Shown here: piece by piece, positions 1-32,000 of the stretch
Layout of the letters: each line of letters opens with the position of its first letter
How positions within the stretch are numbered: the stretch's first letter is position 1
Assembly (NCBI GenBank): GCA_963704755.1
Contig: OY969938.1
Coordinates: 1,980,001-2,012,000 of the forward strand
Source of the DNA: an uncultured Chloroflexia bacterium
GTDB lineage: Bacteria; Chloroflexota; Anaerolineae; Anaerolineales; Anaerolineaceae
Length of the DNA: 32,000 nucleotides
Reading direction: 5' to 3'
Program-made: the position numbers and the translations under genes
Notes under the pieces: generated by a model
What the model was told of the DNA's origin: nothing
Seen by the model: the letters and a program-made list of their open reading frames with translations, nothing else
Database searches by the model: none

Positions 1-306
1 CCGCCGGATATCGGCTTGCAGACGATCCGCATCGTCCAGGAAGCCATGACGAATGTGCGCAAGCACGCCAACGCCAGTATCGTCCACGTCAACCTGGATA
101 TCCAGCCTGAAATGCTATCCATTACCCTGGAAGACGATGGGCGGGGTTTCGACCCCACCGAAATTCCCGAGAAAGCCTGCGGTGGAGTTGGGCTGCAGAT
201 CATGCGCGAGCGGGCCGAGAGTGTGGCCGGCGCATTCCAGGTCCATTCCCAGCCTGGACAGGGCACGCGGGTTTCTTTACAAGTTCCGCTCATCTCCCCG
301 AGGTAA
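1..306 (+). CDS. Sensor histidine kinase, C-terminal HATPase_c fragment (5' end lies outside the window)
   Basis: The frame is open from nt 1. The translation ..IVQEAMTNVRKHANAS..LEDDGRGFD..GGVGLQIMRERAE.. carries the N, G1 and G2 boxes typical of HisKA_3/NarL-partner kinases. The TAA stop is at 304-306, 7 nt before the response-regulator ATG. Confidence 0.8.
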   Translation, partial: PPDIGLQTIRIVQEAMTNVRKHANASIVHVNLDIQPEMLSITLEDDGRGFDPTEIPEKACGGVGLQIMRERAESVAGAFQVHSQPGQGTRVSLQVPLISPR

Positions 307-313
307 ACAAACA

Positions 314-1000
314 ATGGAACCATTACGGGTTTTACTGGCCGACGATCATACCCTCTTCCGGCAGGGCGTCCAGGCATTATTGTCCAACCGGCCCGGCATC
401 ACCGTGGTCGGGAGCGCCGCCAATGGCTGCGAAGCGATCCAGTTAGCGCACGAAACGATGCCCGACGTCATTTTAATGGATATCGAAATGCCGGGCTGCG
501 ACGGCCTGGAAGCCACCCGCCAGATCAAGCGCGACCTGCCCCACATCAAAATTGTGGTTCTGACGGTGGTCGATAATGAAGACACCATTTTCGAAGCGAT
601 CAAGTCCGGCGCGCAGGGCTACCTGCTCAAAGATCTGGAAGCTTACCAGCTCTACGATATGTTGGACGGCTTGCGCCGGGGAGAAGCCCCGCTTTCAGGC
701 GGTGTGGCGGCCAAGATCCTGGACGAGTTCAATCACCCGCTGCGCAGTCCGAGCGAGCAGCACCAGATCAACGAAGAGCTCTCGCCCCGTGAACGCGACG
801 TCCTGGAACTGCTGGTGACCGGTATGACCAACAAAGAGATCGCGGACGCGCTCGTCCTGACCGAAAATACGGTCAAAACTCACCTGGCCAATATTCTTGC
901 CAAGCTGCACCAGCAAAACCGCATCCAGGCCGCGGTCTATGCGGTCCGTAAAGGCCTGGTGGACGAGAAAAAAGGCCGGTCTGGAAGCGGTCCGGTGTAG
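314..1000 (+). CDS. NarL/FixJ-family response regulator (REC domain + LuxR-type HTH)
   Basis: ATG at 314. The REC motifs are LLADDH...ILMDIEMPGCDG...KIVVLT. The C-terminal HTH is LSPRERDVLELLVTGMTNKEIADALVLTENTVKTHLANILAKL. The upstream part of the tracked ORF (53-313) overlaps the kinase in another frame and is not used. Confidence 0.9.
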   Translation: MEPLRVLLADDHTLFRQGVQALLSNRPGITVVGSAANGCEAIQLAHETMPDVILMDIEMPGCDGLEATRQIKRDLPHIKIVVLTVVDNEDTIFEAIKSGAQGYLLKDLEAYQLYDMLDGLRRGEAPLSGGVAAKILDEFNHPLRSPSEQHQINEELSPRERDVLELLVTGMTNKEIADALVLTENTVKTHLANILAKLHQQNRIQAAVYAVRKGLVDEKKGRSGSGPV

Positions 1001-1227
1001 AAAGCCAGGTTTCATAATTTGCAGCGCCGGTCTGGAATATCCTTTAATCCATAACGGATTTTAGGGGGAAGAATCGATCCCCCGAGTGGTTCCTGCCTTA
1101 ACCCCAGGCTCCCCCAGGTGGGGGATGTCTTTGCCGGTATTCCTCCCCCGTTCTTTCTTGGGGGGAACCAAAAAGATCGCTCTCTTTTTCACAAATATCC
1201 GCTGACCAGGTGTTTTCTTCAGGGAAC

Positions 1228-1260
1228 AGTTTGCCTATACTGTTAACGATCAGGCAAACT
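1228..1260. promoter_or_regulatory. Inverted repeat AGTTTGCCT-N15-AGGCAAACT, candidate operator upstream of flavoenzyme 1
   Basis: Perfect 9-bp arms at 1228-1236 and 1252-1260, about 200 nt upstream of the 1457 ATG. A TTTGC..GCAAA-type inverted repeat also precedes the second flavoenzyme gene (7584-7609). Confidence 0.3.
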
Positions 1261-1456
1261 CGGAAAAGCAAAGCTTATCAAAATCAATCAAAAGGGTTTT
1301 TCTACGCGGGGCGATCAACAGAACCCCGATAGATTCGTGCATCAAATTTCCGGTCCCTGGGCCCATACCCGGTCAGGTAAACAGCGGCTGTTCAATTCCG
1401 GCTGCTGCCTCGCCGGGGCAATTTTCCCAGAACCAAAATTTCTCAGGAGAAGATTA

Positions 1457-3061
1457 ATGAGTACACCAGAAGAACCTAAAGGTATCAGCAGGCGAGATTT
1501 TCTTAAGGGTGCAGCAGTGGGCGCCGTTGCGGTCGCGGGCACCGGGATTATGGGCGCTTGCGCTCCCAAAGTCGCCGCCCCCACCCCAGAAGCAAGCACC
1601 CAGGCCCAGGCTTCTTTCGAAATCACCCCCGATCCCATTCCGGCCAGTGAGATCAAAACCACCGTCGATGCCGATGTCGTGATCGTCGGCGCTGGCGACA
1701 GCGGTTTGACGGCCGCATTGGCGGCCAGCGAAGCCGGGGCCAAGGTCGTGGTCATTGAAAAAAGCGAGACTTTTAACGGCCGTGGGTTTGGTAACGGGGC
1801 CATTGGCACCAAGTTTCACACCCAACAGGGCATCCAATTAGACAAGAAGAAAATTGTCAACGAATTGATGCGCTGGGCCGGAAATAAGGCCGAGCAGCCG
1901 CGCATCGAGATGTGGGCCAATCACAGCGGCGAGGTTTACGATCACATCATCGATCTGGCCACCGCCGCCGGCCTGGCAGTGACGCTATTCCCGGCCGCGG
2001 ATGATCCCGCCCTGGCTTATCCTGAATACCCCACCTGCCTGGTGTTCGGCAGCAAAATGGACCAGCTCGAGCTGCTGGGCGTCATCGAAGCCGAGGACAA
2101 AAAGAACGGCGTTGACTTCCATTATTCCATGAGCGCGGAACAGCTCGTTCGCGATTCCAGTGGGCGGGTAACGGCAGTGATCGCCTCCGACAGCACCGGC
2201 GCCTACACTCAATTCAACGCCAAGAACGGTGTCATCCTGAGCACCGGTGACTACGGTCACAACCAGGAAATGTTGGATAAATGGTGCCCCTGGGTCAAAA
2301 ACGTGGACGCCGTGATTTATACCCCCGCAGTCAACACCGGCGACGGGCACAAAATGGGTTTATGGGCCGGCGCCGCGCTGCAAGATTATCCGCATGCGGC
2401 TATGATCCACACCCTGGGTGGCGGGCCTTTGTCGATGAACCCGGGCCTGCGGGTAAATATGCTCGGTGAACGTTACGAGAACGAGGACGTCCCCAACCCC
2501 TACATCTGCAACTCGCGCATGCGCCAGCCCGGTAACGTCGTCTGGGCCGTGTACGACTCGCAATGGGCCGATACCGTGGTCAAACAGGACCCCGGCTTTG
2601 GACGCACCACTGCAGCCGATGGCGTAGCCGACAGCATCGACACCGCCGTGAAAAACGGCACCGTCTTGAAATCCGACACGGTCGAAGGACTGGCTACTGC
2701 GATGGGTGTCCCGGCGGATGCCTTGAAAGCCACCCTGGAGCGCTACACCGAACTGGCCAAGAACCAGGACGATGAAGATTTTGGTAAACGGGCAAACAAC
2801 CTGGGGCCGATCGATACCGCGCCGTTCTATGCCACCAAAGTCGCCGCCGTCCTGCTGGTCACGCTGGGTGGGCTCAAAGTCAATACCAACCTGGAAGTGC
2901 TCGACCCCGACAGCAAAGTCATCCCCGGTCTGTACGCAGCCGGTAACGTGGCCGGTGGTTTCTATGCCAACGATTACCCCGTCCTGGCAGCCGGCTTGAG
3001 CCATGGCCGCTGCATCACCGAAGGGTACCTGGCCGGCCAATCGGCTTCCAAAGCTGCCTGA
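1457..3061 (+). CDS. Tat-exported FAD-dependent oxidoreductase 1 (FAD_binding_2; fumarate reductase / urocanate reductase / KstD-like), probable lipoprotein
   Basis: ATG at 1457 lies 7 nt after AGGAGA (1445-1450). The twin-arginine motif is SRRDFLKG and the lipobox-like end of the signal is IMGAC-APK. The dinucleotide fold is VVIVGAGDSGLTAALAASEAGAKVVVIEK. The C-terminal FAD motif is IPGLYAAGNVAGGFYANDYP. Confidence 0.85.
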   Translation: MSTPEEPKGISRRDFLKGAAVGAVAVAGTGIMGACAPKVAAPTPEASTQAQASFEITPDPIPASEIKTTVDADVVIVGAGDSGLTAALAASEAGAKVVVIEKSETFNGRGFGNGAIGTKFHTQQGIQLDKKKIVNELMRWAGNKAEQPRIEMWANHSGEVYDHIIDLATAAGLAVTLFPAADDPALAYPEYPTCLVFGSKMDQLELLGVIEAEDKKNGVDFHYSMSAEQLVRDSSGRVTAVIASDSTGAYTQFNAKNGVILSTGDYGHNQEMLDKWCPWVKNVDAVIYTPAVNTGDGHKMGLWAGAALQDYPHAAMIHTLGGGPLSMNPGLRVNMLGERYENEDVPNPYICNSRMRQPGNVVWAVYDSQWADTVVKQDPGFGRTTAADGVADSIDTAVKNGTVLKSDTVEGLATAMGVPADALKATLERYTELAKNQDDEDFGKRANNLGPIDTAPFYATKVAAVLLVTLGGLKVNTNLEVLDPDSKVIPGLYAAGNVAGGFYANDYPVLAAGLSHGRCITEGYLAGQSASKAA

Positions 3062-3153
3062 GCTTTTGTTCGACCGGTGCAAGGAAAGGCCACGCCTGCC
3101 TCGCGTGAACTTGCGAGAAAGGTATAAGAGCCAAACGTAAGATTTACAAATCT

Positions 3154-3181
3154 GGGCCATGGCCGAAAGCGGCCATGGCCC
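3154..3181 (+). promoter_or_regulatory. Intercistronic stem-loop (12-bp perfect stem, 4-nt loop) between flavoenzyme 1 and cytochrome 1
   Basis: GGGCCATGGCCG-aaag-CGGCCATGGCCC. No U-tract follows, so it is unlikely to be a full terminator. Its position suggests an attenuator or mRNA processing/stability element. Confidence 0.5.
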
Positions 3182-3232
3182 ACACCATAAAATTCGGTTT
3201 ATATTCCGGTTATCCCTAAAGAATTCCCATCT

Positions 3233-3925
3233 ATGTTTAAACGAAAACCTAAAACCTCCAAAGAAATAAAGCCTGCTGAAGGCAAACCGCAGAGGAAAAA
3301 GCCCAGCCTGCTGCGCATCAGCGTGATCGCCAACATCGCCGTGGTGGTGATCGCCGTGCTGGTGGGCGTGGGCGGGATCGTCATACACGAATCCAACACC
3401 AACCCCAACTTCTGCGCCACCTGCCACATCATGCAGCGTAACGTCAGCTCCTACCAGACCTCGAGCAACCTCGATCACGTCCACGAGGAAGCCGGGGTTC
3501 AGTGCAAGGACTGCCACAACTATCCCCTCTCGGCGGAAATTACCAGCGGGGTCGATTTCCTGATCGGCAATTACACCGTCGGGGACGACGGCGAGCTGGT
3601 CCAGCGTAAGTACGATAACGATATGTGCCTCAAGTGCCACATCAGTTACGACAAAATCGCTCAACAGACCGATTATCTCGAAAAGAACCCCCACGAGAGC
3701 CATTTCAAGGACCTGCCCTGCAACACCTGCCACATCTCGCATGGCACCCAGATCGACTACTGCGCCAGTTGCCACGACAACGGCGGCCAGCGCATGGTTG
3801 GCGGTCCGATCATCCCGCGGGCGGACAATCCCTGGGCCACCGACACCGGCGACGCCAGCGCCGATCCGAATGCGCCCAGCGTTGAGCCCACCACCCCGGC
3901 CTCCGCAAGCGCGCCGCAAGGTTGA
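3233..3925 (+). CDS. Membrane-anchored pentahaem c-type cytochrome, copy 1 (NapC/NirT/NrfH-like quinol dehydrogenase type)
   Basis: There is a Lys/Arg-rich N-terminal tail and one TM helix (ISVIANIAVVVIAVLVGVGGIVI). Five CXXCH motifs follow: CATCH, CKDCH, CLKCH, CNTCH and CASCH. The first, FCATCHIM, lies just after the TM as in NapC/NrfH/CymA. The C-terminal tail is Pro/Ala/Thr-rich. Confidence 0.9.
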   Translation: MFKRKPKTSKEIKPAEGKPQRKKPSLLRISVIANIAVVVIAVLVGVGGIVIHESNTNPNFCATCHIMQRNVSSYQTSSNLDHVHEEAGVQCKDCHNYPLSAEITSGVDFLIGNYTVGDDGELVQRKYDNDMCLKCHISYDKIAQQTDYLEKNPHESHFKDLPCNTCHISHGTQIDYCASCHDNGGQRMVGGPIIPRADNPWATDTGDASADPNAPSVEPTTPASASAPQG

Positions 3926-3932
3926 AATTCTT

Positions 3933-3987
3933 CCCGAAAAAAATAAAATTGCCGGAGCATAGCTCCGGCAATTTTATTTTTTTCGGG
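3933..3987. terminator. Bidirectional intrinsic terminator (perfect 26-nt arms)
   Basis: CCCGAAAAAAATAAAATTGCCGGAGC-ata-GCTCCGGCAATTTTATTTTTTTCGGG. A GC core stem is flanked by an A-tract 5' and a T-tract 3' on both strands. It starts 8 nt after the cytochrome stop. Confidence 0.8.
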
Positions 3988-4008
3988 ATCCTTTAAAGCG
4001 GCCGGCAT

Positions 4009-4862
4009 GGCAGAACCCTGGCTATTAAGCCAGCTTCTGCCAATAAGGAGACCCACGCAGGTGGGTCTTTGTGTCCTTGTAGGTGCAGTTTCAACTGCTG
4101 CGGCCGGGTCAATACCCCGTTTTCTACCTCAGCGATTCGCATGCCAAACGCTCTCCCGGCTTTGAAAGCCGGGCTACGAGGACCGTCACGGCGTTTTGGA
4201 TGAGTAGCTCGGGTTTCCAACCCGAGAAAACGCCGGCCCGGCAGAATTTCGTCTATAAAGCCAGCTTCTGCCCAAAAGGAGACCCACGCAGGTGGGTCTT
4301 TGTGTCCTTGTAGGTGCAGTTTCAACTGCTACGGCCGGGTCAATGCCTTGTTTTCTACCTCGGCGATACGCAAGCCAAACACTCTCCCGGCTTTGAAAGC
4401 CGGGCTACGAAAACCTTTTCGGCGCACCGGGTGGGTAGCTCGGGTTTCTAACCCGAGAAAGCGCCGGCCAAACGTTCTCCCGGCTTTGAAAGCCGGGCTA
4501 CAAAGGAGGGCATAGGGTTTCGGATGAGTAGCTCGGGTTTCCAACCCGAGAAAGCGCCGGCCCGGCAGAATTTCGTCTATAAGGCCAGCTTTTGCCAAAA
4601 AGGAGACCCACGCAGGTGGGTCTTTGTGTCCTTGTAGGTGCAGTTTCAACTGCTACGTCTGGGTCAATGCCCCGTTTTCTACCTCAGCGATTCGCATACT
4701 AAACGCTCTCCCGGCTTCGAAAGCCGGGCTACGAGGACCGTCACGGCGTTTTGGATGAGTAGCTCGGGTTTCTAACCCGAGAAAGCGCCGGCCCGGCAGA
4801 ATTTCGTCTATTAGGCCAGGTTCTGCCAAAAAGGAGACCCACGCAGGTGGGTCTTTGTGTCC
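4009..4862 (+). repeat. Repeat array A: tandem mosaic multi-hairpin units (231, 324 and 231 bp)
   Basis: The GACCCAC-GCAG-GTGGGTC hairpin recurs at 4050, 4281, 4605 and 4836. Each unit also carries these hairpins: GGCAGAA..CTGGCT..AGCCAG..TTCTGCC, GTAGGTGCAG-TTTCAA-CTGCTAC, CCCGGCTT-tga-AAGCCGGG and CTCGGGTT-tcya-AACCCGAG. The middle unit has an internal duplication of the last two modules. Confidence 0.9.
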
Positions 4863-4912
4863 TTTCCCCATTCGATGAATTATAATGAGTACCGATCCGA
4901 AAACTGTTTTGG

Positions 4913-6685
4913 TTGTTTGGATTGGGCGGCCTGGCCGCCCAATTCAAACAACCAAAAATTATTGTCCTGCTCATAGATCCCGTGCAAAATTCCAGCGACC
5001 CCATAGAAGAAGAAACCGCCCAGCCAATCGAGAATGATTTGGGGGATTACGCGCGCCAGTTGGAGGCCTCGGCCAGGTTCAATTCGGCCATGCGCCAGGC
5101 CAAATCGCGCCGGCACGCCCTCGAGATCTTGCTCAACCTGACCCTGGAGGCTTTTTCCGCGGATATCGCCGGTGTGTATGACCTGAAGGGCTCAAAACTG
5201 ATTTACAACTCCGGGCTGGGGCTGACCATCGACCCGCCGGATGAGCTCAGCGCGGATTCGAGCAACGTGCTCGGCCGGAGCATCAATTCCGACTGCGTCC
5301 TCTTTTTCGACACAGACGAATCCTCGGAGGAGGACTGCGATTTCTGCGGCTTCCTGCTGCGCCAAAAAATGAAATCGCTGCTGGTCATTCCCCTGCGGAC
5401 GACTGATGACGCGATCGGCGTATGGTTCATCGCCCTGCGCCACCCGATTAGCCTGACGGCCAACGTCGAGCAGTTGTTGAGCACATTTTCCGAAGCGGCC
5501 GGCAACACCCTCCAGCGCTTCATGGTCATGGAGGAACTCGAGCATAACGTCGCCATCCGCGAAAAAGAGCTGGGCATCCTCTACAAAATCATGACCATTG
5601 CCGGCGAGACCGGCGAGACCCAAACTCTGCTCGACCAATCGCTGGATACGACCCTGCAAGGCGTGGGCTGTTCGACCGGCGTGATCCACCTGTACGACCC
5701 GTACGAGAAACGCTTGAAGATTATCATCCGCAAAGAATTTCCGGATGAATTATTAACTTTTTTGGAACTCTCTTCCCAGACAGATCGGCTATGGATGCAG
5801 GTATTCAACAGCCAGAAGCGAGTCCAGTACGCCAACATTCCCATCCGTTCATTCCCGGAGAACCCATCTTCCACCCCCCTGGCAACCGGCTACCTGGGCT
5901 TTCCGATCCGGGCCAAGAATATCAGCATCGGCGTGCTCAGCCTGTTCGGCGACCCGGAGCACCTGCTGGACCCGACCATCGTCCAGATTGTCAGCTCGGT
6001 CACCGACCAGCTCGGGCTGGCTTACGAAAATGTGCAGTTGCGCAAACAGGCCGAAAACGCAGTCGTCCTTCAGGAACGGCAGCGGTTGGCCCGCAATCTT
6101 CACGACTCGGTTTCGCAATCGCTGTACGCGCTGGTCATCTCAGCCGACGTCAGCAAAAAGCTGCTGCGCCTCAAAGACTACCCGCACCTGCGCGAACAAT
6201 TGAGCGACATCGGCAAAGTCGCCATCATGGCGCTCAAAGAAATGCGCCTGATGCTTTTCGAGCTGCGTCCCTCCTTCCTCGGCGACGAAGGACTGATCGG
6301 GGCCCTGGAACTGCGCCTGAACACGGTCGAGCGACGGGCCGGGATCGACGCTAACCTGATTTTTGACGAACCTTTCAAGCTGCCCCCCTTCATCGAGCAG
6401 GAAGTCTACCACATCGCCATCGAAGGGTTGAACAATTCCTTGAAACACGCTGAAGCGACCAACGTGGTGATCACCATGAAAGTAAAGCCCCGTTCCTTCT
6501 GGATGGAAATCCAGGACAACGGAATCGGTTTCGATTATTCCAATGTCAGCGCCACCGGCGGGATCGGGTTGAGCAGCATGAAAGAACGCACCCTGGGCTT
6601 GAGCGGAAAGGTCGATTTCATCTCGAACCCGGGCAGCGGAACCATCGTCCATCTGGAAATACCGATCGATCCCGAACGCCAATAG
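4913..6685 (+). CDS. Cytoplasmic sensor histidine kinase with tandem GAF-like domains + HisKA_3 + HATPase_c
   Basis: The H-box is RQRLARNLHDSVSQSLYAL. The N, G1 and G2 boxes are EGLNNSLKHAEAT, QDNGIGFD and GGIGLSSMKERT. I see no hydrophobic TM segment. The start is uncertain: the TTG at 4913 is the longest option and the first ATG is at 5090. Confidence 0.85.
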   Translation: MFGLGGLAAQFKQPKIIVLLIDPVQNSSDPIEEETAQPIENDLGDYARQLEASARFNSAMRQAKSRRHALEILLNLTLEAFSADIAGVYDLKGSKLIYNSGLGLTIDPPDELSADSSNVLGRSINSDCVLFFDTDESSEEDCDFCGFLLRQKMKSLLVIPLRTTDDAIGVWFIALRHPISLTANVEQLLSTFSEAAGNTLQRFMVMEELEHNVAIREKELGILYKIMTIAGETGETQTLLDQSLDTTLQGVGCSTGVIHLYDPYEKRLKIIIRKEFPDELLTFLELSSQTDRLWMQVFNSQKRVQYANIPIRSFPENPSSTPLATGYLGFPIRAKNISIGVLSLFGDPEHLLDPTIVQIVSSVTDQLGLAYENVQLRKQAENAVVLQERQRLARNLHDSVSQSLYALVISADVSKKLLRLKDYPHLREQLSDIGKVAIMALKEMRLMLFELRPSFLGDEGLIGALELRLNTVERRAGIDANLIFDEPFKLPPFIEQEVYHIAIEGLNNSLKHAEATNVVITMKVKPRSFWMEIQDNGIGFDYSNVSATGGIGLSSMKERTLGLSGKVDFISNPGSGTIVHLEIPIDPERQ

Positions 6686-6698
6686 AGAAGGACAAAGC

Positions 6699-7379
6699 AT
6701 GGGCCGAAATATCATTCGAGTACTGGTCGTTGACGACCATCCCATCGTACGGCGGGGGTTATGCGCCGAAATCAACCTGGATCCGGAAATGCAGGTGGTC
6801 GCCGAAGCCAAAGACGGTAAAGAGGCGGTCGAAATGGCCAGGATCCTCCAGCCGGATGTGATCTTGATGGACGCTGTGATGCCGCGTAAAAACGGCATTG
6901 AAGCCACCACCGAGATCATCCAGGAAAACCCCCTCGCGCGGGTATTGATCCTGACCAGCTTTACCGAGGACGAAAAAATCTACGCCGCCATCAAAGCCGG
7001 GGCGCTGGGTTACATTCTTAAGGATAAAGATCCCGAGGAAGTTCTCCAGGCCATCCGCGATACCTACAACGGCAAGCCCTACCTCAATCCCAACATCGCC
7101 CGGCGCTTGTTTCGCCAGCTGCACGACCAGTATTCCCTGTCTCCCGAAACAATATTGACGCCGCGCGAATTGGACGTCCTGCGCCTGGTCGCCATGGGCA
7201 CCCCCAACAAAGAAATCGCCCAAAAGATCAACGTGCAGGAAGCTACCGTGCGGGCGCATGTCAGCAATATTCTCAGCAAATTAAACCTGGCCAACCGCTC
7301 GCAACTGGTGCTGTACGCCGTCAAAAAGGGCTTGATTGAACCCAACTCGGATGAAAATATCGATCCCACTATGCTTTAG
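6699..7379 (+). CDS. NarL/FixJ-family response regulator (REC + LuxR-type HTH)
   Basis: ATG at 6699 follows GAGAAGGA. The REC motifs are VLVVDDHP..ILMDAVMPRKNG..VLILTS. The HTH is LTPRELDVLRLVAMGTPNKEIAQKINVQEATVRAHVSNILSKL. Confidence 0.9.
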   Translation: MGRNIIRVLVVDDHPIVRRGLCAEINLDPEMQVVAEAKDGKEAVEMARILQPDVILMDAVMPRKNGIEATTEIIQENPLARVLILTSFTEDEKIYAAIKAGALGYILKDKDPEEVLQAIRDTYNGKPYLNPNIARRLFRQLHDQYSLSPETILTPRELDVLRLVAMGTPNKEIAQKINVQEATVRAHVSNILSKLNLANRSQLVLYAVKKGLIEPNSDENIDPTML

Positions 7380-7583
7380 CGCGCTTCCGAGCCAGACCAG
7401 CCCTCTTTCGCGACCGTCTCTTTCCCCCTCTAAACGTTTGTTTAATTTATTTTAATCATCCGCTTATTCTGGATTAATCTTTTACCCAGATAAAGACTCG
7501 CTTTTCCCCCATAGGATTGTGTGCATTATTTCACTAATATAGTAAGCGTGCCTCATTTTTAATGTTCCTCAGGCAGAGCAAGA

Positions 7584-7609
7584 AAATTTGCACCTATTTT
7601 AGCAAATAT
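7584..7609. promoter_or_regulatory. Inverted repeat AAATTTGC-N10-GCAAATAT, candidate operator/promoter element upstream of flavoenzyme 2
   Basis: The arms match at 7 of 8 positions, in the AT-rich leader about 35-55 nt upstream of the 7642 ATG. It shares the TTTGC/GCAAA core with the 1228-1260 repeat. Confidence 0.3.
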
Positions 7610-7641
7610 TTCGCAGCACATCCGTTTGGAGAGGAAAAAGC

Positions 7642-9288
7642 ATGAGTTTTGAAGAGAAAGAACCCAATATTGTCTCACGTAGAACTTTCCTGAAGAAGAC
7701 CGCTATGATCGGCGCCGGCCTGGCAGCGGCCACCACGTTGAATGCGTGCGCCCCGAAACAGGCCGGGGTTGCTTCGTCAAAGCAGCCCAAGTGGGATAAA
7801 GAAGTGGATGTTCTGGTCCTGGGATCAGGCACGGCTTCGATGGCCGCTATCGCCGCAAAAGACGCCGGGGCCGAAAAAGTCACCATCATCGAAAAAGGCC
7901 CGGCCTTTGGGGGTACTTCGGCGCTATCGGGTGGCGGAATGTGGATCCCCAACAATTATTTGATGCAGGCCCAGGGGATCGAGGACAACAAGGCCGATGC
8001 CCTTAAATACTTGCAGAACGTCACCGGCGGCCAATCGAATGACGAGCTCATGAATGCTTACCTGGACAACGCTCCCAAGCTGTTGGAGTGGCTGCGCGAC
8101 AAATTCGGCTTCGAGTTTGCCCTGGGCGGTTCAGCTTACAATGATTATTACCAGGTACCGGGATACCGGCCGTTTGGCCGCTCGATTTATTTCGCTAAAG
8201 ACGGCGCTTCCGTCGGCGGCGCCGGTGGCTGGCAGGTCGTCCGCGCGACCTGTGACAAATTGGGGATCGAGATCCTGCTCAACACGACCGGCAAGCAACT
8301 GTATACCAATGATGACGGAGAAGTCATTGGTGTGCTGGCCACCGGCCAGGACGGGACTGACATCGCCATCCACGCGACCAAGGGTGTCATCATCGGTACC
8401 GGCGGTTTTGACTACAACAAAGACATGACCATGGCGTTCCTGCGCGGGCCGGTTATGGCCAGCGTGGCCGTGCAGACCAACACCGGCGACGGCCACCTGA
8501 TGGGTATGGCCATCGGCGCCGATCTGCGTAACATGAACGAGAGCTGGGGCCTGCCCTTCTTCCCCCTCGACCTGGACAAGATGCAGGGTGAGGCCGACTG
8601 GCAGGTGTATCGTGGAAAACCGGGCGCGGTTGTGGTCAACAAATACGGCGAGCGCATCGGTAACGAAGCCTGCGCTTACGACCTCTTCCAGCGCTCCTTC
8701 TACTACTGGGATTCGGGTAAATTCGAATGGCGCAACATCCCGGCTTACTTCATCTGTGATTCGACCTTCCCGGCCAATTACCCCATGCCGGGCGCCAATT
8801 ACAAGATGGGCGTGATCGCGGATTGGATGAAACCCTACGATACCCTGGAAGACCTGGCCAAGGATATGGGCATCGATGTCGACGGGCTGAACGCTACCCT
8901 GGCCGTCTTCAACGAGAACGCCAAGAATGGCGTGGATCCCATCTGGCACCGCGGCGAATACGACTTCGACAAGGGTACCGCCGGCGACCAGAGCGGCAAC
9001 CGCACCGACCTGAAGAACAACTGCCTGGCCCCGATCGAAACCGGGCCTTTCTATGCTGCCCAGTACGTACCGGGCACCTGCGGCACCAACGGCGGGCTGC
9101 GCATCAACGGCAGCGCCCAGGTATTGGATGTTTGGGGCAAACCGATCCCGCGCTTATACGCCGTCGGCAACACCTCCTCCTCTGTGATGGGCGCGGCCTA
9201 TCCGGGTGGCGGCTCGACCGTAGGGGCAGGAAGCGTCATGGGCATGCTCGCCGGCCAGCATGCAGCCAGCCTGGAAGCGCTCGACTAA
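7642..9288 (+). CDS. Tat-exported FAD-dependent oxidoreductase 2 (FAD_binding_2, KstD-like), probable lipoprotein
   Basis: ATG at 7642 follows GGAGAGGAAAAAG. The Tat motif is SRRTFLKK and the lipobox-like end of the signal is TLNAC-APK. The dinucleotide fold is VLVLGSGTASMAAIAAKDAGAEKVTIIEKGPAFGGTSALSGGGMW. The C-terminal motif IPRLYAVGNTSSSVMGAAYPGGGSTVG is typical of 3-ketosteroid-dehydrogenase-like flavoenzymes. Confidence 0.9.
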   Translation: MSFEEKEPNIVSRRTFLKKTAMIGAGLAAATTLNACAPKQAGVASSKQPKWDKEVDVLVLGSGTASMAAIAAKDAGAEKVTIIEKGPAFGGTSALSGGGMWIPNNYLMQAQGIEDNKADALKYLQNVTGGQSNDELMNAYLDNAPKLLEWLRDKFGFEFALGGSAYNDYYQVPGYRPFGRSIYFAKDGASVGGAGGWQVVRATCDKLGIEILLNTTGKQLYTNDDGEVIGVLATGQDGTDIAIHATKGVIIGTGGFDYNKDMTMAFLRGPVMASVAVQTNTGDGHLMGMAIGADLRNMNESWGLPFFPLDLDKMQGEADWQVYRGKPGAVVVNKYGERIGNEACAYDLFQRSFYYWDSGKFEWRNIPAYFICDSTFPANYPMPGANYKMGVIADWMKPYDTLEDLAKDMGIDVDGLNATLAVFNENAKNGVDPIWHRGEYDFDKGTAGDQSGNRTDLKNNCLAPIETGPFYAAQYVPGTCGTNGGLRINGSAQVLDVWGKPIPRLYAVGNTSSSVMGAAYPGGGSTVGAGSVMGMLAGQHAASLEALD

Positions 9289-9302
9289 GAAGATGATGCA
9301 TG

Positions 9303-9332
9303 GAGGGGAAAGTGTTAACGCACTTTCCCCTC
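9303..9332 (+). promoter_or_regulatory. Intercistronic stem-loop (12-bp stem) directly after flavoenzyme 2
   Basis: GAGGGGAAAGTG-ttaacg-CACTTTCCCCTC starts 15 nt after the stop codon, with no U-tract. It occupies the same position as the 3154-3181 hairpin but has an unrelated sequence. Confidence 0.5.
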
Positions 9333-9532
9333 ATAAAGAACGGTCTTCTGGGGCTTTCCGACTGAAGTCATACCGTAACCGCTCAGGCATATCGTAAGAA
9401 GTTCCCGGATTTGCGAGGTTTGTAGTTGCCGGCCTCGCCAATCCCTCAAATCCGGAAGGCTTACCCATCCGTTCGAGCGGGTACATTTTACAGTTCTTGG
9501 GCGTCAAAAATTCTTCATCGAGGAAAAGCTGA

Positions 9533-10237
9533 GTGAAACTCTTTAGAATACAACTATTTAAAAGAAAAGAAAAATCACCTGACTCAGATTCAGGTGAACA
9601 AAAGAGGAAAAAGCCCAGCCTGCTGCGCATCAGCGTGATCGCCAACATCGCCGTGGTGGTGATCGCCGTGCTGGTGGGCGTGGGCGGGATCGTCATACAC
9701 GAATCCAACACCAACCCCAACTTCTGCGCCACCTGCCACATCATGCAGCGCAACGTCAGCTCCTACCAGACCTCGAGCAACCTCGATCACGTTCACGAGG
9801 AAGCCGGGGTTCAGTGCAAGGACTGCCACAACTATCCCCTCTCGGCCGAAATTACCAGCGGGGTCGATTTCCTGATCGGCAATTACACCGTTGGCGATGA
9901 CGGCGAGCTGGTCCAGCGCAAGTACGATAACGATATGTGCCTCAAGTGCCACATCAGTTACGATCACGTCGCCCAGCAGACCGATTACCTGGAAAAGAAC
10001 CCCCACGAGAGCCATTTTAAGGACCTGCCCTGCAATACCTGCCATATCTCGCATGGCACCCAGATCGACTACTGCGCCAGTTGCCACGACAACGGCGGCC
10101 AGCGCATGGTCGGCGGAGCGATCATCCCGCGGGCGGACAATCCCTGGGCCACCGACACCGGCGACACCAGCGCCGATCCGAATGCGCCCAGCGTCGAACC
10201 CACCACCCCAGCGTCCGCAAGCGCGCCGCAAGGTTGA
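9533..10237 (+). CDS. Membrane-anchored pentahaem c-type cytochrome, copy 2
   Basis: It has the same TM helix and five CXXCH motifs as copy 1. The ATG used by copies 1 and 3 is CTA here (..QLFKRKEK..). The best start is therefore the GTG at 9533, 7-12 nt after AGGAAAA, and this remains uncertain. Confidence 0.85.
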   Translation: MKLFRIQLFKRKEKSPDSDSGEQKRKKPSLLRISVIANIAVVVIAVLVGVGGIVIHESNTNPNFCATCHIMQRNVSSYQTSSNLDHVHEEAGVQCKDCHNYPLSAEITSGVDFLIGNYTVGDDGELVQRKYDNDMCLKCHISYDHVAQQTDYLEKNPHESHFKDLPCNTCHISHGTQIDYCASCHDNGGQRMVGGAIIPRADNPWATDTGDTSADPNAPSVEPTTPASASAPQG

Positions 10238-10244
10238 AATTCTT

Positions 10245-10299
10245 CCCGAAAAAAATAAAATTGCCGGAGCATAGCTCCGGCAATTTTATTTTTTTCGGG
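10245..10299. terminator. Bidirectional intrinsic terminator, identical to 3933-3987
   Basis: Same 26-nt-arm palindrome with an ata loop, starting 8 nt after the cytochrome stop. Confidence 0.8.
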
Positions 10300-10320
10300 A
10301 TCCTTTAAAGCGGCCGGCCT

Positions 10321-11230
10321 GGCAGAACCCTGGCGATTAAGCCAGCTTCTGCCAATAAGGAGACCCACGCAGGTGGGTCTTTGTGTCCTTGTAGGTGCAT
10401 TTTCAACTGCTACGGCCGGGTCAATGCCTTGTTTTCTACCTCGGCGATACGCAAGCCAAACGCTACAAAGGAGGAACAGGGGTTTTTTATTGTTTTGTGT
10501 GCTTCGCACACAAAACAATAAAAAACCCCCTATCTTAGCGGCCAGCATGGCAGAACCCTGGCTATAAAGCCAGCTTCTGCCAAAAAGGAGACCCACGCAG
10601 GTGGGTCTTTGTGTCCTTGTAGGTGCAGCTTTAGCTGCTACGGCCGGGTCAATGCCCCGTTTTCTACCTCGGCGATACGCAAGCCAAACGCTCTCCCGGC
10701 TTCGAAAGCCGGGCTACGAGGGCCGCTGCGGCGTTTTGGATGGGTAGCTCGGGTTTCTAACCCGAGAAAGCGGCCGACCTGGCAGAATCCTGGCTATAAG
10801 GCCAGCTTCTGCCAAAAAGGAGACCCACGCAGGTGGGTCTTTGTGTCCTTGTAGGTGCAGTTTCAACTGCTACGGCCGGGTCAATGCCCCGTTTTCTACC
10901 TCGGCGATACGCAAGCCAAACGCTCTCCCGGCTTCGAAAGCCGGGCTACGAGGGCCGCTGCGGCGTTTTGGATGGGTAGCTCGGGTTTCTAACCCGAGAA
11001 AGCGGCCGACCTGGCAGAATCCTGGCTACAAGGCCAGCTTCTGCCAAAAAGGAGACCCTCGCAGGCGGGTCTTTGTGCCCTTGTAGGTGCAGCTTTAGCT
11101 GCTACGGCCGGGTCAATGCCCCGTTTTCTACCTCGACGATACGCAAGCCAAACGCTACAAAGGAGGAACAGGGGTTTTTTATTGTTTTGTGTGCTTCGCA
11201 CACAAAACAATAAAAAACCCCCTATCTTAG
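10321..11230 (+). repeat. Repeat array B: mosaic multi-hairpin units (230, 230 and 234 bp) punctuated by two copies of a long AT-rich palindrome
   Basis: The GACCCAC hairpin recurs at 10360, 10590 and 10820, and as the variant GACCCTC..GCGGGTC at 11054. The palindrome GGGGTTTTTTATTGTTTTGTGTGC-ttc-GCACACAAAACAATAAAAAACCCC occurs at 10479-10529 and 11171-11221. Confidence 0.9.
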
Positions 11231-11256
11231 GTACAATAAACCATTGCCGGAATTCT

Positions 11257-14046
11257 TTAAAGCAGGCTTAATTCCCTGGCGCGCTCGATCACCATCCGGC
11301 GGGAATGGCCGCCCATTTTGCGGTAGATGCTCTTCAAATGGGCCTTGGTGGTATTGACCGAGATCATCAGCACCGCGGCAATCTCCTTGGTCGGTTTTCC
11401 GGCAGCTAACAGACCCAACACCTCGATTTCCCGTTCACTTAAGGGCTCGGCTACCGGCGCGACAAAGGAAGTCTTGATCCGGCATTTTGTGGAAGAGGGG
11501 CTAACTTTTACGGAAAATGGATCGAAAGCCGCGATCAATTTACGCAGATAATCCGCCTGCCCGGCCTTATCTTTACCGGCGCCGCCATCCAGGTATATCG
11601 ACAAATACGCTTCCAGTAGATCCCTGACCGGCTCACCTTCCAGGGTGAAGATGCGGATATACCCCTCCGGTGCGGCGAGCTGCACCGCCCGCGCGATCGT
11701 TTCAATGGCCAGGTCCAGATCACCTTTGGCTTGCTGCGCCTGTGCCAGCAAGATCAACCCTTCCAGCCGGCGTTCGTTCGAATCGGTGTCGCCAATTTCG
11801 ACCAACATTTCCAGCAGCGCCTGCTCCGCTTGTGAGAACTTGTGCTGGGCCAGGTAAATCCGGCCCAGGGCTGCCTGCCGGGTTGCCTTGGCGATCCGCG
11901 TTAAGGTGAACGACGCCAGTTCTTCCGTCAGCAGCACGTCCGCCTCGGCCGCCCTGCCATCCGCCAGCCAGTAACCCACCAGCACGTCGGTCACCTCGGA
12001 GGTATAGATCCATTCGAAGGAGTGCAGGATTTTCTTGCGGGCCTGCTGCAAGAAAAGGTTACCCCGCTCACGGTCGCCCACGTACAAATGGAATTTCGCC
12101 AGGCGCAGGTTCAGGATCACCCCATAATGCCAGGGTAAAGTACTGATGTCGATTGGATCGATTTTCTGGAGCCATTCTTTCAAAGGAGCCAGGTCGGCCG
12201 GAAGCTCGTTCCGCTCCAGGGCGATGCCCATCAAGCCGCATTGGGCAAATAAACAGGCGCTTTCATCCAGAGTCTGGCTGACCGTCAAATCCAACGCGTG
12301 GCGGTATTCTTCCGCGGCATCCTTTAGCCGGCCCTGGTACTTGCGGATCCTGGCCAGGCCGCAGGAAGTATGGACCGATTGGAGCACGTGCTTATTCCGC
12401 CAGGCGAAATTGCGGCCCTCTTCCAACGCCCCGGCGGCGGCTTGGAGATCGATAAACAATTCGTACGCCTCGGCCAGGTTGAAGTTCATAAACCCGTAGA
12501 AATACTTGTCCGCTTTGGGCGTGTCCCGCTGCAAATCGATGATTTCGCAAATACAGCGCTCGTAATCCTGGCAAAGGCAATTCATTACCGCCCGCAAGGC
12601 AGACACTTCCCATTTCAGGTAGGGCTCATCCGGGACAAACCGGTTTTCCTGTTTGGCTTTTTGGAGGGCCTGTTCGACGATTTGCAGCTTGGGCTCGATT
12701 TGTTCGAACCGGCCCAGCTCGAAGCTGGCCAGTACGTAATGGATGCCCAGGTTGGGATGTTTGGCGATCAAATCGTCCGAGAAATAGGCCACCCAATCCA
12801 CCAGGCTGGTCAGGTCAGCCTCGACAATCGCCTGAAAGGCACAGGCATCCGCGATTTCGGCGGCCCTTTCCAGGTCGTTGGCGGCCACCGCATGGATCAC
12901 AGCTTTGTCGGGGTAACCATTTTCGCTTAGCCAGATGCAGGCTTTGCGGTGCAGCTCCCGGGTAATGCCCGGGGAGGTCCGTTCCAGTTGCACCCGCAGG
13001 ACATCGGCGAACAGAGAGTGGTAGCGATACCAGTTCAGGCGGTTATCGATCGGCTGGATGAACAGGTTGGCCCGCACGATCCGGTCCAACAGCTCGCTGC
13101 TGTCCGTGCGGCCGAGCAGGTCATTGCATAGGGGCGCGGATAGCTCGTTCAAAATCGAAGTCTTGAGCAGGAATTCCTTGATTTCGCTGCTCTGCTGGTT
13201 CAAAACTTCTTCGGCCAGGTAATCGAAAGCCTTGGCAAAGCCGGCCGATTGGTTTTCACGGTCGTAGCGGAACCCGCCCTGGCTTTGGCTCGATAGGGCC
13301 GCCAGTTGCAACCCGGCGATCCAACCCTCGGTCGCTTCGACCAGCCTGGCGACCTGGTCATGCTGCATATCCAGGGCCATGACGTCCTTGATAAAGGCTT
13401 CGGCCTCGTCCATCGTAAAAGACAGGTCGGCGGAGGTTACTTCCAGCAGTTGGTGCTTGGTACGCAGCCGGGAGAGTGGAATGGGCGGCACCACCCGGCT
13501 GGCAATGATCAGGTGCAGGTTGTTGGGCTGGTGACTGATCAGGTAATCCAGGCTCTGGTGGATTTTCACATCGGTGACAGAGTGATAATCATCCAGAATG
13601 AGGCAAAGCGGTTCCGGCATTTGGGCGATTTCGTTGAACAAAGGGTTCAGCCCAATCAGGTCCAACTCGCCGCCATTTTGAAACAGGTCCAGGGGATTGA
13701 AGCGCAGCCGCGGATAGACCCTTTTAATGGCCGCAGCGACGTACGACCAGAACCGCAGCGGGGTATTGTCAAAGAGATCCAGGGTTACCCAGGCAGCCCG
13801 CCAGAAGGATGGCAGAGCTTCCGAAAGCCATTCGACCAGCAGGGTGGTCTTGCCATAACCGGCCGGGGCGATGACCAGCGTCACCCCATTTTCGATCTCT
13901 CCTTGCAAGCGGGAAGTCAGGCGTCCCCTTTGGACGATTTGATAATTTAACAGCGGAATATCCAGCTTGGTGGCCAGCAGGTCGCCGAGTTGGTGAGAAA
14001 CAGCCAATTTATTTTGTTTTTCAATCGTTGTAGGAAAATTGCTCAA
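11257..14046 (-). CDS. MalT/LuxR-type STAND transcriptional regulator (AAA/NB-ARC-like ATPase + helical/TPR-like sensor + LuxR HTH)
   Basis: Walker A is APAGYGKTTLL and Walker B is CLILDDYH. There is a long helical repeat region. The C-terminal HTH is LSEREIEVLGLLAAGKPTKEIAAVLMISVNTTKAHLKSIYRKMG. No ATG lies near the 5' end, so the TTG at 14046 is taken as the start and the exact start is uncertain. Confidence 0.85.
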   Translation of the reverse strand: MSNFPTTIEKQNKLAVSHQLGDLLATKLDIPLLNYQIVQRGRLTSRLQGEIENGVTLVIAPAGYGKTTLLVEWLSEALPSFWRAAWVTLDLFDNTPLRFWSYVAAAIKRVYPRLRFNPLDLFQNGGELDLIGLNPLFNEIAQMPEPLCLILDDYHSVTDVKIHQSLDYLISHQPNNLHLIIASRVVPPIPLSRLRTKHQLLEVTSADLSFTMDEAEAFIKDVMALDMQHDQVARLVEATEGWIAGLQLAALSSQSQGGFRYDRENQSAGFAKAFDYLAEEVLNQQSSEIKEFLLKTSILNELSAPLCNDLLGRTDSSELLDRIVRANLFIQPIDNRLNWYRYHSLFADVLRVQLERTSPGITRELHRKACIWLSENGYPDKAVIHAVAANDLERAAEIADACAFQAIVEADLTSLVDWVAYFSDDLIAKHPNLGIHYVLASFELGRFEQIEPKLQIVEQALQKAKQENRFVPDEPYLKWEVSALRAVMNCLCQDYERCICEIIDLQRDTPKADKYFYGFMNFNLAEAYELFIDLQAAAGALEEGRNFAWRNKHVLQSVHTSCGLARIRKYQGRLKDAAEEYRHALDLTVSQTLDESACLFAQCGLMGIALERNELPADLAPLKEWLQKIDPIDISTLPWHYGVILNLRLAKFHLYVGDRERGNLFLQQARKKILHSFEWIYTSEVTDVLVGYWLADGRAAEADVLLTEELASFTLTRIAKATRQAALGRIYLAQHKFSQAEQALLEMLVEIGDTDSNERRLEGLILLAQAQQAKGDLDLAIETIARAVQLAAPEGYIRIFTLEGEPVRDLLEAYLSIYLDGGAGKDKAGQADYLRKLIAAFDPFSVKVSPSSTKCRIKTSFVAPVAEPLSEREIEVLGLLAAGKPTKEIAAVLMISVNTTKAHLKSIYRKMGGHSRRMVIERARELSLL

Positions 14047-14651
14047 GTTACAGATCTCAAAGAAATAATGGCTTCATTGGTCGGATACAGTTTTAAAGAA
14101 AAAGGAGGCCTTTTTCGGAAAGCAAGTGAATGCTCCCCCTCAAAAGCGTCTCCTCTGATAAGCGCAAAACCTTTGTAACCACGCGATCCCGTTGGGGTAT
14201 CCCAACTTAAATTTGATGAGCGGTTCCAAAAGTCCACAATATCTAACGGGTTAATTGTACAACACATCGATAACCCTCGTAACCACCCATAAATAACCCT
14301 ATCAGGGTGATTACTGTCCCTATTTAGCTGGCTATACTTTAGCCTAGATTAAAAACAGGTTAGTAATTGCCAAAAGAATAACGAGATCAGTACCCAGTCT
14401 GGGTTGAAAACGCCGGCAAACGCGTGACCCTTTGATAAATCCTGGGGGATGGGTATTGGGGAGGTGGGGTTGCGCAAAACGCAACCGCACCTCCCTTTAC
14501 GCCTTTCCCATCGAAAGCGGCAGCCAAGCTGGCCTTTTACTGGTTACGTGTTGAAACACCGTTTATCACTCCCTTGAAAGTAGTTCCACCCCGGCCGAAA
14601 GCGCCGGCATCCTGAGCGCCGCCATGGCAGCCAAGAAATAGAAAAGGCAAA

Positions 14652-15335
14652 ATGTTCAAACGAAAACCCAAAACCCCCGAAGAAGTAAAGCCTGCTGAAG
14701 ACGAGCCCAAGAAGAAAAAGCCCAGCCTGCTGCGCATCAGCGTGATCGCCAACATCGCCGTGGTGGTGATCGCCGTGCTGGTGGGCGTGGGCGGGATCGT
14801 CATACACGAATCCAACACCAACCCCAACTTCTGCGCCACCTGCCACATCATGCAGCGTAACGTCAGCTCCTACCAGACCTCGAGCAACCTCGATCACGTC
14901 CACGAGGAAGCCGGGGTTCAGTGCAAGGACTGCCACAACTATCCCCTCTCGGCCGAAATTACCAGCGGGGTCGATTTCCTGATCGGCAATTACACCGTTG
15001 GCGATGACGGCGAGCTGGTCCAGCGTAAGTACGATAACGATATGTGCCTCAAGTGCCACATCAGTTACGATAAAATCGCTCAACAGACCGATTATCTCGA
15101 AAAGAACCCCCACGAGAGCCATTTCAAGGACCTGCCCTGCAATACCTGCCACATCTCGCATGGCACCCAGATCGACTACTGCGCCAGTTGCCACGACAAC
15201 GGCGGCCAGCGCATGGTTGGCGGACCGATCATTCCGCGGGCGGACAATCCCTGGGCCACCGATACCGGCGCCGATTCGAATGCGCCCAGCGTTGAGCCCA
15301 CCACCCCAGCCTCCGCAAGCGCGCCGCAAGGGTAA
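14652..15335 (+). CDS. Membrane-anchored pentahaem c-type cytochrome, copy 3 (orphan: no adjacent flavoenzyme)
   Basis: ATG at 14652. The protein is identical to copy 1 from KKPSLL through ATDTG, with five CXXCH motifs. Only the N-terminal cytoplasmic tail and the C-terminal tail differ. Confidence 0.9.
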   Translation: MFKRKPKTPEEVKPAEDEPKKKKPSLLRISVIANIAVVVIAVLVGVGGIVIHESNTNPNFCATCHIMQRNVSSYQTSSNLDHVHEEAGVQCKDCHNYPLSAEITSGVDFLIGNYTVGDDGELVQRKYDNDMCLKCHISYDKIAQQTDYLEKNPHESHFKDLPCNTCHISHGTQIDYCASCHDNGGQRMVGGPIIPRADNPWATDTGADSNAPSVEPTTPASASAPQG

Positions 15336-15346
15336 AGTTAGACCAT

Positions 15347-15399
15347 CCCGAAAATAAAAAATTGCCGGAGTTGCACTCCGGCAATTTTTTATTTTCGGG
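15347..15399. terminator. Bidirectional intrinsic terminator, variant of 3933-3987 with compensatory changes
   Basis: CCCGAAAATAAAAAATTGCCGGAGT-tgc-ACTCCGGCAATTTTTTATTTTCGGG. The arms are still perfectly complementary although both the stem top and the A/T-tract differ from copies 1 and 2. Confidence 0.8.
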
Positions 15400-15429
15400 G
15401 TTACTGCTCAACCAGGTTCAAAAGATATG

Positions 15430-15690
15430 GGGGTGTTTTATAGTTTTTGGTGTGCGAAGCACACCAAAAACTATAAAACACCCCTGTTTCCCTATGGTAG
15501 CGCCGACCTGGCAGAATTTCGTCTATAAGGCCAGCTTCTGACAATAAGGAGACCCACGCAGGTGGGTCTTTGTGTCCTTGTAGGTGCAGTTTCAACTGCT
15601 ACGGCCGGGTCAATGCCCCGTTTTCTACCTCAGCGATTCGCATACCAAACGCTCTCCCGGCTTTGAAAGCCGGGCTACGAAAACCTTTTT
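15430..15690 (+). repeat. Repeat block C: AT-rich long palindrome (variant, inverted) plus one partial mosaic unit
   Basis: The 26-nt arms GGGGTGTTTTATAGTTTTTGGTGTGC-gaa-GCACACCAAAAACTATAAAACACCCC span 15430-15484. They are followed by the GGCAGAA.. module, the GACCCAC hairpin at 15551, the GTAG..CTAC module and the CCCGGCTTTGAAAGCCGGG module. Confidence 0.85.
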
Positions 15691-15692
15691 GG

Positions 15693-16436
15693 CTATCTTT
15701 TCCCCACGCGCATATAAATCTGCCAGGTCACCTGGCGAGGGCGGGCCGGATCGCCCCATAACCCGGCCAGGGGTTCCCAAATTTCTTCCAGGGGATGCCA
15801 GCCGGTCTGCTCCAGATAACGCTGCGAAGCTGACCAACTGGATAGAAACCCGCAGAATTGGTCCAGGGTCCAATCGGCCTGCATCCCCAGCGCAGGCGGT
15901 GCCACTTCTGCAAACGGGAAGGGCAGAGTGCGATAACTTTCGGCTACATAATGGTAGCGCTCGGGCCAGTAATCGGCCAACACCCGGTTGTGATAATCCA
16001 GGGTCACCTGGTCGATTTCGGGGCCGATGCGCGGGAAACTGTAGCCCCACACCGCCAGGGCTCCGCCTGGCTTCAACACTCGCTTGACTTCTGGGTAGAA
16101 GCGGTCGTGGTCGAACCAGTGCACGGCGATGGCTACCGTGACCAGGTCGCAGCACGCGTCCGGCAGGGCAGCCTTTTCGGCCGGGCCGACCTGGTATTCC
16201 ACCCCTGGGTGAGGCTGCGCCCGGCGGATCTGTTCCCGGCTGGCGTCGGTAGCAAAGACGCGCTCGAAGTGCGGCGCCAGCCCGATGGCGGCCTGGCCAT
16301 TGCCGGTGCCGCAGTCCCAGGCCAGCTCGTGGGCCGGGGTAAGCGAGGCCAGGTAAGCAAACAAGGCCGGCGGATAATGCGGGCGATAGCGGGAATAATT
16401 CCCGGCCAATTGCGAAAAATGGTCTTGAAAGCTCAT
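15693..16436 (-). CDS. Class I SAM-dependent methyltransferase
   Basis: ATG at 16436. The SAM-binding motif I is AWDCGTGNGQAA, followed by the Methyltransf_11-like LKPGGALAVW. There is a 4-nt ATGA overlap with the upstream LLM gene. Confidence 0.85.
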   Translation of the reverse strand: MSFQDHFSQLAGNYSRYRPHYPPALFAYLASLTPAHELAWDCGTGNGQAAIGLAPHFERVFATDASREQIRRAQPHPGVEYQVGPAEKAALPDACCDLVTVAIAVHWFDHDRFYPEVKRVLKPGGALAVWGYSFPRIGPEIDQVTLDYHNRVLADYWPERYHYVAESYRTLPFPFAEVAPPALGMQADWTLDQFCGFLSSWSASQRYLEQTGWHPLEEIWEPLAGLWGDPARPRQVTWQIYMRVGKR

Positions 16437-17428
16437 TTTATTTGCGGGGCTACCTGTCCGGCCAGCAGCCGGATGGTCTCTTCATCGGCCGCGTCGGAGG
16501 TCTGGACGACGAAATATTGGATACCGGCATCCGCCAGGCCCTGGTAACAACGCACAGCTTGCTCGGGGGTGGCCGCTACGGCAAATCCGCGCCAGGCTCC
16601 CGAAAAGCGCTGCTCGATCCCTTCGGGGAAATAGCGATGGACTTTCTCTGCCAGGCTGGCCTCGTCCGGGGCCAGGATCAACCAACCGGTCATATGGGTA
16701 CGCAGGATGGTCTCATACGGCCGGCCGATACGGTCGCAGTGCTGGCGTAGGATGGCCAGCTTCCGGCGCACATCATCCGGTGTGTGTACCCCGCTGGCGA
16801 AATCAAGAGCGGTAAAGTTGCAGGCATCGCCAAACTGAGCCACCTGGCGCAGGGTCGTCTTTTCACCGCCGCCGGCGATCAGGATCGGCGGGTGTGGTCG
16901 CTGCAGCGGAGCCGGCCGGACCTGGGCGTTAACCGCCTGAAAAGTCTGCCCCTTCAGGGTAAACGGCTCGTCTCCCCAGGCGCCCTGGATGATCGCCAGG
17001 GCTTCCTCCAGGCCGGCCTGGCGCTGCCGGGCGGGCTGGAAGGGCACCGACAGGCTGGCGAACTCCTTCTCATCCCAGCCGATGCCCAATCCCAGCAAGG
17101 CCCGCCCCTGGCTGAGGTTATCCAGATCGGCGGCCAGGCGGGCCAGCATGAGTGGGTGCCGGTAAAAGACGCAGTTGACGATCGAGCCGAGGTAAATGCG
17201 TTTGGTCAGCACCGCCAGGGCGGCCAGGTGCATCCAGGCGTCCAGTGAGCGGCTGGGGTGGTCGCCGGTGAAGAAGGCGTCCAGGCCGACCGCTTCGGCA
17301 AGCTGTCCGGCGGCCAGTAAATCTTCTTGGGGGGTCTGGCTGTTCCGCCGGGCAAAGGCTTGCAGCCCAAAGCTGATCCGGTCGCGGTGCGCCTCTACCC
17401 AGGGCGATACTTCCCATGAATTCGCCAT
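16433..17428 (-). CDS. LLM-class (luciferase-like) flavin/F420-dependent oxidoreductase
   Basis: I prefer the ATG at 17428 (MANSWEV..), which is preceded by AAGGAG. The tracked ORF start at 17467 is an upstream extension. Family-typical segments are LGLGIGWDEKEF and PPILIAGGGEKTTLRQVAQFGDACNF. Confidence 0.85.
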   Translation of the reverse strand: MANSWEVSPWVEAHRDRISFGLQAFARRNSQTPQEDLLAAGQLAEAVGLDAFFTGDHPSRSLDAWMHLAALAVLTKRIYLGSIVNCVFYRHPLMLARLAADLDNLSQGRALLGLGIGWDEKEFASLSVPFQPARQRQAGLEEALAIIQGAWGDEPFTLKGQTFQAVNAQVRPAPLQRPHPPILIAGGGEKTTLRQVAQFGDACNFTALDFASGVHTPDDVRRKLAILRQHCDRIGRPYETILRTHMTGWLILAPDEASLAEKVHRYFPEGIEQRFSGAWRGFAVAATPEQAVRCYQGLADAGIQYFVVQTSDAADEETIRLLAGQVAPQIK

Positions 17429-17471
17429 CGATGCTCCTTGGTGTGGTATTTTCCCCAATGTTACCACTGTG

Positions 17472-17703
17472 GCTGTTAGCTGTTAGCGATTAGCTCTTAG
17501 CTGTTGGCGGATTGCGGTAGGTTGGGTTGCGGGCTCATTTATTCCGCCGGCATGCGAAGAGGCTTTCGCTTTTACCGGGCTTTGCCCGTAACCCAACAAC
17601 AGGCGCCCGGCCGGCACGGGCCCGCCCTCACCCCAACCCCTCTCCCAAAAACGGGAGAGGGGCTAAGCTAATAGCCAAATGCTAACCGCTAACAGCTAAC
17701 AGC
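17472..17703. repeat. Nested-palindrome (MITE-like) element E1 with heptamer-repeat termini
   Basis: The 17-bp perfect terminal inverted repeat is GCTGTTAGCTGTTAGCG (17472-17488) paired with CGCTAACAGCTAACAGC (17687-17703). The termini are (GTTAGCN)n heptamer runs. An inner inverted repeat is GTTGGGTTGCGGGC/GCCCGTAACCCAAC. There is also an internal hairpin CCCCTCTCCC-aaaaac-GGGAGAGGGG. Confidence 0.75.
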
Positions 17704-17706
17704 TAA

Positions 17707-18045
17707 TCACTCCCTCCCCCGGGCGGCTTCGAACGCGGCCAGGCCGGCGGGGGTCATCCGGCCGGCCTGGATCAATTCCTCCGCCCGCCTCCGGTTATCC
17801 GTTGACCATTTGCTGGCCGCCTTGCGCGGAGTGAATTTGCGGGCGTAGCGCTGCTCATCCACCCTCCGGATCTGGCTGTCGATCCAGCCGAAACACAGGG
17901 CCTCGTCCACGGTCTCCAGGTAGTCCAGGCCCGGCCTGCCGCAGCCCTTCTTATAATAGACCAGCCAGACCTCACCGGCGGTGCCATGGTTTTGCTCCAG
18001 CCAGTCGCGCCAGGCGGCGATTGATTCAAAATCCAAAAGGGTCAT
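17707..18045 (-). CDS. YdeI/OmpD-associated family protein (bacteriocin-protection-like, DUF1801-related)
   Basis: 112 aa. The segments WRDWLEQNH..EVWLVYYKK..DEALCFGWIDSQIRRVDEQRYARKFTPRK..S.WS..N are characteristic of the family. ATG at 18045 has no obvious Shine-Dalgarno sequence, because the heptamer array abuts it. Confidence 0.8.
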   Translation of the reverse strand: MTLLDFESIAAWRDWLEQNHGTAGEVWLVYYKKGCGRPGLDYLETVDEALCFGWIDSQIRRVDEQRYARKFTPRKAASKWSTDNRRRAEELIQAGRMTPAGLAAFEAARGRE

Positions 18046-18267
18046 GTTAGCGGTTAGCTTTTAGCAGTTAGCTTTTGGCAATTAGCTTTTAGCAGTTAGC
18101 CGTTAGCGGTTAGCCTGGAGGTTGCGTTCAGCGGCGTTGGCACGAGCAATGCTATGGTTATACATAGGTTATAAACCTTCCCAGGGCTCTACGCCACAGC
18201 GGTTTTCCCTCACCCCAACCCCTCTCCCAGAAACGGGAGAGGGGCTAAGAGCTAAAAGCTAACCGCT
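18046..18267. repeat. Nested-palindrome (MITE-like) element E2 with heptamer-repeat termini
   Basis: Ten consecutive heptamers of the GTTAGCN type start at 18046. The 17-bp perfect terminal inverted repeat is AGCGGTTAGCTTTTAGC (18049-18065) paired with GCTAAAAGCTAACCGCT (18251-18267). It has the same internal motif as E1: CCTCACCCCAACCCCTCTCCCAGAAACGGGAGAGGGGCTAAG. Confidence 0.75.
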
Positions 18268-18628
18268 ACCCCCGCCCAAATTGCACCAACTCGATCAGGT
18301 TACCGGCCGGGTCATAAAACATGACCCAGCGCGAAGCCTGATCCTGCTCGATGCCCCAGGGCAGGTCGATATGGTTGGCGGTCAATTTTTCAACTGACTT
18401 ATCCAGGTTATCCACCTGGAATGCCACCACCGGGAAACGGGCCGGGGTCGCATCCTGGACCACGGCCGGCTTGCCCGAAAGGATCGTCAGGTAGCTGCCG
18501 CCCAGGTCGAAATGCGGGCGGTCGCCATGTTGAGGCAGCAGATACAACCCAATCACGTCCCGGTAAAAATGGGCCGTTTTCGGCACATCCTCGGCCCACA
18601 AACTGATTACGGCAAGGCGAGTACTCAT
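18266..18628 (-). CDS. VOC (glyoxalase/bleomycin-resistance/dioxygenase) family protein
   Basis: 120 aa. The layout is typical of single-domain VOC proteins (..VISLWAEDVPKTAHFYRDVIGL...FQVDNLDKSVEKL...RWVMFYDPAGNLIEL). There is a 4-nt start/stop overlap with psuG. Confidence 0.8.
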   Translation of the reverse strand: MSTRLAVISLWAEDVPKTAHFYRDVIGLYLLPQHGDRPHFDLGGSYLTILSGKPAVVQDATPARFPVVAFQVDNLDKSVEKLTANHIDLPWGIEQDQASRWVMFYDPAGNLIELVQFGRG

Positions 18629-19473
18629 TCGATCATCTCCAGTGCCTGCAAGATCTGGCAGCCCAACACCACGTTGTTCTGGATCAACTGAATATTGGCC
18701 GTCACCGTCTTACCGGCGGATAAATCGGCCATGCGGGACAACAGGAAGGGCGTTACCCCCTTGCCACTGATCCCGGCCGTTTGCAGATCGGCCAGAGCGC
18801 GGTCGCGCCAGACGTTGATTTCCTCTTCAGCGATTTCATATTCGGGCGGGATGGGGTTTAAGACCAGCAGCGCTCCAGGCAGGTTGTGCTGGCGGGCCGC
18901 GCTGTAAATCGCCGCGATTTCAGCGGCGTTTTCTACGCGCGGGATGGGCAGCCCACAGCTACGGGTATAAAAAGCCGGCATCGTGTCGGTCTGGTAGCCC
19001 ACAACCGTGACCCCGAAGGTCTCCAGCATCTCGGCCGTGCCGGGCAGGTCGAGGATGGCCTTCGGCCCGGCACTGATCACCACAACCGGCGTGCGCGAGA
19101 GCTCCAGGATATCCTGTGAGACGTCCCAGCGGCCCGGGTGTACCCCGCCGATCCCGCCGGTGGCGAAGACCGGGATGCCTCGTTCGGCCGCGATGCGCAT
19201 GGTAGCGCTGACCGTGGTGGAGGCCCACCTGCGCTGGGCGATTACGATCGGCAGCTCACGTACGCCGGCCTTGAGGACGTCCGCGTGGTCGGCCAGGGCG
19301 GTGATTTCGTCAGGCGTCAGTCCCACCCGCACCTCGCCGGCGATGATGGCGATGGTCTGCGGCTGGCAGTCCATTTTGCGCGCGGTTTCCTCCAGGCGCA
19401 TGGCCACTTCCAGGTTGGTCGGCTTGGGAAAGCCGTGGGTGATCAGGGTTGATTCGAGTGCAATTTTCTTCAT
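18625..19473 (-). CDS. psuG: Pseudouridine-5'-phosphate glycosidase
   Basis: ALESTLITHGFPKP, TIAIIAGEVRVGL, TTVSATMRIAAERGIPVFATGGIGGVH, VVISAGPKAILD, TAEMLETFGVTVVGYQTDTMPAFY, LVLNPIP and TPFLLSRM all match the PsuG/IndA family. The protein starts about 25 aa later than the E. coli enzyme as I recall it. Confidence 0.85.
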   Translation of the reverse strand: MKKIALESTLITHGFPKPTNLEVAMRLEETARKMDCQPQTIAIIAGEVRVGLTPDEITALADHADVLKAGVRELPIVIAQRRWASTTVSATMRIAAERGIPVFATGGIGGVHPGRWDVSQDILELSRTPVVVISAGPKAILDLPGTAEMLETFGVTVVGYQTDTMPAFYTRSCGLPIPRVENAAEIAAIYSAARQHNLPGALLVLNPIPPEYEIAEEEINVWRDRALADLQTAGISGKGVTPFLLSRMADLSAGKTVTANIQLIQNNVVLGCQILQALEMIE

Positions 19474-19477
19474 GGAT

Positions 19478-20161
19478 TCAGGCCAGCTTGCGGATGCGCA
19501 CTTCGATGCCCGGCTCGTTGGCCAGCAGTGCGGTCAGCCGGGAGGTATCGGTATCGCCGTAATGATACGGGTAGAGGATGGCCGGATGGAAATAGCGGGC
19601 CGCCTCGGCCGTCATTTCAGGCGTCATGGTATAGGGCAGGTTCATCGGCAGAAAGGCCACGTCGATATCCTGCAGGTCCTTCATCTCGGGGATATTCTCG
19701 GTGTCGCCGGCCAGGTAAACCTGACAATCGGCAAAGCTGAGCACATAGCCATTGCCGGACCCTTTGGGATGGTAAGGCAGACCGGGTTCGCGCATGTGAA
19801 CCAGGTTGTAGGCCGGCACCGCCCGTATTTTTACTCCCTTGACCGTGCCCTCGTCCCCGTTGTGCATCACCATCCCGCCGCTGATCTGTCTGGCGCAGGT
19901 TTCGGTCAGCACAAACTGGGTCTGCGGGGTACGGATAGGCGCCAGGGCATTCGGGTCGAGGTGATCGCCGTGCTCGTGGGTCAAAAAGACCACGTCCGCC
20001 GGCGGGAACCCCTTGAAATCAGCCACCCGGCTGAACGGATCGGCGTAGAAGTTCAGGCCATTGAATACAAATAACAAACTGGCGTGGCCGAAGAAATATA
20101 TTCGTAAATCTCCGCCCGCCGTTGGAAATACATCGGTTTCGTAAGCATCAAGAGCAGCCAT
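19478..20161 (-). CDS. MBL-fold metallo-hydrolase
   Basis: I prefer the ATG at 20161 (MAALDAYE..), 7 nt after AGGAGG. The tracked start at 20182 is a TTG. The metal-binding motif is LTHEHGDHLD. Confidence 0.8.
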   Translation of the reverse strand: MAALDAYETDVFPTAGGDLRIYFFGHASLLFVFNGLNFYADPFSRVADFKGFPPADVVFLTHEHGDHLDPNALAPIRTPQTQFVLTETCARQISGGMVMHNGDEGTVKGVKIRAVPAYNLVHMREPGLPYHPKGSGNGYVLSFADCQVYLAGDTENIPEMKDLQDIDVAFLPMNLPYTMTPEMTAEAARYFHPAILYPYHYGDTDTSRLTALLANEPGIEVRIRKLA

Positions 20162-20288
20162 GGACAAGCCTCCTGGACCCAATTATAGCCAAAACGGAGC
20201 AGCATTGCCGGTGTCATTGCCGGGTCACAATATTGATCTATAATGGTATCGTAACGCTCGACCATCCCACTCATGGTGATTTCAATTT

Positions 20289-21192
20289 ATGTCCAAGTTG
20301 TGTTCTTTGAGCGAGGCCATCCAACAATATGTCCACGATGGCGATAGTGTTTACGCCGCCGGGTTTACCCACCTGATCCCCTTCGCGGCCGGGCACGAGA
20401 TCATCCGCCAGGGCCGCAAGGACCTTACCCTGGCGCGGGCCACTCCCGACCTGCTCTACGACCAGATGGTCGCGGCCGGCTGCGCCCGTAAGATCATTTT
20501 CTCCTACATCGGCAACCCCGGCGTGGGCTCGCTGCGCACCGTCCGGGCCGAAATCGAGGCCGGCCGGCTGGAATGGGAGGAATATTCGCATTTCAGCATG
20601 ATCTCGCGCCTGCAGGCCGGCGCCAGCGGCCTGCCCTTTATTCCCATGATGCCCACCGCCGCCGGCGACCTGGAAAAAGCCAACCCCAACTTCCGCCGCA
20701 TCCGCGACCCATACACCGGCCAGGAAGTGGTCACCGTACCCCCGCTCCACCCGGACGTAGCCATTGTGCACGTCCAGCGGGCCGACCGCAGCGGCAATGC
20801 CCATATCTGGGGCATTATCGGCGAGCAAAAAGAGGCCGCTTTCGCCGCCAAACACGTCATCCTGACCGCCGAAGAGATTGTGGACGAAGAGGTCATCCGC
20901 TCGGACCCCAACCGCACCTTGATCCCCGAGTTCATCGTCTCGGCCGTATGTGCCGTGCCTTACGCCGCCCACCCCTCCTACACCCAGGGCTATTACGACC
21001 GCGATAACGATTTTTACCTGGAATGGGACAAGATCAGCGAGACACGCGAGTTCGACTCAGAAATGGCTGGACGAATGGGTGTACGGGGTCCGCGACCGGT
21101 ACGAATACTGGCAAAAATTGGGCAGCGAGACCCACGAACGCTTGAAAGTCAAACCCTATCTCAGCACCCCGGTCAACTATGGAGCCTATTGA
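20289..21192 (+). pseudogene. CoA-transferase subunit A (glutaconate/3-oxoacid family I) with an apparent +1 frameshift near 21048-21060
   Basis: The frame starting at 20289 gives family-typical sequence up to ..PSYTQGYYDRDNDFYLEWDKISETRE and then unconvincing sequence. The +1 frame (tracked ORF 20950-21192) continues with QKWLDEWVYGVRDRYEYWQKLGSETHERLK. It stops 1 nt before the subunit B ATG. Confidence 0.7.
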
Positions 21193-21193
21193 G

Positions 21194-21949
21194 ATGGAAT
21201 ACAAATCCTCCGAATTGATGACGGTCAATGCCGCGCGCCTGCTGCGCGATGGCGACAAGGTTTTCGTCGGTGTGGGCGTGCCCAACCTGGCCTGCAACCT
21301 GGCCCGCCGCACCCACGCCCCCAACCTGGTCATGATTTACGAAGCCGGGGTGATCGGCGCCCGGCCGGCCCGCCTGCCGCTTTCGATTGGCGACCCCACC
21401 CTGGTCTCGGGGGCGGCCTCGGTGTGCAGCATGTACGACATCTTCAGTTTTTACCTGCAGCGCGGCAACGTGGACGTGGGCTTCCTGGGCGGCGCTCAAA
21501 TCGACCGCTACGGCAACATCAACGCGACCGTGATCGGCGACTACGACCATCCCAAGGTGCGCCTGCCCGGCTCGGGCGGCTCGATGGAGATCGCGGCCTG
21601 GGCCAACCGCTGTTACATCATCACGCCGCATCAGAAGCGACGTTTCCCCGAGCGAGTCGATTTTCGCACCTCGGCCGGCTACCTGGACGGCGGCGATCAG
21701 CGCGAGCAGGCCCAGGTGCGCGGTAAGGGCCCCCAGGCGGTGGTGACCGACCTGGGCATCCTCGAGCCGGATCCGCAGGGAGAGCTGGTCCTGACGGCCC
21801 TCCACCCGGGCGTGACCGCCGAACAGGCCCGCCAGAATACCGGCTGGCCGTTGAAAGTCGCCGGCAGCCTGCGCACTACCGAACCCCCTACCGCCGAAGA
21901 GCTGCGCATCCTGCGCGAAGAGCTGGATCCGCAAGGGATTTATTTGTAG
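21194..21949 (+). CDS. CoA-transferase subunit B
   Basis: I prefer the ATG at 21194 (MEYKSSELMTVNAARLL..), 9 nt after GGAG and 1 nt after the frame-corrected subunit A stop. Family-typical segments are FVGVGVPNLACNLA, YEAGVIG and RLPGSGGSMEIA. Confidence 0.85.
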   Translation: MEYKSSELMTVNAARLLRDGDKVFVGVGVPNLACNLARRTHAPNLVMIYEAGVIGARPARLPLSIGDPTLVSGAASVCSMYDIFSFYLQRGNVDVGFLGGAQIDRYGNINATVIGDYDHPKVRLPGSGGSMEIAAWANRCYIITPHQKRRFPERVDFRTSAGYLDGGDQREQAQVRGKGPQAVVTDLGILEPDPQGELVLTALHPGVTAEQARQNTGWPLKVAGSLRTTEPPTAEELRILREELDPQGIYL

Positions 21950-21955
21950 GGGAAG

Positions 21956-21997
21956 GAGATTAGTGAAAAGAGATTAGAGATTAGGGAATAGGAATAT
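21956..21997 (+). repeat. Heptanucleotide short tandem repeat (GAGATTA-type, about 6 units)
   Basis: GAGATTA GTGAAAA GAGATTA GAGATTA GGGAATA GGAATAT lies directly after the CoA-transferase B stop. Confidence 0.7.
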
Positions 21998-22147
21998 GAG
22001 GTGGGGCAAGGGAATCGCGACCCTGCGAGATCACCGGTCAGAATTCGATACGGATGATGTAAAGCAAATCGTTATTTTGGGGTCCATTGCTCGAACCGAT
22101 GTTACCGGGTAGCGGGACCGCCATTTGCTTTCACTCCGAACAAGAAA

Positions 22148-23082
22148 GCAGCTAAAGCTGCACCTAAAAATGCACAAAGCCCCACCTTCGTGGGGCTCCC
22201 TTTTCAGCCTGGACGACACCAAACCTAATCTCACTCGGTGGTTCAATCTGGTGTTTGGCCGAAGCAGCTCGGGTTTCCAACCCGAGAAAACGCAGCCCGC
22301 CCAGAACCTTAGCAGTGAGAACGGCTCCCACCCAAAGAGAGACCCACGCAGGTGGGTCTTTGTGTTCTCGTAGGTGCAGCTTTTGCTGCCACTAGCCCAA
22401 TCAGAGGCACCAGCCAAGCCACAATCCATTCCCCTCCCCCTGCCCCTCCCCGCTCAATAGCGCCTGGGTCGGGCATTTCCTGGTTCGCGGGGAGGGGAGT
22501 GGATTTCAGAGGATAGGGGCCTCCGGCCCCTATCCTTCTGAATTTCTTCTCCCTCTCCCGGCGGATTACGCCGATCCGTAACCGGCGCTGGCCGCTGGGA
22601 GAGGGCCGGGGTGAGGGCATTTCTCCAGCCTGCCAGGCAATATTCCGGCTACGGGATCAGGCCCTTGCCAAAAGAGAGACCCACGCAGGTGGGTCTTTGT
22701 GTTCTCGTAGGTGCAGCTTTAGCTGCCACCGGCCAGGTCAGAGGCCCAAGCCAAGCCACAATCTATTCCTCTCCCCCAGCCCCTCCCCGCTCAATAGCGC
22801 CTGGGTCGGGCTTTTCCTGGTTCGCGGGGAGGGGAGTGGATTACGCCGATCTGTAACAAGCCCTGGCCGCTGGGAGAGGGCCGGGGTGAGGGCAATTCTC
22901 CAGCCTGCCAGGCAATATTCCGGCTACGGGATCAGGCCCTTGCCAAAAGAGAGACCCACGCAGGTGGGTCTTCGTGTTCTGGTAGGTGCAGCTTTTGCTG
23001 CCGCCGGCCAGGTCAATGCCCCATGGTTCAACCGCAGGGACTCCTAAGCCAAACGCTTTCCCGGCTTAGAAAGCCGGGCTCC
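22148..23082. repeat. Repeat array D: divergent mosaic hairpin array (units 337 and 275 bp) opened by an inverted diverged copy
   Basis: The GACCCAC hairpin recurs at 22341, 22678 and 22953. An inverted copy carrying a compensatory change (GCCCCAC-cttc-GTGGGGC) lies at 22179-22196. The inner modules differ from arrays A-C: a CCCCTCCCCGC..GCGGGGAGGGG hairpin, CAGAGGATAGGGGCC-TCC-GGCCCCTATCCTTCTG, and CCCTCTCCC..GGGAGAGGGCCGGGGTGAGGG. The array ends with a CCCGGCTTAGAAAGCCGGG module. Confidence 0.85.
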
Positions 23083-23106
23083 ATAATCAAACATGAATAT
23101 TCGCGC

Positions 23107-24345
23107 TCAGACGGCTTGCGGGCGCCGCTTGACCTGGGTGTTTTGCTGCGGCTTGGCCTGGGAGTGGGTATGCTGCGGCGAATTGGCCTGGATACGCTGT
23201 TGCGGTTTGGGCTGGCTATGCTGCGGTAGTTCAACAAACCCGTCCAACTGGCGCCGTTCCAAGGGATGCTCCAACAGGCGCTCGATGGTACGCACCATGG
23301 GCAGATCCTCGCGGGTGACCAGCGAAAAAGCGGTCCCGACCTGCATCATCCGCCCGGTGCGGCCGATCCGATGGGTATAAGCCTCTGCGGTATCCGGCAT
23401 ATCGAAATTGATGACGTGCGAAATACGCGAAACATCGATCCCACGGGCGGCAATGTCGGTCGCCACCAGCACGCGCACCCGCCCGCTGCGGAAGCGGTCC
23501 ATAGCTTCCTGCCGGCGGTTTTGCGACAGGTTCCCTTGCAGAGAGGTAGCCGAAAGCCCGGCTTTGCTCAACTGGTCGGCCAATTTCTTGGCACGGTACT
23601 TGGTGCGGGTGAATACCAACACCTGCCCAACGCCCGGTTGGCCCAACAGGTTCAATAGCATCTCGGTCTTGCGGGTCTGATCGACGTTGAAAATGGCGTG
23701 ACTGACCGTCTCGATCGGATGATCGATGTCCATTTCGACCGTCTCGGGTTCATGCAAGAAATCAGTTGCCAGGGCGCGGATCGATTTGGGCATGGTAGCC
23801 GAGAACAGCAGTGTCTGGCGTGATTTGGGCAGCGTGGCTACGATCCGGCGGATGTCGGGTAAAAAGCCCATATCGAACATCTGGTCCGCCTCATCGATGA
23901 CCAGCACTTCTACGCGCGAAAGGTCAACGATACGCTGGCCCATCAGGTCCAGCAGTCTTCCCGGGCAGGCCACAGCGATTTCCACGCCGCGCTTCAACCC
24001 CGCAATCTGCGGCCGGGGGCTGACCCCACCGTACAGGGTAATGCTATGCAGGCCGGTTTTACGCCCTAACTCGCCAATAGCCACATGAGTTTGTTCAGCC
24101 AGCTCGCGGGTAGGCGAGAGAACGAGCACACGCAGTTTACCGCGTGGCCTATCCATCAGGCGTTGCAAGATGGGTAATACAAAAGCCGCGGTCTTTCCGG
24201 TCCCGGTTTGGGCCAGACCAATCACATCGCGTCCCTGCATAATAGCCGGGATGGTTTTACTTTGGATTGGAGTAGGGGTGGAATAATTTGCAGCAGAAAT
24301 ACCCGCATTAATTTGCGGGTGAAAATTAAACGTTTCGAAATTCAC
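23107..24345 (-). CDS. DEAD-box ATP-dependent RNA helicase (RhlE-like)
   Basis: The motifs are the Q-motif TPTPIQ, AQTGTGKT, PTRELA, VIDEADQM, FSATMP and HRIGRTGR. I prefer the GTG at 24345 (VNFETFNFHPQ..), 8-9 nt after AAGGA. The tracked ORF extends to 24450. The C-terminal tail is Gln/Pro/Lys-rich. Confidence 0.9.
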   Translation of the reverse strand: MNFETFNFHPQINAGISAANYSTPTPIQSKTIPAIMQGRDVIGLAQTGTGKTAAFVLPILQRLMDRPRGKLRVLVLSPTRELAEQTHVAIGELGRKTGLHSITLYGGVSPRPQIAGLKRGVEIAVACPGRLLDLMGQRIVDLSRVEVLVIDEADQMFDMGFLPDIRRIVATLPKSRQTLLFSATMPKSIRALATDFLHEPETVEMDIDHPIETVSHAIFNVDQTRKTEMLLNLLGQPGVGQVLVFTRTKYRAKKLADQLSKAGLSATSLQGNLSQNRRQEAMDRFRSGRVRVLVATDIAARGIDVSRISHVINFDMPDTAEAYTHRIGRTGRMMQVGTAFSLVTREDLPMVRTIERLLEHPLERRQLDGFVELPQHSQPKPQQRIQANSPQHTHSQAKPQQNTQVKRRPQAV

Positions 24346-24591
24346 ACAAGGTTCCTTTAGGCACAAATTTGGGCCAAGGCGAACCTCAGCCCAGTGGTGT
24401 GCACGATGAATATAGTTTCGTGACACACACGAAGATGGAGTGTACCACAATCGGCCCGATAAGTAAAATTTTGCCTTTGGAGGCGGTATAAAAATGCCTT
24501 CCAGCGGGAAGAATTGTGAATAATATAACGAGTTTTTGGTAATTTAATGCTTAAGTATTTTTATATAAAAAAATTATAATTGTAAATAGAG

Positions 24592-24999
24592 ATGTTCCGG
24601 GGGACAGCGAAAAGTGACATCCGAAGGATATCCTCGAATATGCTTGAAAAAATACATACAATTCTTTTTGGAATTCTGGCCGCGCTTTCGTTAATGCTTT
24701 GCGTGGGAAATTTTCTGCCTCAGCCAGCCGCTAAAACCGATCCATCATTATCTCAAATTGTTTGCGACTTCTCGAATATAGCTCAAGCTTCAACCGTTCA
24801 AGATTCGATTTCTCCACTAACACTCCTGGTCTCGATGCCATCTACAGAGCCGAATGGAACCGCCTCAATTTTGACAAATTTATTGGCCCCGGATAAAGAC
24901 GCGATCAATTCCTCCAATCCGTTGCTCGATTGGCTCAACACCAAATTCTATAATTTACTCAACCCATCCCAAATGCCTGCCCGGAATTGCAGTAGATAA
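24592..24999 (+). CDS. Hypothetical small membrane/secreted protein (one predicted TM or signal anchor)
   Basis: This is an ORF in a locally AT-rich segment. It has a hydrophobic stretch ILFGILAALSLMLCVGNF and no recognisable domain. Alternative start is at MLEKIH. Confidence 0.35.
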   Translation: MFRGTAKSDIRRISSNMLEKIHTILFGILAALSLMLCVGNFLPQPAAKTDPSLSQIVCDFSNIAQASTVQDSISPLTLLVSMPSTEPNGTASILTNLLAPDKDAINSSNPLLDWLNTKFYNLLNPSQMPARNCSR

Positions 25000-25012
25000 A
25001 TCCGTTCAGGCT

Positions 25013-25579
25013 TCAATCCACCAGGGGCGGCTCGATGATGTGACCGCCCAGGTCGCCTAACTCGTACATTTCAACCCCCTGCATGCCCAGCATGAGCGCT
25101 AACTCGCCGCCGTGATGGATGTCGTGCGACATGACCCGCCAGGTGGTCCATTGGCGCGAGAGTAAATAAGTTTTTCCTCGCCAGGTATGCCGGTATGTTT
25201 CGGCCAGGTCGGCCACCGCCCAGGTATGCAAGGTAAGATCGATCATCTTCCAGGTTGTCTCCAGCCACTGGACCAGCCCGTCCGTCTGGTCGGTAACCGG
25301 CACGGAATCTTCGACCACGTAACGATTACCGTGTTTATCTTCGTCCCAGGCCGGGATGCGCGCGGCGACGTCTTTGCTGCCCGGCGCATCCATGCGCACA
25401 AACCAATTGATGCGCCCCAAAGCGATATGACGGACAAGCTCACCTACCGAGCGCAAGTTTGGAGCTGGCCGCCAGGCCAACTGCTCCTTGCTCAAAGGGG
25501 TAATCGCGAGGACGATGCTGGTCTGGTAACCATCCCAACCCTCGAATACCGAAAACAAGCCATCCGGCGTTGGTTCCAT
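25013..25579 (-). CDS. DinB-family (DinB_2/YfiT-like) metal-dependent protein
   Basis: 188 aa, ATG at 25579. The segments ..VGELVRHIALGRINWF.. and HDIHHGGELALMLG match the DinB four-helix-bundle His triad pattern. Confidence 0.8.
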   Translation of the reverse strand: MEPTPDGLFSVFEGWDGYQTSIVLAITPLSKEQLAWRPAPNLRSVGELVRHIALGRINWFVRMDAPGSKDVAARIPAWDEDKHGNRYVVEDSVPVTDQTDGLVQWLETTWKMIDLTLHTWAVADLAETYRHTWRGKTYLLSRQWTTWRVMSHDIHHGGELALMLGMQGVEMYELGDLGGHIIEPPLVD

Positions 25580-25872
25580 TGTTGATCCTTTTCACCCTTT
25601 ACACCAAACCAAAGGCAGCATTTTCGCGATGAGGGCAGTTATGGCTCGACCTTTTTGTGGCGGCCCCTTATCGGACCATATATAAAATTGTACGCCATTT
25701 TCCAAAACTCGCTTTAAATTCTTTAAGGATTCATAAAAATTAACGTTCGTCCGGGATACACGTTTTCCGATGGAATTAATCGCTGGCTTTACCGCCAAAA
25801 CCCACACACTACGGGATGCCCACTCCATTGACGGTATAATATACCCAATCAAAACCTTGAAAGCCTGCAAAA

Positions 25873-26895
25873 ATGAGTACAAATTTTATTAATGTAATGA
25901 TTACCTTGCCATTTCCGGAGGACTTGCTCGAAAAGATCAAGCAAGTTTCCCCGCGTCTTCACATCCAGGTCATCCCGGCGCGCAACACCGACGATATCCC
26001 GCCGGAAACCTGGAAACAGGTGGAAGTCCTGTATACCGACCGGGTACTGCCCGCACCGGAAGATGCCACCAACCTGCGTTGGGTGCAGTTCCATTACGCC
26101 GGAATCGACCACATTACCGGCAACACATTACTCCAGCACCACGAAATCGACTTCACCACCCTCAGCGGTGCCGCCGCTCCCCAGGTAGCCGAATACGCCA
26201 TGATGATGATGATGGCCCTGGGCCACAAGATCCCCGAGATGCACACCAACCAGACCAAAGCCGGCTGGCCGGCCGACAAGTGGGACCGCCTGAAGCCCAC
26301 CGAGCTGCGCGACAGTACGGTTGGCATCGTTGGCTACGGCAGCATCGGCCGCGAGCTGGCCCGCATGCTGCAGCCGTTCAACGTACGCATCCTGGCAGCC
26401 AAGCACGACGCCATGCACCCGCAGGACAGCGGCTACATGCCCGAAGGCATGGGCGACCCGGAAGGCGCCTTCTTCCACCGGCTGTACCCCTTCCAGGCCA
26501 TACAATCCATGTTCAAGGAATGCGATTTCGTCCTGGTCTGTGTGCCGCTGACAGCGGCGACCCGCGGCTTGATCGGCGAAGAAGAACTGGCCGTGCTTAA
26601 ACCTTCCGCCTTCCTGGTGGATGTCAGCCGGGGCGGCATCGTCGAATCGCAGGCTTTGCTGGCGGCTTTGCAGGACAAAAAAATCGCCGGCGCCGCCCTG
26701 GATGTATTCGCCGAAGAGCCGCTGCCGCCCAACAGCCCGTTCTGGAAGCTCCCCAACGTCATCCTGACCCCCCATATCTCGGGGATCAGCCCAAAATACA
26801 ACCAGCGCGCCATCGAGCTGTTCGCCGGAAATTTAAAGCGCTACATCACCGGCACGCCGCTGTACAACAAATTCGAACCCGAATTGGGGTACTAA
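25873..26895 (+). CDS. D-isomer-specific 2-hydroxyacid dehydrogenase family, NAD-binding
   Basis: The Rossmann motif is VGIVGYGSIGRELARML. The catalytic-region motifs are VDVSRGGIVE, ALDVFAEEPLP and LTPHISG. The start may instead be the ATG at 25897. Confidence 0.85.
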   Translation: MSTNFINVMITLPFPEDLLEKIKQVSPRLHIQVIPARNTDDIPPETWKQVEVLYTDRVLPAPEDATNLRWVQFHYAGIDHITGNTLLQHHEIDFTTLSGAAAPQVAEYAMMMMMALGHKIPEMHTNQTKAGWPADKWDRLKPTELRDSTVGIVGYGSIGRELARMLQPFNVRILAAKHDAMHPQDSGYMPEGMGDPEGAFFHRLYPFQAIQSMFKECDFVLVCVPLTAATRGLIGEEELAVLKPSAFLVDVSRGGIVESQALLAALQDKKIAGAALDVFAEEPLPPNSPFWKLPNVILTPHISGISPKYNQRAIELFAGNLKRYITGTPLYNKFEPELGY

Positions 26896-27012
26896 AACCG
26901 CCGGCCTGGTTCGACTTTGCAACCGCACACGTGGAACTTCGTCCCTGCCGGTTGTAGCCTGTGATTGCGAATCGCCCCGGCCCATATTTTCCAGAAATAA
27001 ACCTTCACTGCA

Positions 27013-27747
27013 ATGATCAAGACCGTACTGTTCGACCTCGGCAGCACCCTCATATACTTCGACGCGCCTATGCCCCAGGCTCTCGACCAGGCCTATCAGG
27101 CCATGTTCGTCAGCCTGGCCGCCAACGGCTACACCCTGGATAAAGACCAGTTCATGGCCGATTTCCGTCGCCGCATCGAAGACTATTACAGTCAACGCGA
27201 GACTGAGTTCATTGAATATACGACCGGCTACATCCTGCGGATCATCCTCAACGATTACGGCTACCCCAAAATGCCGCCCCAACACTTGCGGGATGCTCTC
27301 GACGCGATGTACGCCGTCACCCAATCGCACTGGAACCTGGAAGCGGATGCGGTCGAAACCCTGGAAGAGCTGCTCCGCCGGGGGTACCGCCTGGGCATGA
27401 TTTCAAACGCCGGCGATTCTGGGGATGTAGACGCCCTGCTGGATAAATGCGACCTGCGCAAGTATTTCGAGAAGATCTGGATCTCGGCCGCGGTGGGCTA
27501 TCGCAAACCCCATCCCAAAATATTCAACCTGGCAGTGGATTATTTCCAGGCCAGCCCACAGGAAATGGCCATGGTCGGCGATACCCTGGGTGCCGACATT
27601 CTGGGCGCCAACCAGGCCGGCATCCACAGCGTGTGGATCACCTGCCGGGCCAATACGCCCGCCAACCGCGACCATCTTGATACCATCCGCCCCGAAGCGA
27701 CCATCGCTACCCTGGCAGAACTCCCCGCTCTCCTGGCTCGCTGGTAA
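27013..27747 (+). CDS. HAD-superfamily hydrolase (subfamily IA-like)
   Basis: Motif I is VLFDLGSTL (note Gly in place of the second Asp). Motif II is MISNAG, motif III is KPHPKIF, and motif IV is MVGDTLGADILGA. Confidence 0.85.
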   Translation: MIKTVLFDLGSTLIYFDAPMPQALDQAYQAMFVSLAANGYTLDKDQFMADFRRRIEDYYSQRETEFIEYTTGYILRIILNDYGYPKMPPQHLRDALDAMYAVTQSHWNLEADAVETLEELLRRGYRLGMISNAGDSGDVDALLDKCDLRKYFEKIWISAAVGYRKPHPKIFNLAVDYFQASPQEMAMVGDTLGADILGANQAGIHSVWITCRANTPANRDHLDTIRPEATIATLAELPALLARW

Positions 27748-27750
27748 CCT

Positions 27751-28665
27751 ATGCCGTCCAAAGAGCGCATCCTGCCTTACCTTGCCCTGGCGGCTGCCGT
27801 TCTGGCGCTGACCTTTTCCTCGCTCTTCATCCGCTGGGCCGACGCACCCGGCACGGTGACCACTTTCTACCGCATGACCATCGGTGCGATAGCCTTTCTG
27901 CCGTTCTACCTGCGCCAGCCGGTCGAACAGCGCCACATTGACCAGCGCTGGCTGTTCCTGCCCCTGATCGGCGGCCTGCTCACCTCGATGGACCATGCCA
28001 CCTGGGCCACCGCCATCGAATCCACCCGGGTTGCCAACGCCACCCTGCTGAACAACCTGGCTCCGCTGTGGGTCGCGTTGATCGCCATGCTGGTCTGGCG
28101 TGAGCACCTGCCGGGCGGCTTCTGGCTGGGCCTGGCCATGGCGCTTGGCGGGGCAGCCGTGGTGCTGGGCAGCGACTTTATCGCCCGCCCGCAGTTAAAC
28201 GGCGGCAACCTGCTTGCGCTCACCTCCAGCCTGTTCTACGGCGGCTATTTCCTCGTCACCCAACGCGGGCGCGAGCATTTCTCCACCATCACCTACGTCT
28301 TTATTATTACGGCGGTGTGCAGCCTGGTACTGCTGGGCATCAACCTGGCCCAGGGCAAGGCCCTGGTGGGCTACTCCGGCCGAACCTACCTGGTATTCCT
28401 GGCCGCCGGTCTGATCTCGCAGGTGATCGGCTATTTTTCCACCGCCTACGCCTTAGGCCACCTGCCGGCCTCGATTGTCTCGCCCACCATGATCTCCCAG
28501 CCGGTGCTGACCGCCCTGTTAGCCATTCCCTTCGCCAGCGAAAACCTGACCCTCTCCCAAATCCTGGGCGGGCTGGTCGTACTGGGCGGCATCTACCTGG
28601 TCAACCGCAGCCGCGAAAAACCGCTCCCGCTCACTTCTCTTCCGGCCAGAACCGCCCGCGGTTGA
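27751..28665 (+). CDS. DMT-superfamily transporter (EamA-like, about 10 TM)
   Basis: 304 aa and hydrophobic throughout, with two EamA-like halves. ATG at 27751 lies 3 nt after the HAD stop. Confidence 0.85.
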   Translation: MPSKERILPYLALAAAVLALTFSSLFIRWADAPGTVTTFYRMTIGAIAFLPFYLRQPVEQRHIDQRWLFLPLIGGLLTSMDHATWATAIESTRVANATLLNNLAPLWVALIAMLVWREHLPGGFWLGLAMALGGAAVVLGSDFIARPQLNGGNLLALTSSLFYGGYFLVTQRGREHFSTITYVFIITAVCSLVLLGINLAQGKALVGYSGRTYLVFLAAGLISQVIGYFSTAYALGHLPASIVSPTMISQPVLTALLAIPFASENLTLSQILGGLVVLGGIYLVNRSREKPLPLTSLPARTARG

Positions 28666-30481
28666 TCATATCGCAAAACGCCTCCACCACATGCGGATCG
28701 AACTGCACGCCGCTCAAGGAGCGGATTTCTTTGAGCGCATCCACCGCCGTCCAACCTTTATGGTAATGGCGGTCGTGGATCAGCGCATCCCACACGTCCA
28801 CCACCGAAAAAATCCGCGCGGGCAGCGGGATCGTTTCGCCGGTTAACTTGCGCGGGTAACCGCTGCCGTTCCACCATTCGTGGTGTCCGTAAGGAATGTC
28901 GATGGCCGGCCGCAAGAACTCGATCGTCGAAAGCAATTCATAGGCATAAACCGGGTGTTTGCGCATCACTTCCCACTCTTCCTCGTCCAGGTTGTCGCGC
29001 TTCTTCAAGACCCGATCCGGTATGGCCATCTTGCCGATATCGTGCAGCAGTGCGCCTCGCCGGATTTGAACCAATACCTCTCCATGCAGCCCCATCGAGC
29101 TGGCCAACTCAACGGCCATCTCGGCCACCCGCTGCGAATGGCCCTCGGTCTCGCCATCCCGCAATTCCAGTGCCCGCGCCCAGCCGGTAATCGTCGCATC
29201 GTAAGCCAGGGTCAATTCCAGGTTGGCCGAGTGCAGGTCTTTCAATAAGCTGGCATTATCGATGGCGATGGCCGCCTGGTTACCCAGTGCTTCCAGAAAA
29301 TTCATCCAGGCCGGCTCGCTGCCCAGGAGCGACCGGTTGAACAGTTCCAGCACGCCCAATACCGAGCCCTTGGAAATCAAAGGCAGGCCGATGTACGAGT
29401 TGATGCCTTCTTTTTGGATACGGTCCTGGGTCCAGAAGGGATCCTTGACCAGCGCCATATCGGCGATCCGGATCAATCGATGCTGCAGAACAGCCTGCCC
29501 GGGCAGGCTCAACCCGACCGACAGGCGGGTATCGCGCGGGTAGCCGCTGCGAAATCCCTGGCCGGCCTCGTACACCAGGAATTGCGCTTCGTTATCGAGC
29601 AGCAAGATGCTGGCGGCATCCACCGCCAGTTGCCCGGTGATCTGCTCGAGCAGCACCCGCAGGGTCAGAGGCAAATCCATACTGGCGGCGATGGCCATAT
29701 CGACCGCCCGCAGAGCCGCCATGTGGCGAATTTGTTGTTGGGCCTGCTCTTCGGCCTTGCGCCGCTCGGTCACATCGATCAGCATGTCCATCGCAGCCGG
29801 TTGGCCGTCCCACTCCATAATTGCCGAACGCATTTGCACCCAGCGGATATCTTTCGACCGGGTCAGCATGCGCATCAAGGTAAACTCCGGCAGGTTTTCG
29901 CCGCGCAGCAGTCGCTGATAGCGGGTCAGTACCAGGGCGGTATCATCCGGGTGGACCAGTTCGGCAAACCTCCGCCCGATCAATTCCTCTACGCTGTAAC
30001 CGGTAATCACCGCAGCCGCCCGGTTGGCAAACACCAACAGGTCGCCGCATGAAATCGCAATTCCTTCGGTTGCATTTTCGATCAACTGGCGGTACTTATC
30101 TTCACTATGCAGCAAAGCCGCCGTGCGCCGGTTGACCTGCCGTCGCAGGATCCAGACCCAGGCCAGGGTGATACCCAGCGCCAGGATGATCCCAATCGCC
30201 CCAAAAATCACCCATCGCAGGGTGGCTAACGAACCGAACAACGCATCCAGGTCATGCAAACTTCCTCGTGTTGCCGGTAAGCTGCCAACCACAACTTGCG
30301 GCGCCGGATCGGTCGGCGAAATATCCGCCGCGGAAGCCTGGATCAGGCCCATGGAGATGGATGGGCCGGGCCGGCCGGCATAGGCAAACGTGAAGGGAAC
30401 CGGTCGTCCGAAGGCAGACAAGGCCAGCCCAAAAAAAGCTAGAGCGAAGCTAACAATAATGATGATATAGGACTTTTTCAT
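28631..30481 (-). CDS. Membrane-anchored PAS-GAF-HD-GYP signalling protein (probable c-di-GMP phosphodiesterase)
   Basis: The N-terminal TM is MKKSYIIIIVSFALAFFGLALSAF (ATG at 30481 preferred over TTG at 30490), with a second TM WVIFGAIGIILALGITLAWVWIL. A PAS-like and a GAF-like region follow. The HD-GYP core is LLHDIGKMAIPD...GHHEWWNGSGYP. The 3' end overlaps the convergent EamA gene by 35 nt. Confidence 0.85.
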   Translation of the reverse strand: MKKSYIIIIVSFALAFFGLALSAFGRPVPFTFAYAGRPGPSISMGLIQASAADISPTDPAPQVVVGSLPATRGSLHDLDALFGSLATLRWVIFGAIGIILALGITLAWVWILRRQVNRRTAALLHSEDKYRQLIENATEGIAISCGDLLVFANRAAAVITGYSVEELIGRRFAELVHPDDTALVLTRYQRLLRGENLPEFTLMRMLTRSKDIRWVQMRSAIMEWDGQPAAMDMLIDVTERRKAEEQAQQQIRHMAALRAVDMAIAASMDLPLTLRVLLEQITGQLAVDAASILLLDNEAQFLVYEAGQGFRSGYPRDTRLSVGLSLPGQAVLQHRLIRIADMALVKDPFWTQDRIQKEGINSYIGLPLISKGSVLGVLELFNRSLLGSEPAWMNFLEALGNQAAIAIDNASLLKDLHSANLELTLAYDATITGWARALELRDGETEGHSQRVAEMAVELASSMGLHGEVLVQIRRGALLHDIGKMAIPDRVLKKRDNLDEEEWEVMRKHPVYAYELLSTIEFLRPAIDIPYGHHEWWNGSGYPRKLTGETIPLPARIFSVVDVWDALIHDRHYHKGWTAVDALKEIRSLSGVQFDPHVVEAFCDMINRGRFWPEEK

Positions 30482-30594
30482 TAATTCCAAACCCTGGAAA
30501 ACTGTTTCCCGTCCCAGGTTCTATTGTACCGAAAAGTCACACAATTTAATGTTGCATTAACGTTGAAATTCTTCACCGGAAACACATCGATTTA

Positions 30595-31356
30595 TTAACG
30601 GACCACATAACTTGCCACGGCGATATACTGGCACAGGCTGCCCAAAATCACGAAAATATGCCAGATTTCGTGGAAGCCAAACACACCAGGGAACGGATCC
30701 GGTTTTTTGATCACATAGACCAGCGCCCCCAGGGTATAGATCAAACCGCCGGCTGCCAGCCAGGCCAGGGCCGGCGCGGGCATATCTGTAATCATCTGGG
30801 GAACAGCCAGAACACACAGCCAGCCCATCACCAGGTAGGCACCGGCGGTGATCCAACGCGGCGCATTGATGACAAACAGCTTGATGGCGATACCGATGAC
30901 TGCCAGTGCCCAAACGATGGCCGGCAGGCCCCAGCGATAAAACCCGTGGAAATAAAACAGGCAAATAGGTGTGTACGATCCGGCAATCAACAGGTATATA
31001 GCCGAATGATCGAATTTGCGCAGGCGTAACAGCACAGGCGGGGAGACATTGGCCAGGTGATACACCGCGCTGGCCGTGTAGAGCAGCACCAGGCTGGCCC
31101 CATAGACGGCCAGGGAAACGACCTTCAACAGGGTGTCATGGCCGGCGGCGATCAAATAGACCGTCCCGATCACAGCCAGGATGGCTGCCGCCAGGTGGGT
31201 GTAGCCGCTGACCGGGTCGCGAACTTGCCGGTAGGACAGGAAGTGCACAATCCTGCCCAGCAAAGATACCTTGTTTTGCCGCCGGGAATTATCCTGGCCG
31301 TCTTGGATCTGGGTGCCTGGGTTTTGTTGAGCCGATTTCGTTGTCAATATTCTCAA
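30595..31356 (-). CDS. Hemolysin III / PAQR family membrane protein
   Basis: It has seven hydrophobic segments. The family motifs are GYTHLAAA, FDHSAIYLLIAGSYTP and FHEIWHIFVILGS. The TTG at 31356 lies 4 nt after AAGGA, and there is no ATG near the 5' end. Confidence 0.8.
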   Translation of the reverse strand: MRILTTKSAQQNPGTQIQDGQDNSRRQNKVSLLGRIVHFLSYRQVRDPVSGYTHLAAAILAVIGTVYLIAAGHDTLLKVVSLAVYGASLVLLYTASAVYHLANVSPPVLLRLRKFDHSAIYLLIAGSYTPICLFYFHGFYRWGLPAIVWALAVIGIAIKLFVINAPRWITAGAYLVMGWLCVLAVPQMITDMPAPALAWLAAGGLIYTLGALVYVIKKPDPFPGVFGFHEIWHIFVILGSLCQYIAVASYVVR

Positions 31357-31635
31357 AATTCCTTGCCGCTAAAGTATCGCGCTGCCAGAGGGCAAATCCT
31401 TCCCTGGGTCCGCTACGCGCGAGACATCCTTGCCCAGGCCAGGGGCTGCCCTGAATGGATCATACCCATTATAGCGGCGAACCTCTTCCCTGGCCCGGTT
31501 TGGATCTATTGGAAAAAGTTCGCCAGGGCTATTCGCGCTCAAACCGGATCCGCATGGCCCACAAGCGGGCACGACCCATTTTTGGTATACTGCAAAGAAG
31601 ACATAAATAGTTTAATTTGGCCCGGTTGAGCGAAT

Positions 31636-32000
31636 ATGAAACCTGAAACCCTGACCGAACAAAGACTTATCCAATTACGCCTCTCCAGCCAACGGATTAC
31701 AAATCCGTCCTGCGAAAATCCTGTGGATGTTGTATCTTGGATGGGCGCCATCCAGGCGCAAGATTATCCTGGGGCCAAATGGGCCCTGGCCCAGCGAGCT
31801 ACCCACCTGACCGATGCCGCTATCGACCAGGCTTTGGCAGATGGAAAAATCTTGCGATTGCACACTCTACGGCCGACCTGGCACTTCGTTACCCCCAGTG
31901 ATGTGCGCTGGATCCTCAAACTAACCGCTCCCCGGGTCAATGCGGCCAACGCCTATTATTACCGCCGGCTCGAGCTGGATGATACGGTGTTTTCCCACAG
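31636..32000 (+). CDS. Winged-helix DNA-binding domain protein, YcaQ/AlkZ-like (DUF1006), N-terminal fragment (3' end outside the window)
   Basis: This ORF is not in the supplied track because it runs off the window. My translation from the ATG at 31636 is MKPETLTEQRLIQLRLSSQRITNPSCENPVDVVSWMGAIQAQDYPGAKWALAQRATHLTDAAIDQALADGKILRLHTLRPTWHFVTPSDVRWILKL.., which has the family-typical AIQAQDY and RLHTLRPTWHF segments. Confidence 0.7.
   Translation, partial: MKPETLTEQRLIQLRLSSQRITNPSCENPVDVVSWMGAIQAQDYPGAKWALAQRATHLTDAAIDQALADGKILRLHTLRPTWHFVTPSDVRWILKLTAPRVNAANAYYYRRLELDDTVFSH

Follow-up and report, generated by a model that had tools for sequence, protein, structure and literature searches.

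In Eggerthella lenta, a membrane multihaem cytochrome of the Cytochrom_c3_2, NapC/NirT/NrfH-like kind (Cgr1) adjoins a Tat-exported FAD_binding_2 enzyme (Cgr2), with a LuxR-type regulator near, and in the working model electrons pass from quinol through the cytochrome and the flavoenzyme to an alpha,beta-unsaturated carbonyl (PMC5953540). E. lenta also carries a 92%-identical Cgr1 paralogue. In Shewanella, a membrane NapC/NirT-type quinol dehydrogenase, CymA, supplies electrons to the flavocytochrome c3 fumarate reductase Fcc3/FccA. The exported terminal reductases of the TorS/TorR-TorCAD and NrfH-NrfA systems, a molybdoenzyme and a haem nitrite reductase, are each co-encoded with a dedicated membrane cytochrome of the NapC/NirT family; the Tor cytochrome (TorC) is pentahaem, and a two-component system senses the Tor substrate. 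Gut Eggerthellaceae, Erysipelotrichaceae and Burkholderiaceae possess arsenals of paralogous signal-peptide FAD_binding_2 reductases, each beside a two-component system or HTH regulator, which are narrow in specificity and induced by their own electron acceptor; that survey of human gut genomes makes no mention of Chloroflexota (bioRxiv 10.1101/2022.12.26.521950). For gut bacteria, this design principle has already been reported; in Chloroflexota it is uncharacterised.

We analysed a 32,000-nt stretch of DNA (the window) from an uncultured member of the Anaerolineae (Chloroflexota) that carries cassettes of a regulator, a putatively exported and lipid-anchored flavoenzyme and a five-haem membrane cytochrome, which most likely serve the reduction of extracellular organic compounds. 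Pfam matches and translations placed every gene of the original prediction at or near its predicted position and reproduced the predicted order in both cassettes: NarL-type kinase and regulator, leader, Tat FAD_binding_2 enzyme, hairpin, cytochrome and bidirectional terminator (Table 1). The MalT-like regulator and cytochrome 3 fall outside the span which that prediction covered and had been missed.

Table 1. Features of the cassettes and their surroundings, in window coordinates.
Feature	Position	Strand	Evidence or remarks
Kinase 1, C-terminal HATPase_c fragment	1..306	+	Pfam, translation; truncated by window edge
Response regulator 1, REC + GerE/LuxR HTH, NarL type	314..1000	+	Pfam
Leader 1, 456 nt	1001..1456	+	Small hairpin at 1110-1125
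Flavoenzyme 1 (Flav1), FAD_binding_2, Fcc3/UrdA-like fold	1457..3061	+	Tat signal ISRRDFLKG, lipobox IMGAC
Hairpin, Flav1-cytochrome 1 intergenic	3153..3182	+	13-bp G+C-rich stem, without T tract
Cytochrome 1	3233..3925	+	One N-terminal TM helix; five CXXCH, first is CxxCHxM
Bidirectional intrinsic terminator 1	3932..3988	.	27-bp perfect stem, A run and T run
Repeat array, four tandem hairpin-rich ~231-nt units, REP/BIME-like	3995..4860	+	
Kinase 2, GAF-GAF-HisKA_3-HATPase_c	4913..6685	+	Without TM segment; start codon uncertain
Response regulator 2, REC + GerE	6699..7379	+	Pfam
Leader 2, 262 nt	7380..7641	+	Conserved blocks versus orthologous L040 leader
Flavoenzyme 2 (Flav2), FAD_binding_2, KstD/cyclohexanone-dehydrogenase type	7642..9288	+	Tat signal VSRRTFLKK, lipobox LNAC; catalytic Y169, Y346, Y520, G524
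Hairpin, Flav2-cytochrome 2 intergenic	9303..9332	+	13-bp stem, without T tract
Cytochrome 2	9533..10237	+	93% aa identity to cytochrome 1
Bidirectional terminator 2	10244..10300	.	Identical to terminator 1
Repeat array, four tandem hairpin-rich ~231-nt units and long palindromes	10307..11230	+	
MalT-like STAND/TPR + LuxR (GerE) regulator	11257..14046	-	Divergent from cytochrome 3
Cytochrome 3, without adjacent flavoenzyme	14652..15335	+	96% aa identity to cytochrome 1
Bidirectional terminator 3	15345..15401	.	Diverged copy, 76% identical
Single extra ~231-nt repeat unit	15496..15690	+	

The two flavoenzymes are highly diverged from each other, as had been stated (27% identity), and both bear the predicted twin-arginine motif (SRRDFLK in Flav1, which also matched Pfam TAT_signal, and SRRTFLK in Flav2). 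Flav1 is taken here in its recorded 534-aa form (P0121) starting at 1457; the listed ORF begins at 1337. Each protein combines the twin-arginine motif with a hydrophobic region and a lipobox of the L-x-[ASG]-C type, a feature that had gone unnoticed before. The Tat motif is kept in 104/120 homologues of each flavoenzyme and occurs together with the lipobox in 104/120 Flav2 homologues and 86/120 Flav1 homologues; the lipobox Cys is kept in 109 of 113 Flav2 orthologues and 96 of 116 Flav1 homologues. Given this conservation, Flav1 and Flav2 are probably both Tat lipoproteins. Apart from the lipobox Cys, only two cysteines in Flav2 and a single one in Flav1 are mostly conserved, with no conserved four-Cys set in either. 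Cgr2 requires one or more [4Fe-4S] clusters, which were themselves not predictable from sequence (PMC5953540).

Flav2 aligned end to end with KstD, AcmB and cyclohexanone dehydrogenase (E values 1e-54 to 5e-68), and the KstD1 residues Y119, Y318, Y487 and G491 correspond to the four catalytic residues of Flav2, which are invariant in 113/113 orthologues. Because the whole KstD/cyclohexanone-dehydrogenase tetrad is kept, the chemistry of Flav2 is expected to be the formation or reduction of a C=C bond beside a carbonyl, and the earlier view that substrates could not be inferred was too pessimistic for this enzyme. Neither flavoenzyme reached any NCBIfam cut-off, so no substrate could be assigned from these models: Flav2 scored 338 bits against 789 for the KstD-type equivalog NF009478 and 320 against 788 for NF005882, and the flavoenzymes scored 176 and 186 bits against 285 for flavocytochrome c (TIGR01813), with no haem motif in either. 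In Flav1, only the equivalents of Y487 and G491 (Y507 and G513) are invariant, and the closest solved structures are Fcc3 and UrdA. Of the substrate-binding and catalytic residues of Fcc3, His365 may match the conserved H313 of Flav1 at a two-residue offset. We rejected the assignment of Flav1 as a fumarate reductase; Fcc3 Arg402, His504 and Arg545 are replaced by Asn, Val and Tyr in the alignment.

The cytochrome was confirmed to possess a single hydrophobic helix and five CXXCH motifs. Immediately after the helix comes the CxxCHxM motif typical of NrfH, in 32/32 pentahaem homologues, and the haem spacing 30/41/31/14 is fixed in the three window copies and in 23 of 29 pentahaem homologues. 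Four extra histidines are invariant and D81 is nearly so, a pattern compatible with four bis-His haems and one special haem. Residues 119-182, which hold the last three haems, aligned to the Fcc3 haem domain (E 1e-6). Pfam scores exceeded the cut-offs for PF14537 (56 bits) and PF03264 (34 bits), i.e., Cytochrom_c3_2 and NapC/NirT-like. The best NCBIfam match was Cgr1 (NF051471; 60.2 bits against a cut-off of 340), and neither NrfH (TIGR03153; 50 against 134) nor NapC/NirT (TIGR02161; 26 against 311) was reached, these two models matching over the N-terminal 60-75 residues only. Full-length membership in the tetrahaem NapC/NirT/NrfH family was rejected on the five haems and these scores. By motif and alignment, the cytochrome is an NrfH-type anchor joined to three haems like those of Shewanella Fcc3. 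Its predicted structure is of low confidence.

We think it fairly probable that these cassettes are Cgr1/Cgr2-like reductase modules in which electrons run from menaquinol to the cytochrome and on to the flavoenzyme. Each would supply a redox module of two proteins, located on the outward-facing side of the cytoplasmic membrane. Held by its single TM helix, the cytochrome would accept menaquinol electrons at the membrane-proximal CxxCHxM haem, and the four bis-His haems, the last three of them resembling the Fcc3 haem domain, would carry these outward. The flavoenzyme would fold with its FAD in the cytoplasm, leave via Tat, be anchored by a lipid on the lipobox Cys and dock on the cytochrome to reduce an organic C=C bond; the target of Flav2 would be an enone (C=C beside carbonyl), by KstD-type chemistry reversed, and that of Flav1 an unsaturated compound other than fumarate. 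A cytoplasmic GAF kinase with a NarL-type regulator, or a MalT-type regulator, would sense the substrate or a derivative and activate the flavoenzyme and cytochrome genes through a promoter of their own.

The topology originally proposed, in which a NapC/NrfH-like cytochrome oxidises quinol and feeds an exported flavoenzyme, is upheld by the CxxCHxM after the TM helix, the best match to Cgr1 and the Fcc3-like haems, and the analogy to Cgr1/Cgr2 is apt (PMC5953540). The window differs from that system in its reversed gene order, with the flavoenzyme first, in its regulation by GAF kinase/NarL-type pairs or MalT-type proteins, and in belonging to a Chloroflexota member whose flavoenzymes are putative lipoproteins. 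Whereas the Fcc3 haem domain is fused to the flavin domain, the version in the window is separate from it, membrane-anchored and fused to the quinol-oxidising anchor, which would dispense with a soluble shuttle step. The cassettes share the general logic of Tor and Nrf. Compared with these systems, the partner is a flavoenzyme, the sensor is cytoplasmic, the fifth haem is of different origin, and the cytochrome falls far under the TorC and NrfH cut-offs.

The reductive direction had been assumed in the original prediction, and the characterised near relatives of Flav2 (KstD, AcmB, cyclohexanone dehydrogenase and ChcC1/2) all act as dehydrogenases, which counts against our main reading. Electrons could instead flow in reverse, with the exported flavoenzymes, Flav2 above all, serving as desaturases that act outside the cytoplasm on a cyclic ketone or a comparable substrate, oxidising it and delivering the electrons via the cytochrome to the quinone pool. 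The full Tyr-Tyr-Tyr-Gly tetrad in Flav2 fits this direction, as do its best NCBIfam and PDB matches, all of them dehydrogenases, and the cyclohexanone dehydrogenase of Alicycliphilus denitrificans (8AM3/6/8; PMC10966990), which, like Flav2, has a twin-arginine start and aligns with it from there on. NapC/NirT-type cytochromes can also run both ways, as discussed for ImoA. We nonetheless consider reverse flow unlikely. Known KstD/cyclohexanone dehydrogenase hosts are either aerobic or denitrifying and have acceptors of high potential, a CxxCHxM haem of the NrfH type is associated with quinol oxidation, and the analogous systems of gut bacteria are reductases. With enoate/enone couples at about -10 to +70 mV and a menaquinone potential of -74 mV, reduction should be favoured, and turning a ketone into an enone with the menaquinone pool of Anaerolineae should be uphill. 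Unlike KstD, AcmB and cyclohexanone dehydrogenase, Flav2 is a Tat protein with a lipobox, has a dedicated cytochrome partner, occurs in an anaerobe and likely works toward reduction, not desaturation.

It had been proposed that each flavoenzyme has a private, near-identical cytochrome. The near-identity held (93-96% at the amino acid level among the three copies), but privacy did not, since one of the three copies is without a flavoenzyme. DNA identity is 96-98% from codon 22 onward, and the sequences remain similar through the terminator. Copies 1 and 2 differ by 21 synonymous and 4 non-synonymous codons, and the flanks and the N-terminal tail are particular to each copy. The likeness, maintained genome by genome, reflects within-genome homogenisation, not flavoenzyme pairing, and the copies offer a clear small case of concerted evolution in which one subunit is common to diverged enzymes. 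No flavoenzyme remnant was found in the flanks of cytochrome 3, and the lack of a partner for this copy was counted against the main reading.

Cytochrome 3 would be accommodated if the cytochrome were a general quinol oxidase (e.g., for extracellular electron transfer or for several partners) that came to lie beside flavoenzymes in this window only through recombinational copying of a cytochrome-terminator-repeat block. At its end the homogenised block has interspersed repeats, which are present elsewhere too, and several relatives have the cytochrome beside ccm and tat genes with no flavoenzyme near. We regard this explanation as quite improbable, however, because flavoenzyme and cytochrome adjoin in many independent loci (50-74% identity) without these repeats, and the haems at the C-terminal end are similar to the Fcc3 domain from which FAD receives its electrons. 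The pair is widespread in Anaerolineaceae and recurs at many Anaerolineae loci, and the order kinase, regulator, Flav2 and cytochrome is kept in four other genomes at 62-74% identity. That the genes are inactive or artefactual, as assembly duplications or decaying pseudogenes, is highly improbable: the repeats are difficult to assemble and the closest relative's cassette has frameshifts in its kinase and cytochrome genes, but all ORFs in the window are intact, the copies differ mostly synonymously and in flanks and tails, and an independent short-read contig reproduced the Flav2-cytochrome junction.

Returning to reductase modules, we offer a broader and more tentative proposal, that Anaerolineaceae run modular menaquinol-dependent respiration on organic enone/enoate acceptors. 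One dedicated pentahaem "hub" cytochrome (NrfH anchor plus Fcc3-like haem wire) would be a principal Ccm/Tat client, and extra copies, kept near-identical by gene conversion, would give each newly acquired substrate-specific Tat-lipoprotein flavoenzyme one docking surface. The role of principal client is suggested by loci of relatives with the arrangement ccm-cytochrome-(flavoenzyme)-tatA/tatC; several relatives have the homologous cytochrome flanked by genes for cytochrome c maturation (ccm) and tatC. Loci that group ccmE/F/H, the cytochrome and tatC, two of which (L006 and L008) add a Tat flavoenzyme, also favour the main reading. Neither the pairing with a replicated cytochrome nor the link to ccm/tat loci was described in the gut survey (bioRxiv 10.1101/2022.12.26.521950).

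Anaerolineae abound in anaerobic digesters, in sediments and in soils, yet are poorly cultured and mostly described as fermenters, as the Anaerolineaceae customarily are. If the cassettes encode respiratory reductases, these bacteria could gain energy from organic acceptors such as cyclic enones and phenylpropenoid-like compounds, and would change what becomes of these in digesters and soils. A KstD-type active site coupled to a cytochrome may be of interest to biocatalysis too, whether for enone reduction or for desaturation. Flav2 orthologues form a large, tightly conserved group equipped with its own sensor, which makes it tractable for substrate discovery through induction.

Kinase 2 proved soluble with tandem GAF domains, as predicted, and contains no hydrophobic segment. 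This trait had been singled out as distinctive; relatives normally show it in this cassette, and cytosolic sensors beside secreted reductases have already been described (bioRxiv 10.1101/2022.12.26.521950). Its nominal TTG start lies inside a hairpin with a 24-bp stem (4907-4957), leaving the true start uncertain. Kinase 1 is represented by 101 aa, its sensor domain lying beyond the window edge, and shares 52% identity with the C-terminal end of a GAF-GAF-HisKA_3 kinase from relative L003. Homologues of response regulator 1 (60-67% identity) adjoin cytochrome cassettes in L003 and three further relatives, and orthologues of response regulator 2 occupy the matching position in L040 (74%) and L043 (62%). 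MalT-like regulators flank flavoenzyme-cytochrome pairs in four relatives. Neither leader matched an Rfam family at threshold; leader 2 is partly conserved.

Folding energies bore out the strong stem-loops between flavoenzyme and cytochrome genes in both cassettes (-29.5 kcal/mol, z -7.2, after Flav1; -23.4 kcal/mol, z -5.1, after Flav2). Neither has a T tract. These hairpins could interrupt co-transcription, which we counted against the main reading. The bidirectional terminators were likewise as described, with perfect 27-bp stems between A and T runs at about -43 kcal/mol (z about -10). Terminator 1 (-43.6 kcal/mol, z -10.4) is 100% identical to 10250-10304, and the diverged terminator 3 folds at -41.3 kcal/mol.

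By translation and Pfam, we found all of the genes that the original prediction had listed for cassettes 1 and 2, on the + strand and in the same order in both. The FAD_binding_2 flavoenzymes of the two cassettes (Flav1 and Flav2) are 27% identical to one another and the cytochromes are 93–96% identical, in agreement with the proposal that diverged flavoenzymes are paired with near-identical cytochromes. Each cassette cytochrome gene is followed on its 3′ side by a perfect 27-bp stem (−43.6 kcal/mol, z −10 on folding), with an A run on one side and a T run on the other, which we assign, as predicted, as a bidirectional intrinsic terminator. The stem-loops expected between the flavoenzyme and cytochrome genes were also recovered on folding: each gap has a 13-bp hairpin that is G+C-rich and lacks a T tract. 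Searching the whole window against Rfam at gathering thresholds gave no match, and E-value mode returned chance-level matches only for both leaders, supporting no riboswitch or known leader RNA. A tRNA scan of the window found none, and a scan for consensus promoters found 6 sites versus 7.9 expected by chance.

Features of the two cassettes, the third cytochrome gene, and the ~231-nt repeats, in window positions (P0121 and P0001 are protein handles)
Feature	Position	Strand	Basis or remark
Kinase 1, C-terminal HATPase_c fragment of histidine kinase	1-306	+	Pfam, translation
Response regulator 1, REC+GerE	314-1000	+	Pfam
Leader 1, 456 nt	between regulator 1 and Flav1	+	
Flav1, FAD_binding_2	1457-3061	+	Pfam; 534-aa form in public protein sets (P0121)
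Cytochrome 1	3233-3925	+	motif scan, Pfam
Kinase 2, GAF-GAF-HisKA_3-HATPase_c	4913-6685	+	Pfam
Response regulator 2, REC+GerE	6699-7379	+	Pfam
Leader 2, 262 nt	between regulator 2 and Flav2	+	
Flav2, FAD_binding_2	7642-9288	+	Pfam; 548-aa form in public protein sets (P0001)
Cytochrome 2	9533-10237	+	motif scan, Pfam
MalT-like STAND/TPR-LuxR regulator, 929 aa	11257-14046	-	divergent from cytochrome 3
Cytochrome 3	14652-15335	+	96% identical to cytochrome 1
Hairpin-rich repeat, unit ~231 nt	3995-4860, 10307-11230, 15496-15690		3′ of each cytochrome terminator
Four more ~231-nt units	22173-22976		away from any cytochrome

The cytochromes were described from the outset as single-TM pentahaem proteins, and each indeed shows exactly five CXXCH motifs after a single, strongly hydrophobic stretch at the N terminus. 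Pfam placed a NapC/NirT N-terminal region at residues 30–95 and Cytochrom_c3_2 at residues 124–182, both above cut-off. The top NCBIfam model was Cgr1 of Eggerthella lenta (60 bits versus a cut-off of 340), and the matches to NrfH, NapC, and TorC were confined to the N terminus. Against solved structures, residues 119–182 aligned with the haem domain of Shewanella flavocytochrome c3 (Fcc3; E 1e-6). A low-confidence AlphaFold model (mean pLDDT 65.7, pTM 0.42) found only Fcc3 when searched with Foldseek against the PDB, at non-significant E values (≥0.3). A single TM helix and a first haem motif of the form CxxCHxM were seen in all 32 pentahaem homologues taken from genome contigs, and the haem spacing 30/41/31/14 is common to 26 of the 32, made up of the window copies and the homologues closest to them. 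In a 67-sequence alignment, H84, H154, H157, and H170 are invariant and D81 is nearly so; these four extra histidines plus D81 would fit four bis-His haems and one special quinol-site haem. Our reading of the cytochrome is that a putative anchor of NrfH type, which would oxidise quinol, is joined to a haem wire like that of Fcc3, so that the protein amounts to the Fcc3 haem domain "split" off and bound to the membrane.

Both flavoenzymes carry the twin-arginine signals that had been predicted for them: the N terminus of Flav1 reads MSTPEEPKGISRRDFLKG and matches Pfam TAT_signal, and that of Flav2 reads MSFEEKEPNIVSRRTFLKK. A lipobox stands directly after the Tat hydrophobic region (IMGAC in Flav1, LNAC in Flav2), and the combination of a twin-arginine motif with L-x-[ASG]-C recurs in 104/120 Flav2 homologues and 86/120 Flav1 homologues. 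From these motifs, Flav1 and Flav2 are best described as predicted Tat lipoproteins. Chloroflexota are commonly proposed to lack an outer membrane, and lipid-anchored flavoenzymes would suit such an envelope.

Flav2 aligns end to end with the 3-ketosteroid delta-1-dehydrogenases AcmB (7P18) and KstD1 (4C3X) and with 8AM3/6/8, the cyclohexanone dehydrogenase of Alicycliphilus denitrificans (PMC10966990). Counted through the alignment, the KstD1 catalytic residues Y119, Y318, Y487, and G491 correspond to Flav2 Y169, Y346, Y520, and G524, which are invariant in 113/113 full-length orthologues. Because the KstD-type catalytic residues are all kept, the predicted chemistry of Flav2 is (de)saturation of a C–C bond alpha,beta to a carbonyl. 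The nearest solved relatives of Flav1 are Fcc3 and urocanate reductase (UrdA). Flav1 has Asn, Val, and Tyr where Fcc3 has Arg402, His504, and Arg545, and Pro/Asn in place of the UrdA catalytic Arg, ruling out Flav1 as a fumarate or urocanate reductase. The only family-invariant features in Flav1 are the equivalents of KstD Y487/G491 (Y507 and G513) and a P-H-x-P-M motif. Both flavoenzymes fall below every NCBIfam cut-off. The earlier view that substrates cannot be inferred thus gives way for Flav2, where the tetrad indicates the type of reaction.

The closest genomes are Anaerolineaceae and "Chloroflexia" MAGs. Loci in which a cytochrome and FAD_binding_2 pair adjoins either a kinase/regulator pair or a MalT-like regulator occur repeatedly in Anaerolineae, and the pairing itself is also found in MAGs that bear the labels Syntrophomonas and Chitinophagales. 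Four genomes (loci L040, L043, L045, and L046; 62–74% identity) keep the gene order kinase (PAS/GAF-HisKA_3), regulator, Flav2, and cytochrome, and a fifth (L047) retains the Flav2–cytochrome pair at 52% identity. In a Coriobacteriia MAG (GCA_013336165.1; L041/L042), a Flav2 orthologue of 64% identity stands beside not a cytochrome but a LuxR-type regulator of 484 aa and a CCG/Fer4_8 (HdrD-like) protein, suggesting that the gene has moved between phyla and that electrons may enter through a different module. At L040, the locus of the closest relative (OY969772.1, 3019690–3037333), frameshifts split both the kinase and cytochrome genes of the orthologous cassette, which may reflect errors in the long-read assembly or genuine decay; just downstream, the opposite strand carries a second, divergent multihaem cytochrome.

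Cytochrome c maturation, for which the original prediction had proposed a check, can be answered at the level of the lineage, with the relatives rather than the source genome as its scope: relatives among the Anaerolineaceae MAGs carry System I ccm clusters adjoining the cytochrome homologue. In eight of them (L010, L013–L017, L021, and L023) the homologue is divergent beside the cluster, with ccmE, ccmF, ccmH, a thioredoxin-like gene, and an ABC ATPase on the ccm side and tatA-like/tatC on the other. At L017, Pfam confirmed CcmE, CcmF, CcmH, and the thioredoxin-like protein, with TatC on the opposite side; the TatA-like gene was identified by motif only. Two loci (L006 and L008) include a Tat-lipoprotein flavoenzyme (608–646 aa) within the same ccm–cytochrome–tat locus.

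Cytochrome 3 has no flavoenzyme gene or detectable remnant beside it, as blastx of 14047–14651 and 15336–15692 gave chance matches only (E >0.7). DNA identity among the three copies sets in sharply at codon 22, where the TM helix starts (3296/9608/14715), and runs at 96–98% within the gene from there on; upstream DNA and the N-terminal tails are unrelated. Copies 1 and 2 remain 100% identical on through the terminator into the downstream repeats, versus about 72–76% for copy 3 downstream of its gene, and their differing codons comprise 21 synonymous versus 4 non-synonymous changes. Since the identity block is sharp-edged and the differences within it are few and mostly synonymous, we take the copies to be functional genes that were homogenised recently; strong constraint on the protein alone would not account for their likeness. 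At least five cytochrome paralogues are present in the source genome; the three in the window form one 90% cluster, two others are 65% and 61% identical, and homogenisation is limited to the three neighbouring window copies. On a Logan contig from the window's population (ERR11571143; L044), the 65% paralogue sits after another FAD_binding_2 gene (35% identical to Flav1), making this a fourth flavoenzyme–cytochrome pair of the source organism; its neighbours include a Zn alcohol dehydrogenase and a TetR regulator. In OY969772, the cytochrome of the orthologous Flav2 cassette is 79–89% identical to its own genome's other copies versus only 63% to cytochrome 2, whereas the Flav2 and regulator 2 orthologues on its flanks share 74% identity with those of the window; the likeness of a cytochrome copy therefore follows its genome and not its cassette. 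A similar case is Eggerthella lenta, with a Cgr1 paralogue of 92% identity (PMC5953540). A plausible reason for the likeness is that all flavoenzymes would have to dock on one conserved surface. Exact look-up of cytochrome 1, cytochrome 3, and the protein P0274 in public records returned no entry.

Kinase 2 had been called soluble and, as such, distinctive. It has no hydrophobic segment, nor do regulators 1 and 2, so the first part stands; the second does not, because relatives' cassettes keep the same soluble GAF kinase as a conserved partner, and we rejected it as an unusual feature. Kinase 1 probably belongs to this soluble type too, given that a GAF-GAF-HisKA_3 kinase adjoins the regulator-1 homologue in the closest relative. 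The start codon of kinase 2 is uncertain: its nominal TTG is overlapped by a hairpin with a perfect 24-bp stem (4907–4957, −40 kcal/mol) right after the last unit of the preceding repeat array.

We consider it probable that the cassettes encode cytochrome-fed extracytoplasmic flavin reductase modules, sensor-induced and with menaquinol as donor. Haem 1 would oxidise menaquinol, electrons would pass by way of the five haems to FAD in the lipid-anchored flavoenzyme, Flav2 would reduce an enone and Flav1 another activated C=C, and cytoplasmic GAF or MalT sensors would induce the flavoenzyme–cytochrome genes. The main rival, that the same hardware runs as an extracytoplasmic dehydrogenase, draws on the fact that every characterised Flav2 relative is a desaturase; we regard it as unlikely. 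Enoate/enone couples (about −10 to +70 mV) lie above menaquinone (−74 mV), and this, the NrfH-type haem site, and the precedents of Cgr1/Cgr2 and the gut reductase arsenal favour the reductive direction. The design principle, in which a secreted FAD_binding_2 reductase is combined with a cytochrome of NapC/NrfH-like type and a neighbouring regulator, has been published for Eggerthella (Cgr1/Cgr2; PMC5953540) and for gut "high-reductase" bacteria (bioRxiv 10.1101/2022.12.26.521950). Synteny is conserved, the differences between the copies are biased towards synonymous ones, and an independent contig from short reads reproduces the Flav2–cytochrome junction; this makes it quite improbable that the cytochrome is a general quinol oxidase placed beside flavoenzyme genes by repeat-mediated duplication, and the same evidence leaves hardly any room for artefactual genes or pseudogenes.

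In a literature search that was not exhaustive, we did not find such a system described in Anaerolineae. Local features worth note are the putative NrfH–Fcc3 hybrid pentahaem cytochrome, the predicted Tat-lipoprotein flavoenzymes, and a KstD-type active site apparently wired to a cytochrome; the ccm/tat link in relatives and the local concerted evolution of the cytochrome copies are likewise noteworthy.

The ~231-nt unit (core GGAGACCCACGCAGGTGGGTCTTTGTG) was counted 13 times across the four tandem arrays, with none expected by chance, and was absent from all of the relatives' loci fetched. This absence and the units at 22173–22976 without a cytochrome rule out the repeats as a cassette component; the unit looks like a genome-specific, genome-wide REP/BIME-like interspersed element, and the repeats may serve as a homology source for recombination. 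Almost perfect A/T-rich palindromes of ~18–25 bp per arm lie at array ends (10490–10527, about 11170–11215, and about 15430–15485), one of which folded at −23 kcal/mol (z −7). Intergenic short tandem repeats, a 7-nt GTTAGCA present ~10 times and a 21-nt unit present twice, were seen at 17667–17706 and 18046–18114. On the minus strand, a 619-aa ORF (28631–30490) is hydrophobic near its N terminus, and inspection by eye suggests regions resembling PAS and GAF as well as the HD-GYP-type motifs HDIGK and HHEWWNGSGYP.

Follow-up and report, generated by a model that had tools for sequence, protein, structure and literature searches.

Interlocus gene conversion between bacterial paralogues is known from tufA/tufB, the rrn operons, amoCAB/haoAB/cycAB of the Nitrosomonadales and psbA/psbD, and has been surveyed by Wang & Chen 2018 (PMC6053082). 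Of the 26 genes surveyed there, 17 share a complex or pathway with another gene of the set, which was explained by subunit balance. The locus that we describe here resembles other concerted bacterial paralogues in that similarity is higher within than between genomes, includes silent sites and recurs in related lineages. It differs from the set of Wang & Chen in that only a cytochrome subunit is homogenised, whereas its catalytic partners share 27% identity and a separate regulator belongs to each operon.

In layout, the locus resembles Cgr1/Cgr2 of Eggerthella lenta, in which a membrane-anchored NapC/NirT-like multihaem cytochrome is encoded beside a Tat-exported FAD_binding_2 reductase and a LuxR-type regulator. 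Cgr1 has a 91.75% identical paralogue, Elen_2528, while the nearest homologues of Cgr2 are less than 28% identical (Koppel et al. 2018, PMC5953540). This asymmetry of a conserved Cgr1 and a diverged Cgr2 is the same asymmetry that we see here, although Koppel et al. did not read the Cgr1/Elen_2528 pair as gene conversion. Our locus differs in host phylum (Chloroflexota, Anaerolineae-like), in gene order (flavoenzyme followed by cytochrome) and in a cytochrome whose score of 60 bits to the Cgr1 equivalog is far under the cut-off of 340. Secreted PF00890 reductases beside two-component or HTH regulators, through which every enzyme is induced by its own electron acceptor, were reported by Little et al. 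(bioRxiv 10.1101/2022.12.26.521950); these flavin reductase arsenals are likewise secreted reductases beside regulators, but they belong to gut Eggerthellaceae, Erysipelotrichaceae and Burkholderiaceae, and the evolution of cytochrome partners was outside the subject of that work.

Two Shewanella systems are also comparable. Fcc3 and Ifc3 share with our locus an Fcc3-like flavoenzyme partner and a matching three-haem region, but Fcc3 is a soluble fusion of haem domain and flavoenzyme, whereas here the haem domain is part of a separate, membrane-anchored five-haem protein. In addition, a single Shewanella CymA supplies many terminal reductases and so resembles an interchangeable cytochrome set, with the difference that CymA is one hub gene and here there are several homogenised cytochrome genes.

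The window, by which we mean the whole 32,000-nucleotide stretch of DNA that was analysed, appears from its gene content to hold three reductase modules of Cgr1/Cgr2 type, inducible by their substrates, each with a regulator and a membrane-anchored, predicted quinol-side five-haem cytochrome, and two of them also with a probable Tat-exported flavoenzyme. A preliminary description of this DNA had reported three copies of a pentahaem cytochrome gene, and we do find three plus-strand ORFs with five CxxCH motifs each, in direct orientation and all inside 11.4 kb. Copy 1 (3233..3925; 230 aa) consists of an N-terminal tail, one transmembrane helix (residues 26-56, predicted with high confidence at pLDDT 88-97), five CxxCH motifs (residues 61, 91, 132, 163 and 177) and a C-terminal extension rich in Pro, Ala, Ser and Thr, and it matches Pfam Cytochrom_NNT and Cytochrom_c3_2. 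Copy 2 (9533..10237; 234 aa) begins with GTG, and copy 3 (14652..15335; 227 aa), an orphan without a nearby flavoenzyme, has a 9-nt in-frame deletion in its tail. The N-terminus MFKRKPK, which is found throughout the family and also in a relative and in paralogue P0008, is retained by copies 1 and 3. In copy 2, the MFKRK motif has CTA in place of its ancestral ATG, the gene starts upstream of it with a GTG that is served by a GAGGAAAA ribosome-binding site, and the N-terminal tail is different and remodelled.

Family models place the cytochrome only broadly. It matches PF03264 (NapC/NirT/NrfH) over residues 30-95 with 34.4 bits against a cut-off of 24.1, but falls short of both the napC_nirT model TIGR02161 (26 versus 310 bits) and the NrfH model TIGR03153 (50 versus 134 bits), and with five CxxCH motifs it departs from the four-haem NapC/NirT/NrfH architecture. 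The C-terminal half instead resembles Cytochrom_c3_2 and the Fcc3 haem domain; its three-haem region (residues 119-192) matches the Fcc3 haem domain in the PDB with E ~1e-6. The top-scoring NCBIfam model is the Cgr1 equivalog NF051471, yet at 60.2 bits versus a cut-off of 340. The AlphaFold2 model of the cytochrome was poor (mean pLDDT 63), and a Foldseek search with it against the PDB gave no meaningful match.

The genes around the cytochromes differ at each locus. Upstream of copy 1 lie a LuxR-type response regulator with REC and GerE domains (53..1000, plus strand; Pfam Response_reg and GerE; true start probably near 311), whose best relative is 64% identical in compared locus L003, and a secreted FAD_binding_2 reductase, flavoenzyme 1 (1337..3061, plus strand; Pfam FAD_binding_2 and TAT_signal; likely start an ATG near 1457). 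Its N-terminus has the Tat motif SRRDFLKG and a lipobox-like Cys, and its NCBIfam matches, topped by vinyl phenol reductase/flavocytochrome c, are all below cut-off. Locus 2 begins with a GAF-GAF-HisKA_3 histidine kinase (4913..6685) and a LuxR-type response regulator (6699..7379), followed by flavoenzyme 2 (7642..9288), all on the plus strand and assigned by Pfam; flavoenzyme 2, which carries SRRTFLKK and a lipobox-like Cys, is another secreted FAD_binding_2 reductase, and its NCBIfam matches, again below cut-off, resemble 3-ketosteroid dehydrogenase. Divergent from copy 3 is a MalT-like STAND/TPR LuxR regulator on the minus strand (11257..14046; Pfam TPR_MalT and GerE; 382 bits to NCBIfam MalT, under the 537 cut-off), which is 44% identical to regulators adjoining cytochromes in compared loci L002 and L004. 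A tblastn search near copy 3 found neither a flavoenzyme nor a remnant of one, so that copies 1 and 2 have the complete layout of cytochrome, Tat-exported FAD_binding_2 enzyme and LuxR-family regulator, and copy 3 is accompanied by just a regulator. The partner flavoenzymes and regulators had been called old paralogues, and this stands for the pairs that exist (27% identity between flavoenzymes 1 and 2, 38% between the response regulators at 53..1000 and 6699-7379), except that there are two flavoenzymes and copy 3 is without one. The dS of the paralogous flavoenzymes is 1.66.

Each cytochrome is followed on the plus strand by a terminator-like hairpin and an array of a hairpin-rich intergenic repeat. 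These long palindromes were established by folding, as the terminator scanner did not call them. Behind copy 1, the hairpin (3933..3987) is a 27-bp perfect palindrome (-43.6 kcal/mol, z = -11) and is identical to that of copy 2 (10245..10299), after which identity continues at ~96-98% to ~4130 within the repeat, in agreement with an earlier claim that the terminator and at least 200 bp of repeat are common to these two copies. The copy 3 hairpin (15347..15399; 25 bp) carries changes relative to the other two in both arms with pairing preserved. Array 1 (3972..4887) has ~3.9 units of ~232 nt. Array 2 (10284..11230) has ~4 units and two related palindromic inserts of ~53 nt (~10478-10530 and ~11170-11222). 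Array 3 (15502..15801) has ~1.3 units, starts in phase with arrays 1 and 2, and is separated from the copy 3 terminator by an extra 56-nt palindromic insert (15429..15484). The ~232-nt repeat matched none of the Rfam families at gathering score, its weak matches at the E-value threshold were of chance level, and it gave no tRNA-like genes; its conserved motifs gave nothing in two metagenome scans, and ORFs within the arrays matched no Pfam family. Given that three of the four arrays in the window lie directly 3' of cytochromes (P ~0.002, a rough value that assumes ~25 intergenic sites), this mosaic repeat might be mobile and have carried the 3' part of the cytochrome with it as a transduction-like cassette. 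We consider this very improbable: no transposase or recombinase lies nearby, an in-frame replacement within existing genes requires homology and hence is conversion, and a relative described below has homogenised its cytochromes likewise without such a repeat.

The three cytochrome genes share a block (3296-3925, 9608-10237 and 14715-15335) of ~630 nt with pairwise nucleotide identities of 96.0-98.5%. At such identity over hundreds of bases, likeness by chance is excluded. The block holds 31 variable events, 17 of which are specific to copy 2, eight to copy 1 and six, including the 9-nt in-frame deletion, to copy 3; 24 of the 30 substitutions fall in codon position 3. Paralogue dS in the window is 0.07, 0.10 and 0.17, with dN at most 0.01 and dN/dS at most 0.09. 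Counts given in the preliminary description proved accurate: copies 1 and 3 differ by nine substitutions in the first ~560 nt, eight of them within the 176-codon core and all of these synonymous (dN = 0), and copy 2 differs from copy 1 by 25 events, among them K>H, I>V, P>A and A>T. No copy varies over the initial 143 nt of the block, and the probability that 143 of the 630 nt would be free of variable sites is 3.4e-4. Two more paralogues, P0008 and P0034, apparently on the same 4.87-Mb contig, are just 61-65% identical, one sign that silent sites are under no general constraint.

Divergence between the copies depends strongly on the segment of the gene (values for pairs 1-2, 1-3 and 2-3, respectively). 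It is 38.9, 17.5 and 42.6% in the 5' tail, zero for all pairs in the first 143 nt of the core, 5.6, 1.9 and 3.7% in the following 375 nt, 4.5, 5.8 and 7.8% in the 3' tail, and 0, 27.4 and 27.4% in the terminator. The closest pair varies along the gene (segment heterogeneity chi2 p = 2.4e-9), passing from (1,3) to (1,2) at ~3814, and no change specific to copy 3 lies before 3814 (Fisher p = 2.9e-4). Copy-specific changes also cluster in space (max-chi2 for pair 1-2, p = 0.003; rank test p = 0.002). Finally, homology boundaries differ by pair. For pairs 1-2 and 2-3, the boundary is at ~3290, in frame within the gene, whereas copies 1 and 3 are homologous from the ATG onward, with 82.5% identity over the 5' part. 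Hence the statement that the 5' ~60 nt are unrelated is right for copy 2 and wrong for copies 1 versus 3.

It had also been argued that a patchwork of shared synonymous variants points to conversion. The named variant strings are indeed common to the pairs of copies as claimed, but a patchwork in three sequences is uninformative because every biallelic site is a change on one terminal branch, and three sequences always fit a tree. We therefore polarised the variable sites with the cytochrome copies of the relative as outgroup. Copy 2 has the ancestral base at 10 of its 14 unique core sites, just one site groups copies 2 and 3, and the sites unique to copy 1 stay ambiguous for the most part, since the two genomes are close to saturated at silent positions. 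The core has the topology ((1,3),2) with 96% bootstrap, and PHI on the three copies and one outgroup, a test of low power here, was not significant (p = 0.2-1.0); on the five copies of the relative, PHI gave p = 0.001. From the polarised sites and the non-significant PHI, the core is therefore near tree-like, and the signal of conversion inside the window comes from the boundaries and the segment heterogeneity, not from incompatible sites.

A tree-like core is also what would be expected if one cytochrome, its terminator and the first repeat unit had recently been copied to two new sites, with too little time since to diverge and no conversion. Such a duplication fits the homology of copies 1 and 3, which covers exactly one gene cassette, beginning at the ATG, crossing the terminator and reaching into the first repeat unit, and it fits the common phase in which the three arrays begin after the terminator and the absence of a partner enzyme at copy 3. 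It does not account for the in-frame boundary of pairs 1-2 and 2-3 within the gene at ~3290, for a 5' tail divergence of 39-43% that greatly exceeds the core silent divergence of 10-17%, for the 17.5% divergence of the pair 1-3 5' tail against 1.9% in the core, or for the switch of the closest pair at ~3814. The comparison with the relative weighs against it further, as locus 2 already had a cytochrome before the genomes split and MalT-type regulators adjoin cytochromes in the relative too. We regard duplication without conversion as unlikely.

This relative is OY969772.1, the sole reasonably close genome compared (~74% amino-acid identity). Its locus L040 has the kinase-regulator-flavoenzyme-cytochrome order of locus 2, with amino-acid identities of 73.9% for the flavoenzyme, 74% for the regulator and 50-58% for the kinase; flavoenzyme 2 is at most 35% identical to any other flavoenzyme compared, and within-genome flavoenzyme pairs are all at most 37% identical. 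By gene order and identity, the locus 2 operon is firmly assigned as orthologous to L040. Orthology appears firm at locus 2 only: the locus 1 flavoenzyme is 55% identical to that of L004, where gene order is opposite, which makes a weak case, and locus 3 has just the 44% identical regulator. N-terminal tails were dropped as locus markers, since the tail of the L040 cytochrome is unlike that of copy 2 and tails thus evolve too fast to prove positional orthology.

In contrast to these partners, the cytochromes group by genome. The window copies are 71.6-75.8% identical in nucleotides to the five copies of OY969772.1, which are 80.5-95.8% identical among themselves, and a neighbor-joining tree gives one clade per genome with 100% bootstrap. 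In OY969772.1 the homology block begins at the Lys-Lys-Pro codons at which it also begins in the window, and its flanks are unrelated. Cytochrome dS within the window (0.07-0.17) compares with 1.07 and 1.79 for orthologous flanking genes between the genomes and with the 1.66 of the paralogous flavoenzymes. That description held that a tree-like pattern together with flank-like divergence would argue against conversion; the pattern is largely tree-like, but the argument fails on divergence, which is much lower than in the flanking genes. These data show that the three cytochromes were homogenised after the split from the nearest available relative, while partner genes keep ancient locus-specific sequences. 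As a single genome of reasonable closeness was compared, these events are dated only loosely.

Between the two genomes, cytochrome dS (0.69-0.78) is also below that of the flanking genes, and long antisense ORFs span all three copies. Both observations would suit a selection on silent sites, through codon bias, mRNA structure or an antisense gene, that keeps old paralogues alike with no exchange of DNA. However, dS of the same gene reaches 0.63-0.67 between some copies in OY969772.1 and 0.4-1.3 between paralogues in three other genomes, the identity of copies 1 and 2 runs on through the non-coding terminator, and sharp boundaries would not be predicted. The antisense ORFs match no Pfam family, and we treat them as spurious. 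We give this explanation next to no credence. An assembly or polishing artefact, by which copies were duplicated or homogenised artificially in a metagenome-assembled genome, also has to be weighed, given that the nearest relative is a long-read MAG with evident frameshift errors and that none of the three exact proteins was found on an independent contig in the contig index searched. Yet the flanks of each copy are unique and carry different intact genes, every large gene of the window is intact, third-position differences and an in-frame 9-nt deletion indicate evolution under selection rather than sequencing error, and an independent genome has the same phenomenon. An artefact thus seems highly improbable to us.

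Based on these data, we propose that the cytochromes were very probably homogenised by RecA-type interlocus gene conversion among pre-existing Cgr1-like genes while their partners diverged. Genome-wise clustering, dS, boundaries and clustered changes all support this reading, the preliminary description had likewise concluded that the cytochromes evolve in concert by gene conversion, and the locus is a clean new example of an already known bacterial process. In the mechanism that we envisage, repeated non-reciprocal homologous recombination between existing cytochrome genes would produce tracts that begin in the conserved core and end where identity is exhausted. At the 5' side they would reach no further than the Lys-Lys-Pro codons that immediately precede the transmembrane helix, since the N-terminal tail and the DNA upstream of it have diverged too much; the MFKRKPK retained by copies 1 and 3 and the remodelled tail of copy 2 therefore put the junction inside an existing gene. 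At the 3' side, tracts would end at the stop codon for pair 1-3 and in the common terminator and repeat array for pair 1-2. In this reading, at least three layers are visible, namely one in all three copies (the lineage-specific C-terminal extension and the 143-nt identical tract), one in copies 1 and 3 (derived core changes and 5' tail in common) and one in copies 1 and 2 (terminator and repeat start in common). Purifying selection would meanwhile act on the cytochrome protein, consistent with its low dN/dS.

The homogenisation suggests that the cytochromes of Cgr-like reductase modules are putative interchangeable carriers from quinol to flavoenzyme; if so, homogenisation would be costless and may be favoured. 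We tentatively raise the possibility, which we think doubtful though worth stating, that it has been selected and is no neutral by-product, maintaining a common cytochrome interface, with one co-regulated copy per operon, for many substrate-specific secreted flavin reductases, and recurring independently here, in the relative and in Eggerthella lenta (Cgr1 and Elen_2528). For work on this cytochrome family, our findings advise caution in short-read metagenome assembly and orthology calling. They also affect the annotation of reductase arsenals, because cytochrome phylogeny will not follow enzyme specificity, and bear on heterologous expression, where a single cytochrome may be enough for many reductases. 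Of a two-part respiratory enzyme, recombination would here even out a single subunit and leave the catalytic subunits and the regulators free to diverge. If true, a selected homogenisation of the cytochrome alone would contradict the view that prokaryotic complexes evolve in concert across all subunits for balance.

The cytochrome genes of the window are organized in three modules. Module 1 contains a LuxR-type response regulator (53-1000), flavoenzyme 1 (1337-3061; FAD_binding_2) and cytochrome copy 1 (3233-3925), all on the forward strand. Module 2, also on the forward strand, comprises a GAF histidine kinase (4913-6685), a LuxR-type response regulator (6699-7379), flavoenzyme 2 (7642-9288; FAD_binding_2) and cytochrome copy 2 (9533-10237). 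A 20-bp perfect hairpin at 4909-4955, between the first repeat array and the kinase gene, overlaps the mechanical TTG start of the kinase open reading frame, and the real start is therefore probably further downstream. In module 3, a MalT-like LuxR regulator on the reverse strand (11257-14046) precedes cytochrome copy 3 on the forward strand (14652-15335). The preliminary description had implied a flavoenzyme partner for each cytochrome, but the window holds only two flavoenzymes, and tblastn with five flavoenzyme queries found neither a flavoenzyme nor a remnant of one near copy 3. Copy 3 is an orphan (14047-15801) that shares a 600-nt upstream region with the divergent MalT-like regulator. 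In the nearest available genome, OY969772.1 (hereafter the relative), MalT-type regulators adjoin cytochrome-flavoenzyme pairs in either gene order (loci L002 and L004), and at a further locus, L003, a cytochrome apparently lacks a nearby flavoenzyme.

All three cytochromes have a short charged N-terminal tail, one predicted transmembrane helix, five CxxCH motifs and a C-terminal extension rich in Pro, Ala, Ser and Thr, and downstream of each gene come a long, palindromic hairpin resembling a terminator and, next, an array of a hairpin-rich repeat of about 232 nt. An exact three-way alignment delimits a near-identical block (3296-3925, 9608-10237 and 14715-15335) that contains 30 substitutions, 24 of them at third codon positions, and a single in-frame deletion of 9 nt. 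Of these events, 17 occur in copy 2 alone, eight in copy 1 alone and six in copy 3 alone. The pairwise counts proposed from visual inspection hold on this alignment (about 9 differences in 560 nt between copies 1 and 3; 25 between copies 1 and 2, including K>H, I>V, P>A and A>T), as do the named strings shared between copies and the continued identity of copies 1 and 2 across the terminator and on into the repeat. The 5' ends had been described as unrelated, which is true of copy 2 only; homology between copies 1 and 3 extends back to the start codon, with 82.5% identity in the first 63 nt. The MFKRKPK start, which is family-wide, is kept in copies 1 and 3 and is present both in the relative and in P0008, a diverged paralogue. 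In copy 2 (9533-9607) the family ATG is lost, with CTA in its place, and the MFKRK motif has become QLFKRK; translation of this copy apparently begins at a GTG farther upstream, with GAGGAAAA ahead of it. Judged from these sequences, the homology junction lies inside pre-existing genes.

The patchwork of shared variants had been read as pointing to conversion. This argument fails: among three sequences, a variant common to two copies is equally a change on the branch of the third, so any mix of the three patterns fits a star tree. We therefore polarized sites with the five cytochrome copies of the relative as outgroup. Of the 14 core sites at which copy 2 alone differs, 10 have the outgroup base in copy 2, and copies 1 and 3 thus share derived states, including the HV to KI cluster. 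Only one core site (3724) groups copies 2 and 3, the (1,3) pairing has 96% bootstrap support in a neighbor-joining tree, and a PHI test on the three copies plus outgroup, which has low power, was not significant. The core is close to tree-like.

Segments of the gene nonetheless differ from one another in their histories. Divergence for pairs 1-2, 1-3 and 2-3, respectively, is 38.9, 17.5 and 42.6% in the 5' tail (3233-3295); zero for all pairs in the first 143 nt of the core (3296-3438); 5.6, 1.9 and 3.7% in the next 375 nt (3439-3813); 4.5, 5.8 and 7.8% in the C-terminal tail (3814-3925); and 0, 27.4 and 27.4% in the terminator (3926-4006). The three site patterns are heterogeneous across segments (p = 2.4e-9), none of the copy-3-specific changes lies before 3814 (Fisher p = 2.9e-4; rank test p = 0.002), and a maximum chi-squared test on copies 1 and 2 places a break after 3806 (p = 0.003). 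The probability of finding zero variable sites in the first 143 of 630 nt is 3.4e-4.

Silent-site divergence sets the cytochromes apart from their neighbors. The cytochrome copies have dS of 0.07 (pair 1-3; dN 0), 0.10 (pair 2-3; dN 0.01) and 0.17 (pair 1-2; dN 0.01), against 1.66 (dN 0.77) for the two paralogous flavoenzymes, as the preliminary description had anticipated. Flavoenzyme 2 and its ortholog at locus L040 of the relative have dS of 1.07 (dN 0.19), and the orthologous regulators (RR1 and L040) 1.79 (dN 0.19). Cytochrome paralogues of three other genomes show dS of 0.4-1.3, and two further paralogues apparently on the source contig (P0008 and P0034) are only 61-65% identical. There is no general constraint on cytochrome silent sites; purifying selection on the protein is strong.

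A protein search identified the relatives of the source contig as Anaerolineae-like MAGs, and between genomes our comparison covers one moderately close genome, the relative (5.37 Mb), whose five cytochrome copies are scattered over the chromosome, at least 0.28 Mb apart and 80-96% identical. Locus L040 has the module 2 order of kinase, regulator, flavoenzyme and cytochrome, with 73.9% identity for the flavoenzyme, 74% for the regulator and 50-58% for the kinase, and flavoenzyme pairs within a genome are all at most 37% identical. Despite this match, the cytochromes cluster by genome, with 100% bootstrap support for each clade; their identity is 96.0-98.5% in the window, 80.5-95.8% within the relative and 71.6-75.8% between genomes. 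Homology among the relative's copies sets in at the Lys-Lys-Pro codons where it also begins in the window, the DNA flanking the block is unrelated, and a PHI test of the five copies yields p = 0.001. In the relative's assembly, single-base frameshifts split a cytochrome (L040, about 9983-9987), a flavoenzyme (L002, 9522-9558) and a kinase (L040, 6080-6090). Frameshifts of this kind are characteristic of consensus errors in long-read assemblies, and neither the gene calls of the relative nor its 90% cluster members with unusual lengths (138-182 aa) can therefore be relied on.

The best reading of these data is repeated RecA-type gene conversion among three paralogues in direct orientation within 11.4 kb, 96-98.5% identical to one another. 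Conversion tracts would be limited by the available homology, with the 5' side blocked by the fast-evolving N-terminal tail and upstream DNA; the 3' end would fall at the stop codon for copies 1 and 3 and within the common terminator and repeat for copies 1 and 2. All three terminators are followed by a repeat array that begins in one common phase, and these arrays may have provided a homology anchor on the 3' side. No fewer than three layers of conversion events would be required. Recent duplication may be the origin of one copy, most plausibly copy 3, but it cannot account for locus 2, for the in-frame position of the junction or for the change in which pair is closest.

The repeat of about 232 nt, a modular, intergenic element rich in hairpins (MFE -100.7 kcal/mol, z = -5.5), occupies 3972-4887, 10284-11230 and 15473-15801 on the forward strand directly after the three cytochromes, and a fourth site at 22140-23080, where its modules occur in shuffled form together with GC-rich CCCCTCCCC/GGGGAGGGG hairpins. 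The repeat is similar to mosaic elements of the BIME/REP type, matched no Rfam family and nothing tRNA-like, and was absent from the relative's loci and two JGI metagenome scans. A few of its hairpin pairs have changes on both sides. Perfect palindromes of 52-56 nt, with G/C-clamped ends, AT-rich arms and a GC-rich core, lie at 3933-3987, 10245-10299, 15347-15399, 15429-15484, about 10478-10530 and about 11170-11222. Three of them serve as the cytochrome terminators. The remaining palindromes are insertions inside or ahead of repeat units, and the terminators may therefore themselves belong to the mosaic repeat as modules. Relative to the terminators of copies 1 and 2, that of copy 3 has changes on both arms that preserve the pairing. 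Elsewhere, a 112-aa reverse-strand open reading frame without a Pfam match (17707-18045, within the stretch 17630-18255) lies between GCTAAC-type heptamer runs of inverted orientation (17667-17706 and 18046-18114) and between the copies of a direct repeat of about 45 nt with a hairpin, CCCCTCTCCC...GGGAGAGGGG, near 17630 and 18210. At 24001-25000, GC content drops to 46% (55-64% elsewhere), and this stretch contains a 135-aa open reading frame without a Pfam match (24592-24999). Long reverse-strand open reading frames, one of 519 aa, also lie over each cytochrome (2360-3919, 9590-10231 and 14544-15329) and matched no Pfam family. Stops in a codon-aligned antisense frame need sense codons TTA, CTA or TCA; these are assumed to be rare in cytochrome genes, and the antisense frames are therefore probably open by chance.

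By Pfam, the N-terminal part of the cytochrome belongs to the NapC/NirT family and the C-terminal part to Cytochrom_c3_2, and the region with the last three haems matches, in the PDB, the Shewanella flavocytochrome c3 haem domain; the structure model is poor. The best NCBIfam model is Cgr1 of Eggerthella lenta, with a score far below cut-off. The nearest models for flavoenzyme 1 (vinyl phenol reductase and flavocytochrome c) and flavoenzyme 2 (ketosteroid dehydrogenase-like proteins) all score below cut-off. Both flavoenzymes carry a twin-arginine motif (SRRDFLKG and SRRTFLKK; 1457-1580 and 7642-7760) followed by a lipobox-like Cys (GAC and NAC), suggesting that they are Tat-exported lipoproteins. 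The combination of such a cytochrome with predicted Tat-exported flavoenzymes and dedicated regulators is the architecture of Cgr1/Cgr2 (PMC5953540) and of the respiratory flavin reductases (Little et al., bioRxiv 10.1101/2022.12.26.521950).

That gene conversion causes concerted evolution in bacteria is well established. One survey lists 26 long-lasting cases; 17 of these 26 genes encode proteins that share a complex or pathway with the product of another gene in the set, and the survey's authors explain this by subunit balance (PMC6053082). The window differs from these cases in that only the electron-carrier subunit is homogenized. Koppel et al. incidentally mention a paralogue of Cgr1 with 91.75% identity; for Cgr2, even the nearest homologues stay below 28% identity (PMC5953540). 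This is the same asymmetry as in the window, although conversion was not those authors' interpretation.

Follow-up and report, generated by a model that had tools for sequence, protein, structure and literature searches.

The window, that is, the whole stretch of 32,000 nucleotides from an Anaerolineae-type Chloroflexota genome analysed here, contains arrays of a composite multi-hairpin repeat that fill four intergenic gaps (arrays 1 to 4), three of them 3' of near-identical NapC/NirT-type cytochrome genes and one elsewhere. We interpret these arrays, with a probability of roughly 0.6, as REP/BIME-like extragenic repeat clusters of a Chloroflexota lineage that have been amplified locally by recombination. 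Because their core hairpin comes from a family flanking REP-type tyrosine transposase genes, they do not constitute a new kind of system; they represent the known REP/BIME kind in an unusually large form built of direct repeats, and current understanding is not overturned.

The core of the repeats is hairpin B, GACCCAC-GCAG-GTGGGTC, which consists of a 7-bp GC-rich stem with a GCAG loop and is followed by a 3' TTTGTG tail. It is present in 13 copies in the window, 12 direct and one inverted. A scan of the window for the 18-nt core GACCCACGCAGGTGGGTC, allowing up to three mismatches, returned these 13 matches versus 0.05 expected, and shuffled sequences never gave more than one. Eleven direct copies are exact, with starts at 4050, 4281, 4605 and 4836 in array 1, at 10362, 10590 and 10822 in array 2, at 15551 in array 3 and at 22341, 22678 and 22953 in array 4. 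The twelfth direct copy, which starts at 11054 in array 2, is a variant with two mismatches, and the inverted copy at 22179-22196 has three. For the 11 copies outside the single inverted pair, B is spaced 228-337 bp head to tail. The initial annotation had counted 12 direct copies and one inverted copy, and this count holds; two of its positions (10360 and 10820) are each off by 2 nt from the starts at 10362 and 10822.

B is embedded in a unit of about 231 bp (231/232 bp) that strings together five or six hairpins, and we named the modules of this unit A to F and mapped them with blastn-short. TRF reported a period of 231 over 4022-4469, a period of 324 over 4143-4793, a period of 93 (2.0 copies) over 4374-4562, which corresponds to an internal E-F duplication, and a period of 232 (2.7 copies, 95%) over 10537-11156. 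The TRF periods of 231/232 and the module map bear out the multi-hairpin units of about 231 bp that had been proposed from the letters of the DNA, and the module maps likewise confirm that modules are duplicated, deleted and swapped between units, the 93-bp duplication being the one detected by TRF at 4374-4562. Next after B comes module C, a small hairpin (GTAG-GTGCAG-TTTCAA-CTGC-TAC) whose GTAG and CTAC are partly paired; a module with GTAG..CTAC heads, previously given as GTAGGTGCAG-TTTCAA-CTGCTAC, was found as written. The C-type pattern GCRGYTNNARCYGC matched nine times in the window versus 0.07 expected, and every match is a C module. The predicted fold of the unit comprises hairpins A, B, C, E and F as well as an outer stem around F. 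In addition, a long-range stem formed by GTCCTTGTAG and CTACGAGGAC is predicted to enclose C-D-E; a possible compensatory C-G to T-A change in this stem was seen in array 4, by eye only, and is not relied on here.

In the following module maps, T denotes the long palindromic terminator that follows each cytochrome gene, and P denotes an AT-rich palindrome. Copy 1 of the NapC/NirT-type (Cgr1-like) tetrahaem cytochrome (3233-3925, plus strand) is directly followed by T (3932-3988), a perfect 27+27-nt palindrome that resembles a bidirectional terminator hairpin, and by array 1 (3995-4862, plus strand), which reads T-A-B-C-D-E-F-A-B-C-D-E-F-E-F-A-B-C-D-E-F-A-B. Its units span 4008-4238, 4239-4562 (with the 93-bp E-F duplication) and 4563-4793, followed by a partial A-B at 4794-4862, and an AT-rich palindrome of 25+25 nt (4907-4957) closes the array. 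The same T element is found at 10244-10300 after cytochrome copy 2 (9533-10237), where array 2 (10307-11230, plus strand) has the order T-A-B-C-D-P-A-B-C-D-E-F-A-B-C-D-E-F-A-B-C-D-P. Here, two full units (10548-10779 and 10780-11011) are bracketed by units ending in P (10320-10547 and 11012-11230). P is a perfect 24+24-nt palindrome in this array, and its presence at 10479-10529 and 11171-11221 agrees with the earlier claim that some units close in an AT-rich palindrome. Array 3 (15430-15690, plus strand), which is associated with cytochrome copy 3 (14652-15335) and a diverged T (15347-15399), has the order T'-P'-A-B-C-D-E, in which an inverted P' (15430-15484) precedes a single A-B-C-D-E unit.

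Array 4 differs in composition. It extends over 22334-23085 (plus strand) and combines three B-C cores with the modules G, H and A'' before ending in D''-E. Taken together with the sequence immediately upstream, the order is an inverted C'B', followed by F-A*-B-C-G-H-A''-B-C-G-H-A''-B-C-D''-E. The inverted C'B' (22148-22203) and the first direct B-C (22334-22389) form a REPIN-like inverted pair (22148-22389) with arms of 56 nt that are 82% complementary and a 130-nt spacer containing module F; the B stem carries a compensatory A-T to C-G change at its position 2. The whole region (22148-23085) lies between convergent CoA-transferase and DEAD-box helicase genes. Altogether, the genes around the arrays are convergent in three of the four cases and co-directional in the fourth.

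The arrays are non-coding. Open reading frames in the arrays have a GC3 of 0.40-0.65 versus 0.70-0.84 in the large open reading frames with Pfam domains, and the strand that is open varies by array, being the minus strand in arrays 1 and 3 but the plus strand in array 2. When one array frame was compared with 1.84 billion proteins, the sole match was another array frame, and none of ten spurious array frames was present in the protein collection by exact look-up. Based on the low GC3, the inconsistent open strand between arrays and the lack of homologues in these comparisons, we rejected a coding reading. A CRISPR array was rejected as well, since the sequence between the B copies is itself repeated and the only matches to the Rfam CRISPR-DR models scored 16.5 bits compared to a gathering score of 35. 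Across the whole window, Rfam 15 gave zero matches at the gathering score, and its sub-threshold matches were generic hairpin matches. No transposase, integrase, recombinase or TnpB was found when the 29 main open reading frames of the window were compared with Pfam. A scan of a viral collection gave no match, and searching plasmid and phage collections with one unit returned nothing similar. Together with the module map, these open reading frame, Rfam and Pfam results bear out the view that the modularity is BIME-like and is not explained by coding, CRISPR or a recognisable IS.

The link to transposases comes from other Chloroflexota. A 20-mer of B matched six times in 596 Gb, where about one chance match is expected by our estimate. 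Five matches are REPIN-like elements from one Chloroflexia and one Ktedonobacterales metagenome-assembled genome (MAG), while the match L006 looks like chance. One of the matching loci, L001, encodes a 142-aa open reading frame that was identified as Y1_Tnp (PF01797, E 2.9e-21) and as NCBIfam transpos_IS200 (63 bits, cutoff 55), with REPIN-like elements on either side of it. Three further loci (L012, L013 and L014) were reached solely by homology to the L001 protein, and here, too, B-like hairpins bracket the gene, for example AGCCCGC-GCAG-GCGGGCT-TTGTGG and GACCCGC-GCAG-GCGGGTC-TTGTGG, with stems that covary across loci. In total, hairpins homologous to B flank Y1_Tnp genes in six Chloroflexota MAG loci, more weakly so in L009 and L011. 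The family flanking these transposases spans Chloroflexia, Ktedonobacterales and Anaerolineae MAGs, which suggests that one hairpin family with a GC-rich 7-bp stem, a GNAG loop and a TT(T)GTG tail is common to three Chloroflexota classes.

We then asked how well these hairpins describe B. A covariance model, R1, trained on nine transposase-flanking hairpins that all come from outside the window, retrieved exactly the 13 B copies on the right strand when applied to the window, 11 with an E of 9e-6 and two with an E of about 1.5e-3, and its next-best match had an E of 0.54. The C-type pattern described above also adjoins B-like hairpins in L001-L005. On sequence comparison, B and C are members of the family of hairpins found on the flanks of IS200-like/RAYT Y1 transposase genes in other Chloroflexota. 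The initial annotation had proposed a RAYT link through the GTAG heads. Such a link gains comparative support, chiefly through hairpin B and its TTTGTG tail together with C; GTAG/CTAC contributed little. Several observations count against the REP/BIME reading. The window has no Y1 transposase, the transposase-flanking repeats of the other MAGs contain nothing that corresponds to modules A, D, E and F, exact scans of JGI metagenomes for B and for F gave no match, and the Chloroflexia RAYT has no homologue on the contig of this genome among its 120 best. The latter result implies that the cognate enzyme may be absent, lost or only distantly related.

A rival explanation is a purely local satellite, in which the 231-bp composite arose once, was amplified by slippage or unequal crossing-over and was carried to nearby gaps by segmental duplication and gene conversion along with the cytochrome cassette; no transposase would ever have been involved, and the likeness of B would reflect convergence or an old relic. 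We consider this explanation rather unlikely. It would fit the finding that three of the four arrays are carried on the duplicated 3' flank of the cytochrome gene, that all copies but one have the same orientation and lie within 19 kb, that neighbouring units are almost identical and that neither the window nor the 120 best RAYT homologues provided a transposase for this genome. Two cytochrome loci without the repeats point in the same direction as the empty metagenome scans: no array is present in L007, a 4.4-kb Logan contig around an identical copy of a cytochrome paralogue of the same genome, and the cytochrome locus of a related genome (L008) is without such repeats, which also counts against the REP/BIME reading. 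However, array 4 is situated in an unrelated gap, where B-C is joined to G and H and accompanied by an inverted B-C copy. Moreover, the repeats are not confined to this locus, because P0247, a spurious open reading frame outside the window on the same 4,871,623-bp contig, reads a diverged unit with the same E-D-C-B-A module order on the minus strand. The known sites thus comprise four intergenic gaps within 19 kb and at least one diverged unit elsewhere on the contig. Finally, R1 was built from transposase-flanking hairpins and is highly specific for B, and C accompanies B in both settings, which makes convergence on both hairpins unlikely.

Local amplification and exchange are equally part of the REP/BIME reading, and their traces are directly visible. 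The neighbouring units starting at 10548 and 10780 are identical over the 87 positions of E-F, and they differ at 5 of the 145 positions of A-D. The unit starting at 4563 is a mosaic that is closest to the unit at 15509 in A-D and to the unit at 4008 in E-F. The cytochrome copies also show mosaic identity; the homogenised stretch begins at about codon 25, runs across T and reaches into the first A-B-C-D. The 93-bp E-F duplication, the near-identical neighbours, the mosaic units and the mosaic cytochrome identity indicate recombination. It had been claimed that arrays follow every cytochrome copy. This is true of the three homogenised copies in the window; however, array 4 is not behind a cytochrome gene, and L007 carries a cytochrome paralogue without an array. 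The further suggestion that the arrays act as substrate or boundary of cassette homogenisation can be kept in part only: the homogenised segment has its left edge within the coding sequence, around codon 25, instead of at a repeat, so the arrays represent at most one flank of the conversion tract. They lie at the 3' edge of a cytochrome gene that is present in three gene-converted copies, and the locus is therefore convenient for studying the interplay between repeat blocks and the homogenisation of paralogues.

Another explanation is that the arrays function as RNA, either as tandem structured non-coding RNA genes, comparable to cyanobacterial NsiR1-type tandem sRNA arrays, or as long structured 3' untranslated regions that stabilise or terminate upstream or convergent mRNAs. 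Folding of the unit is indeed well beyond that of shuffled controls, with a z of -4.1 as RNA; as DNA, however, it is just as significant (z = -4.6), and the folding energy shows no consistent strand asymmetry. B with the adjoining TTTGTGT resembles an intrinsic terminator and was partly caught by a terminator scan, and the arrays are always located in gene 3' flanks, yet they start behind T, which is itself a very strong bidirectional terminator. No promoter-like site was found inside any unit, Rfam gave no match even at permissive thresholds, and the units of the window show no covariation among each other (term +1.36; 2 of 77 pairs compensatory). We thus regard a functional RNA as very unlikely. 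The transcriptional insulator that the initial annotation offered as an alternative is a putative role at most.

It is extremely unlikely that the repeats are MITEs or end-derived remnants of another mobile family (TIR-type IS, IS200/IS605 PATE) or integron attC-like sites that shuffle cytochrome 'cassettes', because the MITE-like appearance of the 56-nt inverted pair with its 130-nt spacer and the attC-like position of repeats 3' of each of the three cytochrome genes are set against a 231-bp unit without terminal inverted repeats, array edges and an inverted pair without target-site duplication by eye, a window without integrase, transposase or TnpB, plasmid and phage collections without anything similar and a duplicated cytochrome segment whose left edge is not at a repeat. 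Specifically, a TIR-type MITE was rejected since the unit ends are not inverted repeats and no flanking duplication was seen by eye at 22148-22389, and an integron attC array was rejected since the 29 main open reading frames contain no integrase or recombinase domain and the left edge lies inside the cytochrome gene.

For REP/BIME-like clusters, we propose the following working model. A Y1 enzyme would recognise the B-C core as folded single-stranded DNA and spread it, and we infer that a transposase of this type has been involved in this genome. The core would have become embedded in the larger A-B-C-D-E-F unit of about 231 bp. Direct repeats would allow the units to multiply head to tail within each site, by slippage during replication or by unequal recombination. 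Homologous recombination and gene conversion would swap unit segments between sites, and the conversion that homogenises the three cytochrome genes would be one instance of this. The arrays are located in 3' flanks, behind strong terminators and between convergent genes, where they would be tolerated. They may also add termination or 3'-end protection and could in this way affect transcription.

More speculatively, and in our opinion unlikely, Anaerolineae-type Chloroflexota could have a distinct REP mode, in which a hairpin recognised by Y1 resides within a 120-230-bp multi-hairpin unit and persists as head-to-tail arrays unlike the inverted REPIN doublets. The arrays could then serve as portable homology blocks that drive gene conversion and shuffling of the adjacent respiratory cytochrome and flavoprotein reductase cassettes; alternatively, two diverged loci could have kept the A-B-C-D-E order because it forms a functional structured RNA or DNA element. 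Apart from this speculation, the head-to-tail composite arrays of Anaerolineae would, if confirmed genome-wide, widen the known architectures of domesticated transposon systems and would provide a strain-typing marker as well as a known source of assembly trouble in poorly cultured bacteria.

To our knowledge, work on REP/RAYT systems has concentrated almost wholly on Proteobacteria, in which an inverted doublet is the unit that moves. Like REPs and REPINs, the repeats described here contain a short, repeated GC-rich stem-loop with a conserved unpaired tail (PMC3116915, PMC3337134, PMC5581495). They are extragenic and mostly located between convergent or co-directional genes, which is the reported REP preference; related lineages have hairpins of this family on the flanks of their Y1_Tnp genes, and one inverted REPIN-like pair is present. 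Two differences count against the REP/BIME reading: 12 of the 13 copies are arranged head to tail, so that the inverted doublet does not predominate, and the core is located inside a 231-bp unit that is much larger than a REP or REPIN. Enterobacterial BIMEs are mosaic clusters of REP hairpins and other conserved motifs, in which successive REPs alternate in orientation (Y and Z types) with a period of roughly 100 bp or less, and BIME-2 is tandemly amplified. The arrays share with BIMEs the extragenic mosaic with other motifs, a tandem composite unit and a motif content that depends on the site. Unlike in BIMEs, the B copies are direct within each array and do not alternate, the period is longer (about 231 bp), and the sequences, which come from a different phylum, are unrelated.

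REP families of Chloroflexi are on record within the GTAG-tagged REP superfamily (Di Nocera et al. 2013, PMC3733652), the clustered GTAG-23 family of T. roseum presumably being the Chloroflexi example in that study, and head-to-tail dimers are reported to be rare in GTAG families (PMC3733652). Module C starts with GTAG as well; however, its GTAG and CTAC pair in part, and B, the best-conserved element, has a 3' TTTGTG tail and no GTAG head. This comparison relates to GTAG-23 by description only. BOX elements of Streptococcus pneumoniae, which are dispersed single elements of the structure boxA-(boxB)n-boxC, are similarly non-coding and modular, with stable hairpins and internal copy-number variation, for which the E-F duplication is the equivalent here. 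They differ from the long head-to-tail arrays in being dispersed singly and are unrelated in sequence, and we know of no link between BOX elements and Y1 transposases.

A precedent is provided by Anaerolineae MAGs, in which a head-to-tail composite architecture, of which we know no published description, is found beside transposases of the same clade. BLAST of the window units against the repeats of L009 and L011 revealed no similarity beyond short hairpins, and the units there are shorter (115-131 nt versus 231 nt). The transposase gene is located inside the arrays in these MAGs, unlike in the window. In L009 (GCA_025055235.1), four composite units of about 120 nt each form a direct array around it, and the B-like hairpins on both sides of the gene share one orientation; in L011 (GCA_054665675.1), the array has a period of 131 bp and 2.9 copies. 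As in the window, both arrays are built from head-to-tail composite multi-hairpin units, with B-like hairpins that have GCAG loops and TTTG tails and with C-like hairpins such as GCAGTTTACAACTGC.

The 18-nt core of the repeats, GACCCACGCAGGTGGGTC, matched the 32-kb window 13 times at up to three mismatches, compared with 0.05 matches expected from dinucleotide-preserving shuffles, which agrees with the initial annotation of 12 direct copies and one diverged inverted copy (22179-22196). Eleven direct copies are exact and the one at 11054 carries two changes; the positions listed for the copies held except for 10360 and 10820, which are really 10362 and 10822. The modular units of about 231 bp, each with several hairpins, were likewise recovered by Tandem Repeats Finder, with periods of 231 (4022-4469), 324 (4143-4793) and 232 (10537-11156; 2.7 copies, 95%), and a period of 93 (4374-4562; 2.0 copies) corresponded to the internal 93-bp duplication described earlier, which comprises modules E and F. 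Using blastn-short placement and in-register reading of units, we mapped four arrays of hairpin modules, in which B followed by the small hairpin C forms the core, T is the long palindromic terminator 3' of the cytochrome genes and P is an AT-rich palindrome. Array 1 (3995-4862) reads T-A-B-C-D-E-F-A-B-C-D-E-F-E-F-A-B-C-D-E-F-A-B; a 25+25-nt palindrome (4907-4957) comes after it. Array 2 (10307-11230) reads T-A-B-C-D-P-A-B-C-D-E-F-A-B-C-D-E-F-A-B-C-D-P, two of its units ending in the AT-rich palindrome as had been described, and array 3 (15430-15690) reads T'-P'(inverted)-A-B-C-D-E. Array 4 (22148-23085) begins with an inverted C'B' and continues as F-A*-B-C-G-H-A''-B-C-G-H-A''-B-C-D''-E.

The judgement that the arrays are neither coding nor CRISPR stood: their ORFs have a GC3 of 0.40-0.65 compared with 0.70-0.84 in large Pfam-domain ORFs, the open strand varies (the plus strand in array 2 but the minus strand in arrays 1 and 3), and the stretches between B copies are themselves repeated. 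The window contains seven AT-rich palindromes, perfect or nearly so, that are 50-57 nt long, have loops of 1-3 nt and GC clamps (3932-3988, 10244-10300, 15347-15399, 10479-10529, 11171-11221, 15430-15484 and 4907-4957) and resemble bidirectional terminators. One of them, P' (15430-15484), is P inverted, and several of its changes on one arm are matched on the other.

We interpret the arrays, with a probability of about 0.6, as REP/BIME-like composite extragenic repeats. In this reading, the B-C core belongs to a Chloroflexota hairpin family tied to IS200-like/RAYT (REP-associated tyrosine transposase) Y1 enzymes, and the units are amplified locally through recombination between direct repeats; a transposase may have acted, or may still act, in this genome. 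Among species-representative genomes, the B 20-mer had six matches. The match in locus L006 lies within coding sequence and looks like chance, and the other five (L001-L005), from one Chloroflexia MAG and one Ktedonobacterales MAG, each lie within a REPIN-like element of ~150 nt. In order, this element comprises an outer hairpin GGCGGTTnAAACCGCGCC, CCACAAGACC with a hairpin, a spacer, a hairpin with GGTCTTGTGG, a small hairpin and GGCGCGGTTTCAACCGCC. The same layout is seen in the window at 22148-22389, where the inverted C'B' and a B-C form a pair with 56-nt arms that are 82% complementary, including a compensatory A-T to C-G change at stem position 2. In L001, REPIN-like elements lie on both flanks of a 142-aa ORF that matches Y1_Tnp (PF01797; E 2.9e-21) and NCBIfam transpos_IS200 (63 bits vs a cutoff of 55), and homologues of the encoded protein carry the JGI name 'REP element-mobilizing transposase RayT'.

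Further loci (L009, L011, L012, L013 and L014) were chosen purely by homology to the L001 protein, independently of the window DNA. In L012, L013 and L014, B-like hairpins are present on each side of the transposase gene (AGCCCGC-GCAG-GCGGGCT-TTGTGG, GACCCGC-GCAG-GCGGGTC-TTGTGG and CACCCGC-GGAG-GCGGGTG-TTGTGG), the stems covarying between loci and the GNAG loop and TTGTG tail remaining constant. A covariance model trained on nine non-window hairpins retrieved from the window exactly the 13 B copies on the correct strand, 11 at E 9e-6 and two at ~1.5e-3, the next match having an E of 0.54. In the L001-L005 elements, B is accompanied by the hairpin GCGGTTTCAACCGC, of which module C (GCAGTTTCAACTGC or GCAGCTTTAGCTGC) is a compensatory variant. 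The generalised pattern GCRGYTNNARCYGC, also found in L001-L005, matched the window nine times vs 0.07 expected, always at C modules; it was composed after both sets were seen and so illustrates their likeness and is no independent test. The lead towards tyrosine transposases in the initial annotation was good, but the hairpin concerned differs from the one it stressed. No transposase is present within the 32-kb window. In two MAGs (L012 and L014), the RAYT gene stands among restriction-modification/helicase genes, with SNF2/ResIII and Eco57I/MmeI-type neighbours in the former and EcoEI_R_C and Methylase_S in the latter.

Anaerolineae offer a precedent for composite arrays in head-to-tail order. 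The Y1 gene of L009 (GCA_025055235.1) is embedded in a direct array made up of four composite units of ~120 nt. Each unit contains three hairpins, a B-like one (GAGCCGGC-GCAG-GCCGGC-TTTG) and a C-like one (GCAGTTTACAACTGC) among them, and those of B type have the same orientation on either side of the gene. L011 (GCA_054665675.1) has a 131-bp x 2.9 array upstream of the gene and a partial unit downstream, and in L014, an ENA MAG contig, ~15 tandem copies of the 18-nt C-like hairpin GGGCGATTTTAATCCGCC precede the RAYT gene (2700-3000). Tandem units of ~50 nt follow the latter gene (3560-3700). BLAST found no similarity between these loci and the window unit beyond short hairpins, implying that modules A, D, E and F are specific to the window's lineage.

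Searched against 1.84 billion representative proteins, the minus-strand ORF of array 1 gave one match (E 7.8e-13), the protein prediction P0247, which is encoded outside the window on the same 4,871,623-bp contig. By tblastn it reaches at most 48% identity to the window, and the matching stretch covers modules E-D-C-B-A in the order of the window unit, on a strand where the B loop would read CTTCG. The genome thus has at least one further, considerably diverged composite unit, the family is not confined to this locus, and the repeated entity is the whole unit and not B-C alone. Although called as a 'gene' of 198 aa, P0247 reads through a diverged repeat array; the stretch RSGRSPDRARSST(P/L)VWHLH occurs in it twice, ~98 residues apart, a spacing that suggests a unit of ~300 bp at this site. 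Such arrays can yield spurious protein predictions.

In view of this further unit, we consider it unlikely that the arrays are only a local satellite spread by segmental duplication, although two observations count against wide dispersion: no repeat is present on a 4.4-kb contig (L007) encoding an identical copy of this genome's paralogous cytochrome, and the one locus examined in a related genome (L008), with a cytochrome 66% identical, has no window-type repeats. Plasmid, phage and viral-contig collections gave no matches, nor did exact scans of JGI metagenomes for B and F. The related genome (5,367,027-bp contig; P0002 cluster) has five members in this cytochrome's 90% cluster, some truncated to 138-212 aa, indicating that multi-copy, possibly decaying, paralogues recur in this lineage.

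The three window cytochromes (3233-3925, 9533-10237 and 14652-15335) are NapC/NirT-type tetrahaem proteins of 230, 234 and 227 aa, whose closest NCBIfam likeness is Cgr1, far under the cutoff. TAT-signal FAD_binding_2 flavoproteins are encoded upstream of two of them, with LuxR-type regulators and a GAF histidine kinase nearby. Among the homologues, the best-named ones are from Anaerolineaceae MAGs, and an identical protein is encoded on a 4,871,623-bp NCBI/ENA contig. That arrays follow every cytochrome is true of these three copies but not of L007, and array 4 lies elsewhere, between the convergent genes for a CoA-transferase (21179-21949) and a DEAD-box helicase (23107-24450), with no cytochrome upstream. 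Convergent genes border three of the four arrays, and co-directional genes the remaining one. The cytochrome copies are 93-100% identical over a segment that runs from about codon 25 across terminator T into the first A-B-C-D. The identical pair switches from one part of the alignment to another, indicating gene conversion; on its left side, the homogenised segment begins within the gene, not at a repeat. The copies differ in their N-terminal ~25 codons and in their upstream partners, which are two distinct TAT flavoprotein reductases, or none.

The opening units of arrays 1 and 2 are alike, as membership of the cytochrome conversion tract would predict. Adjacent units at 10548 and 10780 show 0/87 differences in E-F and 5/145 in A-D, and the unit at 4563 is nearest to that at 15509 in A-D and to that at 4008 in E-F. 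Together with the single 93-bp duplication of the E-F pair, the precise presence or absence of hairpin E as a 23-nt block with a CT repeat at its boundaries, and the bracketing of array 2 by its two P-ending units, these patterns point to unequal recombination or slippage inside arrays and gene conversion between them. Like the window arrays, BIMEs are mosaic and tandem-amplified, but their REPs alternate in orientation. Most REPs are located between convergent and unidirectional ORFs, and REP families are on record in Chloroflexi (Di Nocera et al. 2013, PMC3733652). The window arrays resemble these REPs in extragenic position and clustering but differ in their strict head-to-tail order and 231-bp six-hairpin unit.

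A structured RNA or 3'-UTR function is improbable. The fold of a single unit has hairpins A, B, C, E and F and an outer stem around F, and lies well outside shuffled controls (z-scores of -4.1 as RNA and -4.6 as DNA). Folding energy showed no consistent strand asymmetry and the five full units essentially no covariation, so the window favours an RNA role no more than a DNA role; no Rfam family matched at gathering score, and below it only generic hairpins did.

That the arrays are a MITE, PATE or attC-like element is very improbable. The window has neither an integrase nor a tRNA. Two MITE-like elements of ~230 bp (17472-17706 and 18045-18268) are edged by inverted runs of the heptamer TTAGCNG, and each encloses a hairpin CCCTCACCCCAACCCCTCTCCC-AAAAAC-GGGAGAGGGG. 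Between them lies a small minus-strand ORF (17707-18045) with no Pfam match. A related motif, CCCTCTCCC/GGGAGAGGG...GGGGTGAGGG, occurs in module H of array 4 (22553-22620 and 22838-22895), oriented opposite to the MITE-like elements.
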